A DNA stretch of 64,000 bases, taken from positions 1,623 to 65,622 of the forward strand of contig JAZQJV010000003.1 of NCBI GenBank assembly GCA_045541795.1, written 5' to 3'. Below the pieces are notes generated by a model. The model made no database searches. It was not told the DNA's origin and was given only the letters and a program-made list of their open reading frames with translations. Positions 1 through 64,000 of this stretch are shown here, one piece after another; within the stretch, counting starts at the first letter, position 1; every line of letters starts with the position of its first letter. The stretch is from Patescibacteria group bacterium. Lineage in GTDB: Bacteria > Patescibacteriota > Microgenomatia > UBA1400 > PJMF01. The translations under genes were made by a program, and so were the position numbers.

Positions 1-1154
1 ATAGTTTTTTACTGATGGATGATCCAGAGTACAAGCAGCAAAATATTGCACTAGCCAATAATAGTCCCAAGACAGCGCTGGCCGGAGCGACACCACGACT
101 GATAGACGAGTGGCAGTTGGCGCCAAAGTTGTGGGATGCGGTACGTTTTGAGGTAGATCAGCGTGGACTGCCGTCACAATTTATCCTGACTGGCTCAGCC
201 GTACCTTTTGATATGACAGCGGTAGATCACTCAGGCACAGGGAGGATTGCATCATTATTGATGCGGCCAATGAGCCTTTTTGAATCTGGAGATTCTAGCG
301 GCAGCGTGAGTCTATCTGGACTATTTGCACAACCAGAACAAATAACTGGCACGAGCGACCTAAATCTGGAAAGACTGGCTTTTCTCACGTGCCGTGGTGG
401 CTGGCCAAAAGCGGTGGATTATAACAGCAACAAGGCACTCACTTTAGCGAAAACCTACTATGAGGGTTTGATAGAAAACGATATTATGCGTGTAGACGGC
501 ATACGGCGTAGCCGCAATATCGCCAATCGGATCTTGCGATCTTATGCCCGTTTCCAGGCGCAGCAAGTATCGCTGGAAAACATCAGAAAAGACACTGCTG
601 CCGGAGACGGTACAAGCTTAGGTATTGATACAGTTTACGATTACGTGGAAGCATTGCGTAAACTTTTTATCATCGAGGACTCACCGGCATGGAACCCTAA
701 CTTACGCTCAAAGGCAGCAATCCGGACTTCCGACACTAGGTATTTTGTTGATCCGTCCATCGCCACACAGGCTCTAGGCGTAAGCCCCCGTGACCTGATC
801 CAAGATTTACGGACTTTTGGATTTTTGTTTGAGACACTTTGCATCCGTGATTTGCGAGTTTATGCCGATGTAAAGGGTAAAAGTGTAAGTCATTACCGCG
901 ACAGCAACGGACTCGAGTGTGACAGCGTGATTCATTCTCAAGACGGCGAGTACGGGCTTATAGAAATAAAACTCGGCTCTGATGACGAGTCAATTAATCA
1001 GGCTGTGAAAACATTGCACGATATGGAAAAGGTGATTGATGACGAGGTGATGAGCAAGCCGTCATTCCTGATGATTTTGGTGGGTAACGGGCCGTACGCC
1101 TATCGGCGCGAGGACGGGATTTATGTGGTGCCGGTGGGCTGTTTGCGGGAGTGA
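1..1154 (+). CDS. AAA+ ATPase, DUF4143 family; C-terminal part, 5' end cut by the window edge
   Basis: The ORF 15..1154 is open to the window start. The ILTGSAVPFDM...GRIASLLMRPMSLFE segment matches the AAA_14-DUF4143 linker. It is paralogous to the ORFs at 24870 and 50065. Confidence 0.6.
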   Translation, partial: SFLLMDDPEYKQQNIALANNSPKTALAGATPRLIDEWQLAPKLWDAVRFEVDQRGLPSQFILTGSAVPFDMTAVDHSGTGRIASLLMRPMSLFESGDSSGSVSLSGLFAQPEQITGTSDLNLERLAFLTCRGGWPKAVDYNSNKALTLAKTYYEGLIENDIMRVDGIRRSRNIANRILRSYARFQAQQVSLENIRKDTAAGDGTSLGIDTVYDYVEALRKLFIIEDSPAWNPNLRSKAAIRTSDTRYFVDPSIATQALGVSPRDLIQDLRTFGFLFETLCIRDLRVYADVKGKSVSHYRDSNGLECDSVIHSQDGEYGLIEIKLGSDDESINQAVKTLHDMEKVIDDEVMSKPSFLMILVGNGPYAYRREDGIYVVPVGCLRE

Positions 1155-1158
1155 ATAC

Positions 1159-2973
1159 TCACATCTCCCTTTTCGCCGCCACACCCAGGCAGGCAAGCGC
1201 ATCTACGAGTACCGTCTGCGTGGCGGTGGCCGCCGCCATCATCAAGCGAGAGTGAGCAGGATCGGCCGTATCCAAGAGCTTGCGCGGCTGGCTCCAGAGA
1301 GCGTGGAAAGCGGCGGCCAGCTCATACAGGTAAGTGACTAAGATATACGGCGCGCGCTCGCGCGCACTCAGAGCGATGACACCCGGATACCGGGCGAGCG
1401 CGCGAGCCAGCGGCCGCAGTACAGTGAGTTCATCACTATCAGTGATCAGGAGTGCCGTATCGGCGGCCTGAAACTGGTAATCCTCACCAAAGAGTTTGCG
1501 GTACTGGCGAGACAATGAATACGTGCGCGTGGCGGCATACTGGATGTAATAGACCGGATTGTCACGGGAGCGCTCACGCACACGCACCAGATCAAAGGTC
1601 ATCGGTGTGTTGGCAGACTTCGTGAGGATGAAAAGTTTGAGTTCGTCTACGTCTACCTGGGCGAGGACATCGCGCAAAAGTAAAAAGTTGCCGGCTCTTT
1701 TGGACATTTTGTACGGCTGACCATCGCGCTCGAGACTGACGAGTTGCATCAACTGGACTTCTAGATGAGTGCGGCCGGACGAGAGCGCACTCACGGCCGC
1801 CTGTAGGCGGGCGACATAGCCGCCGTGGTCGGCGCCAAAAAGATTAAGGAGGACGGGGTAGCCACGGTGGATTTTGTCAAAGTGGTAAGCGATGTCACTG
1901 GCAAAATAAGTGGTAGTGCCGTCTGAGCGCGCCACCACGCGGTCACGGTCATCGCCGTAAGCGGTGGAGCGGAAAATGGTCTGAAGGCCGTCATCATGGC
2001 GTGATTTTTCTTCCTCAGCTTCATTGGCGGGACCACCTAGCGGCGCTTGTAGCTCACCCTGATACAAACAGGGTAACTGCCTGGTGATGCCGTCTTCATC
2101 CGTGACGGGACACGTCTGGCTGGCCAGCTGAGCCAAGGCCTGGCGCACGCTCCCCTGCTCCACGAGTGCTGTCTCAGACGTAAAACGGTCAAATTCTAGG
2201 CCGAGCAGGGTAAGGTCGGCGCGGATCTGATCGAGCATAGAGGCGACAGCTTCATCCTTGAAACGGGCAAAAAAACTGTCTTCATCCAGATCTGCAAACT
2301 GGTCGCCATACTGATCGTGCCAGGCGGCGGCCAGCGGCAGCAAGTAGTCGCCCGGATAGCAGCCCTCAGGGACATTTTGGCCCTGGTGGCGGCCGCAAGC
2401 TTGCTGGTAGCGGAATTGCAGCGAGCGCAGCAGCGTGCGGATCTGCACGCCGTAGTCATTGACATAATACTCCGTGGTGACGCGGTAGCCGGCTTTGGTG
2501 AGCAAGCGCGCGAGCGCGAGACCCAAGACGGCGCCACGCGTGTGGCCGATATGCAAGGGGCCGGTGGGGTTGGCAGAGATGAATTCTAGTAAAATGTCTG
2601 CTGGGGCGGCCGGGTCAGCATCTGGCGGTGGGACGGCCGGCGCACCAAAACGGCGACCAGCAGTGATGACGCCGGCAAAGAAATCAGCCCAAGCGGCAGG
2701 CGTGAAGGAAATATTGACGTAAGCGCCGGCGGGCGCGGCCGACTGGACAAAAGGGAGCGCGGTAAATTTCTCCGCTAAGTCGGCAGCGATCGCCTGTGGC
2801 GGCCGGTGCAAAGCGCCGGCCAAAACCATAGCGGCATTGGTGGCGTAGTCAGCGTCTAGGTGTGCGGGTGGCAGCGAAAAGCGGAGCTTGCTGGCGACCG
2901 ACTGGAAGTCGTCGCCAGCAAAATTGGCGATGACGGCCGTAAGGTCCCTCTGGGCGCGGGCAAAAATATCCAT
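1159..2973 (-). CDS. argS: arginine--tRNA ligase
   Basis: 604 aa with HIGH motif (PLHIGHTRGAVLG), KMSK motif (KMSKRAGNF), and an anticodon-binding C-terminal domain. Confidence 0.9.
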   Translation of the reverse strand: MDIFARAQRDLTAVIANFAGDDFQSVASKLRFSLPPAHLDADYATNAAMVLAGALHRPPQAIAADLAEKFTALPFVQSAAPAGAYVNISFTPAAWADFFAGVITAGRRFGAPAVPPPDADPAAPADILLEFISANPTGPLHIGHTRGAVLGLALARLLTKAGYRVTTEYYVNDYGVQIRTLLRSLQFRYQQACGRHQGQNVPEGCYPGDYLLPLAAAWHDQYGDQFADLDEDSFFARFKDEAVASMLDQIRADLTLLGLEFDRFTSETALVEQGSVRQALAQLASQTCPVTDEDGITRQLPCLYQGELQAPLGGPANEAEEEKSRHDDGLQTIFRSTAYGDDRDRVVARSDGTTTYFASDIAYHFDKIHRGYPVLLNLFGADHGGYVARLQAAVSALSSGRTHLEVQLMQLVSLERDGQPYKMSKRAGNFLLLRDVLAQVDVDELKLFILTKSANTPMTFDLVRVRERSRDNPVYYIQYAATRTYSLSRQYRKLFGEDYQFQAADTALLITDSDELTVLRPLARALARYPGVIALSARERAPYILVTYLYELAAAFHALWSQPRKLLDTADPAHSRLMMAAATATQTVLVDALACLGVAAKREM

Positions 2974-2982
2974 AATGTATTA

Positions 2983-3011
2983 ATTATACCACAAAACGGC
3001 CCTTTTGTCAA
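2983..3011 (-). promoter_or_regulatory. sigma70-type promoter for argS (TTGACA-17-TATAAT, TGTGG extended -10), 9 nt upstream of the ATG
   Basis: Minus-strand TTGACAAAAGGGCCGTTTTGTGGTATAAT. Near-identical to the elements at 7669 and 8603. Confidence 0.5.
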
Positions 3012-3035
3012 GAGGTAATTTCCAGATAAAAAACG

Positions 3036-4202
3036 TTATAGGCTCAGCAGGCTGTCGCCGGAGGTGGCCACACAAAGTTCGCTGTAGAGCCGCTGGAGGC
3101 GGGCGTAGTCACCACGCTGCAGGTAGCGGCCATCCACAAAACGGTCGAGCTGGCCGGCCCAGGAACCAGATTGGACGTAATATTCGGTGTCATGTAGGGC
3201 CTGCCGGCCAGCGTGCACACTGGAGCGGTAATTTTGCCCGACCCGTTTGCCGGCCTTGAGGCCGTAACGGGTGGCGATACCGCCCACAAAAGGAATGCCG
3301 TAGGCGGCGGGCTGCAAGATGGTCTTTTTGTGATTGAGCTGGAGGCACAAGTGGAGCCGCAAAAACTCGTCGATGGCGTCTCGGGCGGCCAAAAGCCGGT
3401 CTTTGTCTGGATCAAGCAGGATCATGTCATCCACATAGCGGCCGTAATACTTGATGCCGAGCACATCTTTGACGAAATGATCGAGTTCTCCCAGATAGAT
3501 ATTGGAAAAAAGTTGACTGGTGAGATTGCCGATGGGGAAGCCGCGGTCGTCTGGGACGCCAAAAAGTGTCTTGTAGGCAGGCAAATCATCCCAGCCGTGG
3601 AGGTCGCCGCGCATACAGACACGGTAGGTAGGTCGAGCGAGGATGATAATGGGCAGGAGGTAGCGGAGCAAATCCATCATTTCTGGTTTGATCCTAGATT
3701 TGGGATCGGTGTACATCCGCTCGATGATCTGGAGCATTTTGCCGTGATGGATGCTAGTGAAATAGCTCTGGATGTCGAGCTTGAGCATCCAGGCGGGGCG
3801 GGTGAAATTGTGCGTCACTCGCCGCTGGAACTCCATGGCGCGCTCCATAGCAAAATGCGTGCCTTTGCCATGGCGGCAAGAGTAAGAATCAAAAATGAAA
3901 TGCCGCTCCCAGTAGGGATTGATGGCGTCAAAAACTAAGTGATGGACCACGCGATCACGGAAGGTGGCAGCAAAAACTTCGCGCTTTTTGGGCTCGGTGA
4001 CGATAAAGGCAATACTGGGCCCCAGCTCGTAAGTACGCGCAGCCAGATCGCGGTAGAGAGTGTAGAGATTGCGCTCGAGGTCAAGCTCAAAAAGGAGCTG
4101 ATTGGCGGTGGAGCGCTTATGGCGGCGAGCCTCAAAATAAGCAGTAAAAAGACGGTCAAAAATCCACTCCTGTTCTAATCCTACGGGATGGTGAACAATC
4201 AT
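3036..4202 (-). CDS. diversity-generating retroelement (DGR) reverse transcriptase
   Basis: 388 aa with RT motifs including YVDDMILL. The motif-4 region reads GFPIGNLTSQLFSNIYL, carrying the DGR-specific I/LGxxxSQ in place of QGxxxSP. A TR/VR pair lies immediately upstream on the same strand. Confidence 0.85.
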   Translation of the reverse strand: MIVHHPVGLEQEWIFDRLFTAYFEARRHKRSTANQLLFELDLERNLYTLYRDLAARTYELGPSIAFIVTEPKKREVFAATFRDRVVHHLVFDAINPYWERHFIFDSYSCRHGKGTHFAMERAMEFQRRVTHNFTRPAWMLKLDIQSYFTSIHHGKMLQIIERMYTDPKSRIKPEMMDLLRYLLPIIILARPTYRVCMRGDLHGWDDLPAYKTLFGVPDDRGFPIGNLTSQLFSNIYLGELDHFVKDVLGIKYYGRYVDDMILLDPDKDRLLAARDAIDEFLRLHLCLQLNHKKTILQPAAYGIPFVGGIATRYGLKAGKRVGQNYRSSVHAGRQALHDTEYYVQSGSWAGQLDRFVDGRYLQRGDYARLQRLYSELCVATSGDSLLSL

Positions 4203-5197
4203 TGGTTTTCGCTATCTGATTCGAATTGATGATCGGTTTTATTTTGCCAAGCGGCGAGGCTCTCATCCACCAGTACTTTGTATTTCATGAGCGTCGCCAG
4301 GTTTTCTGCCCGGAAAGCGCCGCATTCATACGCCAGGCGTAGGAGGAAAGAGACGGTGGCCATATCATCCTGGAGGTTGGAGAGATGCCGCCTGGAGACG
4401 TACCAAGTGTGATCTTGATCAGCGTCATACAGACAGCGGAAATTGTTTTCCATATCTATGATGAGCTGTAAGATAGTGGGTTGGAGCGAGGCTTTGTAAG
4501 CATGCTGGAAATGATTGGTACGGATGAAGGCTTCTTTGAGAAATTGGAAGAGGTAATTATACGTCTCCACGTTGGCATAGATAGGCCGGAGCTTGGCGAC
4601 GTTGGAGTCTTGAGCGATACATTCTTGGGCGTACCAGCGCTGGTAAGCTTTATTGTCTATGGGCGGCAGGCCTTTGAGGACGAGGCCATAGCAGTCTCCT
4701 TTTTTACCTTCGATCAGCTCCCAGGTGGCGTTATTATCAAGCGCACGCTCAAAAACGGCAGGCAGCGAGGCGACAGGAATACCTACACGCAGCAGGCGCT
4801 CGTCTTTTTGTGGCGGCTTGTCGCCGCGTACGGTAAGCCCCGGGCGCAGCAGCGTCAGCATCCGGTAAGCGCTGACATTATACGCATTGAGAAAATCACC
4901 AGTCGTCCAGAGGTAGACTTCGTTTTTGTTCATGGATTCTGCTTTGTAGATGTATTGGAGGTCGGCCGGGATGACTTTGACGTCGAGCACCGGGAGGGTC
5001 ACGCCCTTAGCGATCAGACGCTCGTACGCATCGCGGGCGGTTTTATTCACTGGGATTTTGGGGGATTTGGGATCCGGCGAGGAGGGAAAAGTGGAAGCCT
5101 TAGAGGCTTTATCTGGCATGACTATCCTTTCTATAATAATTCTTATGCCTAATTTGTTTACTAGAAGAATTGATAGCCGCCAGATGCGAGACGGCAA
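4199..5197 (-). CDS. hypothetical protein, candidate DGR accessory factor (not Avd-like in size)
   Basis: The 332-aa ORF overlaps the RT start by 4 nt (ATGA coupling) and sits between TR and RT. No recognisable family. The true start may be an internal Met (M27). Confidence 0.45.
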   Translation of the reverse strand: MPSRIWRLSILLVNKLGIRIIIERIVMPDKASKASTFPSSPDPKSPKIPVNKTARDAYERLIAKGVTLPVLDVKVIPADLQYIYKAESMNKNEVYLWTTGDFLNAYNVSAYRMLTLLRPGLTVRGDKPPQKDERLLRVGIPVASLPAVFERALDNNATWELIEGKKGDCYGLVLKGLPPIDNKAYQRWYAQECIAQDSNVAKLRPIYANVETYNYLFQFLKEAFIRTNHFQHAYKASLQPTILQLIIDMENNFRCLYDADQDHTWYVSRRHLSNLQDDMATVSFLLRLAYECGAFRAENLATLMKYKVLVDESLAAWQNKTDHQFESDSENQ

Positions 5198-5228
5198 CTA
5201 GATAAGGAGTGCGGGCAGAATTAAATGT

Positions 5229-5412
5229 GTCTTGGAGGCAGCGCACCGAAAACCCGTTGTACTTATTGTTGTTGTTCTGCGGGTAGATATTACTAGAATT
5301 CAAGTTCAGGTTGTACGCGTTCGTCGTTGAGTTAAGAGAGCTAGACCACCAGTTGGCGTTCGAGCCTTGATTGTTCAGCGAGGAACCATTGGCGTTGCCT
5401 GAGATAGCAGAC
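5229..5412 (-). repeat. DGR template repeat (TR)
   Basis: 184 bp, identical to 6236..6419 except 16 positions. Every one is T on the plus strand (A on the coding strand) in TR. It encodes the N-rich (AAC) version of the VR peptide. Confidence 0.85.
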
Positions 5413-6219
5413 AGACTCCGGGAAACCTGGGCGAGCCGCACGGCCCAGCCAGCCGAAATCCCAACAACCTGGTGCCAGCCGGGTACACGGCTATGCTGCA
5501 GTTGATCGCTCACCCACGGGGAAGCAAAAGAAGAAAAAGAAGAAAAGAGGCAGTGACAAGTACACAGACCAACAGCCCGTGTACACACTGGTGTGGACTT
5601 ACGCGCGGATGGCATCCACCCGAACTTGTAGCGCAAGTAGATCAATAGACTCAATCCTTCATGAGCCGGCGTCAGATAACCGCCAAAAGGTCGCAGTCGG
5701 CCAAGCCGACCAGCGAGCCCGGGCCCGACTACCCGCTCCTTACCTAGTTGTACCTCTAACTTAAAGAGCCACCCAGCTGGCGCAGCCAGCGGATCGGATA
5801 GACCACCCGCCAGCTCGGCTGGGTGCCGTCTCATAACCGCTCCAGTATAGCAGACATGCTGGCTCTTGTCAAGAGTGAATTGGGAGGAGCTGGTTTTTGA
5901 TATAGTTTGTATCATTTGTCCTTTTTTGGGCGCGGCCTGCGGCGCTTAGCGCCGCAGGCCATTGCCCTGCATCTTAGAGAGTAGAAAGTTTAGCGTTGGC
6001 TAGTAGTAGTTCCTTCAGGTGCCCTACCGGGAACCCTCGGGTGTCTGGGGCTGGCGCCAGATGGACGTCGCTGGGGCGGGCCGCAATGCGTGCGGCCGCC
6101 GGAGAGCTCCTATCTGGCCTGCCGCCAGGAGTTACCTGATCTAAAGTGTTTGGTGGTAAAGTTTTTTGTTCTTTCATATTTACTTTCTTAGTGATCTGTT
6201 TGATATAGTTTGCCATAAA

Positions 6220-7455
6220 TTAATAGTCTTGGAGGCAGCGCACCGAAAACCCGTAGTACTTAGCGTTGTTGTTCTGCGGGTAGATATTACTAGAACCCAA
6301 GCCCAGGTTGTACGCGCCCGTCGTTGAGTTAAGAGAGCTAGACCACCAGAAGGCGCCCGAGCCTTGATAGTACAGCGAGGAACCATGGGCGTTGCCTGAG
6401 ATAGCAGACTTCCCCGAGGCATTCCAAGCATTGGCGCCGCTAGTCCTAAACCAATTCCATGACGTAGCACAATCGCTACTCGTACAACCATGACTCACAC
6501 TACTTCCTTGGACCGCGTCGGCCAATGCTTGGAATTCTTCTTTGGTGGGTACATGCCAACCAATGGGACAAATATCATGGGTGGCTTCAGTAGTCCCATT
6601 GGTACGGTTATTATATGTACCATTGTAATTGGCAGTGGAATTATTCATCGCCGCCTGCCAGTTATAAAGGAAACCGTCATAGTTACCGCCGTCGGCAGCA
6701 TTACGGCAGATACCGTAGTAGCCGGAGGCGACTTTGTTTTGGACGGAGCCTTGGTAGCTAGCATTGAAATCATTACCCGTGAGGCTGGCACAATTGCCAA
6801 ATTGGAGGTTTTGAGCCATCCAGCAGTGACCATCTATAAATTTGCGGATGATGTATTGCTTATTGTCACGGGCATCGGTGAGCGTGCCCACGGTGGTGTA
6901 GCCAGTGCGCGATGTGGGCGTGGCAAATTGAGCACAGGCTGCCTTGGTAAAAGATTGCATGGTGGAACCGATACAAGTACACTGCTCGGTGGCACTATTA
7001 TAGATATAGGCATCCGAGCAGTCACAGCCCACACCATTGCCGATGCATTTACTAGTGGTGGCGTCCCAGGTGCTATTGTCGCCACAGTAATTGGAGCCGG
7101 TACACTGTTGGGTGTAGGCATTGGCAGAGGTGAAGCATTTGGCGTAGGCATTGGGATAGGTGACGCCGTCGGGGCAAGCGGTGGTGGCGGCAGACGTCCA
7201 GGTGTTATCGGCCGTGCGGATGAGTTTTAGTTGGCCGCCAGTGGCGATCACAGAGGCGAGGTCGGTATCAATGAGTTTGCGGGTGGTAGTGGTAGAAGAG
7301 GCAGCGTGGGCGGTGGGAATCAACCCCTCCCCTCTGGCACTGCGTGCCACCTCCCCTCCGTAAGGGGAGGAGTTATAAGAAGTGGGGGCTATGAGGGCTC
7401 GCCCCCCCCCAACGCATTTTGGGCCACCCCAAGGATGGCGGCAAGCACCAGACAA
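6220..7455 (-). CDS. DGR target (variable) protein; Cys-rich N-region plus C-terminal FISUMP/Fib_succ_major domain (C-type lectin fold)
   Basis: Motifs HCWMAQNL, FLYNWQAA, ICPIGWHVPT, WWSSS, GFSVRCLQDY. The VR covers the last ~60 codons. The ORF as called starts at a TTG. An ATG plus signal peptide lies upstream in another frame. Confidence 0.8.
   Translation of the reverse strand: MSGACRHPWGGPKCVGGGRALIAPTSYNSSPYGGEVARSARGEGLIPTAHAASSTTTTRKLIDTDLASVIATGGQLKLIRTADNTWTSAATTACPDGVTYPNAYAKCFTSANAYTQQCTGSNYCGDNSTWDATTSKCIGNGVGCDCSDAYIYNSATEQCTCIGSTMQSFTKAACAQFATPTSRTGYTTVGTLTDARDNKQYIIRKFIDGHCWMAQNLQFGNCASLTGNDFNASYQGSVQNKVASGYYGICRNAADGGNYDGFLYNWQAAMNNSTANYNGTYNNRTNGTTEATHDICPIGWHVPTKEEFQALADAVQGSSVSHGCTSSDCATSWNWFRTSGANAWNASGKSAISGNAHGSSLYYQGSGAFWWSSSLNSTTGAYNLGLGSSNIYPQNNNAKYYGFSVRCLQDY
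6236..6419 (-). repeat. DGR variable repeat (VR) at the 3' end of the target gene
   Basis: Aligned with TR 5229..5412. Differences are A->N only: H/N, YY/NN, GAF/NAN, G/N, G/N, A/N, Y/N. Confidence 0.85.
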
Positions 7456-7514
7456 GTACCGGTGGCTATTGCCCGGTGTGAGTGTATGTTGTTTTTGTTT
7501 TTCATCTTTTTCAT
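7389..7514 (-). CDS. signal-peptide-encoding 5' segment of the DGR target gene, out of frame with the body in this assembly
   Basis: ATG at 7514 gives MKKMKNKNNIHSHRAIATGTCLVLAAILGVAQNALGGGEPS*. One extra G in the G9 tract would fuse it in frame to ...RALIAPTSYNSSPY of ORF 6220..7455. Confidence 0.4.
   Translation of the reverse strand: MKKMKNKNNIHSHRAIATGTCLVLAAILGVAQNALGGGEPS
7402..7410 (-). other. homopolymeric tract (C9 on plus strand, G9 on coding strand); candidate slipped-strand phase-variation site or homopolymer sequencing error
   Basis: Read directly at 7401-7410 as gccccccccc. With G10 the signal peptide and lectin body are in frame. Confidence 0.6.
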
Positions 7515-7576
7515 ATGTTTTACCGCAATATGCGAGGCGGCTCTTCCTACTTTGTAACTATTTTAGATGTGAGATG

Positions 7577-7605
7577 ATATTAGCACGGGTGGCGGGATTT
7601 GTCAA
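7577..7605 (-). promoter_or_regulatory. candidate promoter of the DGR target gene (TTGACA-17-TAATAT)
   Basis: Minus strand reads cccTTGACAaatcccgccacccgtgcTAATAT, about 60 nt upstream of ATG 7514. Confidence 0.35.
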
Positions 7606-7668
7606 GGGGATCGCGGAGCTAAGATGAGATGGCGGGCGTTTGGGTGATTAGAGGCTGGATATTGCCTC

Positions 7669-7697
7669 TTGACAAAATGGTAGTTTTGTGGTATAAT
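7669..7697 (+). promoter_or_regulatory. consensus promoter TTGACAAAATGGTAGTTTTGTGGTATAAT with no downstream plus-strand gene
   Basis: Perfect -35/-10 with a 17-nt spacer. It is one member of a family of three near-identical 29-bp elements. It points antisense to the tRNA region. Confidence 0.45.
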
Positions 7698-7739
7698 GGG
7701 GTAAGTCCTTAGAGATTTGAGGACGGTTCTTATAAAAAT

Positions 7740-7858
7740 CGATCAATTCTGGGAAAATTAAGTCCTGCTAGGCGGCAATTTTCTGTAGAAATGCAAGTTA
7801 TCGGATTGCGTTTCTCGTTAAAAGGTGAAAATTGCTGGTGTCGGCTGACAACGCCTCC
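7740..7858 (-). pseudogene. degenerate tRNA-like fragment (5' acceptor, D stem, CCGATAA hairpin, variable arm; no T arm or 3' acceptor)
   Basis: It begins GGAGGCGTTGTCA, identical to the first 13 nt of the tRNA at 8004. It shares the loop CCGATAA and CGCCTAGCAGG with that tRNA. Confidence 0.3.
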
Positions 7859-7922
7859 TGGAATTGGTCGATTTTTGCGTTTGGATATCTTTGACCCCAC
7901 CGGGTGAACCCAATTACGCCAG

Positions 7923-8004
7923 CGGAGGCGATGGGCTTCGAACCCACAAGCCCTGCTAGGGCGACGACTTATCGGATCGTGTGTCTTTCCAATGACAACG
8001 CCTC
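7923..8004 (-). tRNA. tRNA, class II-like (long variable arm); anticodon loop CCGATAA, identity unresolved
   Basis: Acceptor GGAGGCG/CGCCTCC plus discriminator G. D arm GTC-ATTGGAAA-GAC. T arm GTGGG-TTCGAAG-CCCAT. Variable stem CCCT/AGGG. Its own TATAAT lies about 30 nt upstream on the minus strand. Confidence 0.5.
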
Positions 8005-8088
8005 CGTGAGTCCACCCGATAAGGTAAAGATGATGTATTATATCATGGTTTGATGGCATTTTGACGGAGAAATGCCCCGCCCCCCCCT

Positions 8089-8463
8089 CTAGTCTTCTAG
8101 CGCCTGGGTGAGCTGTGCCTCCGCCGAGGCGAGCTGGGCGGGACTGGTGGCCTCCATGATGGCGGAGACGAGGTCTTTGAGGAAGCTGGCGGAAATGGTG
8201 GCCACCTGGGTGGTTTCTAGGCGGGGTGAATCAATGACCACCGTCTGGGCGGCAGGCTGACGGGTGGAAGTTGCACTGGCGGAGGTGAGGTCTTGCTGGT
8301 CGGCGAGGCTGGAAATTTCTACCAGTAGGCGTGACCACTCCGGCGTGAAGATCTCAATGATGGCGCCCGTGGAGACGGCGGCGATCGCCAAAGAGGCGAG
8401 CGCCTCGAGAGCGATTTTTTTGAGTGAGTGGGCGGCGCCTGCTGGCGTGATAGATGTGGTCAT
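8089..8463 (-). CDS. hypothetical protein (~124 aa, hydrophobic N-terminal segment)
   Basis: The ORF 8089..8649 is trimmed to the Met at 8463. That Met is preceded by TATAAT plus 6 nt (leaderless). Confidence 0.4.
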   Translation of the reverse strand: MTTSITPAGAAHSLKKIALEALASLAIAAVSTGAIIEIFTPEWSRLLVEISSLADQQDLTSASATSTRQPAAQTVVIDSPRLETTQVATISASFLKDLVSAIMEATSPAQLASAEAQLTQALED

Positions 8464-8507
8464 GGGGGTATTATAGCACAATGTTGGCGGCGGGGAAAGG
8501 GGAAGAT

Positions 8508-8543
8508 TGGCGGTGTCATCTTGGGGTTGTCCAGGATGGTGCC
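8508..8543 (+). repeat. 36-bp direct repeat, copy 1 (TGGCGGTGTCATCTTGGGGTTGTCCAGGATGGTGCC)
   Basis: Identical copy at 8657..8692. The two copies bracket the promoter at 8603..8631. Confidence 0.6.
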
Positions 8544-8602
8544 TGAATAACGCCAAACACATTTGAGACTGGAAAAGGAACTCAACTGGAATTTTTAATA
8601 TC

Positions 8603-8631
8603 TTGACAAAATGGCAGTTTTGTGATATAAT
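8603..8631 (+). promoter_or_regulatory. consensus promoter TTGACAAAATGGCAGTTTTGTGATATAAT driving ORF 8717
   Basis: TTGACA-17-TATAAT. The spacer contains the inverted repeat ACAAAA/TTTTGT. Confidence 0.6.
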
Positions 8632-8656
8632 AGTAACATCAAGCTTCAATTGATGC

Positions 8657-8692
8657 TGGCGGTGTCATCTTGGGGTTGTCCAGGATGGTGCC
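8657..8692 (+). repeat. 36-bp direct repeat, copy 2, in the 5' UTR of ORF 8717
   Basis: Identical to 8508..8543. Confidence 0.6.
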
Positions 8693-8716
8693 GCCATTTG
8701 TAAGAAAAACAGGATT

Positions 8717-9106
8717 ATGCAGCGAGAAAAGAGAGGTAAAAAATCTGGTGGTTTAGTGTTGAGGAAACATGAGCAGTCAACGGTAGAGTTTTTGCAGGAA
8801 AAGGGTTTCAATTTGAAAGTGATACCTCCCAGTAACGTGACAGGAGTCAAAACTCCCGACCTTTTGATCTCTGGTATCCCATGGGAGATGAAATCCATTA
8901 CTAAGTCAAACACAAAGACAATCGAAAGAAGCTTTGGGCACGGACTCAAGCAAGCACCAAACTTGATATATGACTTGCGCAACCTCAAAACTGACGAAGC
9001 GGAGCAAGCAGTTAGGATATTGCAATGGTGCATAAAGAAGTTTCACCACGCGAAACAGCTCATGGTTATTACCAAAGATAGACAACTGCTCAAGTTGGAA
9101 AAGTGA
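8717..9106 (+). CDS. small PD-(D/E)xK-type nuclease-like protein (orphan)
   Basis: 129 aa. TPDLLISGIPWEMKS supplies a PD...ExK catalytic triad pattern. No partner gene is evident. Confidence 0.5.
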   Translation: MQREKRGKKSGGLVLRKHEQSTVEFLQEKGFNLKVIPPSNVTGVKTPDLLISGIPWEMKSITKSNTKTIERSFGHGLKQAPNLIYDLRNLKTDEAEQAVRILQWCIKKFHHAKQLMVITKDRQLLKLEK

Positions 9107-9156
9107 CCATCCATTCCCCACTTGCATTTTGCGGGAAATATGGCATAATATACGGT

Positions 9157-10071
9157 ATGCCGAGTAACAACGCTTACGACTTTTTGCGTCAATCCATTGC
9201 GGGCGGCGCTGGCGCGCCCGCTCGTGTGCCCGCGCCGGCGGCGCGCACCACGCCAGGGGGCGCACCCGCTGATTACTCCGCCATCCAACCGGAGCAGCCG
9301 CGCTACCGCGCGCCTGGCGAGCGGGAGCGCGAGGCAGAACTGACGCTAGATGACCTCCCCCCCGTCCCGCCGATTTTGACCCTGCCGCCAGGCGTGGATC
9401 TGCTGGACTTTGTAGGCCGGGTGGAGCGGGCTTATGATATACATTATACGGATGATAAATATGTAGATCCTAGTCTTCGCGGGGCGGCCGGCAACAGTGA
9501 GCACGCGCTAGACCTGCTGGATGATGCGGCCGTACGGATGAGTTTTGCTGACTACGCGGCTGCCAGCGATCTGTTTTCTTTGTGCGTGATACTGGCGCCA
9601 AATTATTTTTATCATTTTTGTTTGGCCTCGGCGCGCTATCATATGGGAGATTTTGATGGTACACTCGCCTACTCGCGGCTGGCTTTGGAAGGTATCCGCA
9701 AAAACGAAGAATTGAGTGACGGCATTCATTTTTACATGGATCAAATGGACTTTGTAGACGCTTTTTACTTCCAGTTTATCGAGAGTTTGATTTTTACAGG
9801 CAATCTGGACGAGGCCAAAAGCATGACGGATTTTGTAGTGAGTGGCAACGTCTTCCAGGTGGCCCAAAGTTACCTGGATCTGGCGTGTGATTACTCGCTG
9901 ATCGGTGAGTTGGCTTACGCCGCTAAGCTTATAGACCGGCTGATGCCGTATATCGGAGAGCTGGATGAAAAACGGCGCGCAATACTTTTAGCCTGGATAC
10001 CAAATATTTTGGCCGGTAAACCGGGCGAAAAACTAGTGGTGGACGGCGTGGACTTGACAAAACGGGGATAG
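9157..10071 (+). CDS. hypothetical protein
   Basis: The ORF 9103..10071 is trimmed to MPSNNAYDF at 9157. That start sits 7 nt downstream of TGGCATAAT (leaderless). Confidence 0.5.
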   Translation: MPSNNAYDFLRQSIAGGAGAPARVPAPAARTTPGGAPADYSAIQPEQPRYRAPGEREREAELTLDDLPPVPPILTLPPGVDLLDFVGRVERAYDIHYTDDKYVDPSLRGAAGNSEHALDLLDDAAVRMSFADYAAASDLFSLCVILAPNYFYHFCLASARYHMGDFDGTLAYSRLALEGIRKNEELSDGIHFYMDQMDFVDAFYFQFIESLIFTGNLDEAKSMTDFVVSGNVFQVAQSYLDLACDYSLIGELAYAAKLIDRLMPYIGELDEKRRAILLAWIPNILAGKPGEKLVVDGVDLTKRG

Positions 10072-10115
10072 TGTGATATAATAATATAGGATATGATAGA
10101 AAAAGTAACGACAAG

Positions 10116-13100
10116 ATGACAACAGAAGGAGCCAGATTATCAGCACAGGATCTAGGATTACCAGGTTGGAATTACGATCCCGAGCTGTCTAGACATGATG
10201 TTTTAACGGATACCGAATTGACTGAGGCATATGATGACAATGAGCGCCATGACGAAATAAATAAACTACGAAGTACGTACGAGCGTATCACTCATGAGTA
10301 TCAGCAGGATGGCGATACCGAGCTTTTGCTATCAGAGCTAAAGGTCCTATCTGCCTCAGCAGAGAAATTAACTAAAAAGTACCGTGAGCAGCGCATGGCA
10401 ATTTTGAAGAGCACTGAAAAAGACCCGGATGAAGTTTCACTTGCTTCTGCTCATTTAGCTTTCACAGCGATAAAGGATGTACATGACCTCACGGATAAAA
10501 TCAACGGGATCGTGGACACCGTCAGCGGCGAGGCAACAGCGCAAAAAGCGCCACTGGGATCGGAAACGAGGGCCGCTGGCGAGCCGACCAAGACAGAGCA
10601 GGCAGAGCCGGAAGTAAAACCGGCGGCAGAATCAACGCCAGAAGAAAAGCCGGCCGACAATGATACCGCCAAAACCGAGACTCAGCAAGAGAGCAAACCG
10701 GCCGAGAAGGAAGAACGGCCGCAAGAAAAACAAGAGGAAAAACCGGAAGAAAAGCTACCTTTCCAGCCAGAGCAAGTGAAGGTAAAAGGTGCAGACGGCA
10801 AAGAAAGACTGCTCAAACCTGAAGAGTTGGCTTGGTGGCAACCCGGCAAGACAGTAGAATGTATCAGTGGCTGGGATAAAATCGGCAGTGTGGCCGACGG
10901 CGGAATAGATAACGGCAGTCATATGTTCCGACTAGATAGCGGGACAGGACAGCTGATACTGCGCACGGCAGACGTGCCACCTACAGACAATGATAGCGTG
11001 GTGGATGAGCGTTTCCGCCCGCGGCGATTGGGAGAGATAAAAGAAATACAGGTACTCACGAGCGAGTGGAGCCAGACCAAGCAAGACGAGGCCGCACGGC
11101 GAAATGAGTATGAAGTGCTAGTCCGGACAAAAGACGGACGGGAATACCGTTTTGTGAGTACAGACAGCGAGATGTCACGTGAGCAAGCGCGAGTGGCTTA
11201 TGAGCAAGAGCAACAGGAGCAGCGTCAGGCCGCCCAGGCGCGAGAAGAAGAGCGGACTAAAGCTATCGAAGGCCACGAAAAAGAGCTGGCGATGGCGGAG
11301 CTTTTGGGGATCAAGGAAGATCTACACCAGATCAGCGAGGCGGCCACTATCGGCCTGCGTGACGACGGCAGCAACCGGCTGGATGAGAACAGTTTTGACA
11401 GTCTCCACCGAGAAATCCGCCGGAGCGTACTCACCAGGCGTCTGGAGACAGTGACAGCCATGCTAGAAGGTGGCGCGAGCGAGGACGAGCGGCGGGAGCT
11501 GGTAGCCGAGCAGGCGGCAATCCGTGAAGAGTTAAGTAAACTCAATGCTGCCGGGACGGCGCTAGAATTTGGTGAAATCAAAGATAAAAACGGGAAATTG
11601 ATCCTGAAGGCACGCGAGTACCAAAATTACCGTGAAGCGCTCAAAGGGGAAATCAAGGCCAGATCTACCCAACTAGAGCGTTACGCCGAGCGCGCCAACA
11701 AAAAAGATGGCCTCAAACCGCATGAGAGGTACGCTTTTGAGGAAGCACGCAAGGCTCTGGATGAGGCGATCGCCGTACAGCTAGAATATGAAGCCATAGC
11801 CGAGTATGATAGTTACCAGGCGCGGATAAATGCTATCAGCGAGGCGACGATCACTTACAAAGGTAGTGATAATAAAGACGTGACGGTGGATTTGCGCTCA
11901 GACGAAAAGAGCAAAAACGGAGAGATTTTATCTTTGCAGGGCAAACTTGCCGAGCTGGGTGACCAGATCGCGGCGGCGCAAGATTTCATCACTCGGATAG
12001 AGCAAAACCCTAATGCCCGTTATGACAAGCAGACGGTGGCAGAGGTAAAAGAAAAACGAGAACTGATCAAAGCCAAAAACAAGCAAGCTGAGCAAATCCG
12101 TGAAGTAATGCGCCAGCTGGAAGAAAAAGCCAGGAATTTGATGACTTTGCGTCAGGTCTTTTACCTACAAGCGCACGGTCGGGTGGAAGAAGAAGATGCC
12201 GCTCGCAGTGAGATGGGTATCGCTTATGACGTGACCAACGGCAATAATGAGTTTTTTAGCTATGCACTCACGGTGGCTTTAGGCAGCAGCGGTATCCAGG
12301 AGCAGTTAAAAGACTCTACGCTCAATGCAGACGGCCTGGCAGACATTTTGATCGGCCGGATGACACAAATTCATGACGACGCCGAGCGAGAATCCTCCCG
12401 TGGCAGCGGTATCGCTCGGGCGGTAAACTCTTTGCGGATGCTGAGTTTGTCTAGTACTTTCATTGATAAGGCTTACTACGGGATCGCAGGCAACGATGGC
12501 GTTTTTTCCAATAAACTCACTAGTGAGATGCTCATGATGTCTGGCGCGCAGCTGCTGCAAGCCAAGCGCAAGGCGCTAGAAGCCGTGCGCTACCGGGCGG
12601 GAGATTATGGTAGCACCAGCATAGACGATCAAGAAAATGCGCGCTGGCAAAAATTGAGAGCGGCCGAGGAAAATTGGGCAGCGAAAGACGCTGGCTTGAT
12701 GCCCAGAGTGATGGCCGCCGAGGATAATCTTGCTGAGCAAGACAGGAAACATCCGGCGGGATATAAGATCACGGCTGAGATACCGGTGGGTTATGAGTCC
12801 ATAGACCAAGCGATCGCCAGAGATGAGAATGCCCAGCGTGGTCAACAGCGCCGACGGGAAGCAGTAGGGCAGGCCAAGGGACAGCTAGACGACACGGTGG
12901 CGAGCCGGCTGGAGGACTTGCAGCCATACCGGGCAGAAGTCGATAGATACCGGGAAGATGTTTTCGCCAAGTATGACCGGTTGATGAGCGAGTGGGAGAC
13001 GGAAAAGAAGGCACTGAAAGCACAGGTAGACGCCAAGCAGACAGAAATCCAGGGTCTACTCAAGCAAAAGCAAGCACTGGAGGATGAGCGGAGACGTCGG

Positions 13101-15569
13101 CTTTTCCAGCTGGATCAACGGGCAGCCGCTGCCAGTGGTGAAAGTTTGCGCGAGATACAGGATGACCGGGCAGAAGTGATCACCGAGTACTCCGGCGGAC
13201 TAGAGGAAATAAACGAAAAACTGGCGACAACGTACCAAGAGTTGACCGCTCTACAGCCGGAAAAACTGGAAAGTGATGTCAGTTTCCAGGATTGGTTGGC
13301 AGAAAAAGGAATGCAACTTGATGCCGAAGAACTGGAAATTTTGCAGCCGTACTTAGACAAGATGGCCGAGGCCAACCGAGCATTCCAGACGCAGCGGAAA
13401 TTTGTGTCTCAAGTGAAATCCACGTGGCTTTTTACCGTGGTGGGGTCTTTTAACAACAGCAAGATGAGCTTGACGGCGGGTACCAATGAAATGGGTGGCT
13501 TTTTTGGCCGGCTAGATCAGACGAGCCACTTACGGCCAGACGGCGTGTCTAATCCAGAGGTGATGGAGGCAAATGATCTGTGGAATAAAAACTTTGGCAC
13601 GGGGAAGTTTGACGCTGAGGCGCAGCGTTACTTGGGAGAAAATGGGGACTTACAGCGGATAGTAGCAATGTGTGTACAGGAGCTGCGCAACCCGCGGAGT
13701 AAATACTGGGCGGGCAATAGTGACCTGAGTCAGAGTGACGGCGTGCGCAAGCTGGTGGATGAGATGTTTGACACGTACTGCAATACTGAGGGCCGGGAGA
13801 CGATCGGCAAGATGAGTAAGGAGCAGCGAGAGTTTGATAAGCAGCTGGTACTGATAAAAATTGCACGTGATGACTTGGTGCGTAAATACGCCGTGGAGGC
13901 TTACGGCGTGTGGTTTACCGCCCTGAAAAACAAGCAGTGGGACAAGCTGACGCATAGCGGCGTGCTGATGGCACTGACGTATGGACTGGTGAGGGGGAAA
14001 AATGGCAGCATGCGGGCGATGTTGGATTTTATAGATCTGGATGAGATCACGGCTAAAATACAGGCGCAAATAGATAAGTATTATCCGGAGGGCGATCCAG
14101 AAGAAGAAAGGCAATATCGCGGGCTTCAAGAAAAAATCGAGACGGAAGAGTTGATTATGCGCGAAGAAATGCGCAAGAATAATGAAGCCGGCCGCTTGCA
14201 GGCGGAAGAAAGAATTAGTAAGTTGCGCCGGAGTGTCGGAGACTTAGGAAAACGGTACGATCAGATGTCATCACTGGATCTATTGAAGGCGAGAGTACAG
14301 AGACACAAACTTTATTTAGATGCTGCCTTCCCCCATGGAACTTTAGATGAACGTGCTCAAATACGCCAGCAAGCCGTCGATACGAAACGCGAAAATGACG
14401 CAATTATACGTAGAGAACTAGAAAAATCTCAAGAAAACAAGCCTGGCTTAATGAGGAGGATATGGCGGGTGTTTGTTGGCAGCGAGAATCAGCCATCTGT
14501 ACGGGAAGAAACTGTAAAATATCAGTATACCTTTTCGGAAGAGGATTATATAAATACTTTCCTGAAATCTGGGGACGTGGAACTTACTGATCAGCAAATT
14601 CGCGAATTGGTACAGCGAGCCAGAGAACGTGGGGATATAGTTGACGGCCAAACTACCAGATCATCCACTGACTCAAATGGGACAACGAAAACTGAAGTAG
14701 TTGGCTCGCAAACAGTTGAATTTAAACCAATTAAACTCAATCTTAAAGCTGATTATTCATTTAAACCGAGGAAATTTAGTGATGATGCCCCTACAATGGA
14801 TGCTTACCTCAATCAACCTCCAGAAGGCAGGCAAGCAGCCGCCGATTGGCTCGATGCTCATGACGCTTTTGGCGAGATCATCGCTATGTGCAGCAGTCCG
14901 ATAGACAAAGGCTTGATAGAAGACCCGGAAAAACTGGTGGAAGCGATCAATAAGATCAATACCAATTTCTCACGGATTGCCTCGATCGCCCTAGATAATA
15001 GTGATGCTAATATTGCAGGTTTGCCTGGATCGGACGTAAAATATAACTACATGCGCGAAATGGCGGAGGCAGCATATTGCGGCTGGATAGAGAATGTGTT
15101 GCACACAGTTGGTGGGGCGCATCCCAGGCGTTTAATTGATGATGAAGGGATGCCAACCGATAGCAATAAAAAGTACGTCAGAGATTTTAATTCGATCCTA
15201 GCCGCTGTAAGGAGTTCTTTAGGCGACTTGGGTAGCAATTCGAGGAATAAATCAATTTATAACGAGAAAATTCATGCAATCCTAGATCTGAACTCTAAAT
15301 ATTATATGGGTCCAGAACAAGATATATATGAGCCAGATCCTTATGGGGAAGCTGCGTACGCATTCAGATATAAGGATTTTGTGGATGGTAATTTATTGCA
15401 ATATCTAGTAATGGACGTCGGTAAAAAAGTTGGTTATGCTGACTCTCATGGTACTTTGTTTGCGAAATGGAATGAACAAAGTAAGAGGATGGAATTGATA
15501 CCAGGTATGAGAATGCCAGATGAAATCTTACAGGTACTGAGAGAACCACTTACAGATTCTGATGGCTAA
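10116..15569 (+). CDS. giant acidic coiled-coil protein (1817 aa), hypothetical
   Basis: A single uninterrupted ORF. The N-terminus is E/K/P-rich with low complexity, followed by extensive heptad-like segments. No signal peptide or TM segment. Confidence 0.6.
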   Translation: MTTEGARLSAQDLGLPGWNYDPELSRHDVLTDTELTEAYDDNERHDEINKLRSTYERITHEYQQDGDTELLLSELKVLSASAEKLTKKYREQRMAILKSTEKDPDEVSLASAHLAFTAIKDVHDLTDKINGIVDTVSGEATAQKAPLGSETRAAGEPTKTEQAEPEVKPAAESTPEEKPADNDTAKTETQQESKPAEKEERPQEKQEEKPEEKLPFQPEQVKVKGADGKERLLKPEELAWWQPGKTVECISGWDKIGSVADGGIDNGSHMFRLDSGTGQLILRTADVPPTDNDSVVDERFRPRRLGEIKEIQVLTSEWSQTKQDEAARRNEYEVLVRTKDGREYRFVSTDSEMSREQARVAYEQEQQEQRQAAQAREEERTKAIEGHEKELAMAELLGIKEDLHQISEAATIGLRDDGSNRLDENSFDSLHREIRRSVLTRRLETVTAMLEGGASEDERRELVAEQAAIREELSKLNAAGTALEFGEIKDKNGKLILKAREYQNYREALKGEIKARSTQLERYAERANKKDGLKPHERYAFEEARKALDEAIAVQLEYEAIAEYDSYQARINAISEATITYKGSDNKDVTVDLRSDEKSKNGEILSLQGKLAELGDQIAAAQDFITRIEQNPNARYDKQTVAEVKEKRELIKAKNKQAEQIREVMRQLEEKARNLMTLRQVFYLQAHGRVEEEDAARSEMGIAYDVTNGNNEFFSYALTVALGSSGIQEQLKDSTLNADGLADILIGRMTQIHDDAERESSRGSGIARAVNSLRMLSLSSTFIDKAYYGIAGNDGVFSNKLTSEMLMMSGAQLLQAKRKALEAVRYRAGDYGSTSIDDQENARWQKLRAAEENWAAKDAGLMPRVMAAEDNLAEQDRKHPAGYKITAEIPVGYESIDQAIARDENAQRGQQRRREAVGQAKGQLDDTVASRLEDLQPYRAEVDRYREDVFAKYDRLMSEWETEKKALKAQVDAKQTEIQGLLKQKQALEDERRRRLFQLDQRAAAASGESLREIQDDRAEVITEYSGGLEEINEKLATTYQELTALQPEKLESDVSFQDWLAEKGMQLDAEELEILQPYLDKMAEANRAFQTQRKFVSQVKSTWLFTVVGSFNNSKMSLTAGTNEMGGFFGRLDQTSHLRPDGVSNPEVMEANDLWNKNFGTGKFDAEAQRYLGENGDLQRIVAMCVQELRNPRSKYWAGNSDLSQSDGVRKLVDEMFDTYCNTEGRETIGKMSKEQREFDKQLVLIKIARDDLVRKYAVEAYGVWFTALKNKQWDKLTHSGVLMALTYGLVRGKNGSMRAMLDFIDLDEITAKIQAQIDKYYPEGDPEEERQYRGLQEKIETEELIMREEMRKNNEAGRLQAEERISKLRRSVGDLGKRYDQMSSLDLLKARVQRHKLYLDAAFPHGTLDERAQIRQQAVDTKRENDAIIRRELEKSQENKPGLMRRIWRVFVGSENQPSVREETVKYQYTFSEEDYINTFLKSGDVELTDQQIRELVQRARERGDIVDGQTTRSSTDSNGTTKTEVVGSQTVEFKPIKLNLKADYSFKPRKFSDDAPTMDAYLNQPPEGRQAAADWLDAHDAFGEIIAMCSSPIDKGLIEDPEKLVEAINKINTNFSRIASIALDNSDANIAGLPGSDVKYNYMREMAEAAYCGWIENVLHTVGGAHPRRLIDDEGMPTDSNKKYVRDFNSILAAVRSSLGDLGSNSRNKSIYNEKIHAILDLNSKYYMGPEQDIYEPDPYGEAAYAFRYKDFVDGNLLQYLVMDVGKKVGYADSHGTLFAKWNEQSKRMELIPGMRMPDEILQVLREPLTDSDG

Positions 15570-15706
15570 TCAGCAGGTTGTATACACATGACTTATTACT
15601 TGTTTACCTTAACCGGGTACTTATTGGTGTATTACACACGTATCATCTGACAACTCTAATTGAGCTTTAAGCTATTATATTAATGGCGCAAATGTGGTGA
15701 TGCTGA

Positions 15707-17866
15707 TTAGCCTCTGCCATTAGCAATGCTATTGAGTACCATTTCAATGTGTGACATGTTTTGCACGTCTTTGAGATCGACCTTATCAAAACCGAGCCTT
15801 TCATTAACAGCATTTCGAGACGCAACATTTCTTCTTTGCATGTAAGCCTGTTCACGAGCATACCATCTCGTAGGTGCTGGAAGAAGTCCTGCAGCTTCGG
15901 TAACGCTTTTCCAGATGCCACCATTACGGACTGACGAGCGCCAGTGTTGACGCGATCCTTCTCCATATTCCATCTCTTTTCTGATAGCAGCTTTACGGAT
16001 TGCAGCTTGGTTACTGACATCTGTTTTATTATCAATTTCGTAGCGTTCAAGCTGTTCTTGAAACGCTTTTCTCTTTTCCTGTAAGGCTGTCTTCGCAGCT
16101 TCCACTTCTGCATTTGCACGCTCGATGGCTTCATCAGTGTCATATCCTGCTTCTTCATATTTACCAATTAGCGCCCTACGTCCAGCATCCGACTGCATAC
16201 GATCTAGCTTTTCTTTGGCGGTATCACGGGCACTTAGGGCATTATTAAGATCAGAGTACATCTGTCCACTAATAGTGTCTCCTTGTTGTTCATCTACGTT
16301 CCTACTCGCTTCAATACGTCTTCTAGCATAGTCTGCCGCACCAATTACTGATCCTGCGCCCCATGCCATCGCTTCTCTCCCCGCAAACCTCCCCAACCCC
16401 ATCGCTCCCCGCCGCATCTGCCCGAGTGCGTACGCGCCGCCGGCATTCATCATGCGGCCGCCGGCCGCGCTGGCCATCTGCTCGAAAAAGCCCGGTCCAC
16501 CGGAGAGTTTTTGCTTGATGCCGTTGACGATCTCGGGGAGAGCGAGGAGCATGGCCATGGTAATAATTGTGCCGGCAGCACCGGCAGTTGCGCCTTCGCC
16601 TTTATTACCTGTAATATAAGGTGGTACAAAGCCGGCATCAGTGCCAGTACTGTACTTATTGATCACACCGGTCATCACGATAATGACGAAGACAATAATA
16701 GACGGAGCGAGGTTGGCCGCCATCTTTTTAATCCAGCTGGAGAAACTATTAGTGCCAGGGATGGCATGCATCATCAGGAAAAACGGCGAAAACATCGTAT
16801 ACAGGAGTACTGAGGCATAGGCTTTCATCAGGATGAAAAGCAGGCGGAAGAGACTAAAGACAAGTGCGATCATGAATATAAGTGCGACCGTGGCTCCAGC
16901 GAGATTGCCAGCAATCGTGCTCCAGACACTCTCTTTTCCCATGAAGGATTGGATCATTCCAGATACATTTGTGAAAACTGTGTCATATTTACCAGACAGA
17001 ACCACTGACGCTAAATCGCCAAAACTGCCAAACATCAGGCTGTTTTTTGTAAATGCGCCACTACCACCTGAGCTGCCAGACTTTATGTCCACAAATGACC
17101 CAATCAACAGCATGATCCAGTACATCACATCAATCATGAAGCCGGCAATAGCATAGGAAAAAGTAACTAGGATGAGGGCAATGACAATGCGCGGCAAAGC
17201 TTGCTGGGCGGTAATGGCCGCCTGCGAGCCGATTTGCTGGCGGAAAAGGATCATAATGGCGATAATGATGATGAGGATAGCAAAAATCATGTAGACAATA
17301 TTGCGAAAGACGCGCCAGATCCGCAGGAAGGGCGAGAGGGCATAGTAGCCATAACCTTGAGCGTAAGTGGGTGAGGCCAGCCCCATCGACTGCATGGCGT
17401 CAGCTACGTAATAGACGCCACTGGCGGGAGGATTGTACGTCTGGGCAATGAGGTTGGTGACGCCACCGATGACGCCGCCGGTTTTACTACCCTTGGCACT
17501 GCCAGTGCTTTCGTCGCCAGTGAGGTCTACCCAGAGGATGCCCTTGCTGGAGTTAAATTCTGTTTCTTTGAGGCAGTCGATATTGGCTTCTTTACAAGTG
17601 CGGCCTTCCTTGGTGATATTGAGGTTTTTGTTGTCATCTTTGGTGGAAGTGGGAAATCTCTGATCGTTGCCTGCGCTGTCGCCACCTGTTTTGTCACCAG
17701 AACTTCCGTTCGTGAAAAACTCGACCTCGATTTTGTTTTCTGAGGTGGTGGTGTCGGCCGCGCGCGGGCGGGCAAAAAGCTGGGTCATCACGGCCACGAG
17801 GCCTACCAGAAAGAGGGAGATTGAGATGTATCGTGCCCAAGGCAGTGTTTTACGTTTTGGTTGCAT
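15707..17866 (-). CDS. polytopic membrane protein with cleavable signal peptide and C-terminal coiled coil; VirB6/TrbL-like (type IV secretion) candidate
   Basis: 719 aa with an N-terminal signal peptide and about 6 TM helices (for example IFAILIIIIAIMILF and IALVFSLFRLLFIL). The family assignment is by architecture only. Confidence 0.5.
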   Translation of the reverse strand: MQPKRKTLPWARYISISLFLVGLVAVMTQLFARPRAADTTTSENKIEVEFFTNGSSGDKTGGDSAGNDQRFPTSTKDDNKNLNITKEGRTCKEANIDCLKETEFNSSKGILWVDLTGDESTGSAKGSKTGGVIGGVTNLIAQTYNPPASGVYYVADAMQSMGLASPTYAQGYGYYALSPFLRIWRVFRNIVYMIFAILIIIIAIMILFRQQIGSQAAITAQQALPRIVIALILVTFSYAIAGFMIDVMYWIMLLIGSFVDIKSGSSGGSGAFTKNSLMFGSFGDLASVVLSGKYDTVFTNVSGMIQSFMGKESVWSTIAGNLAGATVALIFMIALVFSLFRLLFILMKAYASVLLYTMFSPFFLMMHAIPGTNSFSSWIKKMAANLAPSIIVFVIIVMTGVINKYSTGTDAGFVPPYITGNKGEGATAGAAGTIITMAMLLALPEIVNGIKQKLSGGPGFFEQMASAAGGRMMNAGGAYALGQMRRGAMGLGRFAGREAMAWGAGSVIGAADYARRRIEASRNVDEQQGDTISGQMYSDLNNALSARDTAKEKLDRMQSDAGRRALIGKYEEAGYDTDEAIERANAEVEAAKTALQEKRKAFQEQLERYEIDNKTDVSNQAAIRKAAIRKEMEYGEGSRQHWRSSVRNGGIWKSVTEAAGLLPAPTRWYAREQAYMQRRNVASRNAVNERLGFDKVDLKDVQNMSHIEMVLNSIANGRG

Positions 17867-17954
17867 AGCCCATAGCTGTATTATACCTCAGTTTTGCAAA
17901 AATGCAAGATGCAATTGCTAGGGAAATGATGGATGGATCAAGAAGTCGGCAATT

Positions 17955-18233
17955 TCACACTGCGTAGAAACCGTGATCGCTTTTAGCGGCCCACTTTTTG
18001 TACATGTCACGGTAGTTTTGTTTGATAAAGTCTTCGATGGCTTTAATGTCTTGCTCGCTGAGCTGGCCGGCATGCTGTAAGACCGTATCACCGTTGCTTT
18101 TGACGAAAAATTTGGCAGAACCTTGTTCGCGCAAATGCTTATCACTAGCGTGCACATGCATCGCTTCCACAATGCAGTGTGAAGTAAAATATAAGTAATA
18201 GCCGCGGATCATGAATTCGTAATATTTTGGCAT
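17955..18233 (-). CDS. DUF4160-family small protein
   Basis: MPKYYEFMIRGYYLYFTSHCIVEAMHVHA matches the DUF4160 N-terminal signature. Confidence 0.5.
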   Translation of the reverse strand: MPKYYEFMIRGYYLYFTSHCIVEAMHVHASDKHLREQGSAKFFVKSNGDTVLQHAGQLSEQDIKAIEDFIKQNYRDMYKKWAAKSDHGFYAV

Positions 18234-18237
18234 TTTA

Positions 18238-18459
18238 TTATCCTAGGAATCGTTTGTTTTTGGCGTAAATATCGCCGACGATAGCAGCGGCGATGTCGTC
18301 CATGGATGTTTCAATGATTTTGTCTTGCCTGTCATAAACCAGCGCTTGATTAATATCATGCAGATTTATCACCCGGACGAGTTGGTCATCTTTGGTAAAG
18401 GCATAACCGTCTACAATCATGTCGGCGCCTTCAGCAATTGCGGCAATTTCATTTTTCAT
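18238..18459 (-). CDS. small hypothetical protein (possible DUF2442-like partner)
   Basis: 73-aa ORF immediately upstream of the DUF4160 gene on the same strand. Confidence 0.3.
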   Translation of the reverse strand: MKNEIAAIAEGADMIVDGYAFTKDDQLVRVINLHDINQALVYDRQDKIIETSMDDIAAAIVGDIYAKNKRFLG

Positions 18460-18727
18460 AAACGATGCTCACTTTCTGCAAATCTTTCAAGTATGTCTGC
18501 GGGTCAATGTATAAGCGGCGCAAAATCGGCTCGAGGTCAATGTATTCCTCTTCATCTGCCTGAGAATTATCATAGCGTGCCCGAACCACAATGTAGCCGT
18601 CGCGATCCCAACTAATCACTTTGGTGTAGCGTTGTAGATGTGGCGAGGTCATGAAACGGATCCGCCGCCCATCATAGATAAAGGAGGTATAGGTGCTGTC
18701 GCTCGTAAGTATTGCTTCTCCTGACAT
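18449..18727 (-). CDS. small hypothetical protein, DUF2442-like
   Basis: The ORF 18449..18778 is trimmed to MSGEAIL. The C-terminal ISWDRDGY...DLEPILRRLY pattern resembles DUF2442. Confidence 0.3.
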   Translation of the reverse strand: MSGEAILTSDSTYTSFIYDGRRIRFMTSPHLQRYTKVISWDRDGYIVVRARYDNSQADEEEYIDLEPILRRLYIDPQTYLKDLQKVSIVYEK

Positions 18728-18797
18728 AGATTGTGCTATTATAAATGATTTCCCCCGATTTGTCAACCGCACGCGCACATGTTATAATGATGACAGC

Positions 18798-19640
18798 ATG
18801 AAAGAGAAAGACGATTTAGAAAAAAGTGCCCTGCGGGCACGGGCGCAAGTATTGCGGATGATCCGGGTGGCGCGATCCGGACACCTAGCGGGGAGCTTGA
18901 GCGGCATCGACGTGATGACGTATTTTTATCGGCGGGTGCTAAATGTAAAACCGGATGAACCTACCTGGGACGGCCGAGACCGGTTTTTGCTCTCGGCTGG
19001 ACACGTGTGCCCAGCCTGGTATGCAGTGCTAAGTGAGCGCGGTTTCATCAATCCAGAGCAGCTTTTGACCTTGCGCCAGCTCGGCTCTCCCCTGCAAGGC
19101 CACCCGCGCCGGGACGTCGGCCTGGGCATAGAAAATAGTGCCGGCTCACTGGGGCAGGGCGTGTCGCTGGCGGCCGGGATAGCGCTGGCACTCCAGCGCG
19201 GTGGCGGCAGCCAGCGAGTTTTTGTCTATAGTAGTGACGGCGAACAAGATGAGGGTATGGTGTGGGAAGCGTACCTATTTGCCAGTCATTATCACCTTGG
19301 TAACCTCACGGTAATTATTGACGTCAACGGGATCCAGCAGTCAGGCGCCACGTGCGAGGTGCTGGATTTGGGCGATCTGAGCGGGAAACTGCGCGCCTTT
19401 GGCTGGGCGGTGGAAAAATGTGACGGTCATGATTTTAGTGATATAGAGGTAAAATATAGTAAGTTGAACAAAATAAGTGATCGGCCGCGGGCCTTGCTTT
19501 GCCGCACCATTCCCGGCAAAGGAATTTCACTGCTAGAGGCTGACGCCCACTGGCACGCCGGCCAGCCGAGTGAGGAGGGGTGGCGAGCGATTTTTGGCGA
19601 GTTGGCCGGTAAACTGGAGGCGGCGGGAGTGAGTTTATAG
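18798..19640 (+). CDS. transketolase, N-terminal (TPP-binding) subunit
   Basis: SGHLAGSLS, GHVCPAWY and the GSLGQG TPP motif. The start is 9 nt after TTATAAT. Confidence 0.85.
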   Translation: MKEKDDLEKSALRARAQVLRMIRVARSGHLAGSLSGIDVMTYFYRRVLNVKPDEPTWDGRDRFLLSAGHVCPAWYAVLSERGFINPEQLLTLRQLGSPLQGHPRRDVGLGIENSAGSLGQGVSLAAGIALALQRGGGSQRVFVYSSDGEQDEGMVWEAYLFASHYHLGNLTVIIDVNGIQQSGATCEVLDLGDLSGKLRAFGWAVEKCDGHDFSDIEVKYSKLNKISDRPRALLCRTIPGKGISLLEADAHWHAGQPSEEGWRAIFGELAGKLEAAGVSL

Positions 19641-19648
19641 GAAGATGT

Positions 19649-20605
19649 ATGCAAGCGACAAGAGATGGGTTTGGCGAGGCAATTTATGAACTGGTGGCGG
19701 CCGATAAGGATCTCGTGGTGATGACGGCGGATCTGGCCGCCAGCCTTGGGCTAGGAAAAGTCAAAAAGGATTTTCCTGACCAATTCGTAGAATGCGGGAT
19801 TTGCGAGCAAAATATGGTGAGTGTCGCCGCCGGGATCGCAATGACCGGCAAAAAAGTGGTCACTGCCGGCTTTGCCGCCTTCCATCCTGGGCGAGACTGG
19901 GATCAGATCCGGGTAAGTGTATGTGAGCAAAACCTGGATGTGAAAATCGTGGGCAGCCACGCGGGTTTGGCTACCGGGCCAGATGGCGCCACGCATCAAG
20001 CTTTAGAAGATATTGCCTTAATGAGTTGCTTGCCGCACATGCGCGTGTACGTGCCGGCAGACAGCAGCGAGGCCAAGGCATTGACGGCAGCAATGGTCAA
20101 TGAAGCAGGCCCGGGATATTTGCGCTTGTCGCGCGAGCCGAGCGAGGAAATCGCGCGAGGCAAGGCACCCATCGTACCTGGTAAAGGCCAGCTGATCCGC
20201 GAGGGTGATGACTGTGTGATCGTGGCGTGCGGATTGACAGTGGCGCTAGCACTGCAGGTGGCAGAAAACTTACAAAAGGATGCTGATCTGCACGTAGGCG
20301 TGATCAATATGTCTACACTCGTACCGCTCGACGCTGAGCTTTTGGCCGAGCAAGCGGCTAAATGCGGCAGTATAGTAAGTGTGGAAGAACATCAAGTAAT
20401 TGGCGGTTTGGGGCAGATGGTGGCCGGGCAGCTGGCGCGCCGCACGCCCTGTGTGATGGAAATGGTGGGCATAGAGGGGAAATTTGGTCAGTCTGGCAGC
20501 AGAGCACAGCTATGGGAGCAGTATGGGCTGAGTGAGGAAAACCTGCGGGAACACGTCTTGCGGGCAATTGAGCGCAAAATTAATGCCGGCCGGGTGGAAG
20601 ATTGA
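19649..20605 (+). CDS. transketolase, C-terminal (pyrimidine-binding) subunit
   Basis: 318 aa immediately after the N subunit, forming a split tkt. Confidence 0.85.
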   Translation: MQATRDGFGEAIYELVAADKDLVVMTADLAASLGLGKVKKDFPDQFVECGICEQNMVSVAAGIAMTGKKVVTAGFAAFHPGRDWDQIRVSVCEQNLDVKIVGSHAGLATGPDGATHQALEDIALMSCLPHMRVYVPADSSEAKALTAAMVNEAGPGYLRLSREPSEEIARGKAPIVPGKGQLIREGDDCVIVACGLTVALALQVAENLQKDADLHVGVINMSTLVPLDAELLAEQAAKCGSIVSVEEHQVIGGLGQMVAGQLARRTPCVMEMVGIEGKFGQSGSRAQLWEQYGLSEENLREHVLRAIERKINAGRVED

Positions 20606-20617
20606 GGGAAGTTTCTG

Positions 20618-20648
20618 GTTTTTTCGTACTGACAGTGTGAGTACAAAG
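20618..20648. repeat. 31-bp repeat GTTTTTTCGTACTGACAGTGTGAGTACAAAG containing the 19-bp palindrome GTACTGACAGTGTGAGTAC, copy 1
   Basis: Second copy at 21352..21382. Together they bracket the mazF-like gene. Confidence 0.6.
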
Positions 20649-20675
20649 GGAGAATGCGGGTGTGGAAAGTGGGTC

Positions 20676-20703
20676 TTGACGGATTGCGGTTTTGTGGTAT
20701 AAT
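20676..20703 (+). promoter_or_regulatory. promoter-like TTGACG-16-TATAAT followed 33 nt later by a hairpin; possible short antisense or sRNA transcript
   Basis: cTTGACGgattgcggttttgtggTATAAT, then the hairpin at 20736..20755. Confidence 0.3.
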
Positions 20704-20735
20704 AAGGTTGTATTTTGGAGATTTTCTCCCAATTC

Positions 20736-20755
20736 CCCCTGATGCGAGTCAGGGG
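20736..20755. terminator. hairpin CCCCTGA-tgcgag-TCAGGGG at the 3' end of the mazF-like gene
   Basis: 7-bp perfect stem, followed by tcaaattttgtc on the plus strand. Confidence 0.4.
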
Positions 20756-21162
20756 TCAAATTTTGTCTGGTAATACGACATGAATTTATCCTGCACAGTA
20801 TGTAGGTCAGTGTCGTCTATCCGTCCCAGACAGCTATACAAACGGAGAGTGCTTATAGTCCTCACTTGTAATAATGCTGCCCAGCTGGCCCGACCATGAA
20901 AATTAAACTTCACGTAAGAGCAAGTAGTTTTCTCCTGTGTCGTCAGCGGGATTACGGTACAGCTCAAGTTGTTATGCTTTTTATAAATTAGTACGGGGCG
21001 CGAGAACTTATTACTTTTGCCGTTCATTTCCACGCCGATGTTTTCACCCAGGGCACACCACCAGACTTCACCTTCATGGATTGTGGGATAATGCGGGTCG
21101 CGTGTCGCCAGCCGAGTTTTTAGCTCATACCATTGCTTTAATCTAATTTCCTTTTCTTGCAT
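20749..21162 (-). CDS. MazF/PemK-family endoribonuclease toxin-like protein, with no adjacent antitoxin ORF
   Basis: GEVWWCALGENIGVEMNGK...RPVLIY...TVIPLTTQEK follows the PemK pattern (GxIxxVxF...GxEQxGxRPxLVxS...PxTTQ). Confidence 0.55.
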   Translation of the reverse strand: MQEKEIRLKQWYELKTRLATRDPHYPTIHEGEVWWCALGENIGVEMNGKSNKFSRPVLIYKKHNNLSCTVIPLTTQEKTTCSYVKFNFHGRASWAALLQVRTISTLRLYSCLGRIDDTDLHTVQDKFMSYYQTKFDP

Positions 21163-21351
21163 TCCTCATATTATCTACACAATTCTTTCAAATTCTTTCA
21201 AATTTATGATAGATTTACGGGATTTTTTGGCAACGAAATAACGTAATTTTATGTATAAATCATGAAAAATTAGAACGGTATTTTATCGTGAGAATTGACG
21301 AGTTAAGCGCCGAAAGCGTGGCTGACAGCCGCCTATCCGTAAAGTTTCGTG

Positions 21352-21382
21352 TTTTTTTCGTACTGACAGTGTGAGTACAAAG
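21352..21382. repeat. 31-bp repeat containing the palindrome GTACTGACAGTGTGAGTAC, copy 2
   Basis: Identical to 20618..20648. Confidence 0.6.
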
Positions 21383-21564
21383 CTAGCTGCGTGAAGTTTT
21401 CGCGATTTAAATATGGATCAGCATTTTGACCGCCTGGAACATGTCTTTGATGAAGGACGCGGCGAACTTCGCCACGAAATTGAGGAACCACGACAGCGTG
21501 TGGCTGACATGATACATCACCGCTTCGCGAGCGTTTTGCTGTTTTTGGGCAATTTGGTATTCGA

Positions 21565-22836
21565 TCATGATTTACGCTTTTCTAAGGCTTCCAAGCCTGG
21601 TAATTTTTTGCCGGCTAGATATTCCAGGGCGGCAGAGCCGGCCATACTCACATAATCCACTTGATCAGTGTAGCCGAGTTTGTCCAGAGCCGCCAGGGTG
21701 TCTCCCCCACCCACCAGGGTGACGGCGCCAGTTTTGGCCACCGCGCGGGCGACTTCCCTGGTGCCGGTGGCAAAAGGCTTGCGCTCAAAAATCCCCATCG
21801 GGCCGTTCCAAAAAACGGTTTCAGCCTGGAGGATGAGTTCGCGGTAGAGTTTGGTAGTCTTCGGGCCGATATCCAGGTACATGTTTTTACCGCGTTTGGC
21901 GATTTTGTCATTGTCAGTGAGGTCGACAATTTCGGTTTGTCGGCTGTCAAAGCCGGGAGCGGCCACCACATCCACGGGATAAATAATTTTGGGCAGCGGG
22001 ATATAGCCGTCTTTGAGCAGGCGGCGAGACCGGTTATCAGTGATGATCTGGTCGGCGAGATCGACGTAATTGAGGCCGACTTTGCGCAGATCGGCGGGCG
22101 TATCTTGGAGGTAGGATTTTTGCACCGCCAAGCCCACGGCCTTGAGGAAATTGTTGGCCACGCCGCCACCGATGAGGACAGCATCCGCGATTTTGGCCAG
22201 ATTGACGATGGGGTCAATTTTGTCTGAGATTTTGGCGCCGCCCACCACCACCACAAAAGGATGAGCCGGCGTGGCCAGTAAGTGAGAAAAAGCATCCACC
22301 TCGTCTGCCAAAGCCAGGCCGGCGGCCGCCGGGAGGACACCCGGGAGGCCGTACACCGAAGCGTGAGCGCGGTGAGAGCTGGAGAAAGCATCATTGACGT
22401 AAGCGTCAGCCAGGGAGGCAAGCGTTTTCACAAAATCGGGGTCATTTTTCTTTTCGCCAGGGTAAAAACGCAAGTTTTCCAGCAAAAAAACGCTGCCAGC
22501 GGGGCTGGCGGTGATTTGCTCGCGAATGGGTGCCGGGTCTAAGTAGTCCGGGACAAAAGTAAGCGGCCAGGAAGTGGCTTTGCGCAGGTAATTAAAAACT
22601 GGTTTGAGGGAAAATTTTTTTTGATCGGGGCTTTCGGGGCGGCCAAGATGAGAGATGAGAATGACCTTACAGTTGAGCCGGAGTAAATATTCTACGGTAC
22701 GAAATGAAGCCTGGATACGGCGGGGATCGCGTACCACATAGCCGGCGCCGTTGGCGGAAAGCGGGACGTTGTAATCCACGCGGACGATGACGGTTTTGTT
22801 GGCTAGTGAGAGACTGGAAAGTTGGGTAATTGACAT
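21565..22836 (-). CDS. pgk: phosphoglycerate kinase
   Basis: VIVRVDYNVPL, the hinge GGGA region and the C-terminal ATP-binding motifs. Trimmed to MSITQL, which sits 7 nt after TGGTATCAT. Confidence 0.9.
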   Translation of the reverse strand: MSITQLSSLSLANKTVIVRVDYNVPLSANGAGYVVRDPRRIQASFRTVEYLLRLNCKVILISHLGRPESPDQKKFSLKPVFNYLRKATSWPLTFVPDYLDPAPIREQITASPAGSVFLLENLRFYPGEKKNDPDFVKTLASLADAYVNDAFSSSHRAHASVYGLPGVLPAAAGLALADEVDAFSHLLATPAHPFVVVVGGAKISDKIDPIVNLAKIADAVLIGGGVANNFLKAVGLAVQKSYLQDTPADLRKVGLNYVDLADQIITDNRSRRLLKDGYIPLPKIIYPVDVVAAPGFDSRQTEIVDLTDNDKIAKRGKNMYLDIGPKTTKLYRELILQAETVFWNGPMGIFERKPFATGTREVARAVAKTGAVTLVGGGDTLAALDKLGYTDQVDYVSMAGSAALEYLAGKKLPGLEALEKRKS

Positions 22837-22917
22837 ATATCGTATGATACCAGAATAAGCGCAAAAAAGCAAGAGGAAATGTCAATGCAGACGTTCGTGG
22901 CGACAGGGTGAACTTTT

Positions 22918-23640
22918 TTAGCCGCCGACGTTGTCAGTTTCCAGGCGTGCGGCCTCGGGAGTATTGATGGTTTCTGGAGCTTCGACTTGTGTAGTGGCAG
23001 CGTCTGGAGCTTCAATGCTTGCCTCAGGATCCACTCCGGCCGTTTGCAAAATCACTTCCACGTTGCCTGTCAAAGCAGCTTCAGCGATGAGTTGCTGTCT
23101 GCCTTTTTCTGGACCAAGTTTTTCGATCAAGTGTTGGCCACGCTTGCTCCAGTATTGCGGATCATCTGGATTGAGCCCGTCAGTGAGACCCTCTTCTCCG
23201 GCGTGCATGACGACGTCTACATTGCCGACGAGAGCGGCTTCCTTGGCGAGTTCCTCGGCTCCTTTTTGCGGGCCGTACTGGCGGAATAGTTCTTGCTGAC
23301 GGTCTACCCAGTAAGCGGCATCATTTTTGTCTGGTGTGCCAGCCGTTTCTGGTTGCTCTGCTTGCCCAGGCGAAAGGTACTCCCCATATGCTTGATCAAA
23401 ATTGCCCTGGCCGCCAAACTGTTTGCGGGCTTGATTACGGGTGAGTACCTGAGAGTTTTTGCCATCACTAAGCTCGATGTAGCCGTCACCTTTGTCAATG
23501 ATAGTGAGATTGGCGGTATCTAGTGGCACGCGCTCGACTTCCCTGGTGAGGCCGGGTTTGTTAGTTTCTTGTTCTAGCAGTTTTGCTTGATACTCACGCA
23601 AATTTTGCTCAGGGATGGTAAATGCGCCTTCTGTCAACAT
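22918..23640 (-). CDS. hypothetical protein with an internal ~35-aa duplication
   Basis: LFRQYGPQKGAEELAKEAALVGNVDVVMH is duplicated as LIEKLGPEKGRQQLIAEAALTGNVEVILQ. Confidence 0.5.
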   Translation of the reverse strand: MLTEGAFTIPEQNLREYQAKLLEQETNKPGLTREVERVPLDTANLTIIDKGDGYIELSDGKNSQVLTRNQARKQFGGQGNFDQAYGEYLSPGQAEQPETAGTPDKNDAAYWVDRQQELFRQYGPQKGAEELAKEAALVGNVDVVMHAGEEGLTDGLNPDDPQYWSKRGQHLIEKLGPEKGRQQLIAEAALTGNVEVILQTAGVDPEASIEAPDAATTQVEAPETINTPEAARLETDNVGG

Positions 23641-23748
23641 GATCTTGCCTTTCTTTATTATTTGCTATTGTGATATTACCAGAAAAAGCCGGTAAATGCA
23701 AGCGGAAATGCGGGCGGAATTATCGAGGCAGCATGATATAATAGCTTC

Positions 23749-24489
23749 ATGAAAATAGTGACTTGGAACGTAAACGGTTGGCGGGCGATTTTGCGCAAAG
23801 GTTTTGCAGCGATTTATGACGAGCTGGACGCAGATATTTTGTTGATCCAGGAAACTAAGACTAATGTGCCGCTACCCGTGGGGTTGGACGGCGTGCGGGA
23901 GCAGTGGCAATGCGGGCAACGCGCCGGCTACTCGGGGACGCTAGCACTAGTGCGTGACGGGATAGCGTATAAGCGCCTCGAGCCGCCAGACTTACTGCAA
24001 GCTGAGGGGCGGACAGTCGGCTTAGAGCTGGATGATTTTTATTTGCTGGGCACGTACTTCCCCAATGGCGGACAGGGGCCGGTAAGACTGCAATACAAGA
24101 TGGATTTTTACGCGGCGTATCTGGAATATGTAAAAGATCTAGCAGTGAGTAAGCCGGTGATTTTTGCCGGCGACGTCAATACCGCCCACCGCGAGATTGA
24201 TCTGGCGCGGCCAAAAGAAAACCGCACACACACGGGGTTTTTACCAATGGAGTGTGCGTGGCTAGATGAGGTGGAGGCGGCAGGCTGGGTAGACGTCTGG
24301 CGAGCGTACCATCCTGAGCAAGCTGCATACAGCTGGTGGGATTACAAGACGAAGGCGCGCGAGCGAGATGTAGGCTGGCGGATAGATTATTTTTGGGCGA
24401 GCCAGGCGCTCATGAGCCGGGTGACAGCGTGTGAGATTTTGGCTGGAGTGATGGGCAGCGACCACGCGCCGGTGTTGCTGGAGATATAA
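23749..24489 (+). CDS. xth: exodeoxyribonuclease III / AP endonuclease
   Basis: MKIVTWNVNG..., the WRIDY region and the SDHAPV C-terminal motif. Confidence 0.85.
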   Translation: MKIVTWNVNGWRAILRKGFAAIYDELDADILLIQETKTNVPLPVGLDGVREQWQCGQRAGYSGTLALVRDGIAYKRLEPPDLLQAEGRTVGLELDDFYLLGTYFPNGGQGPVRLQYKMDFYAAYLEYVKDLAVSKPVIFAGDVNTAHREIDLARPKENRTHTGFLPMECAWLDEVEAAGWVDVWRAYHPEQAAYSWWDYKTKARERDVGWRIDYFWASQALMSRVTACEILAGVMGSDHAPVLLEI

Positions 24490-24770
24490 AAGTGGCGATA
24501 ATTGCCAGTGAAAAGGCTTTTTGCTAGCAAAAGTGGGAAAAATTGGGGAGTTTTGCTAGTGGAAGAGGGGTTTTGTTGGCAAAAAAGGCCCGTTAGCAGC
24601 AACTGCCGACGGGCCAGGTTTTCTTTCACTTGCCGGTAAACTTACCAAACGCCATCTTGAGCCAGGAGAAATTCCAGGGCTGATGAAGCTTGTCAAGAGC
24701 CCATTTTTCTCCCTTTCGGCACCCCATAATACCTCCGGTTTACCAAAAATTGTAACTAGAACCGTTTTCC

Positions 24771-24832
24771 GTTTACAAAAGTAGGTAAAAATAGTAAGTT
24801 TTGTAAATAGAAATGGAATTTGGTTACAAAAA
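24771..24832 (+). repeat. 62-bp direct repeat, copy 1 (GTTTACAAAAGTAGGTAAAAATAGTAAGTTTTGTAAATAGAAATGGAATTTGGTTACAAAAA)
   Basis: Exact second copy at 26106..26167. The pair flanks the AAA ATPase gene and its promoter. Confidence 0.7.
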
Positions 24833-24833
24833 C

Positions 24834-24862
24834 TTGACATTTTCCCGCGGCCGTGTTATAAT
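24834..24862 (+). promoter_or_regulatory. promoter TTGACA-17-TATAAT for the AAA ATPase gene (leaderless, 7 nt to ATG)
   Basis: cTTGACAttttcccgcggccgtgtTATAATtacatatATG. Confidence 0.55.
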
Positions 24863-24869
24863 TACATAT

Positions 24870-26090
24870 ATGAAAATAATTGAAAGACATTATTTGCGTG
24901 AGCTACTAGCGGTACTGCATACTCCCGATATTAAAGTGATTACTGGCGTGCGGCGGGCGGGTAAATCCACGCTTTTGCAACAGTTGACTGAGCACATTAT
25001 CCACAATATCCCTCAGAGTAACTTGATCCATATCAACTATAATCTTCACGATTTTTATCATTTGCGCGACCACGAGTCAGCGTATGCGTATATCAGCGAG
25101 CGTCTGCGGCCCAGCCTGGAAAATTACGTATTGATTGATGAAGTACAGATGTGTGACGGCTTTGAGTGGGTGATTAACAGCTTACATGCTAGCGGCAGGT
25201 GTCACATCGTGATCACAGGCTCAAATGCCTTTCTTGAACACACTGATTTAGGCACGCTTTTTGTGGGGCGGATTTATTCTCTCCAGATGTACCCGTTTTC
25301 TTTTCGTGAATATTGCCGGTATTTTCCTCGCCTTTATATTGATGATGCTTGGGATCGATATTTGCGTGATGGCGGCTTTGCTGGTAGCTATGAGTATCCA
25401 AATAGTGAGCAAAAAAGTACTTATGTCCGTGATGTTTTCCGGACGTTAATTGTCCGTGACATCGTGGGAAAATATAAAATCAAAGATGAAGCAATGTTGC
25501 AACAACTGATTGACTTTTTAGCCGACAATATCGGCAATATCACCTCCGCCAATAAGATTGCCAACGTTTTGAATGCCTCTGGAGTGGATACCAATCACAA
25601 TACCGTCAACGCCTACCTAGACTATTTGTGCCGGAGTTTTGCCTTTTACCGGGTGCGCCGGTATGACATCAAGGGTAAGGATTATCTGCGCTCTCAAGAC
25701 AAATATTACCTAGTAGATCCAAGTTTTCGCACAGCGCGTCTAGGTAATCGTTTCCCAGATTATGGATTGGTTTTTGAAAACATCGTCGCGATAGAACTTC
25801 TGCGGCGCGGCTGGGAGTTATATGTGGGTGTGGTCAGCAGCAAAGATCTGGAAATAGATTTTGTGGCCAGAAAGGCTGACCGCGAGCTTTATATCCAAGT
25901 AAGCGATGATATATCTCGAGACGAGACGCTAAATCGGGAACTGAGTTCGCTACAAGCCGTAAAGAATAACCACCCGAAGATCATTTTGGCCCGGACGAGG
26001 GCAGACGCTGGCACGAGAGACGGCATTATCATTGCCGATCTGGCGCGCACACTCGCCAATCCCCATGCCTTTGATGAGCTAAAATTGTAA
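24870..26090 (+). CDS. AAA+ ATPase, DUF4143 family
   Basis: Walker A GVRRAGKST, Walker B VLIDEVQ, then ITGS...LGTLFVGRIYSLQMYPFSFRE (DUF4143). The ORF 24813 is trimmed to MKIIERH. Confidence 0.75.
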   Translation: MKIIERHYLRELLAVLHTPDIKVITGVRRAGKSTLLQQLTEHIIHNIPQSNLIHINYNLHDFYHLRDHESAYAYISERLRPSLENYVLIDEVQMCDGFEWVINSLHASGRCHIVITGSNAFLEHTDLGTLFVGRIYSLQMYPFSFREYCRYFPRLYIDDAWDRYLRDGGFAGSYEYPNSEQKSTYVRDVFRTLIVRDIVGKYKIKDEAMLQQLIDFLADNIGNITSANKIANVLNASGVDTNHNTVNAYLDYLCRSFAFYRVRRYDIKGKDYLRSQDKYYLVDPSFRTARLGNRFPDYGLVFENIVAIELLRRGWELYVGVVSSKDLEIDFVARKADRELYIQVSDDISRDETLNRELSSLQAVKNNHPKIILARTRADAGTRDGIIIADLARTLANPHAFDELKL

Positions 26091-26105
26091 ACAAAGACGA
26101 TTTTT

Positions 26106-26167
26106 GTTTACAAAAGTAGGTAAAAATAGTAAGTTTTGTAAATAGAAATGGAATTTGGTTACAAAAA
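26106..26167 (+). repeat. 62-bp direct repeat, copy 2
   Basis: Identical to 24771..24832. Confidence 0.7.
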
Positions 26168-26168
26168 T

Positions 26169-26194
26169 GGGGGTCTTGCTTGGACAAGACCCCC
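26169..26194. terminator. bidirectional hairpin GGGGGTCTTG-cttgga-CAAGACCCCC between the ATPase gene and ytxH-like
   Basis: 10-bp perfect stem. On the minus strand it is followed by CATTTTTGT. Confidence 0.5.
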
Positions 26195-26219
26195 TGCGGA
26201 TGCGAGCAAATTTGAAAAA

Positions 26220-26657
26220 TTAATCGATGGACTGGGCGAGCTTGCGCCATTGGGAATTGAGGTAGCGCTTGATTTTTTCCAGATCATCATCCTCATAGCG
26301 GTTGAAGGATTGGAGTTTTTCTACGACGTTGTCTACCATTTCTTGATAGGCTTTTTTGTCGATTTTATCCAAAGATTTTTCAAAGGTGTGGACTTGTTGC
26401 TCCCAGAGCTTGCGAGCGTCTTCATAAAGGGACGTGGTAATAGCAGAAACCTCACCAAAAATATCATACACTCGGTCAGCGATCGCTTCGCGCTCGGCAT
26501 CGAGGTAATCGTTAAATTCTTCCCATTTGTCACTCAGCAGACGGCGATTGGCCCGGCCAGAGCGCGGCGAAAGAAAAAACATTGCTGTAGCGCCGGCAAT
26601 ACCACCCAAAGCTAAACCCGCAAGAGCTGGCCAAAATCCACTTTGTCTTTCACTCAT
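26220..26657 (-). CDS. YtxH-domain protein
   Basis: The N-terminus GFWPALAGLALGGIAGATAMFFLSPRSGRANRRLL matches the YtxH glycine-zipper segment. Confidence 0.55.
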   Translation of the reverse strand: MSERQSGFWPALAGLALGGIAGATAMFFLSPRSGRANRRLLSDKWEEFNDYLDAEREAIADRVYDIFGEVSAITTSLYEDARKLWEQQVHTFEKSLDKIDKKAYQEMVDNVVEKLQSFNRYEDDDLEKIKRYLNSQWRKLAQSID

Positions 26658-26744
26658 ATTGCCTTTCTAGTTACTTGTTTTTTTCACAATTTGTGGTATC
26701 ATTGTACCATATTGGTGAAAAATGTCAATAAGAAGAAATGAGCT

Positions 26745-28889
26745 ATGTTTAAATTATTTAAGAAAAACGAAGAGAACAAGCAAGAAGCACCAAAACGGTT
26801 TTTTAGTGTCTTGATGGCGCCAAATCTAGTGCAAGCGGCAATGTGGGAAGCGGCAGACATCGTGAAAGTGCTGGCCAAGTCCCCTACTCGGCCGTATTTT
26901 AATGATAATGACCTACTCGTAAAACTTGACCAGTGTTTGCAGGATCTAGGGCCTGACGGCGAAAGCGTGCACCAGACACTTTTTCACTTAGATAGTTCGT
27001 TTTTGTTGGGCGACGACCTCACGCCAGACGCCAAAAACCTTTTCCAGCGGATCACGGAGCAGCTGCAGCTAGAGTCGCTCGGATTTGTGACCAATACCGA
27101 AAGTGTGGTCAATGCCAAACTAGAAATGACGCCAGAGCTGACCCGCCAGCTGGTGGTGGAATTCACGCCGTCCAAGACAAATTTTGCTCTTTTTGAAGGG
27201 AAAAGTCTGATCGAAACGGTGAGTATGCCGGCGGAGGGGAATTTCGCCGAGCAGACCAAGAGTGTTCTCGTGCAATTGGCCGGTAAAATTGGTGCTGATT
27301 ATACGGCATTTTTTGAGGTAAATGATCAAATTCCGTCTACTTCACCTGCTGAGCCTTTGGTAATGGATTTGGTCTCTGGACAGATCACGAGTGAAGAAAT
27401 CCAGACTAAATTAAACATGCTGCCGGCCAATCTGCCGCTCAAGGCAGAAGTGCTCGGGAGTGAGATTTTGCTGTCTTTTATATTGTTGCCCAGCGCCACA
27501 ATCATTGCTACTTCTTACGGCTGGATCAAGCCGCCGGCGAGCGAGCCTGAAACTCCTCCGGCGAGCACACCGCCGGCAGAAGCGGTGGCGGCCGAGCCGA
27601 TACCGGTACTCTCGCGCCAAAAGGGCGCAAGCAAGGCGATCGTGCCGCAAGTAGATGCGGGAGATTTTGCGATCGAGACGAAGTCCCCAAAACCAAAAAA
27701 ACCGATGTCTCACGGCGCCAAAATGGGACTTTTGGTGTTGATTTTGATCATCGTGATGATAGCGGCCACTGGTTTGATTTTTTGGTGGCTGGTACAGGCT
27801 GGCGAAGCCACCGTAAGCGTCAGTGCCAAACACGACTTCCTCACCAAGACGCTGGAAGTCAGCATCGATCCTGAGGCCAAGGAAGCCGACTATGAGAAGT
27901 CCATCTTGCCAGGCACGGTCAAAGTGGGTAACCTAGAGGTTAGCATCGAGTACCCCACCACGGGCACAAAAAACGTGGGCGAAAAGGCGCAGGGAAAGGT
28001 GAAAATCTATAATAGGACAGAAAAAGAGCAGAAAATTGCTGCAGGCACTGAATTAGAAAACGGCGTGGTAAGTTTTGTGACAAAGGATGAAATTACAGTG
28101 AAGGCTGCCGAAAAAGGTAAGGAAATAAATGGTCAAAAAGTGGATGTGTTAGGTGAAGCTGAGGTCGATGTAATTGCATCAACTGTGGGAACAGCCGGAA
28201 ACATTAAAAAAGAGACATCGTTGCGTGTAGGCTCTGCGAATAAAGAAGAATTATATGCCGAAGCTAAGGAAGACTTTACCGGCGGTACTGACAAGACAAT
28301 CAAGGTCTTTTCCAAAGAAGACAAAGAAGCCGCCCTCAAGCTCGCCGAGGAAGAACTGGCGGCATCGGCGGCCGAGCAGATAGACGAGAAAAAGGGTAAA
28401 GTTTACCAGGTACCGCAGCTGGATGAAATGGAAATTACCTCTAGCGAATTTGACAAGGACGTAGATGAGGAAACAGAAACAGTTCTTTTGACCATGAAAG
28501 GCACGGTGCCGGTGATCTCCTTCACTCAAGACGACTTCAAGCCGCTGGCGCAGGCCACGATCGAAAAACTGTTGCCTGAAGGTTATGAGCTAGAAGGCGA
28601 GCTAGAGTTGCTGTCAACTCTAGACGACAAAAAAACTGCCCGCGGCAACGGCCAAATTTACGTAAAACTAGACCTTACTCAAAAGACCGTCAGCAGCGTC
28701 AACGTGGACGAGATCAAAGCGGCGCTTTTGGGCCAGAACTTGGCTAAGGTGGCCAATATCTTAGACCGGTATGAGGGCATAGACAGCTATAAGGTGGACT
28801 GGAACAGTCAGCTGACCCCCACGATCACCCACTCCATGCCGAGCAAGGCCAGCAAGCTTAAGGTAAATCTGGTGGAAAGCATCGAATAA
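26745..28889 (+). CDS. hypothetical single-pass membrane protein (N-in, large C-terminal exo-domain), upstream of the sortase gene
   Basis: 714 aa. A TM helix MGLLVLILIIVMIAATGLIFWWLV occurs near residue 330. The A/P/E-rich linker lies upstream of that TM. Confidence 0.5.
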   Translation: MFKLFKKNEENKQEAPKRFFSVLMAPNLVQAAMWEAADIVKVLAKSPTRPYFNDNDLLVKLDQCLQDLGPDGESVHQTLFHLDSSFLLGDDLTPDAKNLFQRITEQLQLESLGFVTNTESVVNAKLEMTPELTRQLVVEFTPSKTNFALFEGKSLIETVSMPAEGNFAEQTKSVLVQLAGKIGADYTAFFEVNDQIPSTSPAEPLVMDLVSGQITSEEIQTKLNMLPANLPLKAEVLGSEILLSFILLPSATIIATSYGWIKPPASEPETPPASTPPAEAVAAEPIPVLSRQKGASKAIVPQVDAGDFAIETKSPKPKKPMSHGAKMGLLVLILIIVMIAATGLIFWWLVQAGEATVSVSAKHDFLTKTLEVSIDPEAKEADYEKSILPGTVKVGNLEVSIEYPTTGTKNVGEKAQGKVKIYNRTEKEQKIAAGTELENGVVSFVTKDEITVKAAEKGKEINGQKVDVLGEAEVDVIASTVGTAGNIKKETSLRVGSANKEELYAEAKEDFTGGTDKTIKVFSKEDKEAALKLAEEELAASAAEQIDEKKGKVYQVPQLDEMEITSSEFDKDVDEETETVLLTMKGTVPVISFTQDDFKPLAQATIEKLLPEGYELEGELELLSTLDDKKTARGNGQIYVKLDLTQKTVSSVNVDEIKAALLGQNLAKVANILDRYEGIDSYKVDWNSQLTPTITHSMPSKASKLKVNLVESIE

Positions 28890-28899
28890 GGAGGCGGGC

Positions 28900-29640
28900 G
28901 TGAGTGAGGTGGCAAAAAAACCCGGGGCAAACTGGCCGCTTTACTTACTCATGAGTGCAGGGCTGGGGTTGATATTGCTAGCCGGCGTACCTTTTGCCCG
29001 GGGATGGTGGCAACAAATACTGGATTCACAGGCGGAAAACATCGTCTACCCGCTAGAGATGAATGAGTTTTGGGCGCGAGTGGAAGCCAACCCCAAAATC
29101 ATCGCGGACATTGACGCCGTGACGGCGAAAGCGCCCACAATCGTGGACGAGATCGACTACGGCAACATCGAAAACTGGTTTAGTGACGGGAAATTCCACG
29201 CGCAAAAGCAGACGTCGCAAAGCTATACGCTTGACATAGAAAAGCTCGGTATAAAAAATGCCCTCGTAAAGGTGGGCGGTACAAATATTGATCACAATTT
29301 GGTACAATTTAATACCGACCGGACGATCGGCGATTATGGAGCGCCGGTGATTTTTGGTCACAGCATGCTGCGGCAGTTTTATAATCCCAAGGAAACCAAT
29401 AAAGAGCGATACAAAGGTATTTTCTCCACTATCATGACACTGGAGACGGGAGATGAGATCAAAATCACCATTGCTGGCGTGACGTACACTTTCTTGGTGA
29501 CGGAAAAAAAGGAAGTCAAGCCTGACGATGATTATATCATGAGTCAGGATGTAAGCAAAAAACAAATTAAATTGGTGACGTGCACGCCCGAAGGCACGAG
29601 GCTGCGGCGCGGAGTAATCACGGCAGAGCTAAAAAGTTGA
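28900..29640 (+). CDS. sortase-family transpeptidase
   Basis: His in APVIFGHSML, Cys in KLVTCTPEG (TLxTC-like), Arg in RLRRGV, and an N-terminal membrane anchor. Confidence 0.7.
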   Translation: MSEVAKKPGANWPLYLLMSAGLGLILLAGVPFARGWWQQILDSQAENIVYPLEMNEFWARVEANPKIIADIDAVTAKAPTIVDEIDYGNIENWFSDGKFHAQKQTSQSYTLDIEKLGIKNALVKVGGTNIDHNLVQFNTDRTIGDYGAPVIFGHSMLRQFYNPKETNKERYKGIFSTIMTLETGDEIKITIAGVTYTFLVTEKKEVKPDDDYIMSQDVSKKQIKLVTCTPEGTRLRRGVITAELKS

Positions 29641-29641
29641 G

Positions 29642-30013
29642 ATGAAAATACTAGGCATTGATTACGGGACAAAGAGAGTGGGTGTGGCGGTGAGTTATGC
29701 CAGTTTGGCCCAGCCGCTAGAGGTGCTAGAAAATGACGAACACTTAATTGGGCGGCTGGGCCAACTGATGGCCGAACACCGCGTGCAAGAAATTGTAGTG
29801 GGGATCAGTGAAAATGAAATGGCAGCCAAAACGCAGGAATTTGTGCGCCGCTTGCGCGCGGTCACTCCCCTACCCATCACTTTTATCGACGAGACGCTTA
29901 CCAGCCACCAGGTACACGAATGGCTGCGGGATGCGCCCGCGCGCAAGCGGCGCGGGCCGATCGATCATTTTGCGGCAGCGTTGATTTTGGAAAATTATCT
30001 GCAGGATAAATGA
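29642..30013 (+). CDS. ruvX: Holliday junction resolvase-like YqgF/RuvX
   Basis: MKILGIDYGTKRVGVAVS and overall 123-aa YqgF architecture. Confidence 0.85.
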   Translation: MKILGIDYGTKRVGVAVSYASLAQPLEVLENDEHLIGRLGQLMAEHRVQEIVVGISENEMAAKTQEFVRRLRAVTPLPITFIDETLTSHQVHEWLRDAPARKRRGPIDHFAAALILENYLQDK

Positions 30014-30078
30014 GGGGCAATACCGTAGCACATCCACAGCATACACATAAAGTTGCCGCCAAAGGTAGGCGGAAAGCC

Positions 30079-30112
30079 AAAAAAACCGGGCGATAAACCC
30101 GGTTTCTGTTTC
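30079..30112. terminator. bidirectional intrinsic terminator (A-tract, CCGGG-cgataaa-CCCGG, T-tract)
   Basis: aaaaaaaCCGGGcgataaaCCCGGtttctgttt lies between the convergent ruvX and giant gene. Confidence 0.5.
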
Positions 30113-30131
30113 ATCTTCACTCTCCCCTCCC

Positions 30132-33100
30132 CTATGGATTGAGGTCAGGATTGTCGGCGTACATGTAGGCAGAGCTATTGGCGCGGTGGAGCGTGTTGTA
30201 GATCGGGAAGTAGAAGCTGATATTGTAATTCTTGGTGACGCTCATACCGGAGTCATTATCGCGGATAGTAACCGTGTGCGGACCAGGGAAGGTGTAATTG
30301 GTCAGCGTGAGACCAAATTCTTCCACCGGGATGGCAAAGGTAAAGCCAGTCTGCTCGCCAGCAATGGTGCTCACATCGATCGTCTTGACGATGGAGGTGC
30401 CGTTGATCGCCAAGGTAATGGTGAAGTTCTTGGGCACGCTCATGGCGGGAATATAGCCTTCGATGAGAATGTCATCATTGGTGGGCACCAGGCGCACATT
30501 CCAGGTGAGCTCACCGTCGGCCACATTGTCGATCAGATCAATGTAGCTCGGCATACTGGCGTAGTAGTAAGTATCAGTGAAGGTACTCACGTGACCCACA
30601 TTATCCACCGCACAGACATAGAGAGTATGCTGTCCCTCGTCGATGGTGATACCGATATTGGAACCACTGGCGATGGTGGTGCCGCCGGTGCAACTGTCAC
30701 CCAGGCTGTTTTCATTCCAGGCGTAAGCAATGCGAGCGAGACCCGAGAGAGTATCCACCGCCGTGACATCAATATTTTGACGGGTGGAAGTCCAGCCGGG
30801 GACTGCCGGGGTGACTTCGAGCGTGGGCGCGGCGAGGTCAATGCGATTGGCCGGTGAGGTACAAGTGGTAGACACGCCCACATTATTGGTGATGGTCACC
30901 TGGCAGGTGGCGCCGTGGACAGCCACAGCGGTACAAGAGTAGCTATCCTGAGCCATGCCAGACACACCACCGTCAGAATCCGTGAGGACGAAAAGCTGTT
31001 GGTTGGAGACACTCTTCCAGTCTACCGGATCGGCCGGAGTCCAAGTGCCGCAGACAGGAGCCTCAAAGTTGGCGTAAACCGTCTGAGTACTGGTGACCGT
31101 AGTGATGTTGGCGACATTATCTGCCACGGAGACACGGTAACGGTAGCAGTGACCATTGGTCATATTGGCCGTGGCGGTGAGCGTACCGGCTGAGTACGTG
31201 AAGGCAGTATCCTCGTAGGCTGCTCCGGTGAGATCACAGCTAGAAGTGTTACCCGTGGTGACGGTAGTACCCATGATCCGCTCTACTCTCCAGGTGGAGT
31301 CATTGATGCCAGACTGCGTATCGCTGACACCTGTAAGCTGGAGGTTGATAGCACCGTTATTGGTGACGTACTGATCCGTGTAGCCGAGTGAGAAACTGGG
31401 CGCCGTCTGATCGTTGATCACATTGATCCGGCAGCTGGCGGTAGTACCGTTACCATAAGTGTAGACGATGGTGCCAGAGCCAGTGGATTCGGCTGCTTCC
31501 GCCCAGGCGTAGGTCTTGGTGTAAGTACCGGCGCCGCCTTCATGAGTGCCAGTGCCGGCTGGAGTAAGGCTCCAGTTGGCGTTAAATGGCGGATAGTAGA
31601 CACTAGTGATGCCGGAGTCTGGCTCAGCAAGCTGAGTGGTCAATTGGAAGGAACCAGTGCGACCCGTGCTAGCAGCGTAATCATAGCTGGAGTAATAGAG
31701 CGTATCGCTGCCCGCTTGATGCTGATAGTCAGTATTGGTCACTGGCGTGAGGGTACAAGTCAGCGCAGGTGTGGCCGGATCCACCTTATTTTCTGGTGAC
31801 TGACAGACCTTGGTATTGCCAGCGCGATCAGTCAGGGTGACGGAGCAAGTGCTGCCGGTGGTAGCCGCCGTAGTACAAGTGGTCACCAGTCCAGAGCTTA
31901 AGCCCGAGCCAGCATCGCTGGAACCCACGAGGGTGAAAGGCTGACCGCCGCTCGTGCGCCACGGATTCACCTCGGCCGGATCCCAGCTACCGCAGGTGGG
32001 CGCTTCGAGGTCAATGGCGATCTGGCAAGTATCGCCGCTGGCCGTAGACGTGGTAGTAGCTTGATTGCCGACCTTATCCGTGCTGACCAGCAGATAACGA
32101 TAACAGGTATTGGTAGCCGCGCCAGATACAGCGTGATTGGTGACGCCACCCGTAGCGACAATGCTACAGCTATCACTAGTGTCTGCGCAGTCCGCAGTGA
32201 GGTCTGCCGGGTAAGAGCAAGCGCCGCCAGCGAGAGTGCCGATTTGCTGGACGAGATAGCTGGAGGCAGTATCCAGGCCAGAGCCAGAGTACGTGATGCC
32301 GCTGACAGTAGACTCCGGATCGGCGCCATAATCCACCTTGATGGAGAAGGACGAGGAGTTTTGGGCGCCGGCCGGGCAAGTGGTGATGCGGCCAGCTGGA
32401 GCCTGATCGTCATAGACGAGGGTGAAGTCAGTGCTCGCCGCGCGCAGACCATTATTGGCTAGGGCAAGACGATCGGCATAGACAGTCTTATTGGAATCGT
32501 TGAGGTAGTAGACGCGGTAGTAGGTATTGATGTCTGCTCCCGGGATACCGGCCACAGTGGTGGCATCATTGAGGTTTTGGAAGGCAGTGGACGAGATAGT
32601 GCCGCTGGAGCCGCCAGTAGCCGTGGCCAGCACGGTGACATTACTACCACTGGTGGGTGCGTAGTAAGCCGTGGTGGCACCATCATAGTAGAAGTTTTCA
32701 CTGGTGGAGGTGATGGAGTCGATGCTGATTTCAGGCACGTTGGTATCCACGATGAAGGAATTGGTGGACGTGATGACGGCCGTATTGGAGACATTATCTG
32801 TCACGAGCACGCGGTAACGATAGCACTTGCCGTCTACCAAGGTGTCATTGGCCACGATTGCATCCGCAGTGAGGTAGGCGTCATCATAGGTATTGATGGT
32901 GGCATAGTCAGAGCAACCTTCAGCTTCGCTGCACTCGTAATTGCAGGTGTAGTCAGCGACACTGACATCTCCCGTGCCGTCACCAGTGTAAGTAGCCACG
33001 CCGGTAGCACGTTGGATGGTCCAACTCTTGATGCCGGAACCAGAATCCGTGACGCTAGACTTACCCAGTCCCAGCGCGAGCTCACGAGAGCCGGCGCGAT

Positions 33101-36100
33101 TGGTCACTCCAGTGGCATAAGTGAGGCTAGCCGGGGCGATAGGATTGTCTGGATCAGCAATAGCGCTGACCTGACAAGAGCTGGTATTATTGTTACCAAA
33201 GGTCATAGTGACGCTGGAGTTGGAGTCATCACGGCGGGTAGTGGTATCCCAAGTATAGTTGCGCTCATACACGCGGGGATTACCAGTGGCCGAGCGGCTA
33301 GACTCAGCGGCAGTATTGGCAGCCAAAGCCGGGAAGTTTACCTTGGCGATGCCAGAGGAAGGTACGCTGGCGGCCGTGGTACGGACGGTGAAATTACCAG
33401 CCGAGAGTGACGGATTGTAGTAAATAGTGCTGTCATCTGGCAGGTAGCTAGTACCGGAGACCGGAGACACTTGACAAGTGAGAGCGGCCACTTCGTCGTC
33501 GATATTATTGGTGGGCGAAGTACAGGTGGCAGTATTGCCGGCCTGATCATAGATCGTGACGTCGCAAGTCTCACCGTCGATAGCATTGACTGTGGAGCAA
33601 GTGAAGCTGCTCGCGCCGATGCCAGAACCAGTATCCGTAGAACCGTAAAGGGTGAAGGTCTGATTGGCAGCAGTATTCTTCCAAGGTACTTGAGCAGGAT
33701 CCCAAGTGGTACCGCAGACAGGAGCGGTGGTATCCACCTTGATCTCATTGGGGCTGGCGATCGTAGCGATGTTACCCACATTATCGCTCACACGTACCTG
33801 GAAGCGGTAACACTTACCACTCTCAAGGGTGTCAGTAGTGGCGATAGCGGTCACCTTACCGTCAGTAGTGGTAAGACCAGCGCTGACTTCGCTGTAAGCG
33901 CCGTAAGCAGAGCAAGTGCCGCCGCTCAAGGTCCCTTCGCTGCGCCAGACAGTCCAGGAGTCTTCATCAATACCAGAGCCGCTATCAGTGGGACGAGTGA
34001 GGCCGAGGTTGACGGTGTGAGTCGAGGCTTGGTTGATGTAGGCGGTAGCGTAGCCCAGAGAGCCGTCTACTGGAGCGGTGTGATCAGGAATGATAGCGAC
34101 GTTGCACTGACCGCTAGTGCCGTTGCCGTAGGCAAACTTCACGCTAGCACGCTCACTACCGGCAGCCCCTTGTACCCAGGAGTAAGCCTGAGTGTAGTGA
34201 CCGCTGGCTGAGGTCTGACTACCAGCCGTCCAGCCTTCTGCCAACACTGGGAACTGCTTGGAGGTAATGTGTGAGGACGGTTCATCAAGCTTGACACCCA
34301 GGAGGAAGGAACCATTGATGCTGGCACCAGAGCTGGCTTCGCCGTTATTGTAGTAGAGGGTGGGCAGCGTGCCGACAGTAGTCGCATACTGATACTGTGG
34401 CGCTGTGCCTTCAGTGATGGTACAGGTGAGTTCTGGCGTATCGCCGTCCACCTTATTGACAGGTGAGGTACACACGCTCATGCGGCCGGCATGGTCATAG
34501 ATGGAGACAGTACAGGTATCACCAGTCTTATCACCAGTGGCACACTCTCCCCCACTCACCTTGATGCCGGAGCCGGAATCTGAGGAACCCGCGAGGATGA
34601 AGGTCTGACCGCCAGAAGTATTCCAGGGGTTGACTTCGGCTGGAGTCCAGCTGCCGCAGGTAGGATTATTCAGGTCTACCTTTACCGTGCAGGTGGCGGA
34701 AGTTTCATTGCGGACGTGATCGCGAGCGACGAGACGGTAAATGTAGCAAGCTTCGCTGGCGTCAGTTTCTTGGTAAGTGGTATCACCCACGCTACCCACA
34801 GGAGCAAAGACGGCGCTTGCGGTATCGCAGGTACCATTGGCCAGGAGTGGCACGACCGCACGCTCGATATGTGAGCCGTTTTCGCTGGTATTATCATTAC
34901 CAGAGAGACGATCAGTACCATAGCTACCAGCGATGGTGAAGTTATCCGTGGCTTGCCAGCCAGAAGGACAGGCGGTGAAGGCAACGTCTTGCGGTCCTTC
35001 GCTGTCATAGATCACGTCAAAGTACGCTTCATTGGTATCGTCAGTGGTATTGACCGCTTGTAGGATCATATCAGTCATGGTACTGGTAAGACCCGTGAAC
35101 TCATAGAAGTGATCCTGGTAAGTGGGGGTGGTGGGGGTGGGATAGGTGTAACGGGTGGAGGAAGTGCGGTCAAAGTTTTCATAAAGCACCTGAGTGATGC
35201 CAGCACCGACCGCCGTGGAATTGGTGCGAGCGGTGGTGGTTACCTGAGCGCCGCGAGCGTTACTATTGGGACCGTAGTAGATGGTAGACGCCTCATCAAA
35301 GTAGTAGATGTCGTCTGCAGTCGGCGTCACACTGGTGATGTAGATTTCTGGTAGATTGGAGTTGACCATGATCACGTTTTCCGCCGTGAAGATGGAGACA
35401 TTATCCACGCGGTCAGTCGCGACGACGCGGTAGCGGTAGCAGCTCATATCTTGCAGGTCATCATTGACACTCATGATACCAGAGCCATAGGAGGTGTAGT
35501 CGTTGGCGCCAAAGGAGACCATATCGCTGCTGCCCCAATCTTGCCAGTCAGTACAGACATTATCCGTGCCGAGTGTACCCTTGATCCGTTGGATTTCGAG
35601 TGTGGCGAGGCCAGCACCGTCATCAGCAAAGTCAGCGGCCGTGATACCAAGCTTGACGTCGCGCGCACCCGGGATACCGTACTTGATGTTCTTGTACTTG
35701 GGAGCGCTACCGGCCGGAGCAGTACTATCGGCGATCACCGAGACAGAGCAGGTATTAGAGTTGTAGTTGCCATAAGTAACCCAGACGAGTTCGTTTTCGC
35801 TGGAGCGAGTACTAGTGGATGACCAGGCATAGTCACGAGTGAAGACGGTAGGCGTGGTGACACTGGCGGACTGGGTAGCGTAGTGCTCATTGCTGCCGGC
35901 CAGAGCTGGGAAGTAAGCGTAAGCGATGCCAGAGCGAGGTTGCTCGTCTGCGGTGGCGACGACGCGGAAAGTACCGCTACCCTTAGCCGGATTGTAATAG
36001 AGCAAGTTCTTATCGCTGATCAGATACTGAGTACCGGTACCAGAGACCAGACCGCAGGTGACGTCGGGATTGGCGAGGTCGATGCGATTGGCAGGAGACT

Positions 36101-39100
36101 GACAGCGGGCAGTGTTGCCAGCAACGTCAGCGATGTCTACCCAGCAGGTGGCCGAGGATGAAGCCTCAGTGGTACAGCTATAATAGCTGGCAGACATGGT
36201 AGTGAGGGCGTCGATGGAGTCAAGCAGCTCAAAGGTCTGGCCGACGGCGGTATTCTTCCAGGGAGAAGGATCCGGTTGCCAGGTGGCGCCGCAATTGGGA
36301 GCAGTCAAGTCGATCTTGACTTCACCACTACTGGTGACGCTGGCGGTATTGCCTACCATATCTGAGACGCGTAGTTGGAACTTGTAGCAGCGGCCAGAGG
36401 CGTAATCCGCATCTTGATCAATAGCGATGCTAATGCCGGTCACCTGATCATTGACAGTGGTATATTGTAGCTCGCTGGCGGGCACAGCCGTAAAGCTGGA
36501 ATAATCAGAGCAGGTATCGCCAGCGAGGGTGCCGACACTCTTGTAGACAGACCATGAGGTCTCATCAATGCCGGAAGCGAGGTCGCGACCGCGAGTGAGC
36601 TTCAAGTCAATCGTCTTGGCGGTATCTTGGCCGACGTAGACAGTGCCGTAATCCAGGGATGAGCCTACAGGGCTGGCGGAGTCGGCCAGCACAGCAACTG
36701 TACACTGAGCCGCTTGACCGTTGCCATAGGTAATGTCTACGGTGGTGTTGGCATTGCCAGTGGCACCGGCGGTCGTCCAGGTGTAGTCTTGGTAAATATC
36801 CAGACCTGACTCGGTATAATTGCTGCTCGTCCAGCCACCGGCGATAGCCGAGAAGGTGAGCGGAGTGCGATAGCCAGAGGACGGAGACTGAGACATGCTT
36901 GCCGTCAAGCGCCAGGTGCCCGAGGCAGCGGAGCTAGGATTGAAGTATAAGGTAGGCTTGCTGGCGCGCATGGTGGGATACCAGTAGTCACCAGCGATGT
37001 CTGCAGGCAAGGAACAAGTGAGGTCGTAGATATTGGTGTCCACCTTATTGATCGGTGAGCGGCAGACGCTAGTGCGGCCGGCGTTATCAGAAATAGTGAT
37101 AGTACAGGTATCACCGTTGGCCACACCCGTGGTACACTCGCCACCAGCTACATTGATACCGGAGGTGGTGTCAGTGGAGTCAGAAAGGACAAACCGTTGA
37201 CCAACGTTGGCTCTGTTCCAGACAGTCACTTCTTCTGGTTCCCAAGTGCCGCAGACAGGATCAGTGAGATCTACCTTCACTTCGCACACAGCTGAGCGGG
37301 TGAGATTACCCACGTTATCCGCAGCCACAAGCCGGTAACGATAGCAGCCGTCTGTAGCACCAGCAACTGAGTAGTCAGTGGCTGCGTAGTCACTTACCCG
37401 GGTGTAATCACCAGAGTAGGAGCAGGCACCATTGGTGAAAGTACCAGATTGGCCTTCAATGAAGCTGGAAGTAAGATCAAGACCAGAGAGAGCGTCACTA
37501 CCATAGCTGCCCTTGATGGCGAAGGAATTGGCCGTGAGGTATTCACTCGTAGTGGAAGGACAAGTGGTAAAGGCGACATCACTCGGGCCGGCACCGTCAT
37601 AGGTGACGTTGAAATGAGTGTTGGCAGAGCTAACCGGCTCAGAATTGGTGTACGCAGTGATAGCCCGATCCGCATAGGAAGTGGTACTGCCCACTGGGAG
37701 CGTATAGGTGCGCATATAAGGACTGTCTGTATCAGAACTGGTACCTTCGCCCGTAAGATCCTGGAAGGCGACATTGGAGATGGCGTAACCTTCACCAGCG
37801 CTGGCGTCGGCCGTAAGGATCAAGGCCGTGGACACAGTGGGCTTGGCATAGTAGATCGTATCGACGTTGTCAAAGTAGACACCGCTCGGCTGTGAGACAT
37901 TGGAGATGGCGATACTGGGTCGGCCAGAGTCCACGATGTAGTAGTTGGCGGTGGAAATGACGCCCACATTACCGAGCTTATCGGTGACGAGCACGCGGTA
38001 ACGATAACAGCTGGAGTCAGTGATATTCATGTTTACCGTGAGCGTGCCGTCCGGCAGATCAGCGTCAGCGATCGCATCGGAGATATTGGTGAAGTGTGTA
38101 TCGGCCGCGTCAGTGTAGTCACCAGCAAACGGACAGGAGTCGTTTTCGCCGAGGGCGACGCGCTCATACTGGAAGATCCAGTTATTGATACCCACGCCAG
38201 CATCTGTGATTTGCGACTTGGCCGTACCGAGGCTGACCTCAATATTGCTGCCGGCCTTATTGGTGACTTGAGTGAGGTAGCCAAGATCTGGTCCGGTGGG
38301 AGCCTGACTATCAGCTACGGCCGAGACCTGACACGTGAGGACGACGTCATTGTTGAAGTTCATCGTGACCGGTTGGTTGTAGAGCTGAGTATTGTTGGTA
38401 GTCGTCCAGTTGTAGGTCTTGGTAAATGAGCTTTGGCCGGCAGTGGTAGGAGTGACGGTCTCGGCCGCAGTATCCGCCAGAGCTGGGAACTCGACACTAT
38501 CGACACCGGATTCGGAACTAGAGACGTTGGCCGCATTGAGGTAGAAGTTACCTACACCTCGGCTGGGATTGTAGTAGACGGTGGAGTTACCCACGAGCAA
38601 GGCATTGGCGCCGCTATCCAGGGTAATGGTACAAGCCAGGGTCGGTTCGCCGTTATCCACACGATTGATGGGTGAGGTACAAGTGGTGGTATTGCCGGCG
38701 CGATCAGAGATCGTGACGTCACAGGTGGCGCCGTAGACGGCCGCGGCGGTACAGACTTCATAGCCGGCGACTGATTCCACACCAGAGTAGGTATCATAGC
38801 TGCCAGCTGCGGCATGATCAGCACCGTCATTATAATAGAGCTTGAAGACTTCTGGAGCAACATCCCAAGAGTCAGTGCCGGCAGCCGGATCCCAGTCTGT
38901 ACCACAGACAGGAGCGGTGGTATCCACCTTGATTTCGGCCGCGTCAGCGATGTTGGCTGGGAAGACAGCTTGATTGCCTACGAGGTCACTCACGCGTAAC
39001 TCGTACTTGTAGCAGCGACCAGAAGCGAGGATGTCTGTAGCGGTGAGATTGGTGAGGACACCAGCAGTGAAGGTCTGAGTAGGAGTGATCTGAGTGGGAG

Positions 39101-42100
39101 TAGGATTGTCACCGTAGGAACAGACACCATCAGCAAGCGTACCTGCGTAGCGCCACACTTGCCAGCTAGACTCATCAATGCCGGAGTCATTGGTGCCATC
39201 GTCAGTAGCTCTAGTGAGCTGGAGATCAATAGTTTGGCTGTCACCCTTCTTGAGATAGCGGCCAGTGTAGCCGAGCGAGCCACCTTGAGGAGCTTGGTTA
39301 TCGGCGATGAGGGCGATCTGGCAAGAGTTACTCAAATCATTACCGTAGGTGAAGGTGGTAGTGGCAGGGTTGCGGCTGCCAGCGCCAGTAGACCAGGTGT
39401 AGGTACGATGGTAGACACCATTGCTGCCAGTATACGATGCTTGTGACCAGGCACTATCTGAGCCTGCCAGATCAGCATAGCCGATACCGGTGATGTTACC
39501 AGCACTGTCGTGACGGATACCGGAGATTGGTTCGTCCACGTGGATTTCCCAGTCAAAACTACTGCCGGAGGCGAAGCTATTAGCGTTGTAATAGAGTGTT
39601 GGCTTTTCGTCTATGGTGGTGGCGTACTGATAGCCGGGATTGGTACCCTCATTGATGATACAAGTAAGGCTAGGATTCTCCTCGTCCACGTGATTTGCGG
39701 GAGAGGTGCAGGTGGCAGTCTTGCCGGCGCGATCGGTGACAGTGACGGTACAAGTGGCGCCGTCTACCGCATCAGCAGTACAAGTGAAGCCGGGAGTGGT
39801 GCCACCATCTGGCAGTGTGCCGTAAGAAGCAGCGTCATCCACACCTGAGTAGGCGTCAGCATAAGTCTTGAGTCTAAAGGCTTGCTGGGCGGCAGTACTC
39901 TTGTAAGGATATATTTCTACCGGTTCCCAGTCAGCGGGATCATTGCTACAGGTGGGCGCAGTGCGGTCGATAGCGACTTCACACACGCTGGAGCGGGTGA
40001 CATTGCCGACATGATCCTCAGATACCAGGCGGTAGGCATAACAGGCGCCATCAGAGGTTGTTTGCGTGTAGCGATCTACACTGCCGCCAGTGCCGTCAAT
40101 CTTGGTGTAGGCGGCGTCAGCCGAACTGACGGTATTGCCGGCGTCGTAGTAGCAGCCGCCGTCAGCATTATTGAGGTGGCCCACGGCGCGCTCGATATAA
40201 GTGAGACTATCGTCCACGGTAGAGAGCGCATCTGTGCCGTAGCTACCGATGACTGTGAAGTCGGCGACATCTAAGTAACTGCCAGCGCTACCGGGACAGG
40301 TGGTAAAGGCTACGCCAGTAGGACCATCGCCGTCAAAGGTGAGATTAAATGAGGTGGGCGCGGTGACGCTAGAGTTGGTGACAGCATTAATACTCACACC
40401 AGCGACTGAGGAGCCATTTGTCGGGAGCGCGTAGGTGTAGTAGTAGTGATTAGAGCCAGCATTGGTGCCAACATTGTAGGCAGTCTTTGCGAGGTTTTGG
40501 AAGTTGACATAGTTAATACCGGCGACATTATCAATCGCTTCCACGGTGACGTCGATGTTGGCGGCAGACGGATTGCGGCCGTAGTAGATGGTGCTGACAC
40601 TATCCCAGTAGACTTGGTCGACATCAGATACTGAGTAAAGATTGTTGCTCGGCACTGAGGTGGAGACCTTGATACTATTGCTCGTGGTGAAGATGGACTG
40701 ATTGCCCACCTGGTCGGTGACCACAAAGCGGTACTGATAGCAGGTGCCGTCTGCGAGTGTATCCGTCACACTAATGTTGCCGGTCATGCTGGAGAAGTCA
40801 CGAACCCAATTGCCGGCGCCAGAATAATCCTGAGCCGGAGTGGTCCAAGCTGAGGAGCTGTAGTCACAGTTGCCGCTGCTCAAGGTGGCAGTGCGGCGCT
40901 GGATGGTGAAGGTCTTGATACCAGCCTTGTCATCACTAAATTGACCGACATTCACACCGAGGTTGACTGATTGGCTACCAGTGGTGCTGGTGTAGCTATC
41001 GGCATAACCCGGAGCAACACCAGTAGGTGCGGTGTGATCTTCATAGACCGTCACCAAGCACTGAGCGGAAGGAGTTTCGGCGACAGGATCATTGATGTTC
41101 CAATAGATCTTATTAGCAGCGTCTACTTCTGATCCAGTGGTAGAGGTATTCCAGTTGTATGTGCGGCCAAAGATGCGTGGTGCTGAGGGGCTAAGCGGTG
41201 AGGGACGATCCACGATGTAGGCGGCATTGGAGACGAGCTGTGGATAACTGATACGGTCGACACCGCCGGCGGGCATGCCGCTGATCGTATTGGTGAGGAC
41301 AAATGAACCGCCGCCAGTGGTAAATTCGGTGCTGCTGCCAGAAGTGCTGGCGACATAAGGATTGTAGTAGAGCACTGAGTCGCTGGAGCGGTAGTAGTTG
41401 TAGTAGGTGACGCCGCTAATGGCGCTAGTGTAACTGTCACCCGTGAGACTGCCGATAGTACAGCTGAGGGTGTAGCTGTTGGCGTCTACGGTATTGAGTG
41501 GAGAGCGACAAACAGTGGTATTACCGGCGTTATCAGCGATCGTGAGGTCAGCGTAGCCATCGCCGCCGCCAGTGGTGGTCGGTATCGTAGTGGACTGACT
41601 GCTGGTAGCCGTGGTGATGCCAGAGCCGCCTTGATCAGTGTTGCTGGCGAGCGTAGCGTTGTAAGCATAACCTGAATTCCATGGTAAGGAGATGGCGCCC
41701 GATTGAGTGTGACTGGTGATGCTAGTATTATTACTAGCGTAAGTCTGACTCCAGCTATTGAGACTCACCGTCCAGGTACCACAGACCGGATCAGTGGTGT
41801 CTACTTTGATGAAATTGGCTGACGCTACTGAGCCTTCATTACCGACGTTATCCGAGACACGGATTTGATATTGGTAACATTTACCAGTGGTCTGGGGGAC
41901 GATGACGCTGACACCATTAATTTGGCCGGCAGAGTTGGTCCAGCTCACGCGCGAGGTATCTGTCACTTGAGTATAGGCGCCCATAGCGGTACAGTTGCCG
42001 TCACTGAGTGTGCCGACACTTTCATAGAGAGCCCAGCTGTTTTCGTTTATACCGCTGCGATCATCGGTGGCAGTGGAGCGATTGAGTGACAAATTGACAG

Positions 42101-43856
42101 TATAGCTGGAGTCTTGATTGAGGTAGGCGGTGGTATAGCCAAGTGAGAAACCAGTGGGCGCGGCAGCGTCAGCGTAGAATGTGAGATCAGAGCAGACCGC
42201 ATTTTGGCCGCTGCCGCTGGTAAGGGTGACTTGTGGATTAGCATCTGTACTGGCACCGCTTGTCCAGCTGTAGGCCGAAGTGAAGAGCTGATCGTCGCTG
42301 GTGGCGGAGATTACTGATGGCGTATTTGTCCAGACATTAGCACTGCCGTCTACGTCGGCAAAACTAGCTTGCGCAAGAGATGAAGGTAAGCTGGTGACCG
42401 AGCTTGCCAGCTGTGCTTTGACATCGACGATACCAGCTGTACCGGACTTATAGTAGCCGGTGGTACCGGCGGCAGACGGCAGGTAGACATTACTGCCGGT
42501 ATTAGTGTTGGCCGAGAGATAGCAGACAGGCGTGGGCGCGGTGGTATCTACACGGTTAAATGGCGAGCGACACTCGATGGAGTTGCCAGCATTATCATAG
42601 ATGGTGACGGTACAGGACGAACCGTGAGCACCAGCAATATTGCTGGAGCAGGCGTAGGAATTACTAGCGAGACCCGACTCACCGACATCATATGTAGAGT
42701 CGAGGGTCATCGTGGCGGGATAACTGACGCCGAGATTCCATGGAAGTACGCTGACGCCGCTAGTGCTAATGGTATCGCTGGAGGCGTTGGATTTGTAAGC
42801 CACGGTGTTGACCGTCCACGGACTCTGACTGGCAGTGCCGCAATTGGGATTTGTCCAGTCGATGATGAGTTGATTATTGAAGGAAGCGTAGCCAGGTGTA
42901 TTTGAGTACAAATTGTTATCAACAATTTTTATTTCTACATAACCAGCAAGACTGTCAGTGCCAGATTCTGGTTGCACGCTGTAAATACCTTCATCCAGGC
43001 CGGCGGCCAACACTTCCGCATACGTGAAATTTAGGCTCCAAGCAGCCGCTGTGCCATTACTAAGGTTACTGAGGGTCTTGGTGATGGTGTGATTATTTTT
43101 GTCGGTGAGGGTGACGGTGATAGTAAGGGTCTGATTGGTGTCGCCGTCGGTATAGGTACCGGCAAACGTAGCACCGCTAGTTTTGTTTAAAATCAAATCA
43201 CTGCTGTTGACGGTGATAGTCGGATCAGTATTACAGTCTGTGGTGAGTGTGTAAGGATTGTCTACAGTACCCAGTCCGTCACCGCCGTTGACCACGCATA
43301 AATTAGAACATTCATCGTCGACACAGTTGAGTTCGATGACGGGATAAGCATCAAGATCGCTGGTGGCGGCCACGGCGGTGCTCGCATCGCCGCTAGAATA
43401 GTTGATCTGATAGAGATTATTGCCGTTGGCAGTTCCCGTCCACGCATTGGTAGTATTGGGTAAGTAGTTATTGCCATAGCTTGTAGTGCCAGAATTGATA
43501 CCGGTCTTATAACTTTCTTTACCAGCATTCCATTCTGACTGAGTGACGAGGCGCATGTAACTGGGATAAGTGCTACAGTTGTCTAGTTTTTTGACCCAGT
43601 TGGCGTAGTCAGAACCGAGGGCGGTCTGCAAATAACCGGTGGAAGTACTATTATTAAGTGATTGCTGGAGCGTAGAACCGCACCACGTAGAACTTGCGGA
43701 AGAGTTGTATTGGACTGCTTGTGCACGTCTCGTGCCGGAAACACTGAGCGTCAGGATTGCCAAAGCGATTACCAAACGTGTAAATAGTGATTCTGCTAGT
43801 CTGCCAATTTTTGCTTTCATACTTTTTAGTTTCTGCGTATCTTTTAATACGTGCAA
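30132..43856 (-). CDS. giant (4574 aa) S/T-rich cell-surface adhesin-like protein with signal anchor and ~10 tandem modules (Cys-rich ~75-aa domain plus Ig-like regions)
   Basis: The N-terminus KIGRLAESLFTRLVIALAILTLSVSG is a signal anchor. The motif K(V/I)D(T/L)TAP(V/T)CG(T/S)W...SGI...C(T/S)T...G(A/D)TC(T/D)VTI(S/Y)D.AGN...C.SP.N.VD...P.L(T/A)C recurs at least 10 times. Confidence 0.7.
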   Translation of the reverse strand: MHVLKDTQKLKSMKAKIGRLAESLFTRLVIALAILTLSVSGTRRAQAVQYNSSASSTWCGSTLQQSLNNSTSTGYLQTALGSDYANWVKKLDNCSTYPSYMRLVTQSEWNAGKESYKTGINSGTTSYGNNYLPNTTNAWTGTANGNNLYQINYSSGDASTAVAATSDLDAYPVIELNCVDDECSNLCVVNGGDGLGTVDNPYTLTTDCNTDPTITVNSSDLILNKTSGATFAGTYTDGDTNQTLTITVTLTDKNNHTITKTLSNLSNGTAAAWSLNFTYAEVLAAGLDEGIYSVQPESGTDSLAGYVEIKIVDNNLYSNTPGYASFNNQLIIDWTNPNCGTASQSPWTVNTVAYKSNASSDTISTSGVSVLPWNLGVSYPATMTLDSTYDVGESGLASNSYACSSNIAGAHGSSCTVTIYDNAGNSIECRSPFNRVDTTAPTPVCYLSANTNTGSNVYLPSAAGTTGYYKSGTAGIVDVKAQLASSVTSLPSSLAQASFADVDGSANVWTNTPSVISATSDDQLFTSAYSWTSGASTDANPQVTLTSGSGQNAVCSDLTFYADAAAPTGFSLGYTTAYLNQDSSYTVNLSLNRSTATDDRSGINENSWALYESVGTLSDGNCTAMGAYTQVTDTSRVSWTNSAGQINGVSVIVPQTTGKCYQYQIRVSDNVGNEGSVASANFIKVDTTDPVCGTWTVSLNSWSQTYASNNTSITSHTQSGAISLPWNSGYAYNATLASNTDQGGSGITTATSSQSTTIPTTTGGGDGYADLTIADNAGNTTVCRSPLNTVDANSYTLSCTIGSLTGDSYTSAISGVTYYNYYRSSDSVLYYNPYVASTSGSSTEFTTGGGSFVLTNTISGMPAGGVDRISYPQLVSNAAYIVDRPSPLSPSAPRIFGRTYNWNTSTTGSEVDAANKIYWNINDPVAETPSAQCLVTVYEDHTAPTGVAPGYADSYTSTTGSQSVNLGVNVGQFSDDKAGIKTFTIQRRTATLSSGNCDYSSSAWTTPAQDYSGAGNWVRDFSSMTGNISVTDTLADGTCYQYRFVVTDQVGNQSIFTTSNSIKVSTSVPSNNLYSVSDVDQVYWDSVSTIYYGRNPSAANIDVTVEAIDNVAGINYVNFQNLAKTAYNVGTNAGSNHYYYTYALPTNGSSVAGVSINAVTNSSVTAPTSFNLTFDGDGPTGVAFTTCPGSAGSYLDVADFTVIGSYGTDALSTVDDSLTYIERAVGHLNNADGGCYYDAGNTVSSADAAYTKIDGTGGSVDRYTQTTSDGACYAYRLVSEDHVGNVTRSSVCEVAIDRTAPTCSNDPADWEPVEIYPYKSTAAQQAFRLKTYADAYSGVDDAASYGTLPDGGTTPGFTCTADAVDGATCTVTVTDRAGKTATCTSPANHVDEENPSLTCIINEGTNPGYQYATTIDEKPTLYYNANSFASGSSFDWEIHVDEPISGIRHDSAGNITGIGYADLAGSDSAWSQASYTGSNGVYHRTYTWSTGAGSRNPATTTFTYGNDLSNSCQIALIADNQAPQGGSLGYTGRYLKKGDSQTIDLQLTRATDDGTNDSGIDESSWQVWRYAGTLADGVCSYGDNPTPTQITPTQTFTAGVLTNLTATDILASGRCYKYELRVSDLVGNQAVFPANIADAAEIKVDTTAPVCGTDWDPAAGTDSWDVAPEVFKLYYNDGADHAAAGSYDTYSGVESVAGYEVCTAAAVYGATCDVTISDRAGNTTTCTSPINRVDNGEPTLACTITLDSGANALLVGNSTVYYNPSRGVGNFYLNAANVSSSESGVDSVEFPALADTAAETVTPTTAGQSSFTKTYNWTTTNNTQLYNQPVTMNFNNDVVLTCQVSAVADSQAPTGPDLGYLTQVTNKAGSNIEVSLGTAKSQITDAGVGINNWIFQYERVALGENDSCPFAGDYTDAADTHFTNISDAIADADLPDGTLTVNMNITDSSCYRYRVLVTDKLGNVGVISTANYYIVDSGRPSIAISNVSQPSGVYFDNVDTIYYAKPTVSTALILTADASAGEGYAISNVAFQDLTGEGTSSDTDSPYMRTYTLPVGSTTSYADRAITAYTNSEPVSSANTHFNVTYDGAGPSDVAFTTCPSTTSEYLTANSFAIKGSYGSDALSGLDLTSSFIEGQSGTFTNGACSYSGDYTRVSDYAATDYSVAGATDGCYRYRLVAADNVGNLTRSAVCEVKVDLTDPVCGTWEPEEVTVWNRANVGQRFVLSDSTDTTSGINVAGGECTTGVANGDTCTITISDNAGRTSVCRSPINKVDTNIYDLTCSLPADIAGDYWYPTMRASKPTLYFNPSSAASGTWRLTASMSQSPSSGYRTPLTFSAIAGGWTSSNYTESGLDIYQDYTWTTAGATGNANTTVDITYGNGQAAQCTVAVLADSASPVGSSLDYGTVYVGQDTAKTIDLKLTRGRDLASGIDETSWSVYKSVGTLAGDTCSDYSSFTAVPASELQYTTVNDQVTGISIAIDQDADYASGRCYKFQLRVSDMVGNTASVTSSGEVKIDLTAPNCGATWQPDPSPWKNTAVGQTFELLDSIDALTTMSASYYSCTTEASSSATCWVDIADVAGNTARCQSPANRIDLANPDVTCGLVSGTGTQYLISDKNLLYYNPAKGSGTFRVVATADEQPRSGIAYAYFPALAGSNEHYATQSASVTTPTVFTRDYAWSSTSTRSSENELVWVTYGNYNSNTCSVSVIADSTAPAGSAPKYKNIKYGIPGARDVKLGITAADFADDGAGLATLEIQRIKGTLGTDNVCTDWQDWGSSDMVSFGANDYTSYGSGIMSVNDDLQDMSCYRYRVVATDRVDNVSIFTAENVIMVNSNLPEIYITSVTPTADDIYYFDEASTIYYGPNSNARGAQVTTTARTNSTAVGAGITQVLYENFDRTSSTRYTYPTPTTPTYQDHFYEFTGLTSTMTDMILQAVNTTDDTNEAYFDVIYDSEGPQDVAFTACPSGWQATDNFTIAGSYGTDRLSGNDNTSENGSHIERAVVPLLANGTCDTASAVFAPVGSVGDTTYQETDASEACYIYRLVARDHVRNETSATCTVKVDLNNPTCGSWTPAEVNPWNTSGGQTFILAGSSDSGSGIKVSGGECATGDKTGDTCTVSIYDHAGRMSVCTSPVNKVDGDTPELTCTITEGTAPQYQYATTVGTLPTLYYNNGEASSGASINGSFLLGVKLDEPSSHITSKQFPVLAEGWTAGSQTSASGHYTQAYSWVQGAAGSERASVKFAYGNGTSGQCNVAIIPDHTAPVDGSLGYATAYINQASTHTVNLGLTRPTDSGSGIDEDSWTVWRSEGTLSGGTCSAYGAYSEVSAGLTTTDGKVTAIATTDTLESGKCYRFQVRVSDNVGNIATIASPNEIKVDTTAPVCGTTWDPAQVPWKNTAANQTFTLYGSTDTGSGIGASSFTCSTVNAIDGETCDVTIYDQAGNTATCTSPTNNIDDEVAALTCQVSPVSGTSYLPDDSTIYYNPSLSAGNFTVRTTAASVPSSGIAKVNFPALAANTAAESSRSATGNPRVYERNYTWDTTTRRDDSNSSVTMTFGNNNTSSCQVSAIADPDNPIAPASLTYATGVTNRAGSRELALGLGKSSVTDSGSGIKSWTIQRATGVATYTGDGTGDVSVADYTCNYECSEAEGCSDYATINTYDDAYLTADAIVANDTLVDGKCYRYRVLVTDNVSNTAVITSTNSFIVDTNVPEISIDSITSTSENFYYDGATTAYYAPTSGSNVTVLATATGGSSGTISSTAFQNLNDATTVAGIPGADINTYYRVYYLNDSNKTVYADRLALANNGLRAASTDFTLVYDDQAPAGRITTCPAGAQNSSSFSIKVDYGADPESTVSGITYSGSGLDTASSYLVQQIGTLAGGACSYPADLTADCADTSDSCSIVATGGVTNHAVSGAATNTCYRYLLVSTDKVGNQATTTSTASGDTCQIAIDLEAPTCGSWDPAEVNPWRTSGGQPFTLVGSSDAGSGLSSGLVTTCTTAATTGSTCSVTLTDRAGNTKVCQSPENKVDPATPALTCTLTPVTNTDYQHQAGSDTLYYSSYDYAASTGRTGSFQLTTQLAEPDSGITSVYYPPFNANWSLTPAGTGTHEGGAGTYTKTYAWAEAAESTGSGTIVYTYGNGTTASCRINVINDQTAPSFSLGYTDQYVTNNGAINLQLTGVSDTQSGINDSTWRVERIMGTTVTTGNTSSCDLTGAAYEDTAFTYSAGTLTATANMTNGHCYRYRVSVADNVANITTVTSTQTVYANFEAPVCGTWTPADPVDWKSVSNQQLFVLTDSDGGVSGMAQDSYSCTAVAVHGATCQVTITNNVGVSTTCTSPANRIDLAAPTLEVTPAVPGWTSTRQNIDVTAVDTLSGLARIAYAWNENSLGDSCTGGTTIASGSNIGITIDEGQHTLYVCAVDNVGHVSTFTDTYYYASMPSYIDLIDNVADGELTWNVRLVPTNDDILIEGYIPAMSVPKNFTITLAINGTSIVKTIDVSTIAGEQTGFTFAIPVEEFGLTLTNYTFPGPHTVTIRDNDSGMSVTKNYNISFYFPIYNTLHRANSSAYMYADNPDLNP

Positions 43857-44059
43857 TCATTTTAACACGTCAGCGTCCATTTTGCAACACCATTTTGGGG
43901 CAATTTCCGCCTGGTAGGCAAACTGGCCTACAAGTAAATTGTAAGTTACAATGTGAGTGACATTTTAAGTTTTTTTTGCTACCGTACTACTTTGTCCAAA
44001 TCATTCTTCACTAGTGCACACCGTTTCCGAATACAATTTCTTGTGGTATAATCGGGCGT

Positions 44060-45421
44060 ATGACAAATTTCTGCACTAAATTGCAACTGCGCGCGAAAAT
44101 TTTATGGCTTCGTTTGGATATTTTCGCGCGCACTCACTACTATTCATTTTGGTTACTGCTTTTTATTTTCTTGCGGCTTACAGTAATTTTTTTACCTGGC
44201 CCCGACTACAGTGATGTCACTCATTACTATGAGCGCTATGCCAATATTTGGCATTACGGCAATCCGCCGTATACGCACTGGGTTTTTGAATACGGGCCGT
44301 TGGCCGCACTCGTGATTTATCTGCCGCTTTTGGCGGATTTAATGGGGGCGGGAGCCTACTACGTCAATTATAAATTACTCAGTTTTCTTTTTGAGTTGGG
44401 GATGTTTATGGGCCTCACCTGGTATAATGACAAGCGTAAAAATGCCGAGACATGGCCGCTTTTGCTCTATTTGATGCTGACGACGTGCGCCAAAAATTGG
44501 TTGTATGAAGGTATCGACATGATTTTTTGCAGTTTGGCCGTGGGCGGGATTTTAGTTTTAGCGAGCACACATAAATGGAAGAAGATTTTTAGTTGGATTT
44601 TGTTGTGGGCGTCGACAGCGGTGAAATTTTTGACGCTACCGCTGATCGCGCCATTTTACTTAATTACCAGAGGAAAATGGCGTGAAAGTTTACTCACTTT
44701 TACCCTTACTTTTTTACTCATTTGGGGCGGGCCACTAGCCTATTACCGCTCAAGTTTGAGTGTGCCTTTCATTTATAATAGTGGCCGCACGATCAAATAC
44801 AACACCATCACTCATTTAATACTGCGTACGCTCAACAATATCACGCACACAGAAGTGCAGTCGCAGGAAGCGCCGGATTATTCTTTCCAAGGACCGGCCA
44901 GTAGCATGGCAGCAAAAGTTTTAACTCTGCTCTACCCGATCAGTTTACTGGTGATTTTGCTGGCGCAGCTGCTGATAATCTATCACAGCGAGACAGGAAA
45001 ATGGCTGGATAAACCGGGTAAAATGTGGAGCTGGCTGTGGCGAGCGAGCCATCTGAGTGACGCTGATAAAGTTCAGCTGGCAGCATGGTGTTATTTTAGT
45101 TATTTTATGGTGAGCTTTTTTACGGCCAAGATTTTTTCTAATCCTTTTTGTCTGTGGATGCTGCCACTGATCGTCATTTTGGATTGGCGGGAAGAAAAAT
45201 GTCGGCGGCAATTTGTTTTTTGGCTGAGCATGTGGGCGATTTTGGAGCTGACGCCATTTTTGACGGCGAGCTTTTGGCGGTTGCAAAGTTTTGCTTGGTT
45301 CCGCTTTGAGCTTTTTGAAGTCAGCTACGGCTGGGTAAAGTGGCTGTGTGTAGCGGCAACGGCGTGGTGTGGGATGCGAGAAATGATAAGCTGTACAAAT
45401 ATAGTTACTAAGGTGGAATAA
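44060..45421 (+). CDS. polytopic membrane protein, GT-C-fold glycosyl/mannosyltransferase-like (DUF2029-like) candidate
   Basis: 453 aa with more than 10 TM helices. It is divergent from the giant surface-protein gene. The ATG is about 7 nt after TGTGGTATAAT (leaderless). Confidence 0.45.
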   Translation: MTNFCTKLQLRAKILWLRLDIFARTHYYSFWLLLFIFLRLTVIFLPGPDYSDVTHYYERYANIWHYGNPPYTHWVFEYGPLAALVIYLPLLADLMGAGAYYVNYKLLSFLFELGMFMGLTWYNDKRKNAETWPLLLYLMLTTCAKNWLYEGIDMIFCSLAVGGILVLASTHKWKKIFSWILLWASTAVKFLTLPLIAPFYLITRGKWRESLLTFTLTFLLIWGGPLAYYRSSLSVPFIYNSGRTIKYNTITHLILRTLNNITHTEVQSQEAPDYSFQGPASSMAAKVLTLLYPISLLVILLAQLLIIYHSETGKWLDKPGKMWSWLWRASHLSDADKVQLAAWCYFSYFMVSFFTAKIFSNPFCLWMLPLIVILDWREEKCRRQFVFWLSMWAILELTPFLTASFWRLQSFAWFRFELFEVSYGWVKWLCVAATAWCGMREMISCTNIVTKVE

Positions 45422-45428
45422 TCTTTTT

Positions 45429-45475
45429 CCTTCCCTATATAGGGAAGGGGGACCAACTCGTGAGAGTTGGTGGAA
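45429..45475. terminator. two consecutive hairpins (CCTTCCCTATATAGGGAAGG and ACCAACTC-gtga-GAGTTGGT)
   Basis: Perfect palindromes between the GT-C-like gene stop and the DUF559 gene start. Confidence 0.35.
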
Positions 45476-45483
45476 AGGTACCA

Positions 45484-45906
45484 ATGATTGTTTACGACTA
45501 TACTCGAAATAAATCAAGCCTTCTCTATCACAGGAAAGCACTACGTCATCATTCAACTGTATGCGAATGTTTATTGTGGAGAAAATTAAAAGGAAGACAA
45601 TTACATGGTTACAAATTTCGAAGGCAGTACAGTTTAGAAAATTGCATATTTGACTTTTACTGTCCACAATTAAAACTGGCTATTGAACTTGATGGAGCTC
45701 CGCACTTTTTTAAGGAAAAATACATTCAGGATCGCAAACGCGATGCTTATTTTCTCAGTAATTATAATATAAGTACTCTCAGGTATGAAAATTGGCAAAT
45801 ATTAAGCGAAATAGACATCGTCATTAATGATATCTACAAACACATTCAGTTGATTGAATGTACCTCTCCACCGTCCGCAAGCGGACTGTCCCCCTCTCCT
45901 ATGTAG
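45484..45906 (+). CDS. DUF559 (Vsr-like endonuclease fold) domain protein
   Basis: CECLLWRKLKGRQLHGYKFRRQY...IFDFYCPQLKLAIELDGAPHF...DRKRDAYFLSNYNISTLRY matches the DUF559 pattern. The C-terminal residues are encoded by a hairpin region. Confidence 0.55.
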   Translation: MIVYDYTRNKSSLLYHRKALRHHSTVCECLLWRKLKGRQLHGYKFRRQYSLENCIFDFYCPQLKLAIELDGAPHFFKEKYIQDRKRDAYFLSNYNISTLRYENWQILSEIDIVINDIYKHIQLIECTSPPSASGLSPSPM

Positions 45907-45939
45907 GAGAGGATAGGATTACGTTTTATCGTTTTTCTG

Positions 45940-45966
45940 CTGGCAAAAACCCCGCCAAGGCGGGGT
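45940..45966. terminator. intrinsic terminator (A-tract, CCCCGCC-aa-GGCGGGG, T-rich) serving the minus-strand gene 45987..46619
   Basis: ggcaaaaaCCCCGCCaaGGCGGGGtaaaacattt. Confidence 0.4.
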
Positions 45967-45986
45967 AAAACATTTCGTCTTACAAA

Positions 45987-46619
45987 TTACTGCGTGATTT
46001 CGGGAGCGACAGGCTTTTCAGCGACGCTGTCGTCACTGTGAGTGCCGTTTGCTCGGGCAGTGGGCGTTCTTCGCCGGCGCGGCAGCTCTACCATATAGTA
46101 GCTGCGCGGCTGGATAATCCACGCCAAAAGAAACAGCCCAGCGATCACAAAAAATGACAGCATTGAGATGTCTGGGATCATAACAGCAAGTACACTGCCG
46201 TCTTCTCCCAGCTTGATTTTGCAGTTGAGTAGGAAGAAGAACCAAATCCCGTGTGCCAAGACCTTCAAAACTAATGCGCCCAGATCCAGGACATCGCACC
46301 AAAAAATATGCGACGTGAGATAGACCCGCTCCACGTGGTGGCGGGAAAGCGCATAGGTGATGATACCGAGTGCCAGCAAACTGATCGCTGTCAGCTGTAA
46401 ATGCAGCGTCGGCACGCCAGCGAAGAAATTGACGATGAAGAAGATTTCACCATCTTGCACGCAGGCATCCAGCGCTAGCAAGCTCGCAACAAACCAGATA
46501 ACTGCCAACGTAAGCCGAGATAACAGACACATTAAACCTTTGAAACAATAAACCATTATAACGCAACTCCTTTGTGAGTGATTTTTGGCCGCAGCACGAG
46601 TAAAAAGACAAAATGTCAA
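45987..46619 (-). CDS. hypothetical membrane protein (start uncertain)
   Basis: Several TM helices (WFVASLLALDA, LLALGIITYAL, VIAGLFLLAWII) and a basic C-terminal tail. Confidence 0.4.
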   Translation of the reverse strand: MTFCLFTRAAAKNHSQRSCVIMVYCFKGLMCLLSRLTLAVIWFVASLLALDACVQDGEIFFIVNFFAGVPTLHLQLTAISLLALGIITYALSRHHVERVYLTSHIFWCDVLDLGALVLKVLAHGIWFFFLLNCKIKLGEDGSVLAVMIPDISMLSFFVIAGLFLLAWIIQPRSYYMVELPRRRRTPTARANGTHSDDSVAEKPVAPEITQ

Positions 46620-46713
46620 AGAACTCGGTCCGCAGACCGTACCGCCAGCCGTTTGCTTTCAAAACGGTAGCAATATAGTGTTTATTATATCATTAATCAG
46701 TGCTTTTGTCAAG

Positions 46714-48264
46714 TTATTCCCACTCGATGGTCGACGGCGGCTTGGAGGTGATCTCGTAGACGACGCGGTTGATGTGTGGCACTTCATTGACAATGCGGCG
46801 AGAAACCCGATCGAGCAAGTCTGCCGGTAAGCGCGCCCAGTCGGCGGTCATGAAGTCTGTAGTCTCCACGGCGCGCAAGCCGAGCAGATACTCATACGTG
46901 CGCTCGTCGCCCATGACACCGACGGTGCGCAAATCTGTAAGCACCGCAAAATATTGACTGATCTGCCGGTGCAAACCGGCGGCGGCAATTTCTTGCCGGA
47001 AAATCGCGTCGGCGGGCCGCAAAATAGCTAATTTATCCGGAGTGACTGCGCCCATGATGCGGATCGCCAGGCCGGGACCGGGGAACGGTTGGCGGTAGAC
47101 AAGATTTTCCGGCAAGCCCAGCTGGAGGCCGAGCGCACGGACTTCGTCTTTGAAAAGAGACCGCAACGGCTCGACAATTTCCTGGAAGTCAATCACATCC
47201 GGCAAACCGCCCACATTGTGATGAGATTTGATTTTGGCCGCGGTCTTGGTACCTGATTCGATGACATCCGGATAAATCGTGCCTTGAGCCAGGAAATCCA
47301 CGTGACCGATTTGGGCCGCTTCTGCCTCAAAAGCGCGGATAAACTCACGGCCGATCACTTTTCTTTTTTCCTCCGGATCAGTGATACCAGATAAAGCGGC
47401 GAGGAACTGTCTACTATAATCGACACTACGCAGGTTAATGGGGAAATGATTAGTAAAAGTGTCAATAACTTCATCCGCTTCACCTTGGCGCAGCAAGCCG
47501 TGATCGAGGAAAACAGCCGTCAGCCCTGCGCCCACAGCTCGATGGAGCAAGACAGCAGTGACAGAGGAATCTACGCCGCCAGACATGGCACAAAGAACCT
47601 TTTTGTCACCAATTTTTTCCCGTAAATCAGCAATAATTTCTTCACTTACTCGTGACATTTCCCAGTCACCAGTAGCCTGACAGATTTTCACCAAGAAATT
47701 AGCCAAAATCTGAGCGCCATAGTGAGTATGCGTCACTTCCGGGTGGAACTGCACGCCGTAAAGCTGGCGGGCGGGGTCGGCGAAGGCTGCTGCGGGGCAG
47801 CTATTCGTGACAGCTAGGAGCTTAAAGCCTGCCGGAAGAGTGTGGACGGTGGAAGTGTGACTCATCCAGCAGGTAGATTTGACAGGTACATTAGCAAAAA
47901 GCGCACTGCTCTCCCCTGATGTGTCCAGGATGAGTTCCACTTTGCCGTACTCACGCACGCTCTGCTTGATCACCTGGCCGCCCAACTGATGAGCCAAGAG
48001 CTGACAACCATAGCAAATCCCCAAGATCGGGATCCCCAGCTCATAAATCGCCGGATCGATCATGGGCGCGTCAGTATCCGTCACAAAGCTAGGGCCGCCA
48101 GATAAAATAATGCCTATAGGAGCGATATTTTTGACTTGATCGGCGGAGATCGTGTACGGTTTGATTTCACTATAAACGTGCTGTTCACGCACGCGCCGGG
48201 CGATCAACATCGCCGTCTGCCCACCAAAGTCAAGAATGAGGACTTTTTGATGTGGATTTTGCAT
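46714..48264 (-). CDS. guaA: GMP synthase (glutamine-hydrolysing)
   Basis: GATase domain (GICYGCQLL...HPE) plus ATP-PPase SGGVDSSV. Confidence 0.9.
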
Positions 48265-48346
48265 GTTTACTTTCTATTATAATATACAGTTTTCTAGGTC
48301 TGCTTTTGACGTTTGTCTGGAGTAGTGTCTACTATAATACACATTT

Positions 48347-49816
<1,470 letters not shown>

Positions 49817-49930
49817 CTATGCGCCTTATTATAACATGGAAATGGGGCGTGTGGAGTAGGAAAATGAAGGCGGGTGAAAATCACGTTTTGGCCGATTCCT
49901 CTCCCCGCCCCACCCGAAGTTATAGTCCTT

Positions 49931-50025
49931 GGTGGAGGTGGCGGCGTGGGCGGCAGGAATCACCCCCTCCTCTCTGGTACTGCGTGCCTCCTCCCCTTTG
50001 TAAGGGGAGGAGTTATGTGAGGATT
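49931..50025 (-). repeat. ~95-bp diverged copy of the 5' coding region of the DGR target gene (7281..7384), including the stem-loop CCTCCCCT..GTAAGGGGAGG
   Basis: About 85% nt identity. Its translation NSSPYKGEEARSTREEGVIPAAHAATST aligns with NSSPYGGEVARSARGEGLIPTAHAASST of the target. Confidence 0.5.
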
Positions 50026-50064
50026 TGTCAATGGAGGGAAAGTGTCTAGTGACAGTGAACAGTT

Positions 50065-51261
50065 TTACGGCCGGCGCAACCAAGCAAGAGCATTTTCTAC
50101 ATTGATGCCGTCTTGCTGACCGTAAATATCTAAATCAAGTGTGAGGACAGTACGAGAGAAACCGTCACGAAGCGACAAGAGTGGCGCAAATTCCCGTTCA
50201 CGTGTAGCGTCGTCCTGCAAACTGTAAGCCACTTGAAAATACGCCACATCTCCAGCGCCAGAAATGGTGACAAAATCAATCTCGGCGTGGGAAGTTTTAC
50301 CCACATATACTTGTCGATAGCGCCGGCGCAGTTCCAAGTAGACGATGTTTTCGAGGATCCGGCCACGATCAGCGAGACGACGGCCTTGACTGAAGTAACG
50401 AAGGCCGGGATCGACAACGTAATACTTCTCGCCAGTACAAAGTAGCTGACGGCCAGCCACGTCATAGCGAGGCGCGGCATAAAAAATGTAGGCTTCCTGG
50501 AGAGCATGCAAGTAACGATCAAGGGTTTTTGTGGAGACTTCCACCCCATCATGCCGGAGCATACTGGTGATTTTATTGAGCGAGCAGAGATTGCCGACAT
50601 TATCCATCAAAAAATCAATGACTCGCAAAAGGAGGCGAATATCCCGGAACTGATACCGAGCGACGATGTCTTTGAGTACGATACTATCCAAAATACCAAA
50701 GATATAGTCAGAAACTTCGTCTGGCTCGGTAAGATTGATGACATAAGGGAATGATCCAAAGGTGACATAGCGATGATAAAGTTTGTAATCATTGATCGGT
50801 TCTTTTTGCGCGGTAGCAAACTCACTAAATGAAAGCGGCAAAAGCTTAATCTCGATATAGCGGCCAGATAATTTAGTGGCCAGTTCACCAGAAAGCATTA
50901 CCGCATTGGAGCCTGTCAGATAAATATCAATATTTTTGTCCAAATAGAGACTACTGATGCATCTTTCCCACTGAGGAATATTTTGGATCTCATCAAGCAG
51001 AAGATAAGTACGACGCCTGGGGACAAGACGATCAGTAAGATATTGATAAAGCAGGCGATCGTCAAAATCGCGAAATTCATGAGACTCGAGGTTGAGATGA
51101 ATTATGCGATCAAACGGGACGCCAGAGGCGGCAAGTTTTTGAGCAAAAAGTTCAAGGAGTGTAGATTTACCGCAACGACGTACGCCGGTAACCACTTTGA
51201 TGACATCGCGGTCGCGCCATTTTTGGAGTTTTTGTAGTTGCTTTTGCCTCATGACTGACAT
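50065..51261 (-). CDS. AAA+ ATPase, DUF4143 family
   Basis: Walker A GVRRCGKST, Walker B LLLDEIQ, DUF4143 segment LTGSNAVMLSGELATKLSGRYIEIKLLPLSFSEF. Trimmed to MSVMRQ, which is leaderless behind TTGACA-17-TATAAT. Confidence 0.75.
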   Translation of the reverse strand: MSVMRQKQLQKLQKWRDRDVIKVVTGVRRCGKSTLLELFAQKLAASGVPFDRIIHLNLESHEFRDFDDRLLYQYLTDRLVPRRRTYLLLDEIQNIPQWERCISSLYLDKNIDIYLTGSNAVMLSGELATKLSGRYIEIKLLPLSFSEFATAQKEPINDYKLYHRYVTFGSFPYVINLTEPDEVSDYIFGILDSIVLKDIVARYQFRDIRLLLRVIDFLMDNVGNLCSLNKITSMLRHDGVEVSTKTLDRYLHALQEAYIFYAAPRYDVAGRQLLCTGEKYYVVDPGLRYFSQGRRLADRGRILENIVYLELRRRYRQVYVGKTSHAEIDFVTISGAGDVAYFQVAYSLQDDATREREFAPLLSLRDGFSRTVLTLDLDIYGQQDGINVENALAWLRRP

Positions 51262-51269
51262 GAGGGCGA

Positions 51270-51298
51270 TTATAGCACGACTGAGGCTTGTTGTCAAG
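51270..51298 (-). promoter_or_regulatory. promoter TTGACA-17-TATAAT, 7 nt upstream of the ATPase ATG
   Basis: Minus strand TTGACAacaagcctcagtcgtgcTATAATcgccctcATG. Confidence 0.5.
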
Positions 51299-51307
51299 TA
51301 TTTTGTA

Positions 51308-51450
51308 GAGTATAAGTACTAAAAAATGAAAATTTGATAAAAGTTGGGAGTATAAGTATGAAAAATTTTCCAAGTGTACCAGATGAAAAAAAGTTAGGAG
51401 TATAAGTATGAAAAATGTAAGATTTTGTGATTTTGTGGAGTATAAGTACT
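51308..51450. repeat. array of four GGAGTATAAGTA(C/T)(T/G)AAAAAT-type direct repeats (at 51308, 51348, 51398, 51438) in the divergent ATPase/valS intergenic region
   Basis: Read directly. Spacing is 40, 50 and 40 bp. Confidence 0.5.
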
Positions 51451-51469
51451 CAGTGCTGCCGCTTGCAGC

Positions 51470-51481
51470 GTGTGGTATAAT
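51470..51481 (+). promoter_or_regulatory. extended -10 (TGTGGTATAAT) 7 nt upstream of the valS ATG (leaderless)
   Basis: gtgTGGTATAATacagcgtATGgat. Confidence 0.5.
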
Positions 51482-51488
51482 ACAGCGT

Positions 51489-53762
51489 ATGGATAGTAAA
51501 TATAATCACAGTTTATACGAGAGCAAAATCAACGAAATGTGGCTGGAGGCGGCCATCGGCACGCCGCGCGCAGGAAATGCCGGTAAGCCGGTGTTTTCTC
51601 TGGTACTGCCGCCGCCCAATGCCAATGATCCGCTGCACGTGGGCCACGCAATGATGAGCATCGAGGATATTTTGGTGCGTTTCCACCGGATGCGGGGCGA
51701 TGACACCCTCTGGGTGCCAGGAGTGGATCACGCCGGTATCGAGACACAGTTTGTGTTTGAAAAAAAGCTGCAAAAAAAGGGCGAGTCGCGTTTCCAGTAT
51801 GACCGAGAGACTCTTTACCAGATGATCTGGGACTACGTACAAGAAAATACCGGTGTGGCGCGCGAGCAGCTCACGAGATTGGGTTTTAGCGTGGACTGGT
51901 CACGGTTTTGTTATACGCTGGATGAAAAAATTGTGAGGAGTGTGTTGCACACTTTTGCCCATTTACAGCAGGAAGGTCTGCTTTACCGCGATTTACAGCT
52001 GGTAAATTACTGTACGAAATGCGGCACGGCTTTTAGCGATCTGGAAGTCAAACACCAGACGGCAAAAACCAAACTTTATTACATTAAATACGGGCCGTTT
52101 GTGCTGGCTACCACCCGGCCGGAGACCAAATTTGGCGACACGGCGGTGGCGGTACACCCAGATGATGAGCGCTACCGAGATCTGGTAGGCAAAATGATCA
52201 CGGTGGAAGGCGTCAACGGGCCTTTCCAGGTAAAGGTGATCGCTGACGAGTACGTAGACCGAGAATTTGGTACGGGGGTGGTGAAAATCACGCCGTATCA
52301 CGATCATAATGACTATGCTGTGTGGCAGCGACACAAAGATGAGCTGCCGGCGCCCGTACAAGTGATTGACTTCCAGGGTAAAATGACGGCAGCCGCCGGG
52401 AGATTTGCCGGGATGAGCGTCAACAAAGCCCGCGAAGAAGTGGTGAAGGCGATGACTGAGATGAATCTCATTGATCACGTGGATGAAAATTACCAAAATC
52501 AGCTAAGTGTGTGTTATCGGTGTGGACGGACGCTTGAACCGCTGCCGAAGGCGCAGTTTTTTGTGCGCGTCAAGCCGCTCACCAAGCCTATAATCGAGAA
52601 ATTAGATGCGGGTGAAATCAAAGTACATGCGGCCGGTTACGATAAGATTTTGCGTAACTGGCTCACAGGACTTCGCGACTGGAATATCAGCCGACAGATA
52701 GTGTGGGGCATCCGGATGCCAGTATGGTATCAGGTGGAAGCGGATTCGCCGCTAGAGGTGGCGTTTTTGACCACCAGCAGCCCCAAAAACGCCACAGAAA
52801 AATCTTATCGGGTAAAGGAACTAGCGACCGATAAATGGCTGATTTCGGGCACTTTGGGGCAAATTTTGGCCGATTACAGTTTGGATGAAGTCAAAAAAGG
52901 ACTGCAAAGCGTGGACGCGCCAATGGGGACCCCCTACTCTCTTGACATTGAGGGCACGCACGATCACGAAAACGAGATCCAGGAAACAGACACCTTTGAC
53001 ACGTGGTTTAGCTCGAGCCAGTGGCCTTTTGTGACGCTGCAAAACTCTGGAGAAGGTGATTTTGACCGTTTCTACCCGACCACCGTAATGGAAACTGGTT
53101 ATGACATTTTGCCATTTTGGGTGATGCGGATGCTGATGATGGGCTATTTCCAGACGGGAAAATTGCCGTTTACTCATGTTTATTTACACGGTCTGGTGCG
53201 CGATAGCAAAGGCCAAAAAATGAGCAAGTCTAAGGGTAACGTGATCAATCCGCTAGAAGTGGCGGAAAAATACGGTGCCGACGCCCTCCGGTTTGCTCTC
53301 GTGGTACGCTCCACTCCTGGTCAGGATAAATCTATCGGTGAGGCTGATTTCAAGGCAGCGCGCAATTTGACCAATAAACTCTGGAATGCGGCGCGTTTCG
53401 TGACGATGCTGGCGCGTGAGAAAAAGGAAGTGACGGGTAGCGAGCAGACCAATGAGCTGATACAGCAAAAAGTGGCCGAAATTACCAAGCAAGTAACAGA
53501 CTGCCTGAATGATTACAAGCCGGGGCTGGCGGCAGACTTGCTTTATGACAGCTTTTGGCATTACTTTTGCGATGAGGCGATAGAAGCGTGCAAGAAGGAG
53601 ACGCTCTCCCCTACCCTTTTGCGCGAGGCTCTGCTGGTTTACTTGAAACTCTGGCATCCTTTTATCCCATTTGTGACCGAGCAAATTTGGCAGGAATTTG
53701 GTATAATGGAAAATGATGAAAGACTATTGGCCCTCACCAGCTGGCCGGACGGCAGAATTTGA
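51489..53762 (+). CDS. valS: valine--tRNA ligase
   Basis: PPPNANDPLHVGHAM (the ValS-type HIGH region) and KMSKSKGN. The ORF 51408 is trimmed to MDSKYNH. Confidence 0.85.
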   Translation: MDSKYNHSLYESKINEMWLEAAIGTPRAGNAGKPVFSLVLPPPNANDPLHVGHAMMSIEDILVRFHRMRGDDTLWVPGVDHAGIETQFVFEKKLQKKGESRFQYDRETLYQMIWDYVQENTGVAREQLTRLGFSVDWSRFCYTLDEKIVRSVLHTFAHLQQEGLLYRDLQLVNYCTKCGTAFSDLEVKHQTAKTKLYYIKYGPFVLATTRPETKFGDTAVAVHPDDERYRDLVGKMITVEGVNGPFQVKVIADEYVDREFGTGVVKITPYHDHNDYAVWQRHKDELPAPVQVIDFQGKMTAAAGRFAGMSVNKAREEVVKAMTEMNLIDHVDENYQNQLSVCYRCGRTLEPLPKAQFFVRVKPLTKPIIEKLDAGEIKVHAAGYDKILRNWLTGLRDWNISRQIVWGIRMPVWYQVEADSPLEVAFLTTSSPKNATEKSYRVKELATDKWLISGTLGQILADYSLDEVKKGLQSVDAPMGTPYSLDIEGTHDHENEIQETDTFDTWFSSSQWPFVTLQNSGEGDFDRFYPTTVMETGYDILPFWVMRMLMMGYFQTGKLPFTHVYLHGLVRDSKGQKMSKSKGNVINPLEVAEKYGADALRFALVVRSTPGQDKSIGEADFKAARNLTNKLWNAARFVTMLAREKKEVTGSEQTNELIQQKVAEITKQVTDCLNDYKPGLAADLLYDSFWHYFCDEAIEACKKETLSPTLLREALLVYLKLWHPFIPFVTEQIWQEFGIMENDERLLALTSWPDGRI

Positions 53763-54357
53763 AGATTTTGGCCGTGTATCTGTTTTGAGCGCGTTGCTAT
53801 TGCCTTTTTTTGTGGTGCTTTTGACAGCTAGCCAAGTGGTAGATGTGGGCCGATACGTGCTAAACCGTGCGCGTGAGCTAAAAGATAAAATAAACATGGA
53901 TATAGCGGCAAAAATTGACTCTCTCCCCTACTCGCTGCGGACGAAATACGTATTGATGGAGACAGTGGCTTGGCTGCCGACGGCGGCGTTAGCATTAGTA
54001 CTGGCGTGGAATATCTCCGACGTGATGTTGGAATACAAACTCAAGCAGGAGCGATTGGCGGCAGCACACGCAGGAAACAACATCGTGATACCAGATATGA
54101 GATTTATCAATGACAGCTGGCCGGTGGAGCTGCTTGCTGCCAGCGATGAAGCGGTTATCCGTATCAATGAAGATGCACTTATGGAGCTGGCAGCAAGCTT
54201 TGGGCAGTTATCAAGCAAAGATGTAAGCGAGCTAAGCCAAGCCGAGATGATTAATTTTGCGCTTTTGCATTACTATTTTGGTGATGAAATGCAGTATCAA
54301 AACAAACTCGAAGCGGCGCGAGCAATGGATCCAAACGAACGTATATTTGCAAAATAA
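53713..54357 (+). CDS. hypothetical small membrane protein (start probably internal, overlaps valS 3' end as called)
   Basis: TM helix VSVLSALLLPFFVVLLTASQVV. No recognisable family. Confidence 0.35.
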   Translation: MMKDYWPSPAGRTAEFEDFGRVSVLSALLLPFFVVLLTASQVVDVGRYVLNRARELKDKINMDIAAKIDSLPYSLRTKYVLMETVAWLPTAALALVLAWNISDVMLEYKLKQERLAAAHAGNNIVIPDMRFINDSWPVELLAASDEAVIRINEDALMELAASFGQLSSKDVSELSQAEMINFALLHYYFGDEMQYQNKLEAARAMDPNERIFAK

Positions 54358-54442
54358 GTGGTAGTTTTGGGCGGGAAAATGTCACATTTTAGTGTGTTTT
54401 TTGGACGTAAAATTGTAACTGCCACGTGACATTTTTACTGCG

Positions 54443-54470
54443 TTAATTATGGCGAATTCGCCATAATTAA
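54443..54470. repeat. 28-bp perfect palindrome TTAATTATGGCGAATTCGCCATAATTAA
   Basis: Read directly. GTGACATTTT also recurs three times nearby. Confidence 0.6.
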
Positions 54471-54548
54471 GATCATTTTTTGTTGCAAATTGCTGCACGT
54501 GAAACATTATAGGTTTTGCCTGGTGAGATGCGCAAATGGTGACATTTT

Positions 54549-54668
54549 TTCGCTGCAGTAAAATCAGCAAAGTTTGCTGCAAGCAAGTGAAGAATGTTTG
54601 CTGCAAGAAATTGACAAATCTTTGCTGCAGCTAATCGTTGATTGTTTGCTGCAATAAATCATGCATTT
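54549..54668 (+). repeat. five 24-bp phased units, each starting TT(T/C)GCTGCA(A/G), at 54549, 54573, 54597, 54621, 54645
   Basis: Exact 24-bp periodicity. The first ~10 bp are conserved and the remaining 14 bp vary. Too short and degenerate to be a CRISPR array. Confidence 0.55.
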
Positions 54669-54752
54669 TTGACTACAAAATAGTGACGAAATGATAGCGG
54701 TGAATAGCCAAGTTTGTCAGCTTTTATTGTTTGAGTGTGGTATAATACCGGG

Positions 54753-55037
54753 ATGAAAAGACGCGGTAGACACACGACCATCATCGAAGGCTTGGAGCCG
54801 GTTTTGCGGCAGTTAGAACGGTTAGATGGGGTAGAGGTGTCGCCAGGGCGGATCAGCACGGGGCTGCCCACGGGTCATCACATTTTGAAGCTAAAACAGC
54901 TGAGTGGGGGAGTGGAGGCGGTTTTTCGCGGGACGCGGACGAAGCAAGTACTGCATATTTATGGCGATGGGGAGCAAATCGTGACGACACTGGCAGGTCT
55001 ACACGGTGGTAATTTGACAGTACTAATTGCGCAGTAG
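54753..55037 (+). CDS. conserved hypothetical small protein (94 aa)
   Basis: The ORF 54735 is trimmed to MKRRGRHTT. The ATG is 6 nt after TGTGGTATAAT (leaderless). Confidence 0.45.
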   Translation: MKRRGRHTTIIEGLEPVLRQLERLDGVEVSPGRISTGLPTGHHILKLKQLSGGVEAVFRGTRTKQVLHIYGDGEQIVTTLAGLHGGNLTVLIAQ

Positions 55038-55135
55038 AGGAGAGCTGAAGACTCACCACGATTGAATTATTGAGTTAAAAAGCAACTCCCTCGCTTTTGA
55101 CGAGGGAGCAACAACAACAATAAGTCAAAAAATGA

Positions 55136-55759
55136 TTATTTGGCCGCGTCTGCTTTTTCTGGCGCCGGAGCGGCAGCATCTGCAGTTTCCGCTGGTTTTT
55201 CTTCCTCGGCCGTCTCCTGGACAGCATCGACAACGAGTACAGGGAGCTTTTCGTCAGTGGTCTTGAGGGTGAGTTTTTTGCGGTCATAGTCGAGATCAGC
55301 AAAGGTGATCTCATCGCCCACGGCTTTGAGAGTGGATAAATCAATGATAAAGGATTCTGGGAAGTCGGTAGGCAAACCTTCGGCTTCAATTTCGTCATGC
55401 ACGAGGTTGTAAATCGCGCCGGGGACGCTAAAGGTACCAGTGGTTTCCACCGGGATCATGGTGGTAACTTTACTCTTGAGATCGACTTGACGGAAGGAAA
55501 TGTGGATCAAGTGCGCATCGACCGGGTCGTACTGGACCTCCGAGAGAAGAGTGGGGATCTGTTTGCCGTCAACGTCAAGATAAATAACGGTGGACTCACT
55601 GATTTGGGTCATTAATTTGGTGGTTTGTTTGGCGTCAAGCGCGAGGGCACGGGAGCCGTCAGCGCCGTAGACATTGGCCAAAAGTAAGCCCTGTGCCCGC
55701 AGCGCGCGCGGTTTGGCTGCCAGATCGCGGATTTGAGCCGTAAGTATGTGTTTTTCCAT
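55136..55759 (-). CDS. rplY: 50S ribosomal protein L25 / general stress protein Ctc
   Basis: 207 aa with an L25 beta-barrel domain (LTAQIRDLAAKPRALRAQG...ANVYG) and an acidic, A-rich C-terminal extension. Confidence 0.8.
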   Translation of the reverse strand: MEKHILTAQIRDLAAKPRALRAQGLLLANVYGADGSRALALDAKQTTKLMTQISESTVIYLDVDGKQIPTLLSEVQYDPVDAHLIHISFRQVDLKSKVTTMIPVETTGTFSVPGAIYNLVHDEIEAEGLPTDFPESFIIDLSTLKAVGDEITFADLDYDRKKLTLKTTDEKLPVLVVDAVQETAEEEKPAETADAAAPAPEKADAAK

Positions 55760-55843
55760 AATTTCCTTAATGTATTTACTGCTTTTTGTTTACCAGATGA
55801 TATATTATACCACATTTTTTGACGATTTGGCGGGCAGTTGCGA

Positions 55844-58800
55844 TCAGTAGTCGATAGCGCCAAAAAAGCTGCGTTTTCCTGGGCGCAAAAAGGTGATGGT
55901 CTCGCCTTTGGTAACGGCGCGCGGAGCAATGACGCTAATAGAGTAGGGGACGCGGCTGACGATGGTGACTTCAAGCTGGTCATCCAGGCTGCCGTTTTGG
56001 TGCTGGTCATAGTAACTATAGGTGAAATCACTGCTGGCGATCGCGCGTTCGATGTTAAAGGTGAGCCTGAGAGTGGCTTTGGCTTCGGGCGCGAGCGTGA
56101 GTTTGTAGCCGTTTTCGTCATCAAGGGTGACGTCGCGGCCATCCAGAGTGATGGTGGCGAGAGTAGCGCTGTGTGGCAGAGCGAGCGTGAGGTAGTCGCT
56201 GACAGTGTCTGTGGTGGAGTGGTTGACAAATTCTACTGTCCGGGTGTGAGTGGTGTTGGAGCTGGAAAGCTCAATACGGTGGGCGGAGGTATAAGTAAGG
56301 TCGCTAGCCGTGGTGAGGTAATTGTGATGAAGGGCAAAAGTATCCAGGTAGCAGACGCTGGAACCAAATCCGCCAGGACAAAGGACACTGCTGGCGTCAG
56401 CACGCAGTCCAGCGGCAGAAATGGCGTTTTTGATGGCGTCATCACCTGAATAAAGCTGGAAGGATTCATTTTCTAAGTGAGCAAGCAGGTAGCGGAAAAA
56501 TTCATGGCCGCGGCCGGGCGCGAGCTGATCTAGCCCGAGGTCAAGCGAGGAGAAGAGATCGGCGAGCGCGAGGCTTTTTTCTGGCCTGGAATTGGTAAGA
56601 GTAGTCTGCTGAAGAGTGTGAGCATCATCGACACCCAAAAGGAGCTTTTCTAAAGGAGCGAGGCTGGAAAGATTGATGCCGACAACTACGTCTGGCGTGG
56701 TCTGGAGAGCAGAGGAGAAGTCACCACTCAAGAGCGAGGCAACTTCACTAAATTCCCGGTCAAACGTGAAATTAGCTAGGCCTTCGGCGGCGGTAGTGTT
56801 TTTCTCGTCCCCATCTCGACTGGAGCTGGCATTATCAACCTCAGACGCAAGAACGGCGGGGAGTTGGACTTGGACGCTGGAAGCGGCTGCAAGCTGCTCG
56901 GTGGTATAAAAGCTGGCTTGCTGATAGCTACCACGGAGGAACTCTATATTGGCTGCGCCCAAGATAGTGCCGCCACCAGTGCGAGCAGTGGTTTCGTCCA
57001 GGAAAAGAAGAGTGAGGCGCAGATCCTGCTTACCGGCAAGCGCTGCAAAAAGTGGTAAGTAGTCAGAAATGAGCTTGTAGTCAGCCTCAAGCTGATCTAA
57101 AGTGGAGGTGAGCGCCGCTAGAGAGTGTTCATCCGCCAGCGGAGTGAGGTCGGCTCGAGCGCGCTCCAGCTGTGTGCGGACAGCGGTAAGTTGTTCTTTA
57201 CTACTAGTGAGTACTTGCTCAAGGATTTGTAATTCGGAGGTAACGTCTCCGGTTTCGCGCCGCCAGGCCGTGGCGTAGTAATTGTCCATTTGGGCAGTGA
57301 GCCGAACATGGCGGGAAACAAGCCTAGTCAAGGCCGCCAGCAGATCCGGGAGCGCGTTTTTTTTGACAAGTGAAAAGGCAGAAGCATTTTGAAGAACTGA
57401 GGAGTGGAGACAGGAAGTGGAATCTTGACAGCTGGCAAAATACTGCGTGAGCGTTTCCCGGACATAGCGTTCATTTTGGCGAGGTTGAAAGACAAGGAAA
57501 TAGCTGCCTACCACGAGTAGTGCCGTGCCGATAGCAATACTGATGACGGCTCGATTGGTGGGATGAGTGAGGTAAAAACGGCGGATGAGAGGATGACTGG
57601 TAAAGAAAGGGCGAGATTTGAGAAGCTTGGTGAAAAAGTTATTTTTAATTTTTGCCTTTTTATAGGTAATAATATGATGTTTTGAGTATTTTTTGTCTTT
57701 GGCGCGGGCGGGTTTTTGAGGCTTGAGCGCAGGACAAGCAGAAGCGCTAGTTAGTGAGGGGGCAAAAGGGGTAATTTTGATCGGATTGATGGGTGGTATC
57801 GTGACGGGCGTGGCTTTGCGCAAAGGGATGACTGGCTGGAGTTTGACCTTGGGAGAAATAGTGACGGTAGGCTTTTTATCCTCTGTAGGGCGGCAAGAAA
57901 TGAAATTAATACCGTCGACATTTATCCGTTTGCAGACTACTTTGGGCGTGGCTGGGGCTTTTTCTGCTTGCAGATATTGCTCAAGAACGGTGTTTTCTTG
58001 TGAGGTAATAGTAGTGCGCACAGCTTTGAGGATACTGCGGGAAGAACGTGATTTTTTCTTTTTGGCAGACGACTTACTACTGGCGACTTTTTGCAACAGC
58101 GCGGGTGGGAGAGTGATAATATCTAAGCGTGGATCACGCTGAGGCTGGCGCGGCAGGCGGGGAGGCGGCAGGGTAATGGGTTCATAAGAGCCGACAGTGT
58201 TTTTGGTGGGCTTGGTAAGATTTTTGATGGATTTGCTTGGCGGGAAGAGGGGACGAGCATCACTGGAAGATGTAGGCTGATTTTTTCCTGATAAATAGGG
58301 CTTTATGTAATCAGATGTGAGCTGCTCCAGATCTGAGTGACCGCCAACGAGGCCTACGGGGAAAGGAAAAGAAAACTCCACTGGTGTGTACTGCTCGGAT
58401 ACGGTCTGGAAGTGCCTGGCGGTGATTTTTTCTAGGTGATGAAAGAAACGGCTAGAGGAGATTTTTTCGGCGACAAAAAGGCTTTTTTCTCCAGAATACG
58501 GCGCAAAAATGATAGACTCCACCTGTCGGAGGAAGCTTTGCTCGCTGACAAAGTGATAATCTAGGCCGGGATCAGTGAGCAGTCCACGGCCGGCATCGCG
58601 GAAAATGTAAGAAAAAGCAGGATGATAAGGATCATCCGCCAGTAAAAGGTCACGAACCACCAGTAAGCTGGCTTTGGGGTATTCTTCACTCAAGCGCAAA
58701 ATTTCGCGGTACTGACTACGGCAAGCGCGATACCAGCGCCTCGTCTGATCATTATCTTGATCCGGAGTCTGGTCAAAGCGGGCAATAAATAAGATCGGTT

Positions 58801-59068
58801 CGCGGCGAGTAGCGAGGATAGCGTCTAGTTCTCGCGCGCTGGTACGAGCGCCGGCGAGATCTCGCAGGCAGATGATTTTATAATAGCGGTCTTGGAGTAG
58901 ATGATCGCGGACAGAGGGCTTGGTAAGATCGGCAAAACGGCAGATCTGCGCGGCAAAGCCACGTTCGCCGAGTATGTGGGCAAGGGCTGTAGATAACGAC
59001 ACCGTATCCCCGAGAATGAGGACGGTAGGCTGCGACTGAGAGTATGCAGTGACCATATACCTTGCCAT
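55844..59068 (-). CDS. large DUF4012-domain membrane-anchored protein
   Basis: TM IAIGTALLVVGSYFLVF. LRLTLLFLDETTARTGGGTILGAANIEFLRG matches the DUF4012 core. Start trimmed to MARYMV. Confidence 0.6.
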   Translation of the reverse strand: MARYMVTAYSQSQPTVLILGDTVSLSTALAHILGERGFAAQICRFADLTKPSVRDHLLQDRYYKIICLRDLAGARTSARELDAILATRREPILFIARFDQTPDQDNDQTRRWYRACRSQYREILRLSEEYPKASLLVVRDLLLADDPYHPAFSYIFRDAGRGLLTDPGLDYHFVSEQSFLRQVESIIFAPYSGEKSLFVAEKISSSRFFHHLEKITARHFQTVSEQYTPVEFSFPFPVGLVGGHSDLEQLTSDYIKPYLSGKNQPTSSSDARPLFPPSKSIKNLTKPTKNTVGSYEPITLPPPRLPRQPQRDPRLDIITLPPALLQKVASSKSSAKKKKSRSSRSILKAVRTTITSQENTVLEQYLQAEKAPATPKVVCKRINVDGINFISCRPTEDKKPTVTISPKVKLQPVIPLRKATPVTIPPINPIKITPFAPSLTSASACPALKPQKPARAKDKKYSKHHIITYKKAKIKNNFFTKLLKSRPFFTSHPLIRRFYLTHPTNRAVISIAIGTALLVVGSYFLVFQPRQNERYVRETLTQYFASCQDSTSCLHSSVLQNASAFSLVKKNALPDLLAALTRLVSRHVRLTAQMDNYYATAWRRETGDVTSELQILEQVLTSSKEQLTAVRTQLERARADLTPLADEHSLAALTSTLDQLEADYKLISDYLPLFAALAGKQDLRLTLLFLDETTARTGGGTILGAANIEFLRGSYQQASFYTTEQLAAASSVQVQLPAVLASEVDNASSSRDGDEKNTTAAEGLANFTFDREFSEVASLLSGDFSSALQTTPDVVVGINLSSLAPLEKLLLGVDDAHTLQQTTLTNSRPEKSLALADLFSSLDLGLDQLAPGRGHEFFRYLLAHLENESFQLYSGDDAIKNAISAAGLRADASSVLCPGGFGSSVCYLDTFALHHNYLTTASDLTYTSAHRIELSSSNTTHTRTVEFVNHSTTDTVSDYLTLALPHSATLATITLDGRDVTLDDENGYKLTLAPEAKATLRLTFNIERAIASSDFTYSYYDQHQNGSLDDQLEVTIVSRVPYSISVIAPRAVTKGETITFLRPGKRSFFGAIDY

Positions 59069-59089
59069 AAGGGATATTTTAGCAAAAAA

Positions 59090-59480
59090 TAAAACGGTTT
59101 TCAAGTGGAAGGATGATAAAAGTTTTCCACAAAACGGTGGAAAAGTAAGTGGGAAAGGTCGTGCGTAAAGCGGTGAAATAATGGTGAGATGAAAGTGTAA
59201 AGGTAATGGAGAAGGTGGAGAAAATGCGAGGAGTAGTTTTTTATGCACAAAATGAGGGAAAGTTTTCCCCGACCCGAAACGGAGTTTTACACAGGCGAAA
59301 ATTACCACCCGAAACTTCGTAATGAGAAAATAGCAGCGATGTATAGGTATTTTATTGTATGGATAAAAATGAGGCGGCGAGTTTTCCACCGAGTTTGGCG
59401 TCCCTACTATTTACTACTAAATATTTATAGATTTGTATGGACAACTTGTTTTTGGTAAAAATTTAATGTGGAACTACAAA
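59090..59480. promoter_or_regulatory. candidate oriC: cluster of DnaA-box-like 9-mers (TTTTCCACA, TTTTCCACC x2, TTTTACACA, TTTTCCCCG) plus an AT-rich segment, upstream of dnaN
   Basis: Boxes at 59123-59131, 59137-59145 (reverse), 59263, 59285 and 59382. The AT-rich segment is tatttactactaaatatttatagatttgtatgg at 59405-59440. Confidence 0.4.
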
Positions 59481-59502
59481 TAGGTGTGGTATAATCACTG
59501 AT

Positions 59503-60618
59503 ATGAAGTGTAGTGTAAATCAAGACTTACTATTAGCCAGTGTAAAAGCCGTCAATAAATGCTTGAGTCGGCGACCGCATTTGCCGATTTTAGGTGGGAT
59601 TCATCTAAAAGCCGATGACGGTAAACTGGAGTTGACCACCACAGATATGACCGCTGGCTTGCGGGTAAAAATCCCCGCCGAAATCACGCAAGCGGGGGAA
59701 ACCACGGTGAGCGGCAAGAATTTTGTGGAGGCGGTCACTTTTTTTGATAAAGAAGGGACTGATCTGGAACTCATGGATAAACAAGTGTTGGTTAAAAACG
59801 GCCGTGATCTGGTGAAAATCCCGATTTTGACAGAAGATTTCCCACTTTTTGATGATAAAACTGACGACGCCGAAACTGTCAGTAAAGAAGTATCTTTTTG
59901 GGAATTTATCAGTAAAAATGTCAGTTATGCGGCTAGTCGCGATCAGAGCCGTCCGGCTTTGACCGGAGTGTTGATCAAAGCCAATGCTGAAAAAATGAAC
60001 GTGGTTGGCACAGATGGCTACCGGGTGGCGATTTGGGAGACTAAAGAAACGTTGGCAGGCGGCAAAGAACTGGAGATTATTGTCAATGCTAAAGCAATTA
60101 GTGACGTGGTGACGATTGCGGGGATTTTGGATGAGGAAAAAGTGGGCTTTTATCATCATACGGATGGCGAACAAGTGATTTTTACCGGGGAGAATTTTTC
60201 TTTTTTTAGCAAACTAATTAATGCAAAATTCCCACCTTTTGAAAAAATTGTACCGCTGGAGTTTACGACGCAGGCGACGATAGACCGGGAAACTTTTACC
60301 AAAAATCTAGCTAAAGCGGGTGTCTTTACTCGTACAGACAGTAATAGCGTGAAGATGCACTTGGAGGAAGCACAAATTAGTTATACGGCTACGTCGCTTG
60401 GTGATGGGAGCTTCCAAGGGAGTCAAGAGGTATTAAAATTTACTGGTGCACCGCTGGATATTGCATTTAAAATCAACTTTTTGCAGGAATATCTAAGCAC
60501 CTGCAGCGGTGAGACGGTGGAACTCAATTGTAATGGAGAGTTGTCGCCAATGGTGATCAAGGATCCAGATAACAGTGAAATGCTGTGTGTAATTATGCCA
60601 TTTAGGCCGAAAAAATAG
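59503..60618 (+). CDS. dnaN: DNA polymerase III beta sliding clamp
   Basis: 371 aa with a three-domain clamp pattern. The ATG is 7 nt after TGTGGTATAAT. Confidence 0.9.
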   Translation: MKCSVNQDLLLASVKAVNKCLSRRPHLPILGGIHLKADDGKLELTTTDMTAGLRVKIPAEITQAGETTVSGKNFVEAVTFFDKEGTDLELMDKQVLVKNGRDLVKIPILTEDFPLFDDKTDDAETVSKEVSFWEFISKNVSYAASRDQSRPALTGVLIKANAEKMNVVGTDGYRVAIWETKETLAGGKELEIIVNAKAISDVVTIAGILDEEKVGFYHHTDGEQVIFTGENFSFFSKLINAKFPPFEKIVPLEFTTQATIDRETFTKNLAKAGVFTRTDSNSVKMHLEEAQISYTATSLGDGSFQGSQEVLKFTGAPLDIAFKINFLQEYLSTCSGETVELNCNGELSPMVIKDPDNSEMLCVIMPFRPKK

Positions 60619-60660
60619 AAAAAAGTGTGGTATAATAGGCTGTCTTAGTTAGAAGGACAT

Positions 60661-60810
60661 ATGAAAAGAACGTGGCAACCTAAAAAAAAGAAACGGATGC
60701 GGAAACATGGTTTCCTGAAACGGATGATGACGGCCAAAGGTCGGCAGGTATTAAAACGCCGCCGAGATAAAGGTCGGGCGAGATTGACTGTGGTCCGCAA
60801 AGGAGTGTAA
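60661..60810 (+). CDS. rpmH: 50S ribosomal protein L34
   Basis: 49-aa [52 protein letters not shown]. It is absent from the ORF track because it is under 60 aa. An RBS gaagga lies upstream. Confidence 0.8.
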
Positions 60811-61023
60811 TTGTCTGATGTGGCTTACTGGGTAGCACTAGCGATAGTGCGAGTGCATAAGTTTTTCATGCCTGTAAAAAGGGTGGTACTTTATAGTGTT
60901 TTTGGTTTTTGTAGCGAGTGTAAACATCGCCCGACTTGTAGTGACTATTTGCTGGAGGCTGCGCGTGAGCGTGGCTGGCGGGGAGTGTGGGAAGGCTTGG
61001 TGAGGATAATAAGGTGCTGGTGA
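60811..61023 (+). CDS. yidD: membrane protein insertion efficiency factor YidD
   Basis: CSECKHRPTCSDYLLEAARERGWRGVWEGLVRIIRC matches the YidD pattern C..P(T/S)CS.Y..EA...G...G. The start is TTG or GTG immediately after rpmH. No rnpA lies between them. Confidence 0.6.
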   Translation: MSDVAYWVALAIVRVHKFFMPVKRVVLYSVFGFCSECKHRPTCSDYLLEAARERGWRGVWEGLVRIIRCW

Positions 61024-61037
61024 GTACATCCACGCCT

Positions 61038-61136
61038 AGAATGCGCGCACATTTACTCGCTCGCACTTTTTACAAGGTTAGGCGCTGCTCGACCGGTGTA
61101 AAAAGATGCCTTCGCTCGTAAATGTGCGCGCATTCT
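61038..61136. terminator. long inverted repeat (19-bp perfect arms AGAATGCGCGCACATTTAC / GTAAATGTGCGCGCATTCT, ~60-bp spacer) between convergent yidD and dnaA
   Basis: Arms at 61038-61056 and 61118-61136, followed by TTTAT. Confidence 0.45.
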
Positions 61137-61145
61137 TTATCTGGT

Positions 61146-61216
61146 GTACTCACACTGTACTCACAAAATTTGTACTCACAGCGTACTCACAAGATTTGTA
61201 CTCACAGTGTGAGTAC
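61146..61216. repeat. five direct GTACTCACA repeats (alternating 11/15-bp spacing) ending in a 19-bp palindrome, all inside a 9-bp inverted repeat
   Basis: Repeats at 61146, 61157, 61172, 61183, 61198. Inverted copy at 61208-61216. The palindrome is GTACTCACAGTGTGAGTAC and the flanking IR is CTGGTGTAC...GTACACCAG. Confidence 0.55.
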
Positions 61217-61253
61217 ACCAGGCGTGGGGAAAATTCTCATATTTCAAATAATA

Positions 61254-62852
61254 TCAGTAACTGCCGCCCAAAATGGAAGTGCGAATGGCGGCGACATCTT
61301 GGGAGAGGAGTTGATCATGAGTGAGGGCGTCGTTGATTTTGGTGACAGCGTGCATGACGCTGGTGTGATCACGATTGGAAAAAAGTCGGCCAATTTCGGC
61401 ATAACTCATAGACAGTAGAGACTTGAGCAAAAACATCGCCACGTGACGCGCCAGGGCAATTTCTTTTTGGCGGCGAGTGCCGGTGATGACCGCTTGTTTG
61501 ATGTGGTAATGATTGGAAACGGCGGAAAGAATTTCTTTGGGATGGATTTGGCGATGAGAGTATTCTTGTTGCTGCTGCTCGGAAAGGATACCGGAGACTA
61601 GGGATTGATCAATGAGCTTACCGGTAAGCTCGTGCTCACTTTTGAGCCGCATGACGATGCCTTCGAGCTTACGGGCAGAATCGATGCGGGCGGCGATCAT
61701 TTGAGCTAGCTCGATGGGGAGCTGAAGGCCGGCAGCTTTGGCTTTGGCCAAAAGGATGGCTGATCGTAGCTCAAAGGAAGGCTGCTGGATGTCAATTTTG
61801 AGACCAGCCTCAAAACGAGAACGTAAGCGATCCTCGAGGAGGGAAATCTCGTGCGGCGGGCGATCTGAGGTGAGGACGATTTGATGGTTTTGCTTGGCTA
61901 GGGCATTAAAAGTATGAAAAAATTCCTCTTGGACGGCGTTTTTGCCGGCGATAAACTGGATGTCGTCAATCAAAAGGACTTCGCAGGTGCGGTATTTGTC
62001 TTTGAAGTTGAGAGCTTGTTTGTTTTGGATGGCACGGATGATGGAATTGGTAAATTCTTCGCCGGTACAGTAAATAATGCTGGTTTCGGGGCGAGAGCGG
62101 AGGATGTAATTGCCGATAGACTGCATGAGATGGGTTTTACCGACGCCGACGCCTCCATAAAGGAAAAGAGGATTGTAGCTAACGCCTGGGTTTTTGGCGA
62201 CAGACATGGCAGCTACGTGAGCCATTTCATTGGAGCCAGAGACGGCAAAAGTATCAAAGGTGAAATCTGGCCGGAGACCGATATTTTTGGCGATGGTGGC
62301 GGCACGAGAAATGAGAGTTTGCTGGATAGTAGATGGAGCAAAAAGGCCGTCATGATATTCGGGAGAAGCAGCGGGGCTGACAGTGGCGGGCGTAGAGGGA
62401 GTGGCGGGGCTGCTGGTGACGGCTGGTGCAGAGTGAGAAACGGGATTTTCTGCCTGGGGAGAGGAGACATTGGGAAGATGGCTGGGAGTGGGTACTGGTG
62501 TGGCGGGAGCGGCTGGCGCTGGTGGCTGAGTAAGGGGAGAAGATATAGTGGTGGGGGCGGGTTGGGGATTGAAGATGAATTTGAGTTCCACGGGGCGGCC
62601 GAGCTTGGTCGTGAGAGCGGTTTTGGCGGCAGGGCCGAGATTTTTTTCAAACTGGAGGGCATTGAAGGAAGACGGGCACAAGAAAATACACAACCACTGT
62701 GTACCGTCGGCATAATCATCAATTTGATGGAGGGAACAGGTCTTGCCCCAGGCGTCAATCAGGAGAGAAGAAACAGATCCGGCAAGTTCCTGGCAAGTTT
62801 CTTGCCAGAGGGTCTGCAGTGAGCCAGCGTCCAGGTCTAATGTTTGCGACAT
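61254..62852 (-). CDS. dnaA: chromosomal replication initiator DnaA
   Basis: AAA+ Walker A GGVGVGKTHL, DnaA signature and C-terminal HTH. A long P/A/T-rich linker. Start MSQTLDLD at 62852. Confidence 0.9.
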   Translation of the reverse strand: MSQTLDLDAGSLQTLWQETCQELAGSVSSLLIDAWGKTCSLHQIDDYADGTQWLCIFLCPSSFNALQFEKNLGPAAKTALTTKLGRPVELKFIFNPQPAPTTISSPLTQPPAPAAPATPVPTPSHLPNVSSPQAENPVSHSAPAVTSSPATPSTPATVSPAASPEYHDGLFAPSTIQQTLISRAATIAKNIGLRPDFTFDTFAVSGSNEMAHVAAMSVAKNPGVSYNPLFLYGGVGVGKTHLMQSIGNYILRSRPETSIIYCTGEEFTNSIIRAIQNKQALNFKDKYRTCEVLLIDDIQFIAGKNAVQEEFFHTFNALAKQNHQIVLTSDRPPHEISLLEDRLRSRFEAGLKIDIQQPSFELRSAILLAKAKAAGLQLPIELAQMIAARIDSARKLEGIVMRLKSEHELTGKLIDQSLVSGILSEQQQQEYSHRQIHPKEILSAVSNHYHIKQAVITGTRRQKEIALARHVAMFLLKSLLSMSYAEIGRLFSNRDHTSVMHAVTKINDALTHDQLLSQDVAAIRTSILGGSY

Positions 62853-62859
62853 ATGGTGA

Positions 62860-62888
62860 GTTTTACACCGTGTTTTCCACAATGTCAA
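62860..62888 (-). promoter_or_regulatory. dnaA promoter TTGACA-17-TAAAAC with an embedded DnaA-box-like TTTTCCACA (plus strand 62873-62881); leaderless
   Basis: Minus strand cccTTGACAttgtggaaaacacggtgTAAAACtcaccatATG. Confidence 0.5.
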
Positions 62889-62897
62889 GGGGGAGTT

Positions 62898-64000
62898 TTA
62901 TGTCCCCGCTGGCGGGCGGTAGGCGTCTATGGAGTATTCGTCATGGCCGATGAAGCCAGCGGGCTGATTGGCGCCAGGGCGGGTGGTGGGTTGATCGGGG
63001 ATTTTGTCTGCGGGGACGCGGCTGGTGGGCGGTGCAGAAGTGTCAGCAGGAGCAGTATTACCCATAGGAGTGCCGGCGGGGATGACTGGAGAGACGGCCG
63101 GTGCTGGTGCTGGAGAGGCAGGCTGAGGAGTGGAAGTGGGGGTGTTCGCGGCTGGTTGCCCGGTAAGATTGCTGATCATGGAGTAAATGTTTTGCAGCTC
63201 CGGGTTGGATTGGTTGGCGGCGACGGTAGCTTGATTAGCACCACTAGCCTCTAAAAGCAGCCGGTCACGTTCGAGAGCTTCTTGCTGCTGGCGTTTCATC
63301 ACTTCTTCCGGATTGGTGGTGATCACCCGGTGCTCCTCTGGCGAGGCGATCACCCGCAGTGCCACGTGATTTTGCCCGGCAAAAAAGATGCCCTCGCCCA
63401 CGTCTACGGAAAGCAACAGCTGGCGCTCACCTTGGGAGAGGTGGAAGGTTTCTACCAGCGGGGGGATGGAAACGGAAGATTGTTTCATTAGGAATTGGAT
63501 GGAAGAGTTGGAGACGATGGCCTTGCCGTAGTCATTGTGGAGGAAGTCTTCCACATCCTGAGAAATAGTAGTGACGCCGAGATAGTATTTGCGGGCGCGT
63601 TTGGCCATAGAGTATAAAAAGCTTGCTGAATCAGCATTTTTCATGAAATACCAGGCCTCGTCTACAATGAGGATGCGTTTTTTGAAGTTGCGCTTGACGC
63701 GCGTCCAGATGAAGTCGAGAATGACGTACATGGCGATAGGACGGAGTTCTTCTTCAATTTCTTTGACGGAGAAAATAATGAGCGGATTGGTGAGGTCGAT
63801 ATTGGATTTTTGGTCAAACAGTCCCCGGAAAGAGCCGGTAATGTACTTTTCTAAGCGAGCGGCAATATCGAGGGCGGGAGGAATTTCCATACCGATCAAG
63901 GCTTTGTAGAGGTCTTCCATGAGTGGCGGTTCATTGGTCTGGGTGCCAGGATCTGGGGTGATGCCTTTGGCTTTGTAAGCGGCGACGATCGCTTTATCCA
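62898..64000 (-). CDS. VirB4/TrbE/CagE-family type IV secretion ATPase, C-terminal part (N-terminus beyond window)
   Basis: Walker B RILIVDEAWYFM and ARKYYLGVTTISQDVEDF, with a long P/T-rich C-terminal tail. The frame stays open to position 64000. Confidence 0.7.
   Translation of the reverse strand, partial: DKAIVAAYKAKGITPDPGTQTNEPPLMEDLYKALIGMEIPPALDIAARLEKYITGSFRGLFDQKSNIDLTNPLIIFSVKEIEEELRPIAMYVILDFIWTRVKRNFKKRILIVDEAWYFMKNADSASFLYSMAKRARKYYLGVTTISQDVEDFLHNDYGKAIVSNSSIQFLMKQSSVSIPPLVETFHLSQGERQLLLSVDVGEGIFFAGQNHVALRVIASPEEHRVITTNPEEVMKRQQQEALERDRLLLEASGANQATVAANQSNPELQNIYSMISNLTGQPAANTPTSTPQPASPAPAPAVSPVIPAGTPMGNTAPADTSAPPTSRVPADKIPDQPTTRPGANQPAGFIGHDEYSIDAYRPPAGT

Follow-up and report, generated by a model that had tools for sequence, protein, structure and literature searches.

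A homopolymer frameshift between a predicted signal peptide and the body of a DGR target gene in a Patescibacteria contig

The DNA analysed here, a stretch of 64,000 nt that we call the window, carries a DGR cassette and its target gene on the minus strand (Table 1). TR and VR differ only where TR has an adenine (17 of 17 mismatches). At its C-terminus the target body matches Fib_succ_major (PF09603, E = 2.7e-20), and it forms an open frame of 411 codons; neither there nor in the reverse transcriptase gene did we find a second lesion. Because every mismatch falls at a TR adenine and the reverse transcriptase gene is intact, the gene has been a working DGR target recently. The cassette looks intact and recently active, and the earlier note on this DNA, which had called the gene a DGR target, is borne out by the adenine-only mismatches and the RVT_1 gene nearby. 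Known DGR targets with a C-terminal variable lectin-type domain include Bordetella phage Mtd and those of CPR/Patescibacteria DGRs. Like these, the gene described here has VR at its 3′ end, TR beside the reverse transcriptase gene, adenine-only changes and a predicted N-terminal export signal. It differs from them in its Fib_succ_major domain, in the absence of a Pfam-recognised Avd-type gene (no Pfam accessory-protein match in ORFs 5974-6216, 5109-5915 and 4199-5197) and in an export signal that is out of frame.

Table 1 Features of the DGR cassette, its target gene and the associated palindromic repeat (window coordinates)
Feature	Position	Strand	Description
Promoter-like site, sigma-70-type	7577..7605	-	TTGACA-17-TAATAT plus TG extension; consensus match only
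ORF1	7389..7514	-	41 codons: predicted signal-peptide n-region and h-region, G tract, 3 out-of-frame codons, TAG
G9 homopolymer	7402..7410	-	Frame-breaking site; in frame if ten Gs; plus strand reads C9
DGR target body	6220..7401	-	-1 frame: linker, family-specific N-terminal Cys-rich domain, C-terminal Fib_succ_major
87-nt duplicated stretch	7290..7376	-	Element plus codons for IP(T/A)AHAA(S/T)ST
Element core, 45 nt	7327..7371	-	8-bp hairpin CCTCCCCT/AGGGGAGG, 6-bp hairpin, tail GAGGGGAGGGG; in frame reads SSPYGGEVARSARGEG
A-H-A codons	7303..7311	-	Conserved signal-peptidase-type motif; putative cleavage
VR	6226..6409	-	3′ end of target gene
TR	5229..5412	-	Pairs with VR as 184-nt repeat
DGR reverse transcriptase gene	3036..4202	-	RVT_1, E = 4.7e-15
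Copy B	49930..50016	-	Intergenic, just upstream of guaB; element plus AHAATST-coding stretch

At its 5′ end the target gene is split between two frames. Translation from ATG 7514 on the minus strand gives MKKMKNKNNIHSHRAIATGTCLVLAAILGVAQNALGGGEPS and ends at TAG 7391-7389. The G9 tract takes up codons 35-38 of the gene, and ORF1 continues past it for 3 sense codons (E-P-S), not for the ten that the earlier note had counted. The rest of the gene lies in ORF 6220-7455, which has 411 codons and a TTG start and is in the +2 (= -1) frame relative to ORF1. This body frame is free of stops upstream up to 7512, the limit of the translation, and downstream to 6220. The ATG 7514 ORF, the C9 run at 7402-7410 and the TTG-started body in the +2 frame are thus placed as they had been at the outset. 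Frame arithmetic also agrees that one extra G joins the two ORFs: a tract of ten Gs reads ...NALGGG-RALIAPTSYNSSPYGGE... in one ORF of 431 aa, and a tract of nine gives a product of 41 aa, a single-unit change toggling between the full-length fusion and the truncated product. The loss of frame maps to about 7425-7401, and the G run is the only mutable site in that interval. The public gene call (P0001, 376 aa, on an NCBI contig of 67,709 nt) starts at GTG 7350 and has no signal peptide.

The promoter-like site stands about 60 nt upstream of ATG 7514 and matches the consensus at 10 of 12 positions. We considered the missing Shine-Dalgarno sequence before ATG 7514 as a case against ORF1 and dropped it, since 13 of the other 18 ATG/GTG gene starts checked in the window also have none within 16 nt.

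The N-terminus of ORF1 combines a basic n-region, a hydrophobic h-region and small residues at -3/-1, as Sec-type signal peptides do. The first 14 residues have a net charge of +5, the best 11-residue Kyte-Doolittle window (CLVLAAILGVA) scores 2.89, which equals or exceeds the signal peptides of the homologues, and by inspection GVA|Q satisfies the -3/-1 rule. Upstream of the tract a hydrophobic segment is found in the ORF1 frame only, and a Kyte-Doolittle scan from the alternative starts TTG 7455 and GTG 7350 found none. Charge and hydrophobicity agree with the plausible Sec signal peptide that had been proposed from ATG 7514, and the prediction, made from textbook shape, holds up.

A search with the fused protein returned P0001 and a small family of relatives. 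The family is rare: exhaustive HMMER searching with the N-terminal domain found 10 representatives in 1.84 billion proteins. In all eight homologues with a complete N-terminus (P0002, P0005, P0012, P0013, P0014, P0115, P0116 and P0237; P0003, cut by a contig end, was left out) a basic and a hydrophobic segment are continuous with AHAA(T/S)STTTT(R/K)K, and the conserved mature start across the family is AHA|A(S/T)STTTT. The N-terminal architecture of ORF1 agrees with that of the homologues in the alignment, and RALI…SSPYGGE, which directly follows the tract in the body frame, corresponds to RAII-SSPFGGE in P0002. By BLASTP, ORF1 has no significant match to the signal peptide of P0116, the likeness being one seen by eye; we therefore claim a shared architecture and not homology of the signal peptides themselves.

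The two ORFs are read as halves of one gene because the homologues are continuous, because the junction in P0002 is alike and because only ORF1 supplies a hydrophobic segment. The proposal that they together encode one secreted or anchored protein is upheld by the joined form seen in the homologues. Since the signal peptide runs on into the mature start in every complete homologue, the G10 fused form is, on sequence grounds, the apparent ancestral and functional one, and the assembled G9 is the predicted secretion-null (OFF) allele. P0004 (421 aa) and P0116 (449 aa) were considered as an orthologous ON/OFF pair and rejected: the 250 nt of DNA compared, which extend to just past the signal-peptide/mature junction, do not differ between the two, and only the gene call does.

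Between the tract and the mature protein lies a palindromic element, in frame, that the earlier note did not mention. The loop of its 6-bp hairpin is GCA (GNA) at this position. The element is also in frame, as SSP[YFA].GE..RS..GE., in P0002 and P0005 (two tandem copies each) and in P0115, and it is absent from P0116, P0014 and P0237. Because these three lack it, we read the element as having been inserted after the h-region and before the AxA site. In homologues without the element, AxA closes the signal peptide (VHA|ASSSTTT in P0237 and AAA|ASSTTTT in P0014), the P0237 junction reading in full …LLLCSPQVHA|ASSSTTTRKLID. The second copy of the 87-nt stretch, copy B, is what remains of the 5′ end of a target-family gene.

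The tract itself may derive from such a repeat. In the DNA alignment the window reads GCG TTG GGG GGG GG(G) CGA GCC against GCC AGA GGG GAG GGG ACA GCC in L001 and L002, where the aligned segment is the GGGGAGGGG tail of an upstream copy of the element. A codon-for-codon match with L001 and L002 needs exactly 10 Gs. From this one alignment of low-complexity sequence, the tract is most likely a mutated version of the G-rich tail GGGGAGGGG of the palindromic repeat, made uninterrupted by base substitutions.

In other bacteria, phase variation at poly-G/C tracts of such length is established (PMC3786947, PMC8355987), and homopolymers are reported to be enriched near gene 5′ ends (PMC2831843). The G9 run lies in the 5′ coding part of its gene and within the homopolymer length (at least about 7-8 nt) by which contingency loci are recognised; it is the longest homopolymer in the 64 kb and falls exactly at the frame junction. 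With the poly-G/C contingency loci known from Neisseria, Haemophilus and Campylobacter (for example hmbR/hpuAB; PMC3786947, PMC8355987; survey PMC2831843) it shares a G run of about 9 nt, the 5′ coding position, an exported or surface protein as product, predicted in our case, and a one-G change that toggles full-length and truncated products. In those loci length polymorphism has been demonstrated, and the tracts occur in many genes and are often conserved between strains. The locus described here differs from them in offering one tract in one assembly, a tract that homologues do not share and that shows no statistical excess.

The lack of excess is seen in shuffled sequence: when the window was shuffled 100 times with its dinucleotides preserved, 32 of the shuffles had a G9 on one strand or the other, so that the tract by itself is statistically unexceptional. 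Comparison with loci of related genomes, the check that had been suggested for the switch, went against it: the tract is absent from all seven homologous loci read as DNA (L001-L005, L013 and L014; five distinct sequences), in which the longest run is 5 nt. Judged from these loci, the tract is specific to this lineage. It resembles a contingency locus in homopolymer length and in the frame toggle, but not in excess over composition or in conservation. The idea of an evolved switch forming a 'two-layer variation system' loses ground on both counts, and the case for it is weak. We regard the tract as an accidental, young hypermutable site and not as a conserved, selected contingency switch.

We also looked for the species and the locus elsewhere. 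A second assembly of the species was not found in the protein index, GTDB genomes, JGI metagenomes or viral contigs, and exact protein look-up with the reverse transcriptase, GuaB and P0001 gave no second copy of the locus in an index that also lacks the NCBI homologues P0012 and P0014. A search for the N-domain family in GTDB genomes and JGI metagenomes produced pattern matches, none of which was confirmed. A degenerate DNA pattern for TTTRKLIDT(D/P)LA had 0 matches in metagenomes; L004 carries this pattern, so its sample lies outside that collection. The tract flank had 0 matches in viral contigs. The organism is an uncultured, ultra-small member of the Patescibacteria. The nearest relatives are 83% identical in PGK and 68% identical in ArgRS, and the best named PGK matches belong to Patescibacteria, Pacebacteria and Woesebacteria at about 53-54% identity. 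L015, whose ArgRS is the 68% match, is the nearest relative for which there is a contig; in it argS, guaB and guaA are adjacent and there is no DGR, so this relative has no orthologous locus to compare.

Taken together, we read the locus as an ordinary homopolymer frameshift, and we favour a real, slippage-prone length variant whose OFF allele was assembled, with a probability of about 0.5. A palindromic repeat would have lodged in the signal-peptide region, and its interrupted G-rich tail would have become an uninterrupted run. With G9 where G10 is needed, translation from ATG 7514 would end after 41 codons, and the lectin body would therefore be available only without its export signal. One G would then be gained or lost stochastically and reversibly in the living population; slippage in vivo and its reversibility are presumed here. 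This would be the most likely mechanism because a G run of 9-10 nt is intrinsically prone to slipped-strand mispairing. The outcome would be a de facto ON/OFF export of the DGR-diversified protein, of which the assembled consensus would have the OFF length. That the tract is a working switch gating export of the DGR-diversified lectin, born from the G-rich arm of a co-opted selfish repeat, is improbable in our estimate.

A sequencing or assembly artefact, which the earlier note had named as its alternative and in which the organism has G10 and the consensus dropped one G, would account for the same frames. The contig comes from a MAG, only one base is at fault and it falls in the window's longest homopolymer, a classic place for consensus indel errors, and the rest of the gene and the DGR appear intact and recently active. 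Against this, the window contains 25 homopolymers of at least 7 nt, a G8 at 8080-8087 and T8 runs at 22615-22622 and 57357-57364 being among them. Some 15 A/T runs of 7-8 nt occur within long ORFs without breaking them, and three ORFs, of 4574, 1817 and 1181 codons, are intact. Because these runs and ORFs are unbroken, homopolymers are not a general weakness of the assembly. Short-read consensus at moderate depth normally calls a 9-nt run right, which also counts against an error. The G9 tract is the sole run longer than 8 nt, so the argument from runs of 7-8 nt covers it incompletely and an isolated consensus error is possible. We hold the artefact to be somewhat unlikely.

A fixed pseudogene, in which a real -1 deletion ended export and decay is under way with no meaningful switching back, would fit a tract that is lineage-specific and not conserved. 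The genome holds other debris of the family, the 5′ fragment of copy B being stranded upstream of guaB, and there are signs of local rearrangement in comparison with the nearest relative found. A second lesion is nonetheless missing: the 411-codon body is open, the reverse transcriptase is intact, and TR and VR differ at adenines only. A G9 run would also revert often by the same slippage that broke the frame. These points make a fixed loss of export doubtful, while real slippage remains the reading that we prefer.

Recoding would restore the protein from the G9 sequence itself, if ribosomes shifted into the -1 frame on G GGG GGG or if RNA polymerase slipped and added one G. The -1 frame is that of the body, and (tt)G GGG GGG, the heptamer in the 0 frame, has formally the pattern X XXY YYZ. 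In reduced genomes, transcriptional slippage is known to rescue frameshifts in homopolymers (poly-A in Buchnera and Blochmannia), and ancient homopolymer frameshifts in insect endosymbionts, reportedly rescued by polymerase slippage, are attributed to work by Tamas et al. in 2008 and Wernegreen et al. in 2010. The endosymbiont cases are like the present one in a homopolymer frameshift in an otherwise intact gene of a reduced-genome bacterium, but their tracts are poly-A/T and conserved across strains, whereas the tract here is poly-G and non-conserved. All-G heptamers are poor slippery sites, and efficient transcriptional slippage is known on A/T runs. The signs of a programmed -1 frameshift are missing as well: the usual 5-9 nt spacing is without a stimulatory structure, the first stable hairpin coming about 31 nt downstream, the regional fold is unexceptional (z = -1.55), and no homologue keeps the arrangement. 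Rfam gave nothing at the gathering threshold and only chance-level matches around the tract and the element, its frameshift-element match lying on the other strand and below threshold (13.8 bits, with a gathering score of 45). Recoding is accordingly very unlikely.

If the tract varies in vivo, a simple-sequence ON/OFF switch would sit atop DGR hypervariation of the same protein, a coupling that appears to be undescribed, as a full-text literature search found no paper joining DGR targets with homopolymer phase variation. Were the tract a working switch, the reading that we hold to be improbable, cells of a Patescibacteria episymbiont would display one ligand-binding protein in a stochastic ON/OFF manner and also vary its sequence massively, and phase variation would have been built from a co-opted mobile repeat. 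Attachment of Patescibacteria to host cells is thought to rely on such surface proteins. The combination of a DGR with a homopolymer switch would be new if proven, the evidence being a single OFF-state consensus. The practical value at present is a correction of the annotation: the 376-aa call from GTG 7350 gives a shortened version of a gene whose frame is broken and whose product is predicted to be exported.

The in-frame palindromic repeat, present across several MAG lineages, may have a wider interest than the tract. Rickettsia palindromic elements (RPE), attributed to Ogata et al. in 2000, are reportedly selfish palindromic repeats that occur in frame in protein-coding genes. The 45-nt, two-hairpin element, putatively mobile, resembles them in its behaviour: it occupies intergenic DNA as well as in-frame positions in genes unrelated to one another (the target family, ligA and cca), and it lengthens proteins, by about 11-16 residues. 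It differs from RPE in its sequence, in being much shorter and in its hosts, which are Patescibacteria and Bacteroidales MAG contigs. A shallow literature search found no published description of the element in Patescibacteria, and its pattern had 0 matches in viral contigs.

Among GTDB genomes the element pattern matched 7 contigs. One copy is in frame within ligA on a Candidatus Nomurabacteria contig, where it corresponds to a 15-residue gap in the comparison with E. coli LigA (2OWO). Another is in frame, in reverse orientation, within the CCA-adding-enzyme gene (cca) of another MAG. On contigs L006, L007, L009 and L010 the element is intergenic, and on Bacteroidales-labelled contigs it is intergenic and sometimes tandem. 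Across 8 copies, helix 2 shows compensatory changes at two pairs, and 96% of its cells are paired, against 50-60% with the partners slid.

The DGR target gene carries, between its G9 tract and the start of the mature-protein sequence, a 45-nt palindromic repeat that forms two hairpins. It is made up of CTCCTCCCCT-N5-AGGGGAGG, then a hairpin with a GNA loop, and finally the tail GAGGGGAG. Compensatory changes are seen in helix 2. The element lies in frame within genes that are unrelated to each other (those of the DGR-target family, ligA, and a gene for a CCA-adding enzyme) and is also found in intergenic positions, in MAG contigs of Patescibacteria and Bacteroidales, a behavior similar to that of the Rickettsia palindromic elements.

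The second copy in the window, which we call copy B, combines the element with the family-specific coding stretch IPAAHAATST and is therefore the stranded 5' remnant of a gene from the DGR-target family. L015 (10001-14886) is the closest relative that turned up; there argS, guaB and guaA are contiguous and no DGR is present, whereas in the window 45 kb separates guaB from argS and the DGR lies upstream of argS. This difference suggests a rearrangement involving the 5' end of the DGR target gene.

Features in the window and element sites in database loci (L001 and L002, target-family homologues; other L numbers, loci with homologous genes or element copies)
Feature	Position	Strand	Remark
Palindromic element copy	7327-7371	-	
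Palindromic element copy	49967-50011	-	
Palindromic element site	L001 326-452		
Palindromic element site	L002 458-584		
Palindromic element site	L004 4821-4867		
Palindromic element site	L008 2666-2713		
Palindromic element site	L011 7510-7552		
Palindromic element sites	L006, L007, L009, L010		
Copy B	49930-50016	-	flanked by DUF4143 ATPase gene (50065-51297) and guaB (48347-49804)
AAA_14/DUF4143 ATPase paralogues (n=3)	15-1154, 24813-26090, 50065-51297		
Repeated tRNA-Ile(GAT) parts	about 7790-7876	-	adjoins 21-nt inverted repeat
Giant ORF	30132-43856	-	4574 codons
Giant ORF	10116-15569	+	1817 codons
Giant ORF	55844-59389	-	1181 codons
ATG starts with close TATAAT -10 box	2973(-), 17866(-), 23749(+), 44060(+), 48264(-), 59503(+), 8462(-)		

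One of the three ATPase paralogues is bracketed by an 87-nt direct repeat (24746-24832 and 26081-26167, 91% identical), each copy of which takes in the beginning of the next ORF, from its start codon through its first codons; a weaker further copy lies at 24498-24584. Near the giant ORFs are genes for a sortase (28900-29640) and a Baseplate_J-like protein (26745-28889). Together, these ORFs and genes resemble the extensive set of surface proteins that episymbiotic Patescibacteria typically have. A Pfam scan of the 1817- and 1181-codon ORFs gave no match.

At many window genes, a TATAAT -10 box, four times preceded by a TG extension, sits only ~5-14 nt 5' of the start codon, without a Shine-Dalgarno sequence, suggesting that leaderless or near-leaderless mRNAs are widespread in the source genome.

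ARAGORN placed an unusually long tRNA-Ile(GAT) of 84 nt at 7922-8005 (-). Parts of it recur ~140-170 nt downstream, namely ggaggcgttgtca and also tccgataa, where the bases just before it match in part. The region may be duplicated, interrupted or intron-bearing. The second-longest G/C run, a non-coding G8 at 8080-8087 (-), lies ~75 nt upstream of the tRNA and one base past the stop codon of a small ORF (8089-8462), and could be used as an internal check on how accurately homopolymers are read.

Follow-up and report, generated by a model that had tools for sequence, protein, structure and literature searches.

The window examined here, a continuous stretch of 64,000 nucleotides (64 kb) from the contig JAZQJV010000003.1 of a Patescibacteria group bacterium, carries a small cassette between the convergent genes tktC and orf53-pgk. 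In this cassette a toxin gene of the PemK/MazF family is faced by a putative small-RNA gene, and a direct repeat lies at either side of the pair. A further array of short motifs, related to these repeats, is found near dnaA. The features on which the following analysis draws are listed below in the order of their coordinates; L001 and L078 are relatives.

20537-20605, plus strand: last 23 codons of tktC, within a recently exchanged tract (dS 0.0, window versus L001)
about 20577-21407: inserted block of about 830 bp with approximate edges (empty site in L078, identity tract shared with L001, GC content), comprising a new tktC tail, repeat 1, the small-RNA gene, the toxin gene, the leader and repeat 2
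20609-20648, plus strand: copy 1 of the direct repeat, 40 nt, with an imperfect palindrome at 20626-20644
20676-20703, plus strand: predicted small-RNA promoter (TTGACG, 16-nt spacer, TGgTATAAT with extended -10), score 11/12
20710-20766, plus strand, convergent with the toxin gene: predicted RNA of about 57 nt (covariance model), with hairpin 1 at 20717-20729, a terminator hairpin at 20736-20755 and a U-rich tail to about 20766
20749-21162, minus strand: gene for an endoribonuclease of the PemK/MazF family, 137 aa long and bearing an additional helix at the N-terminus (PF02452, AlphaFold2 model, Foldseek)
21182-21201: tandem 10-mer, TTGAAAGAAT twice on the toxin strand, between the predicted -10 element and the toxin start codon
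21206-21233, minus strand: predicted toxin promoter (TTGCCA, 16-nt spacer, TATCAT), 10/12, by consensus scan only
21342-21382, plus strand: copy 2 of the direct repeat, 41 nt, with an imperfect palindrome at 21360-21378
21407-21568, minus strand: orf53, a 53-aa flanking gene outside the cassette, coding by its substitution pattern and present at the empty site of L078
61146-61216, plus strand: array of six GTACTCACA 9-mers, five direct and one inverted, arranged in three 26-bp units of which the last is an inverted pair

The gene at 20749-21162 had been proposed to encode a MazF/PemK-like toxin, and the HMM search suggested at the time bears this out. The PF02452 profile matches residues 30-128 (E=2.9e-12; 47.2 bits, the curated cutoff being 23.1), and PemK is the only Pfam family to be found, with no match to the ToxN/AbiQ, CptN or TenpN families. 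According to an AlphaFold2 model of the 137-aa protein (pLDDT 84.7), the toxin has the MazF/Kid fold, an SH3-like barrel with a C-terminal helix; the top 50 Foldseek matches in the PDB are all MazF proteins (target-normalised TM 0.65-0.76), and the model shows an additional helix at residues 2-20. Among 26 toxin homologues R55-P56 is invariant and T75, in a PLTT motif, nearly so. We take these residues to be the equivalents of R29 and T52 of E. coli MazF, purely by motif resemblance, and the retained Arg and Thr motifs appear to resemble the MazF catalytic motifs. PADLOC gave no match at the cassette, and neither a PDB sequence search nor NCBIfam returned anything useful. Automated annotation places a 'type II' label on all genes of this toxin family. 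Upstream of the gene, the AT-rich leader does contain the tandem ATTCTTTCAA x2 described earlier; it lies at 21182-21201, is identical in L001 and is possibly an operator or a 5'-UTR element. The promoters and terminators of the cassette are consensus predictions.

The cassette stands out by its composition, as originally noted: its GC content of 0.42 compares with 0.51 over the window as a whole and 0.54-0.56 in the genes to either side, and places it in the lowest 3% of 765-bp windows. Relatives were reached via homologue searches, and the comparison of the site between related genomes that had been recommended uncovered an empty locus in L078, where tktC and the 53-aa ORF overlap convergently with no sequence intervening. 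The block at about 20577-21407 is an insertion because this relative has an empty site. The syntenic relative L001 carries the cassette as well, and is about 98% identical to the window from 20537 to 21412 but only 72-92% identical in the flanks, with a sharp break at about 20537; the edges of this exchanged tract coincide with those of the insertion. In the same comparison dS is 0.048 for the toxin gene, 0.57 for orf53, 0.47 for the end of pgk and 1.23 for the first 293 codons of tktC. Since toxin dS is thus 0.05 against 0.5-1.2 in flanking genes, the block spread recently, and the low value shows that the cassette can pass from one lineage to another even where a housekeeping protein of the two differs by 26%. 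No second copy of the cassette is present within the 64-kb window.

The repeats had been taken to bound the cassette, but they do not mark its limits, as the inserted or exchanged block (about 20537/20577 to 21407/21412) runs 32 nt and 25 nt past them. They are nevertheless genuine direct repeats, found in 0 of 100 shuffles. The 31-mer at 20618-20648 that was thought to recur exactly at 21352-21382 is mismatched there at its first base, so that the exact repeat measures 30 bp; it extends to about 41 bp if one 1-nt indel and one substitution are allowed. No similarity between the cassette ends extends further than this 41-bp repeat; the idea that the leader is a degenerate second RNA unit was rejected on the same observation. 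The 19-bp palindrome within the repeat, GTACTGACAgTGTGAGTAC, is imperfect (8 of 9 arm positions are symmetrical) and consists of two inverted copies of the 9-mer GTACTCACA. The centre of copy 1 lies about 75 nt upstream of the small-RNA start, and copy 2 shows a T-to-C change in one arm in L001. A generic terminator motif, which the original prediction had named among the findings that would refute it, is not what the palindrome looks like, given that it occurs at only 3 loci within 64 kb, folds weakly (-6.8 kcal/mol, z -1.0 to -1.6) and has no U-tract, the sequence being A-rich after it on one strand and carrying a T-run before it on the other; a terminator scan was silent. Scans for the palindrome gave 3 matches in GTDB genomes and 55 in JGI metagenomes, all of them unrelated chance matches, and none in viral contigs. 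One of the matching loci, L027, is a eukaryote-like satellite.

The similarity of the palindrome to the terminal palindrome of the array near dnaA, also pointed out originally, is real. The array lies between dnaA and a small ORF that looks yidD-like by eye, both of which end towards it, and its terminal unit at 61198-61216 matches GTACTGACAgTGTGAGTAC in 18 of 19 positions, or 21 of 23 with flanks; judged by this match, the core of the cassette repeat duplicates the array's last unit. The 9-mer GTACTCACA is not a DnaA box: it agrees in 6 of 9 positions with the TTATCCACA-type consensus, and a separate cluster of TTTTCCACA/TTATGCACA/TTATCCATA lies at about 59120-59390, upstream of dnaN. The DnaA protein of the window has a Bac_DnaA_C domain. 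The array was also rejected as an origin marked by a skew switch, as GC skew is positive over the whole window. Our best guess is that the 41-bp repeats are bound by a DNA-binding protein of the host, which would recognise the 9-mer array near dnaA as well. Occurrence of GTACTSACANTGTSAGTAC or GTACTCACA sites only at cassette ends would speak for a role in recombination, and promoter- or origin-proximal occurrence for a regulator.

Alternatively, the 41-bp repeats may be the recombination sites that inserted the cassette, either as attL/attR-like cores or as IS200/IS605-like subterminal hairpin ends mobilised in trans, a possibility that we place on the unlikely side. The repeats are direct, have an att-like length and flank a low-GC block that clearly moved, although both the exchanged tract and the indel reach past them and no copy exists at the empty site of L078. 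Subterminal imperfect palindromes are typical of IS200/IS605 ends; the repeats are likewise subterminal, imperfectly palindromic and in the same orientation, 32 nt and 25 nt inside the block, which amounts to a loose resemblance only, and no integrase, Y1 transposase (TnpA) or TnpB was detected among the 31 window ORFs scanned against Pfam. A palindrome upstream of a homologous toxin gene (L002) is marginally similar to the repeat (21 of 500 shuffles), whereas five other cassettes of the family (L004, L063, L069, L072 and L074) are devoid of flanking repeats. Furthermore, recognition of cassette ends leaves unexplained why the same 9-mer makes up the iteron-like array near dnaA. An integron gene cassette would have an attC site, which measures 57-141 bp with R''/L''/L'/R' boxes and GTTRRRY, and would come with an integron integrase or a cassette array; the repeat is 41 bp long and has no R boxes, and no integrase matched among the 31 ORFs scanned.

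MazF and PemK are textbook type II toxins. The absence of an adjacent antitoxin, which had first drawn attention to this gene, was upheld: from the start of the toxin gene up to repeat 2, which lies upstream of it, the toxin strand holds no ORF of at least 25 aa, and orf53, although a real gene (12 synonymous and 1 non-synonymous differences from L001), is ruled out by its presence at the empty site of L078, where it adjoins pgk, and its absence beside other toxin homologues. Searches gave no family match for it. A plus-strand ORF of 80 aa at 21413-21655 is non-coding, with 1 synonymous versus 12 non-synonymous differences. Among the genes annotated or called beside about 15 homologues, none has a match to a known antitoxin family, these neighbours including unannotated hypotheticals (L004, L074, Nitratiruptor), and a 5.8-kb plasmid bearing a homologue has only five annotated features, none of which matches such a family. 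As a control, the usual MazE gene does precede the gene of a Piscirickettsia PemK in which the N-terminal helix is missing. A HTH gene is located downstream of the Geobacillus homologue.

What faces the toxin gene is a candidate RNA gene. The opposite-strand promoter foreseen at 20676-20703 scores 11/12, is conserved in L001 and fits a consensus that recurs upstream of real genes here, for example dnaN (families D14 and D20). The hairpin at 20736-20755 overlaps the 3' end of the toxin gene, as had been stated, and its 3' arm contains the stop codon (20749-20751), so that the predicted RNA covers the last 18 nt of the ORF. The RNA has a predicted fold of -19.3 kcal/mol (z=-2.6), scores 53.9 bits with the covariance model and has no match in Rfam. 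This model was built on 5 copies and comprises hairpin 1 only, as MAFFT could not align the variable terminator hairpin; it recovers 6 held-out copies with E values from 1.6e-13 to 4e-5, and across 123 kb no further match is better than E=0.4. All four pairs of hairpin 1 are paired throughout (100%) and two of the four change on both sides, which 0 of 500 shuffles reach; this count concerns 4 pairs only, in an alignment fitted to the model. Of the 9 distinct CPR toxin genes that have a model match, 8 have the 3' end of the RNA 1-18 nt within the toxin ORF, the other (L002) showing a gap of 20 nt. At each scanned CPR locus the highest-scoring promoter-like site (10-12 of 12) is located directly beyond the stop codon of the toxin gene and points towards that gene; hairpin 1, a GC-rich hairpin and a U-run follow it, in that order. 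The divergent element of L074 gives no match to the model and was recognised by eye. A micro-peptide encoded by the RNA was considered and rejected, since start codon, frame and length are not conserved. The small RNA probably replaces the missing protein antitoxin.

The pairing of toxin and RNA recurs in many CPR bacteria and on plasmids of Campylobacter and Helicobacter, the Campylobacterota loci being read by eye. Homologous cassettes occupy unrelated sites inside housekeeping operons, namely between rpsJ and rplC (S10 operon), between tktN and tktC, between RNase Y and groES, at a pseudouridine synthase gene and at gyrA. Plasmids and prophages of Campylobacterota, including pVir, have the same layout to the eye; the covariance model gives only E=1.3 at the CJIE4 prophage and E=8.9 at a H. 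suis plasmid, in each case where the element was expected. In Campylobacter the RNA has a greater length, about 90-100 nt, and obtains no score with the CPR model. The toxin homologue of pVir (NC_008770, 30634-31038) is 30% identical over residues 1-98 (E=3e-5), and convergent with it lie a promoter with an extended -10, hairpins and a terminator that adjoins the stop codon; no antitoxin gene is annotated next to it, and a 120-aa hypothetical gene lies 233 nt upstream.

Taken together, we consider it probable that the locus is a horizontally moving, addiction-type module composed of a MazF toxin and a cis-antisense RNA. The toxin would be made from its own promoter as a MazF-fold endoribonuclease, while a strong, constitutive-looking promoter on the other strand would drive transcription of the RNA, about 57 nt long with two hairpins, the terminator of which overlaps the stop codon of the toxin gene; this RNA would be the antitoxin. 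Since no terminator precedes the RNA gene on the toxin strand, the 3' end of the toxin mRNA must contain the complement of the entire small RNA. Pairing of RNA and mRNA would destabilise or silence the toxin mRNA, as in type I systems with 3' overlap, so that the RNA would neutralise the toxin by antisense pairing rather than by binding to the protein; upon loss of the cassette, the toxin would outlast the short-lived RNA. Against the antisense reading stands the fact that classical type I toxins are small membrane peptides, not RNases of 137 aa. The repeats are left unexplained by it, and other cassettes are without them.

A short antisense RNA acting as in type I or type III systems had been suggested originally. 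An RNA gene conserved beside every homologue, with compensatory changes, favours the type I-like half of that suggestion; the type III half is not sustained, the tandem repeats of such systems being absent upstream. The small RNA could still bind the toxin protein in a type III-like manner, as a pseudo-substrate in the RNA groove of MazF and with no pairing to the mRNA, which we regard as unlikely. MazF binds single-stranded RNA, and ToxN, the type III toxin, has a related fold; the toxin of the cassette, however, is a PemK/MazF protein and not ToxN. A single-stranded AU(A/U)UU stretch is conserved 5' of hairpin 1, as is the hairpin, which antisense action alone would not need; at one locus, L071, the RNA gene is duplicated, giving two per toxin. 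Yet the defining layout of type III, tandem RNA repeats upstream on the toxin strand, is lacking, as only the 2 x 10-nt repeat is found upstream and the RNA gene is convergent and downstream, and the strict 3' overlap with the toxin stop codon is a prediction of cis-antisense control. A broader version of protein binding, distinctly unlikely in our view, would have MazF-fold toxins of different phyla (CPR, plasmids and phages of Campylobacterota) neutralised by a structured small RNA that binds the toxin and, in this lineage, two captured operator sites for an origin-proximal host DNA-binding protein, the presumed occupant of the GTACTCACA array; expression of toxin or RNA would then depend on replication or the cell cycle in a symbiont with a minimal genome.

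It is very unlikely that the protein is a tamed or housekeeping RNase with no antitoxin at all, the convergent element being a terminator or insulator that shields neighbouring operons from read-through. Cassettes within essential operons do bring their own terminators and outward promoters (e.g. L072), and many homologues persist in CPR genomes although these are streamlined. But an insulator needs no promoter, and every lineage has kept one of near-consensus sequence that faces the toxin; hairpin 1, too, covaries though it lies outside the terminator. R55 and T75 are retained, and the module also resides on plasmids and prophages, the usual home of addiction functions. Finally, an orphan toxin of a split type II system, with its protein antitoxin acting in trans from elsewhere in the genome, is highly improbable: orphan toxins are known and the visible sequence is 64 kb of genome, but the CPR and Campylobacterota homologue loci are without a neighbour matching a known antitoxin family, and a mobile cassette in need of an unlinked antitoxin could not settle in new hosts, yet this one has spread recently.

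The MazF subfamily marked by the N-terminal helix is thus without an adjacent gene of recognisable antitoxin family at any locus examined and has a conserved, covarying, convergent RNA gene instead. Should the antitoxin indeed be this RNA, MazF would be added to the small number of protein toxins controlled by RNA, many 'orphan' MazF genes would be explained, and CPR genomes would gain a small-RNA family that can be tested experimentally. To our knowledge, almost no regulatory RNAs are known in CPR genomes. The cassettes also illustrate that a selfish module of less than 1 kb can lodge within essential operons of minimal genomes.

Among the closest known systems are the type I pairs TxpA/RatA and BsrG/SR4 of Bacillus subtilis, in which the toxin gene and a short, constitutively promoted RNA converge with overlapping 3' ends, no protein antitoxin exists and the locus lies on mobile or inserted DNA. 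Their toxins are membrane peptides of less than 60 aa, whereas the cassette encodes a 137-aa soluble RNase of MazF fold, and its RNA, known from sequence alone, is shorter (about 57 nt) and has a conserved 5' hairpin. Of the marks of a type I system, a cis-antisense RNA gene overlapping the toxin gene is thus recognisable at the sequence level (promoter, two hairpins and a terminator over the stop codon); a small hydrophobic toxin, usual but not universal, is not found. SymE and RalR are known exceptions to the small hydrophobic toxins of type I. SymE of E. coli is a sizeable RNA-targeting protein toxin under the cis-antisense RNA SymR (PMC1891008), a combination like that predicted here; in contrast to the present toxin, SymE has an AbrB/MazE-like fold, it is the 5' end that SymR overlaps, and LexA controls the locus. 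The cassette has its toxin family and fold in common with the type II systems MazEF, PemIK and Kis-Kid, and, to judge by motif resemblance, the conserved Arg and Thr as well; unlike them, it has no upstream MazE or PemI gene, an extra N-terminal helix and a convergent RNA gene as partner. ToxIN, CptIN and TenpIN of type III likewise combine an endoribonuclease toxin of related fold with an RNA partner, predicted here, but their antitoxin consists of tandem repeats that precede the toxin gene on its own strand, and it is processed by the toxin, which belongs to the ToxN/AbiQ family.

In the literature we found no description of a MazF with an RNA antitoxin, with the possible exception of CjrA/CjpT, which Shen et al. 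reportedly described in 2016 as a type I pair of the Campylobacter jejuni plasmid pVir. Passages of two articles present CjrA (RNA) and CjpT (protein) as a type I pair with an antisense RNA antitoxin on this plasmid (PMC10470494 and PMC7826846, citing PMID 27291507). The pVir homologue of the cassette toxin, with its same convergent layout, is a candidate for CjpT; if CjpT does prove to be a member of this family, the mechanism is already backed by experiment, and what is new is how widely it occurs.

The locus appears, on balance, to be a mobile MazF module with a cis-antisense RNA, not an orphan toxin bounded by repeats. Its elements, and the ORF flanking it, are as follows.

About 20577-21407: inserted low-GC block (the cassette), between tktC and orf53-pgk
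20618-20648: direct repeat, copy 1
20676-20703, plus strand: predicted small-RNA promoter (11/12, extended -10)
About 20710-20766, plus strand: predicted small RNA (-19.3 kcal/mol, z=-2.6)
20736-20755: hairpin, with the toxin stop codon inside its 3' arm
20749-21162, minus strand: PemK/MazF toxin ORF
21182-21201: tandem 10-mer
21352-21382: direct repeat, copy 2
21407-21568, minus strand: orf53, a flanking 53-aa ORF

The toxin ORF, originally recognized by its PemK pattern, matches PF02452 in a profile search (E=2.9e-12). Its AlphaFold2 model (pLDDT 84.7) comprises a MazF barrel, a C-terminal helix and an additional N-terminal helix (residues 2-20), and Foldseek's top matches are MazF proteins throughout (S. 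aureus, B. subtilis YdcE/MazF and M. tuberculosis MazF-mt1). Throughout the family R55-P56 is invariant and T75 nearly invariant, and the resemblance of their motifs suggests that R55 and T75 correspond to E. coli MazF's catalytic Arg and Thr. Since these residues are kept within a MazF fold, the toxin is probably an active endoribonuclease. The tandem 10-mer described in the leader is present. Immediately upstream of the start codon lies a DnaA-box-like TTATCTACA (21171-21179), which two substitutions turn into TTATCCGCA, likewise 8/9 to the DnaA-box consensus, in L001, a syntenic relative carrying the cassette.

As noted before, the toxin strand holds no antitoxin-sized ORF (none of at least 25 aa) between the toxin and repeat 2. 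Just past this repeat lies orf53, a genuine gene with 12 synonymous and 1 non-synonymous differences from L001, unlike an opposite-strand 80-aa ORF, which was rejected with 1 synonymous and 12 non-synonymous differences. As a cassette antitoxin, orf53 is dismissed by its presence at the empty site of another relative, L078, and its absence beside every other homologue; its start and the pgk stop codon overlap, family searches returned no match for it, and it belongs with pgk. A search for toxin homologues gave 39 matches, the named ones being from Saccharibacteria, Nomurabacteria and 'Patescibacteria group', and these relatives are single genes lodged among housekeeping genes.

Homologue loci (L) and proteins (P): toxin position and small-RNA promoter score, where scored
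L072: rpsJ-rplC interval; 10/12
P0022: tktN-tktC interval
L069: RNase Y-groES interval
L063: behind a pseudouridine synthase gene
L074: adjoins gyrA; 12/12
L071: two tandem cassettes, toxins adjoining rpsJ; four sites, 11-12 of 12
L002: 11/12

The L072 cassette (2425-3067) sits within the S10 ribosomal-protein operon; by eye, rpsJ is followed by a terminator, and a promoter-like site (TTGCAC, 14-nt spacer, TGTATAAT) points outward to rplC, as if restoring expression of the split operon.

The promoter and hairpin predicted on the opposite strand, overlapping the toxin's 3' end, are both present, and at every locus examined the elements facing the toxin follow an identical order: promoter, hairpin 1, GC-rich hairpin and U-run. 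The near-consensus sigma-70 promoter, with whose position each region's top promoter-like site coincides in a consensus scan, is followed by about 10 nt ending AU(A/U)UU, by hairpin 1 (4-5 bp; YGRG / 4-5-nt loop / CYCR) and, after a 3-9-nt spacer, by the GC-rich hairpin, and the U-run ends either at the toxin stop codon or within it. In the window, this promoter fits a consensus found repeatedly upstream of real genes of the same genome. A covariance model built on five copies, with hairpin 1 as its only structure, recovered six held-out copies (L001, L072 and four in L071; E 1.6e-13 to 4e-5) and, over both strands of 123 kb, gave no other match with E below 0.4. Of the 9 distinct CPR toxin genes matched, 8 have the model's match extending 1-18 nt into their ORF, L002 having a 20-nt gap, and two RNA genes lie behind each of the two L071 toxins. 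Hairpin 1, a short helix in an alignment fitted to the covariance model, is paired in 44/44 alignment cells, and in 2/4 pairs both partners vary (C-G/U-A/G-C and G-C/A-U), values reached by 0/500 shuffles; with the partners slid, pairing falls to ~55%. No micro-ORF is conserved among the copies, and Rfam gave no match to the small RNA. We are confident that the small-RNA gene is real.

Control by a short antisense RNA of type I or III had been suggested; the conserved convergent gene is type I-like. On the toxin strand no terminator precedes the RNA gene, the hairpins there being followed by A-rich, not U-rich, sequence, so the toxin mRNA must run into the small-RNA complement. The mRNA would thus carry a 3' complement of the small RNA, the pairing partners overlapping there. 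The same arrangement occurs in the 3'-overlapping type I systems TxpA/RatA and BsrG/SR4, in which the duplex triggers decay or blocks translation. The main rival is a type III-like mode, whereby the small RNA would inhibit the toxin protein directly; its conserved hairpin and conserved single-stranded AU-rich stretch would fit such inhibition, but the cassette lacks the type III layout. We favour a MazF toxin under 3'-overlapping antisense-RNA control as the overall reading, with the small RNA as the probable antitoxin.

L001, a JGI contig, shares both repeats, the matching neighbours and a toxin of 99% amino-acid identity. At the nucleotide level L001 and the window are ~72% identical over the tkt genes, 89-92% over orf53 and the end of pgk, and ~98% across 20537-21412; synonymous divergence points the same way, to recent movement of the cassette.

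Synonymous divergence (dS), window versus L001
Toxin: 0.048
orf53: 0.57
pgk 3' end: 0.47
tktC, first 293 codons: 1.23
tktC, last 23 codons: 0.0

An empty locus was found in the more distant L078 (tktC 65% identical), where toxin and repeat are lacking and tktC and the 53-aa ORF are convergent with a 23-nt overlap. Homology between L078 and the window ends at ~20577 and restarts at ~21408; these break points, together with the ~98% tract, indicate that the inserted block (~830 bp) coincides with the recently exchanged tract: the right-hand edges are the same, and those on the left differ by no more than 40 nt. The block gives tktC a new tail at its C-terminus, stop codon included, and the low GC of the block is borne out (42% versus 51% for the window, within the lowest 3% of equal-sized windows). 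The block's edges fall 32 nt and 25 nt outside the repeats, which are therefore subterminal and do not bound the cassette as had been claimed. That the cassette is mobile and was recently exchanged is highly probable. In L071 (3835-5410) two toxin cassettes stand in tandem, each with two small-RNA genes and preceded by a 111-nt repeat holding a 29-nt perfect-stem palindrome, evidence of the module duplicating as a unit.

Of the two direct repeats, copy 1 is the exact 31-mer and copy 2 bears a single mismatch, at the first base; 0/100 shuffles yielded a match. If a single 1-nt indel and a single substitution are allowed, the repeat grows to ~41 bp (20609-20648 / 21342-21382), past which end-to-end comparison finds no further similarity between the cassette's ends. 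The 19-bp palindrome is the GTACTCACA 9-mer twice in inverted orientation and is imperfect (8/9 arm positions symmetrical). Its likeness to the terminal palindrome near dnaA holds: the repeat core is identical to the last array unit at 18/19 positions (21/23 counting flanks). The array (61146-61216; five direct copies of that 9-mer and one inverted) forms three 26-bp units beside dnaA with a half-site periodicity of 11 bp. The palindrome is not a generic terminator, occurring at 3 loci only within the 64-kb window, and RNA folding of the repeat hairpin rules out this role for the flanking repeats. Repeats of the GTACTCACA type are not DnaA boxes, a separate TTTTCCACA-type cluster sitting upstream of dnaN; a Pfam scan finds a Bac_DnaA_C domain in the window's DnaA. 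Comparison with other family cassettes excludes the repeats as a family trait; at L002 the toxin is preceded by a palindrome whose arms and flanks are similar, its alignment only marginally above shuffles. Scanned for the palindrome, public sequence collections gave chance matches only, and one metagenome match (L027, 1-570) is an unrelated 30-bp tandem satellite (ATTGTGAGTRCTGTGGATGTATTTAT...). A marginal cluster of the motif seen in repeats and array lies within an 1817-aa ORF, where 380 bp (11052-11435) hold three GTACTCAC-type sites, one an exact 9-mer and two matching at 8/9. The repeat sites bracket both cassette promoters, and our tentative best guess is that they are sites of a host DNA-binding protein also occupying the 26-bp units beside dnaA. 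A role in recombination is possible but rather unlikely; among the window ORFs scanned, Pfam gave no recombinase match.

Other features of the window may be recorded. The ~430-bp intergenic region upstream of dnaN (59070-59500) clusters DnaA-box-like 9-mers (TTTTCCACA and its inverted partner, TTATGCACA, TTTTACACA, TTATCCATA and TTTTCCACC) and is a candidate oriC; GC skew is positive throughout the window, with no sign change. Gene order across 59503-62888 is unusual, plus-strand dnaN and two short ORFs, by eye resembling rpmH and yidD, converging on minus-strand dnaA; between the convergent 3' ends lie the GTACTCACA array and a long inverted repeat (~61040-61137). A strong promoter consensus, TCTTGACAAAA...TTTTGTGGTATAAT, recurs at 7667-7697, 8601-8631, 10052-10082, 44029-44052, 59472-59495 and 60613-60636. 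The -10 of the dnaN promoter ends 8 nt ahead of the ATG, suggesting mRNAs with little or no leader; several toxin homologues share this spacing. On the minus strand, a reverse transcriptase gene (RVT_1; 3036-4202) is next to a 184-nt repeat pair of 91% identity (5229-5412, 6226-6409), the second copy located where a Fib_succ_major-domain gene (6220-7455, also minus strand) encodes its C-terminal end; the pair resembles template and variable repeats, and 3036-7455 is likely a diversity-generating retroelement. Of three paralogous AAA_14/DUF4143 ATPase genes (15-1154, 24813-26090, 50065-51297), the middle one is flanked by 87-nt repeats (24498-24584, 24746-24832, 26081-26167; up to 91% identity), and another 87-nt repeat (7290-7376 / 49930-50016; 86% identity, 42.6 kb apart) holds a GGGGAGG/CCTCCCC hairpin. 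Encoded on the minus strand, a giant 4574-aa ORF (30132-43856) contains numerous internal repeats (families D1, D2, D5-D13) and adjoins a sortase gene (28900-29640); a TraG/VirB4-like ATPase fragment occupies 62898-63920.

A tblastn search places members of the same toxin subfamily, N-terminal helix included, on replicons of Campylobacterota, with identities of 30-35%: on plasmids of Nitratiruptor, on a Helicobacter suis plasmid of 5.8 kb, on the C. jejuni 81-176 plasmid pVir, and in the C. jejuni prophage CJIE4, where the gene sits between those for terminase and portal. No antitoxin gene is annotated at any of these loci, and inspection by eye shows at each an extended -10 promoter directed at the toxin, then one hairpin or two, and a terminator that abuts the stop codon; on the CJIE4 prophage and the H. 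suis plasmid the CPR covariance model scores weakly, at the correct position. A Piscirickettsia PemK taken as control differs in lacking the N-terminal helix and in having the usual MazE/AbrB gene overlapping upstream. The RNA CjrA is said to have as its toxin partner a protein named CjpT, which we incline to identify with the pVir homologue of the window toxin. pVir itself is described in two papers as bearing a type I system with CjrA as its antisense RNA antitoxin (PMC10470494, PMC7826846, citing Shen et al. 2016).

Follow-up and report, generated by a model that had tools for sequence, protein, structure and literature searches.

Giant bacterial adhesins such as Salmonella SiiE (PDB 2YN3/2YN5), the Bap/LapA proteins and the 51-Ig adhesin of Mobiluncus (PMC10619420) consist of thousands of residues, with dozens of tandem beta-sandwich domains of ~80-125 aa forming a rod, and adhesins made of BIg repeats are acidic in composition. 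In the CPR lineage Peregrinibacteria, several large, signal-peptide-bearing, Cys-rich proteins were proposed to act in attachment; they average ~1,650 aa, are weakly similar to Myxococcus Cys-rich repeats and co-occur with sortase, type IV pili and a heavy investment in the cell envelope (PMC4736985). A cultivated patescibacterium also needs adhesins to grow as an epibiont (PMC10633639). On the side of envelope enzymes, the closest described structures are GPI mannosyltransferase I (9wno), ALG6 (6snh), ALG3 (9s6r) and ArnT (5f15), polytopic GT-C-fold proteins of about 12 helices whose sugar donors are linked to polyprenyl phosphate.

We analyzed a stretch of 64,000 nucleotides of Patescibacteria DNA (the window), in which a giant gene and a gene encoding a 453-aa membrane protein are divergently arranged, as the original prediction had stated, with 239 bp between them (Table 1). 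In the reading that we prefer, and to which we give a probability of roughly 60%, the giant protein is an Ig-array surface fibre or adhesin, its neighbour is a GT-C glycosyltransferase, and their adjacency reflects lineage-specific synteny. The giant has the length, the tandem beta-sandwich rod and the acidic composition of the systems above. Unlike the SiiE/Bap/LapA type, it carries a Sec signal peptide and does not belong to type I secretion, no RTX/T1SS C-terminal signal being visible by eye; unlike BIg-repeat adhesins, it has no LPXTG, bears disulfide-bearing 4-Cys domains and possesses a head and a tail without known family; and unlike single-domain BIg arrays, it combines four domain types in 8-domain super-repeats. 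In description it resembles the Peregrinibacteria Cys-rich proteins (PMC4736985).

Table 1. Features of the giant gene and its surroundings (positions in the window; aa numbering of the 4574-codon ORF).
Feature	Position	Strand	Basis or remark
714-aa single-pass membrane protein	26745-28889		single TM
Sortase gene, context only	28900..29640	(+)	Pfam Sortase E = 1e-14; NCBIfam class matches weak
Terminator-like hairpin, then T-run	30081..30107	(-)	25 nt past the giant's stop codon
Giant-gene ORF, 4574 codons	30132..43856	(-)	ORF list and translation; opens at TTG 43856
Giant surface-protein gene, preferred extent (surface location putative)	30132..43820	(-)	4,562 aa from ATG 43820
C-terminal module, aa 4344-4574: OmpL47-type-like Ig domain, then tail ending FYFPIYNTLHRANSSAYMYADNPDLNP	30135..30827	(-)	NF047446 match
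Truncated super-repeat 5, aa 3949-4343, CysA-X-Y-CysB	30828..32012	(-)	self-BLAST, alignment
Super-repeat 4, aa 3061-3948	32013..34676	(-)	self-BLAST, alignment
Super-repeat 3, aa 2196-3060	34677..37271	(-)	self-BLAST, alignment
Modelled first three domains of super-repeat 3, aa 2196-2519	36300-37271	(-)	AlphaFold2
Super-repeat 2, aa 1297-2195	37272..39968	(-)	self-BLAST, alignment
Super-repeat 1, aa 333-1296, CysA-X-Y-CysB-X-Y-Z-Y; CysB degenerate, two Cys	39969..42860	(-)	self-BLAST, alignment A2
N-terminal head, aa 48-332, about two domains	42861..43715	(-)	weak Pfam matches only
Sec signal peptide, aa 13-47, MKAKIGRLAESLFTRLVIALAILTLSVSGTRRAQA, followed by VQY	43716..43820	(-)	direct sequence reading; site conserved in orthologues
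Sigma-70-like promoter match TTGCAA-17-TAAAAT, extended TG	43859..43887	(-)	upstream of the giant's ATG; consensus match only
453-aa polytopic membrane protein, GT-C fold	44060..45421	(+)	ORF translation, model, Foldseek, homologue searches

The predicted ORF of 4574 aa is present, but its start is probably the ATG rather than the more upstream TTG, giving the slightly shorter protein listed in Table 1. The database representative (P0013) has 4562 aa and begins at M13 of the mechanical ORF, and the ATG is further favoured because the -10 element of a promoter-like sequence overlaps the TTG. This promoter-like match is itself no better than chance (1 found, 1.1 expected); of terminator-like hairpins, 2 were found where 0.3 would be expected by chance.

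The giant had been proposed to carry a signal anchor. Its N-terminus reads instead as a cleavable Sec signal peptide with cleavage between AQA and VQY. The orthologues at loci L001 and L005 keep the pattern AXA followed by V(Q/T)Y as well as the mature N-terminus, and conservation among orthologues starts exactly past the site, which argues for cleavage and against an anchor. We also considered a type IV prepilin and rejected it, as KIG RLAES puts Glu at +4 and no NCBIfam pilin match was found.

Downstream of the signal peptide, the protein is laid out as a conserved head, five super-repeats of ~880 aa with eight beta-sandwich domains each, the fifth being truncated, and a conserved tail. The super-repeats match one another by BLAST at E = 1e-125 to 1e-177, far beyond chance. 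Since the L001 orthologue is colinear and 56% identical, compared with only ~33% identity among the paralogous super-repeats, the repeats are old and have each been maintained individually. Ten modules of the pattern P.CG.W...SGI...C.T...TC.V.I.D.AGN...C.SP.N.VD were recovered, starting at aa 339, 692, 1303, 1651, 2202, 2522, 3067, 3381, 3955 and 4269. Described before as six-Cys domains of ~75 aa, they in fact measure ~78 aa and hold four Cys, a fifth Cys sitting in the following domain; nine copies are intact, and in the degenerate copy 2 (aa 692) two of these Cys are missing. The regions between them, proposed to be Ig-like and S/T-rich, are ordinary beta-sandwich domains without S/T tracts. 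Over the whole giant, S+T make up 24.7% of residues, no 50-aa window exceeds 40% S/T, just 9 S/T runs reach 4 residues, and N-x-S/T sequons show no excess (79 observed, 71 +/- 7 expected). There are 102 Cys, and the protein is strongly acidic (D+E = 441 vs K+R = 190).

The Cys domain shares the signature SG[IV]...D.AGN...[IV]D...P with OmpL47-type (NF047446) and CHB_HEX_C_1 (PF13290) domains, from which it differs by being shorter, by lacking the central Y..DGS.P and by its four conserved Cys. It aligned by hhalign with the OmpL47-like domain of the same slot at a probability of 91.6% (E = 8e-7), and in homologues a domain of this type fills its position. Judged from profile-profile comparison, the 4-Cys unit is thus a Cys-bearing derivative of the OmpL47/CHB_HEX_C-type Ig-like domain, with no new fold. 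Pfam and NCBIfam miss it because it scores under every curated cutoff in both. The pattern D.AGN...C...V.D..P..C recalls the hyalin repeat (HYR, PF02494), a candidate that we dropped, as neither the whole protein nor the isolated domain matched it in Pfam at E <= 10.

We modelled the first three domains of super-repeat 3 with AlphaFold2 (aa 2196-2519 only, so that the Z domain, head and tail are left out), which had been suggested as a check of one repeat unit. Results showed an all-beta structure of three beta-sandwiches (pLDDT 91.6, pTM 0.80), whose Foldseek matches comprise tandem Ig, cadherin and S-layer arrays, namely titin Ig, protocadherin EC and PrgB Ig domains together with Deinococcus HPI and Bacillus anthracis Sap. 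A profile of the repeat unit matched the SiiE BIg domains (2yn3) at E = 2e-6, and the giant matched Pfam Big_3_2 at E = 0.006. The tri-domain model, its fold matches and the SiiE profile match bear out the adhesin-like, modular character that had been predicted, in the form of an exported array of Ig-type domains.

An exhaustive HMMER search found 1117 proteins that share domains with the giant (141 with E < 1e-30); it was used in place of a word-indexed search with one super-repeat, which returned 2 proteins and missed the giant itself, probably owing to low-complexity composition. These relatives bear Big_3_3, Big_7, Big_13, PKD and fn3 domains, and among those with the 4-Cys domain are type IV prepilin-type giants; QAFTLIE or GFTLLE is found in P0047, P0121 and P0153. 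Domains of the giant are absent from the remaining large ORFs (1817, 1181, 719 and 714 aa) of the window. Its head is 61-69% identical to that of the L001 orthologue, and its tail motif is common to P0018, P0163, P0023 and P0031. Relatives of 835-1255 aa have the tail as well, and in P0023 (1181 aa) it is combined with the head, about 98 positions being identical across the first ~340 residues; the stalk between the conserved ends is of variable length. Head and tail gave nothing significant against Pfam and PDB sequences; aa 4360-4427 match NF047446 at E = 2e-4 (21.7 bits, against a curated cutoff of 40). A literature search found no description of this family.

The sortase and the single-pass membrane protein predicted next to the giant were both recovered (Table 1). 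We scanned all ORFs of the window for sorting signals (an LPXTG-like motif plus a TM), and matches occurred only in short spurious frames; no sortase substrate was detectable in the window, and no link to the giant was found. The giant, ending in ...YMYADNPDLNP, lacks LPXTG, as had been noted, and also a C-terminal TM and any known wall-binding domain; together with a signal peptide that is probably cleaved, this counts against the surface-fibre reading. We therefore rejected a sortase-anchored LPXTG protein, the C-terminus having neither an LPXTG-like motif nor a TM.

For the 453-aa protein, more than 10 TM helices and a GT-C fold of DUF2029/PMT type had been proposed. The AlphaFold2 model, built from only 10 sequences, contains about 12 long TM helices (pLDDT 80, pTM 0.84). 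Its top six Foldseek matches in the PDB, all at a probability of 1.00, are ArnT, GPI mannosyltransferase I, ALG6, ALG3 and two entries of PIG-U, and the matches after these are noise (probability about 0.1). E-values to the GT-C structures are moderate (1e-3 to 9e-2); TM-scores are 0.47-0.62 for GPI mannosyltransferase I, ALG6 and ALG3, the first of these being the best (0.56/0.62), and 0.31-0.35 for ArnT. The fold is accordingly GT-C and not that of a transporter, but membership in DUF2029/GT87 or PMT did not hold at the sequence level. The sequence is not detectably similar to 9wno, 6snh, 9s6r, 5f15 or the Pfam GT-C families: there was no match in Pfam or NCBIfam at E <= 0.1, no sequence match in a PDB profile search, and no link to known families in a second profile search over 5.8 billion proteins. 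PMT_2 (GT39/GT83) was rejected specifically, as hhalign of the family profile (A1) against 35 PMT_2-like neighbours gave a probability of 2.4% and the family was not picked up by jackhmmer when a PMT_2 neighbour served as query. All homologues found, in 13 protein clusters and at 13 genome loci, belong to Patescibacteria. As modelled, the protein is a GT-C-fold enzyme of an uncatalogued family restricted to this group.

As in GT-C enzymes, an invariant acidic residue starts the first external loop and is followed by a short juxtamembrane helix. This residue, D52, is invariant in the 10 sequences (motif YSDVTHYYERYAN) and lies just past TM1 (aa 27-44), in the context P..YSDVTHYYERYA; the positively charged N-terminus would place it on the outer face.

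The original prediction went further, pairing the two proteins for O-glycosylation. Such a dedicated pair, in which this clade's GT-C enzyme was recruited to modify Ser/Thr of the giant as the fibre leaves the Sec channel, would resemble the modification of secreted proteins by actinobacterial PMT, and the glycans would protect or tune the fibre; we regard it as rather unlikely. GT-C fold enzymes do act on the extracytoplasmic face. The candidate substrate is exported and 25% S+T, and the divergent pair, with its short intergenic region, is kept in three related genomes (window, L001 and L005), L005 having a different downstream context. The enzyme also stands outside any glycan cluster here, the scan of window ORFs revealing no other glycosyltransferase gene near it, and a shorter member of the giant family (P0163) lies at locus L021 divergent from a GT-C gene of the PMT family, which is accompanied by a UbiA gene. 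Against this, the pair is confined to close relatives (63-66% identity), and synteny between L001 and the window extends broadly, which makes conserved adjacency weak evidence for a functional pairing. No giant gene was detected at the loci of distant GT-C homologues (32-53% identity), at least 15 in all: P0005, P0010 and 13 genome loci. The majority belong to clusters with many PMT_2, PMT, GT2 and NTP-transferase genes, the 98 neighbour proteins at the 13 loci including 27 PMT_2, 17 PMT, 15 GT2, 5 NTP_transferase and 2 Polysacc_synt, with GT2, NTP_transferase and flippase genes directly adjoining homologues of the enzyme. The best fold matches, too, are mannosyl- or glucosyltransferases of lipid-linked glycans and GPI, not protein O-mannosyltransferases. 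A1-family neighbours are absent beside other members of the giant family, and P0163 on another contig (L020) has a different gene context. Considering as well that S/T-rich linker tracts are absent from the giant and that its sequons are not in excess, dedicated O-glycosylation of this protein is possible but unsupported, and we treat the adjacency as lineage-specific synteny and not as a demonstrated enzyme-substrate pair.

We also asked whether the giant could be a self-assembling, S-layer-like block or a cell-to-cell spacer instead of a ligand-specific adhesin, which we consider quite improbable. S-layers were reported for CPR cells (PMC4736985), HPI and Sap are among the fold matches, the protein is very acidic, and its C-terminal module weakly matches the C-terminal domain of the S-layer protein SbsC in Pfam (E = 0.14). 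The gene also looks stand-alone, with the terminator-like hairpin after it and the chance-level promoter match before it. However, a rod of 4,562 aa and 40 domains is atypical of S-layer protomers, the HPI and Sap fold matches are no better than those to titin and cadherin, and relatives that vary the stalk between conserved ends, some of them prepilin-type, suit fibres or adhesins better. Very unlikely, finally, is that a Patescibacteria clade recruited the GT-C family as the dedicated glycosyltransferase of the giant fibre and/or that the highly conserved 4-Cys module is a host-recognition cassette shared and exchanged among ultra-small episymbionts; if true, the former would add a new system of protein glycosylation in bacteria, and the latter a cassette exchanged among CPR bacteria and DPANN archaea, on Sec fibres and type IV pilus proteins.

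In our preferred reading of a surface fibre beside a GT-C enzyme, the giant would be exported through Sec as a strongly acidic rod that contains disulfides and has about 40 Ig-like beta-sandwich domains in tandem. Most likely it serves as a long fibre or adhesin on the surface of an ultra-small Patescibacteria cell that is probably episymbiotic. The stalk, about 150 nm when fully extended, would consist of the repeats, with anchoring and binding left to the terminal modules. The 4-Cys unit would act as a compact, disulfide-stabilised Ig variant, which other surface proteins carry too, giant prepilin-type ones among them. As for the enzyme, we infer that it would transfer a sugar from a polyprenyl-phosphate donor to its acceptor on the extracytoplasmic face of the membrane via the invariant Asp52, and the ancestral role of its family may have been envelope-glycan assembly, in agreement with the glycan-assembly neighbours of its relatives.

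Unless the enzyme is shown to act on the giant, current concepts stay as they are. In Patescibacteria, very few adhesins have so far been linked to host recognition and attachment, and this locus supplies a well-defined fibre family of variable length with conserved head and tail, a compact 4-Cys Ig module that is absent from Pfam and NCBIfam and recurs on surface and pilus-type proteins, and a small, Patescibacteria-specific GT-C-fold family without sequence link to CAZy families. All three should be useful for the annotation of microbial dark matter and for genetics in cultivable relatives.

Self-BLAST of the giant protein (alignment A2) showed five colinear super-repeats of ~880 aa that are 31-38% identical to each other (BLAST E = 1e-125 to 1e-177). 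The domain order per super-repeat is CysA-X-Y-CysB-X-Y-Z-Y, where CysA and CysB are Ig-like Cys modules and X, Y and Z are other beta-sandwich types, and D..AP linkers mark the domain borders; counting ~2 head and 2 C-terminal domains, the protein has ~40 domains. The orthologue at locus L001 is colinear and 56% identical across 3,100 aa, while paralogous super-repeats within the giant are ~33% identical; therefore, the repeats are ancient and individually conserved, with no recent amplification. The giant contains 24.7% S+T and 102 Cys, and is strongly acidic (D+E = 441 vs K+R = 190).

We modelled CysA-X-Y (giant aa 2196-2519, 22-sequence alignment) with AlphaFold2 and obtained three beta-sandwiches (pLDDT 91.6, pTM 0.80). 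Foldseek matched this model in the PDB to titin Ig, protocadherin EC arrays, KIT and NCAM, as well as to the S-layer proteins Deinococcus HPI and B. anthracis Sap and to the Ig domains of PrgB. At the sequence level, the repeat profile also matches SiiE, a giant adhesin, in its BIg domains (2yn3, E = 2e-6), and domain Y is weakly similar to Big_3_2 (E = 0.006). Therefore, the repeat units are Ig-like, consistent with an adhesin or a fibre. This agrees with the adhesin-like Ig array of the original prediction, and no non-adhesin fold emerged from structure prediction or fold search.

The Cys module had been described as a six-Cys domain. Ten copies do fit the pattern, but only four Cys are conserved per ~78 aa, the fifth belonging to domain X, and copy 2 is without two of the four; a distinct six-Cys fold is therefore abandoned. 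The consensus is strikingly conserved (P.CGTWSP..SPWK.SG.Q.FTLSGSTD.GGSGI...GG.CTTG...G.TC.V.ISD.AGNT..CTSP.N.VD), and no model in Pfam or NCBIfam recognises it. In many homologues, its slot is filled by an OmpL47/CHB_HEX_C-like Ig domain, to which it aligns profile to profile with a probability of 91.6% (E = 8e-7). Among the best 150 matches, 20 other proteins carry the module, often in tandem, and it stays highly conserved across otherwise different proteins (P0092, P0047, P0121, P0153, P0127). In three of these carriers, P0047, P0121 and P0153 (two of ~3,600 aa, one of 837 aa), the N-terminus is that of a type IV prepilin; one carrier comes from a Woesearchaeota (DPANN) MAG and one is fused to a FISUMP lectin-like domain.

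An exhaustive profile search with a threshold of E < 1e-3 found 1117 relatives of the giant, 141 of them below 1e-30. They are named solely "hypothetical" or "Large repetitive protein", and some have extra Big_3_3, Big_7, Big_13, PKD or fn3 domains. The C-terminal tail, with the motif FYFP[IV]YN..H..N...Y.[YF]A..(D/E)N..NP, is common to relatives of 835-1255 aa, and one of them, P0023, has both tail and head of the giant, so that the family is defined by conserved termini joined by a stalk that varies in length. No family assignment was obtained for the tail, which could be an anchoring or assembly element.

At the other end of the gene, the TTG start of the mechanical ORF overlaps a promoter-like -10 element (43887-43859), and an identical public protein, P0013 (4562 aa), begins at Met13; thus, we place the gene at 30132..43820, with a terminator-like hairpin 3' of the stop codon. 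The N-terminus, MKAKIGRLAESLFTRLVIALAILTLSVSGTRRAQA↓VQY, is a predicted Sec signal peptide. Since two orthologues retain the AXA↓V(Q/T)Y site and conservation starts directly behind it, we read the peptide as cleaved, and not as the signal anchor proposed earlier. We also observed a sharp G+C contrast in window 30000-46000: the giant gene is mostly at 54-56%, down to 49% at its 5' end, and the GT-C gene at ~43%, against a window background of ~50%. Amino-acid composition or a different origin may account for it.

The 453-aa membrane protein had no sequence match in Pfam, NCBIfam or PDB. It had been said to resemble DUF2029/PMT-like enzymes, but by sequence it belongs neither to PMT_2 nor to DUF2029. 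The homologue search yielded only 13 protein clusters, from Patescibacteria wherever a taxon is given. Its AlphaFold2 model (10 sequences; pLDDT 80, pTM 0.84) has ~12 TM helices, and the confident PDB matches are all GT-C: ArnT, GPI mannosyltransferase I (TM 0.56/0.62), ALG6, PIG-U and ALG3. Beyond these, the Foldseek probability drops to ~0.1. An invariant Asp52 lies directly behind TM1 in the motif P..YSDVTHYYERYAN, which is the catalytic-acid position of GT-C enzymes. The predicted fold is therefore GT-C as originally suggested, and not that of a transporter.

We asked whether this enzyme is dedicated to O-glycosylation of the giant. The divergent pair does recur with the closest homologues, at L001 (66% identity, beside a 4597-aa giant) and at L005 (63%, beside the N-terminus of a giant). 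However, L001 is syntenic with the window beyond the pair, the same tRNA synthetase, ~210-aa ORF and ~1150-aa ORF coming next in both. Next to a homologue of 53% identity lie genes for a GT4 enzyme and for phosphomannose isomerase. At the loci of 32-39%-identity homologues (13 genome loci from Woesebacteria, Beckwithbacteria, Paceibacterota and other Patescibacteria, plus P0010), no giant-type neighbour was seen, and most of these loci lie in gene arrays that encode GT2 enzymes and polytopic PMT_2-like proteins; neighbours matched PMT_2 (27/98), PMT (17/98), GT2 (15/98), NTP_transferase (5/98) and Polysacc_synt (2/98). On the giant's side, shorter family members have no neighbour of the 453-aa family (A1). 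One of them, P0163 (887 aa), adjoins PMT-type GT-C and UbiA genes at L021 (2180-4309), but an identical copy on L020 (6755-7873) adjoins a YibE_F gene instead. Considering also that the giant has neither S/T tracts nor a sequon excess, we regard the proposed enzyme-substrate pairing as unlikely.

The two contexts of P0163 could mean that this gene is mobile or occurs in several copies, or could be an artefact of assembly. In other Patescibacteria (L006, L008, L010, L011, L018), dense paralogous PMT_2-like GT-C arrays surround the 453-aa homologue, with up to ~8 polytopic ORFs of 480-630 aa per 17 kb and GT2 genes between them.

The sortase gene near the giant is real, but no sorting signal was found in the giant or in any real ORF of the window, so a sortase link is not supported. 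The 714-aa protein encoded upstream of the sortase (26745-28889, plus strand), which has a ~330-aa cytoplasmic N-terminal part, one TM and an ectodomain weakly matching Baseplate_J (E = 5e-5), is not a substrate of it either. For the three large ORFs of 1817, 1181 and 719 aa, Pfam gave no match, and none has a domain in common with the giant; the 1817-aa ORF has no N-terminal signal, and its region shows a strongly positive AT skew (0.2-0.33).

The region at window 3036-7455 looks like a diversity-generating retroelement. All repeat-pair mismatches read hit adenines of the 5229-5412 copy (minus strand), which would therefore be the template repeat and 6226-6409 the variable repeat; the latter lies at the 3' end of the gene with the Fib_succ_major domain.

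Features of the locus (window nucleotides unless given as aa of the giant, counted from the mechanical ORF)
Feature	Position	Strand	Remarks
AAA_14 + DUF4143 ATPase genes	15-1154; 24813-26090; 50065-51297		three paralogues, scattered
Reverse transcriptase (RVT_1)	3036-4202	-	
184-nt repeat pair	5229-5412 and 6226-6409		91% identical; near RVT_1 gene
Target ORF	6220-7455	-	Fib_succ_major (C-type-lectin-fold) domain
Large ORF, 1817 aa	10116-15569	+	
Large ORF, 719 aa	15707-17866	-	
Giant, mechanical ORF	30132..43856	-	4574 codons
Super-repeat 1	aa 333-1296		self-BLAST/A2
Super-repeat 2	aa 1297-2195		self-BLAST/A2
Super-repeat 3	aa 2196-3060		self-BLAST/A2
Super-repeat 4	aa 3061-3948		self-BLAST/A2
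Super-repeat 5	aa 3949-4343		truncated; self-BLAST/A2
Conserved C-terminal tail	30135-30560 (aa ~4431-4574)		also in P0018, P0163, P0023, P0031
453-aa ORF	44060..45421	+	divergent from giant
DUF559 endonuclease-like gene	45460-45906		directly behind GT-C gene
Large ORF, 1181 aa	55844-59389	-	

In conclusion, the observation behind the original prediction holds with corrections, and its interpretation is partly supported. Large Cys-rich extracellular proteins have already been noted in CPR bacteria (PMC4736985), and epibiotic growth of a cultivated patescibacterium is reported to require adhesins (PMC10633639). The locus adds another giant Ig-repeat surface protein and a new GT-C-fold family, and the Cys module may be shared among ultra-small episymbionts.

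What the first reader, a model, noticed from the sequence alone, without database searches (positions are those of the whole stretch)
61038..61221. Array of five GTACTCACA direct repeats plus a palindrome, nested in inverted repeats, downstream of dnaA: candidate centromere, iteron or regulator site
The 9-mers sit at alternating 11/15-bp spacing (61146-61206) and end in the palindrome GTACTCACAGTGTGAGTAC. The whole block is bracketed by CTGGTGTAC/GTACACCAG and preceded by a 19-bp-arm inverted repeat (61038-61136). The same palindrome, with one mismatch, flanks the mazF-like cassette. Arrays of direct repeats plus a palindrome near dnaA are typical of parS or iteron-type protein-binding sites. 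The 9-mer matches the DnaA box TTATCCACA at 6 of 9 positions.
Basis: seen in the sequence. Interest (0 to 1): 0.55.

Follow-up and report, generated by a model that had tools for sequence, protein, structure and literature searches.

The report
Repeated protein-binding sites beside dnaA
A real cluster of six copies of a 10-base motif lies just after the dnaA gene of an uncultivated Patescibacteria bacterium; it is most likely a set of docking sites for an unidentified DNA-binding regulator, and it is not the replication origin, whose DnaA boxes lie 1.7 kb away.

Summary
Five direct copies and one inverted copy of (T/C)GTACTCACA lie at 61145-61217. They form a 26-bp two-unit module repeated three times. 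It is the top-scoring tandem repeat in the window (9 exact 9-mers against 0.39 expected).

The array fills the gap between the converging 3' ends of dnaA (- strand) and dnaN-rpmH-yidD (+ strand), next to a 19-bp-arm hairpin.

It is not a DnaA-box cluster. This lineage's DnaA boxes are TTTTCCACA. They sit upstream of dnaA and, together with a conserved DnaA-trio and an AT-rich element, upstream of dnaN (59.08-59.45 kb). GC skew does not switch sign anywhere in the window.

The unit belongs to a lineage-specific family, TGT(A/C)N(T/A)(C/G)ACA, phased at 11 bp. Copies recur in relatives with 96% nucleotide identity and with 84% and 71% DnaA identity. One to three units sit in intergenic gaps, and four sites are centred at -60 to -85 of strong predicted promoters.

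Best reading: multi-site binding array for an unidentified dimeric regulator (confidence 0.45). Rivals are a REP/BOX/MITE-like modular repeat, an RNA 3'-end structure, a recombination site and a centromere. No cognate protein was found. The finding is of modest interest.

The parts
61145..61154 (+). unit 1, TGTACTCACA
61156..61165 (+). unit 2, TGTACTCACA, 11 bp after unit 1
61171..61180 (+). unit 3, TGTACTCACA, 15 bp after unit 2. The spacer makes the small palindrome ACAAAATTTGT.
61182..61191 (+). unit 4, CGTACTCACA. It is the only unit altered in the 96%-identical strain L122, where it reads TGTTCTCACA.
61197..61206 (+). unit 5, TGTACTCACA
61208..61217 (-). unit 6, inverted (TGTGAGTACA on the + strand). 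With unit 5 it forms a 21-bp palindrome.
61141..61221 (.). the whole array: a 26-bp two-unit module repeated three times, closed by a perfect 17-bp inverted repeat, CTGGTGTACTCACACTG / CAGTGTGAGTACACCAG
   Evidence: It is the longest inverted repeat and the top tandem repeat in the window.
61038..61136 (.). hairpin with perfect 19-bp arms and a 61-nt partly paired loop, 4 nt from the array. It is probably the 3'-end structure or terminator of the yidD operon and/or of dnaA.
   Evidence: In L122 it carries 5 arm changes, one of them a compensatory C-G to T-A.
61030..61037 (.). CCACGCCT, the outer inverted repeat that pairs with 61220-61227 and encloses the hairpin and the array
61220..61227 (.). 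AGGCGTGG, partner of 61030-61037
61225..61233 (-). TTTTCCCCA, a one-mismatch DnaA-box-like 9-mer abutting the array, followed by an AT-rich stretch that runs into the dnaA stop codon. Its significance is unknown.
20625..20645 (.). two-unit palindrome CGTACTGACA-G-TGTGAGTACA, 20 nt after the transketolase stop. Its units are centred about -80 and -70 from a TTGACG-16-TATAAT promoter (20676-20703).
21359..21379 (.). second copy of the same palindrome inside the same 30-bp direct repeat, on the other side of the PemK cassette
61254..62852 (-). dnaA (context). Its stop codon is 33 nt from unit 6.
60811..61023 (+). yidD (context), the last gene of dnaN-rpmH-yidD, which converges on dnaA
59080..59450 (.). 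sequence-defined oriC (context, not part of the array): TTTTCCACA-type DnaA boxes, the DnaA-trio-like CCCTACTATTTACTACTAA and an AT-rich stretch upstream of dnaN

Best explanation
The array is a cluster of six binding sites for one sequence-specific double-stranded-DNA-binding protein of this Paceibacteria-like lineage, most likely a dimeric transcription-factor-type protein.

Each 10-bp unit has symmetric ends, TGT-N4-ACA, which suits a dimer or a monomer pair. Units come in pairs 11 bp apart, one helical turn. The array is such a two-unit site tandemly triplicated at a 26-bp period, with the last unit flipped.

Elsewhere the same unit family occurs as one to three units just upstream of strong promoters, where the protein would act as a regulator.

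At this locus there is no promoter to serve. The inferred local role is a high-occupancy platform in the gap between converging dnaA and dnaN-rpmH-yidD transcription, 1.7 kb from oriC. It could act as a roadblock or insulator, or as a reservoir for the regulator.

Shown: the repeats, their helical phasing, and their recurrence and conservation. Inferred: protein binding, the type of protein, and the local role.
For: 1. The motif is strongly non-random and locally amplified.

2. The units persist in a strain at 96.3% nucleotide identity. Five of six are intact. The array diverges no faster than the surrounding genes, while the adjacent hairpin diverges about threefold faster. The seventh half-site, on the yidD stop codon, is not conserved.

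3. The same unit occurs in a relative with 84% DnaA identity (L119). There it forms a three-unit site at exact 11-bp spacing, TGTGAGTACA-T-TGTCAGTACA-C-TGTACTCACA, and also a single unit.

4. A relative with 71% DnaA identity (L121) has three loci, each with three direct units at 11-bp spacing: TGTCATGACA, TGTCACTACA and similar. These differ by as little as one base from the window variant. One locus is again immediately downstream of dnaA and next to a 21-bp-arm hairpin.

5. The pattern TGT-N4-ACA-N-TGT-N4-ACA occurs in 1.7 Mb of fetched DNA only in these lineages and in loci selected for the palindrome itself.

6. The triple direct repeats in L119 and L121 cannot form hairpins. This favours recognition as duplex DNA.

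7. Four sites lie upstream of near-consensus promoters, with unit centres at about -61 to -85 (my hand count of positions):
- L119, TTGACA-17-TATCAT;
- L121, TTGACA-16-TATAAT;
- window, TTGACG-16-TATAAT;
- L119, an extended -10 TGTGATATAAT read by eye but not called by the scan.
Against: - No candidate binding protein was found. Pfam scans of the window's ORFs show no HTH, response-regulator, RHH, ParB or LexA protein.
- The array itself has no promoter within reach (and my reading).
- Promoters and start sites are predictions only.
- In compact genomes a site placed just after a stop codon falls at about -70 of the next promoter by default. Six of eight sites are within 33 nt or less of a stop codon.
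- In L121 every unit site is accompanied by a second motif, ATTAMCGCATAATTAMCG. In the window, units are followed by AGAATGCG(C/G)G at two loci. This looks like a modular repeat family.
- The element is absent from the sampled dnaA regions of other close relatives (L120/L145 at 81% and L123 at 74% DnaA identity).
- The census rests on 64 kb plus about 50 kb of relatives, not on whole genomes.
Confidence: 0.45

Rival explanations
1. A modular intergenic repeat element of the REP/BIME, BOX or MITE kind. Under this reading it is a selfish or structural repeat made of unit modules plus a hairpin module and bounded by inverted repeats. It would have been inserted into the dnaA-yidD gap and would have no dedicated regulatory role.
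For: - The 230-nt gap folds into a closed two-hairpin structure on either strand (z = -11.4 and -10.5).
- It is bounded by CCACGCCTAG / CCAGGCGTGG, and the array by 17-bp perfect inverted repeats.
- Presence among relatives is patchy. L123 has only 8 bp between dnaA and yidD.
- Most copies sit right after stop codons or between converging genes, as REP and BOX elements do.
- Unit modules co-occur with a second motif or hairpin module in L121 and with AGAATGCG in the window.
- 30-bp direct repeats containing the palindrome flank a low-GC PemK cassette.
Against: - There are only three loci in 64 kb, and the hairpin-1 sequence occurs once.
- No target-site duplication is present.
- The spacing between modules differs at every locus.
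- The L119 and L121 sites are direct triplets that do not fold.
- The strict 11-bp phasing and promoter-proximal positions are not expected of a passive repeat.
Confidence: 0.22
2. An RNA-level element. The whole gap would be the structured 3' end of the dnaA mRNA, the yidD-operon mRNA, or both, acting as a bidirectional terminator or stabiliser. The repeats would matter only as stem-forming sequence.
For: - The folding z-scores are very strong.
- The location is between converging genes.
- Hairpin 1 is followed by TTTAT on the + strand.
- Between the window and L122 the stems show one compensatory pair. Three changes are G-U on the dnaA-sense strand and one is G-U on the other strand (my pairing).
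Against: - The terminator scan calls nothing here.
- No U-run follows the array hairpin on the dnaA strand.
- The PemK-flanking palindromes have the T-run on the wrong side for either strand.
- The homologous unit triplets in L119 and L121 cannot pair.
- The 3-to-1 strand asymmetry of wobble changes is not significant.
- Rfam gives only spurious miRNA-hairpin matches.
Confidence: 0.1
3. A site-specific recombination site. The palindrome would be a core site for a host recombinase and the direct repeats would be accessory (arm-type) sites, as in attI or attP. This would explain the cassette flanked by 30-bp repeats and the position at a breakpoint of the clade-specific inversion of dnaN-rpmH-yidD.
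For: - Identical 30-bp direct repeats around a 734-bp low-GC PemK cassette look like attL and attR.
- The array lies exactly at one junction of the inversion that distinguishes this clade (L121, L123, L120, L145, window) from L124 and L001-L004.
- The arrangement of five direct units plus one inverted unit resembles the integron attI layout (from my own knowledge).
Against: - No recombinase gene is present in the window or in the cassette.
- The other inversion junction (about 59.0-59.1 kb) has no unit.
- A 1-bp spacer between half-sites is unlike tyrosine-recombinase cores.
- The cassette and both repeats are fixed at the same place in a second strain.
- The sites in L119 and L121 are not palindromic.
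Confidence: 0.07
4. A centromere of the plasmid parC/ParR or omega type. Tandem short repeats would be bound cooperatively by a small ribbon-helix-helix protein and used to segregate the origin region.
For: - Six roughly 10-bp units with dyad-symmetric ends lie 1.7 kb from oriC.
- Relatives also carry unit sites within about 3 kb of dnaA.
- R1 parC uses 11-bp repeats in sets of five, and omega sites mix direct and inverted heptads (from my own knowledge).
Against: - No parM, parA or parR-like gene is adjacent, and none is recognisable in the window.
- The same units flank an unrelated cassette 40 kb away and sit at ordinary promoters.
- A candidate canonical parS, TGCTGCACGTGAAACA, conserved in L122, lies at 54491 (expected 0.02 per window at one mismatch or fewer).
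Confidence: 0.05
5. A cluster of divergent DnaA boxes (part of oriC, or a DnaA-titrating datA-like locus), or plasmid-type iterons.
For: - The array is adjacent to dnaA.
- The unit matches TTATCCACA at 6 of 9 positions.
- A one-mismatch box, TTTTCCCCA, and an AT-rich stretch abut the array.
- In distant relatives the dnaA-dnaN gap is oriC.
Against: - This lineage's boxes are TTTTCCACA or TTTTACACC, found upstream of dnaA in the window, L119, L120, L121 and L123.
- They also cluster upstream of dnaN next to the conserved DnaA-trio.
- DnaA domain IV is ordinary (Bac_DnaA_C, 3e-24).
- The L121 units match the box at only 4 of 9 positions.
- There is no rep gene and no GC-skew switch.
Confidence: 0.03
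6. A named version of the best explanation: the units are GTAC-N7-GTAC direct-repeat SOS boxes for a non-canonical LexA.
For: - LexA is stated to have evolved direct-repeat motifs independently several times. One of the works cited for this is a Patescibacteria study (PMC7739468, section 12).
- The alphaproteobacterial motif is GTTC-N7-GTTC (PMC8565304, introduction), which has the same 11-bp period.
- One L121 site precedes an operon that contains radA.
- Toxin genes are often under SOS control (from my own knowledge).
Against: - I could not obtain the published Patescibacteria motif.
- No lexA or recA locus of this lineage was available to test autoregulation.
- The sites lie upstream of the -35, not over the promoter.
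- The other downstream genes are a glycosyltransferase, a nucleotidyltransferase and an unknown protein, which are not SOS-like.
- The L121 units read GTCA, not GTAC.
Confidence: 0.06

Closest known systems
Multi-site operator or activator arrays of dimeric transcription factors with one-turn phasing. Examples: OmpR/PhoB-family direct repeats such as pho boxes and ArcA sites, and GntR/AraR-type TGTAC...GTACA operators.
   Same: - Units of about 10 bp repeat at 11 bp.
- Sites hold one to three units at promoters.
- Unit ends are symmetric (TGT...ACA).
- Orientation is flexible.
- The half-site ATTTGTAC is identical to the AraR operator half-site (from memory).
   Different: - No cognate regulator is identified.
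- The six-unit array is not associated with any promoter.
- Spacing alternates 11 and 15 bp, which puts successive pairs on opposite faces of the helix.
- The motif matches no described regulon that I could find.
Global regulators with sites at or near the origin: CtrA in Caulobacter Cori, MtrA in the Mycobacterium oriC/dnaA region, Spo0A boxes in Bacillus oriC.
   Same: One motif is used both at ordinary promoters and as a multi-site cluster next to dnaA and oriC.
   Different: Here the cluster is 1.7 kb from the unwinding element and separated from it by three genes. No overlap with DnaA boxes is seen, and nothing shows an effect on replication.
REP/BIME and BOX modular intergenic repeats
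   Same: - Intergenic, mostly at gene 3' ends or between converging genes.
- Built of modules in variable number.
- Strongly self-complementary.
- Patchy among relatives.
   Different: - Very low copy number in the DNA available.
- Many copies are direct triplets that cannot fold.
- No RAYT-type transposase is seen.
Plasmid centromeres made of short tandem repeats (R1 parC with ParR; pSM19035 omega sites)
   Same: Arrays of short repeats with mixed orientation, bound cooperatively by small dimers; 11-bp repeats in sets of five.
   Different: There is no adjacent partition operon and no promoter embedded in the array. The units also occur singly at unrelated loci.
oriC DnaA-box clusters
   Same: Next to dnaA; 9- to 10-bp repeats ending in CACA.
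   Different: The genuine boxes and the DnaA-trio of this lineage lie elsewhere and have a different sequence.

Membership tests
oriC / DnaA-box cluster | Repeats match the DnaA box that this lineage's DnaA uses | tested here: not met
   The lineage's boxes are TTTTCCACA or TTTTACACC. The unit shares 6 of 9 positions with TTATCCACA, and the L121 units share 4 of 9.
oriC / DnaA-box cluster | Adjacent DnaA-trio and AT-rich unwinding element | tested here: not met
   The trio CCCTACTATTTACTACTAA and a DnaA box are at 59382-59416 upstream of dnaN. They are conserved in 10 loci. None is at the array.
oriC / DnaA-box cluster | GC-skew sign change at the site | tested here: not met
   Skew is positive across all 64 kb and for 3 kb beyond the window.
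ParB-parS centromere | 16-bp palindrome close to TGTTNCACGTGNAACA | tested here: not met
   The array has no resemblance to it. The only near match is at 54491-54506, with one mismatch.
ParB-parS centromere | parA/parB genes present | tested here: inconclusive
   None was found among the window ORFs scanned. The rest of the genome was not available.
parC/ParR-type repeat centromere | Tandem short repeats with helical phasing | tested here: met
   Six units with 11-bp pairs and a 26-bp module period.
parC/ParR-type repeat centromere | Adjacent partition operon whose promoter lies within the repeats | tested here: not met
   The array is flanked by the 3' ends of dnaA and yidD, and no promoter is called there.
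Plasmid iterons | Direct repeats next to a rep initiator gene | tested here: not met
   No rep-like gene is present. The neighbours are dnaA, yidD, rpmH and dnaN.
Transcription-factor binding-site family (regulon sites) | Same motif at several intergenic loci in this and related genomes | tested here: met
   Window positions 20625, 21359 and 61145-61217; L119 at 6343-6374 and 12865; L121 at 7546, 9716 and 11526; L122 and L144 conserved.
Transcription-factor binding-site family (regulon sites) | Consistent position relative to promoters | tested here: inconclusive
   Four sites have units centred at about -61 to -85 of predicted promoters. The array, L121 sites 1 and 3, and window site 21359 have no such promoter. 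Start sites are not mapped.
Transcription-factor binding-site family (regulon sites) | Identified cognate DNA-binding protein | not testable with these tools
   No candidate is in the window. Complete genomes of the lineage were not retrievable.
REP/BIME, BOX or MITE-like repeats | High copy number dispersed through the genome | tested here: inconclusive
   There are three loci in 64 kb, and a loose pattern gives chance-level extra hits. No whole genome was available.
REP/BIME, BOX or MITE-like repeats | Self-complementary structure with terminal inverted repeats | tested here: met
   z = -11, with 17-bp and 8-10-bp bounding inverted repeats. The L119 and L121 copies are direct triplets. No target-site duplication is present.
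Intrinsic terminator | GC-rich hairpin followed by a U-run | tested here: not met
   The scan finds none in 61024-61253. Hairpin 1 is followed only by TTTAT on the + strand.
LexA direct-repeat SOS box | Motif upstream of lexA and recA (autoregulation) and match to the published Patescibacteria motif | not tested
   No lexA or recA locus was available, and the paper is not held.

The most novel reading that the evidence does not exclude
The promoter-less six-site array beside dnaA and oriC could be the nucleation or titration platform of a Patescibacteria-specific global regulator. That regulator would also act at ordinary promoters and would couple dnaA or origin activity, or origin-region segregation, to a cellular signal. 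This is the logic of CtrA, MtrA or Spo0A, or of parC, evolved independently in a radiation whose cell-cycle control is unknown.
Probability: 0.1. Interest if true: 0.6.

Novelty: new member of a known kind. Interest (0 to 1): 0.33.

Why it matters
Almost nothing is known about gene regulation or cell-cycle control in the Candidate Phyla Radiation (CPR), because the organisms are uncultivated.

The finding gives three usable things:
- A short, well-defined motif family with an unusually clean six-site array next to dnaA. It is a ready bait for DNA pull-down, DAP-seq or EMSA with proteins expressed from metagenome-assembled genomes.
- A sequence-defined oriC for this clade (DnaA box, DnaA-trio and AT-rich element upstream of dnaN).
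- An inversion that separates dnaA from oriC in this clade.

If the array is only a repeat element or a terminator-like structure, the finding is ordinary.

Tried and rejected
- **Exact look-ups of the window's DnaA and DnaN.** Not on record, so the source contig could not be extended. A 96% strain (L122) was obtained through cluster members.
- **Metagenome-wide scan for the palindrome**. It gave 38 hits, about the number expected by chance for 18 specified bases by my rough estimate of the collection's size. None is related to the window. L094 has a 26-bp satellite containing the 9-mer, but it looks eukaryote-like and is a coincidence.
- **Viral scans**. They found unrelated short duplications, for example upstream of a phage terminase, and no CPR phage link.
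- **GTDB scan with DnaA**. The nearest species representatives are only 44-47% identical and carry no units.
- **Literature search for the motif**. It returned only primers and unrelated sequences. The Patescibacteria SOS paper is not held.
- **Rfam**. Nothing real.
- **Search for a promoter served by the array** (and by eye). None found.
- **Search for a cognate HTH, RHH, response-regulator or ParB gene in the window**. None found.
- **CRP-like, NrdR-like and dif-like readings of the palindrome.** Considered and dropped because spacing or symmetry does not fit.
- **DNA-uptake-sequence reading.** Dropped because the motif density is far too low.

Full report
**Observation.** The finding's description is accurate. 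GTACTCACA starts at 61146, 61157, 61172, 61183 and 61198 on the + strand, and an inverted copy lies at 61208-61216. The window holds 9 exact copies against 0.39 expected, and no shuffle reaches 9.

The natural unit is 10 bp, TGTACTCACA; the fourth copy begins with C. The units form a 26-bp two-unit module repeated three times. This is the highest-scoring tandem repeat in the window and also its longest inverted repeat. A perfect 17-bp inverted repeat, CTGGTGTACTCACACTG / CAGTGTGAGTACACCAG, closes the array.

A perfect 19-bp-arm hairpin (61038-61136) lies 4 nt to the left. CCACGCCT (61030-61037) and AGGCGTGG (61220-61227) enclose both features. Either strand of the 230-nt gap folds far better than shuffled controls, with z = -11.4 and -10.5.

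The one-mismatch palindrome GTACTGACAGTGTGAGTAC occurs twice, at 20626 and 21360. Both copies lie inside identical 30-bp direct repeats around a low-GC cassette that encodes a PemK/MazF-family protein.

**Context.** The genes are dnaN (59503-60618, +), rpmH (60661-60810, +), yidD (60811-61023, +), the array, dnaA (61254-62852, -) and a VirB4/TraG-like ATPase (62898-63920, -). The array therefore sits between the converging 3' ends of dnaA and the dnaN-rpmH-yidD operon.

The organism is a Patescibacteria (Paceibacteria-like) bacterium. The closest species representatives have only 44-47% DnaA identity.

**The array is not the origin, and its units are not DnaA boxes.** In distant relatives (L001-L004, L124) dnaA is followed by DnaA boxes, a CTACTACTAC-type DnaA-trio, an AT-rich stretch and then dnaN.

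In the window the same element lies upstream of dnaN: TTTTCCACC, then CCCTACTATTTACTACTAA, then AT-rich sequence. An alignment of ten loci shows the invariant CTACT...ACTA core with a DnaA box just upstream. The only exact TTTTCCACA sites in 64 kb are at 59123 and at 62873, just upstream of dnaA. The same paired boxes precede dnaA in L119, L120, L121 and L123. DnaA domain IV is ordinary.

A clade-specific inversion of dnaN-rpmH-yidD put oriC 1.7 kb from the end of dnaA. It is shared by the window, L120/L145, L121 and L123, and is absent from L124. The array lies at one junction of this inversion.

GC skew stays positive across the whole window and for 3 kb beyond it. It also fails to switch at the sequence-defined oriC, which I cannot explain.

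**Comparative evidence on the units.**

- *L122, 96.3% identical over 11.6 kb.* It keeps the array with three changes in 81 nt, and five of six units are intact. Hairpin 1 has ten changes in 99 nt: one compensatory pair, two changes that are G-U on the dnaA-sense strand, and one mismatch. The extra half-site on the yidD stop codon is lost.
- *L119, 84% DnaA identity.* TGTGAGTACA-T-TGTCAGTACA-C-TGTACTCACA starts 2 nt after the stop of the VirB4-like gene, and a single TGTACTCACA lies upstream of another gene.
- *L121, 71% DnaA identity.* It has three loci within 4 kb around dnaA, each with three direct units at 11-bp spacing (TGTCATGACA, TGTCACTACA and variants). One locus lies just downstream of dnaA and is followed by a 21-bp-arm hairpin, which mirrors the window. 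TGTAGTGACA, the reverse complement of TGTCACTACA, differs by one base from the window variant TGTACTGACA. The two therefore belong to one family, with consensus TGT(A/C)N(T/A)(C/G)ACA.
- *Specificity.* In 1.7 Mb of fetched DNA, two such units 11 bp apart occur only in these lineages and in loci that were selected for the palindrome.
- *Absences.* The family is absent from the sampled dnaA regions of L120/L145 and L123.

**What the units are likely to be.** Direct triplets at one-turn spacing cannot fold, so recognition as duplex DNA by a protein is the most economical reading.

Four sites lie upstream of strong predicted promoters:

| Locus | Promoter |
|---|---|
| L119 | TTGACA-17-TATCAT |
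| L121 | TTGACA-16-TATAAT |
| window 20676-20703 | TTGACG-16-TATAAT |
| L119 | extended -10 TGTGATATAAT, read by eye; the scan finds nothing |

By my count the unit centres fall at about -61 to -85 from the predicted start sites. This is where upstream-bound regulators commonly sit.

The downstream genes do not share a clear theme. They are a GT2 glycosyltransferase, a nucleotidyltransferase-radA operon, an unknown 575-aa protein, and a short hairpin-rich transcript that converges on the PemK gene.

The caveat is serious. These genomes are compact, and six of eight sites lie within 33 nt of a stop codon, which by itself places them near -70 of the next promoter. Unit sites also travel with a second motif: ATTAMCGCATAATTAMCG in L121 and AGAATGCG(C/G)G in the window. 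That pattern is what a modular repeat family would look like.

The array itself serves no detectable promoter. No DNA-binding protein candidate is encoded in the window.

**Mechanism proposed.** A dimeric regulator binds each unit or unit pair. The array arose by tandem triplication of a two-unit site and holds up to six protomer pairs, with successive pairs 26 bp (about 2.5 turns) apart.

At this promoter-less, converging junction it would most plausibly act as a bound-protein barrier or insulator next to the hairpin, or as a reservoir of the regulator near the origin. Binding, protein type and local role are inferences. The repeats, their phasing, recurrence and conservation are shown.

**Rivals.**

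- *REP/BOX/MITE-like modular repeat.* Supported by the strong fold, the bounding inverted repeats, the patchy distribution, the 3'-end positions and the module co-occurrence. Against it are the low copy number, the lack of a target-site duplication and the non-folding triplets.
- *RNA 3'-end structure.* The fold and one compensatory change support it. The lack of U-runs, the wrongly placed T-runs at the PemK sites and the non-folding triplets argue against it.
- *Recombination site.* The 30-bp direct repeats around the cassette and the inversion junction support it. There is no recombinase, no unit at the other junction, and the sites in relatives are not palindromic.
- *Repeat-type centromere.* The architecture resembles parC or omega sites, but there is no partition operon. 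A one-mismatch canonical parS candidate, conserved in L122, exists at 54491.
- *DnaA boxes or iterons.* Essentially excluded.
- *LexA as the binder.* It can use direct repeats at this period (PMC7739468; PMC8565304). I could not test this.

**Verdict.** The feature is real and statistically solid. The DnaA-box, iteron and centromere options are not supported. It is a new instance of a known kind of feature, a short-repeat protein-binding array, in a poorly understood lineage. Its binder and local function are unknown.

Noticed in passing
window 3036-7455 (RT 3036-4202, TR 5229-5412, VR 6226-6409; all on the - strand): A diversity-generating retroelement. A reverse-transcriptase gene sits next to two Fib_succ_major-domain genes. 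A 184-nt repeat pair differs at 16 positions. At every one the 5229-5412 copy has A and the copy at the 3' end of the 411-aa gene has G, T or C, which is the adenine-specific signature.
   Followed up: partly
window 59080-59450: Sequence-defined oriC upstream of dnaN: TTTTCCACA-type DnaA boxes, the DnaA-trio-like CCCTACTATTTACTACTAA and an AT-rich stretch. The core is invariant in ten Patescibacteria loci.
   Followed up: yes
window 1-64000 and L122 1-3046: GC skew is positive (0.1-0.3) on both sides of the sequence-defined oriC, regardless of gene strand. The switch expected for bidirectional replication is absent. L121 hints at a switch at its own oriC. Unexplained.
   Followed up: partly
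window 54443-54660: A second repeat-rich gap 4.6 kb from oriC. It holds a perfect 28-bp palindrome, TTAATTATGGCGAATTCGCCATAATTAA (54443-54470), and about six TTTGCTGCA repeats at a period of about 24 bp (54480-54655). The first repeat overlaps a one-mismatch parS-like TGCTGCACGTGAAACA (54491-54506) that is conserved in L122. All lie upstream of a small ORF with a weak DUF2103 match (54735-55037).
   Followed up: partly
window 20613-21352: The PemK/MazF-family gene (20749-21162, -) has no antitoxin ORF. A near-consensus promoter (20676-20703, +) would drive a transcript of about 60 nt with two hairpins that converges on the toxin's 3' end. It could be an RNA antitoxin. The cassette and both 30-bp flanking repeats sit at the same place in a second strain (L144).
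   Followed up: partly
window 59503-62852; L120, L121, L123, L145 compared with L124 and L001-L004: A clade-specific inversion of dnaN-rpmH-yidD relative to dnaA. No rnpA lies between rpmH and yidD.
   Followed up: partly
window 15-1154, 24813-26090, 50065-51297; repeats at 24750-24829 and 26085-26164: Three AAA_14-DUF4143 ATPase paralogues. The middle one is flanked by an 80-bp repeat that includes its own start region, so the next ORF (26148-26615) begins with a duplicated 5' end.
   Followed up: no
window 51309-51448; also 2983-2997, 7683-7697, 8617-8632, 20689-20703: Recurrent promoter-like strings. GAGTATAAGTA occurs four times before the tRNA-synthetase gene at 51408. GTTTTGTGGTATAAT is identical at three loci, and a one-mismatch copy lies at 8617. 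This suggests a strong extended -10 consensus in this genome.
   Followed up: no
L121 7612-7697, 9750-9778, 11573-11643: Every unit site in L121 is accompanied by ATTAMCGCATAATTAMCG, itself a direct repeat at 11 bp. It appears either alone or as long perfect hairpins that the scan flags as terminator-like.
   Followed up: partly
window 30132-43856 and 10116-15569: Very large ORFs of 4574 aa and 1817 aa. The 1817-aa ORF has no Pfam match; the 4574-aa ORF was not scanned.
   Followed up: no
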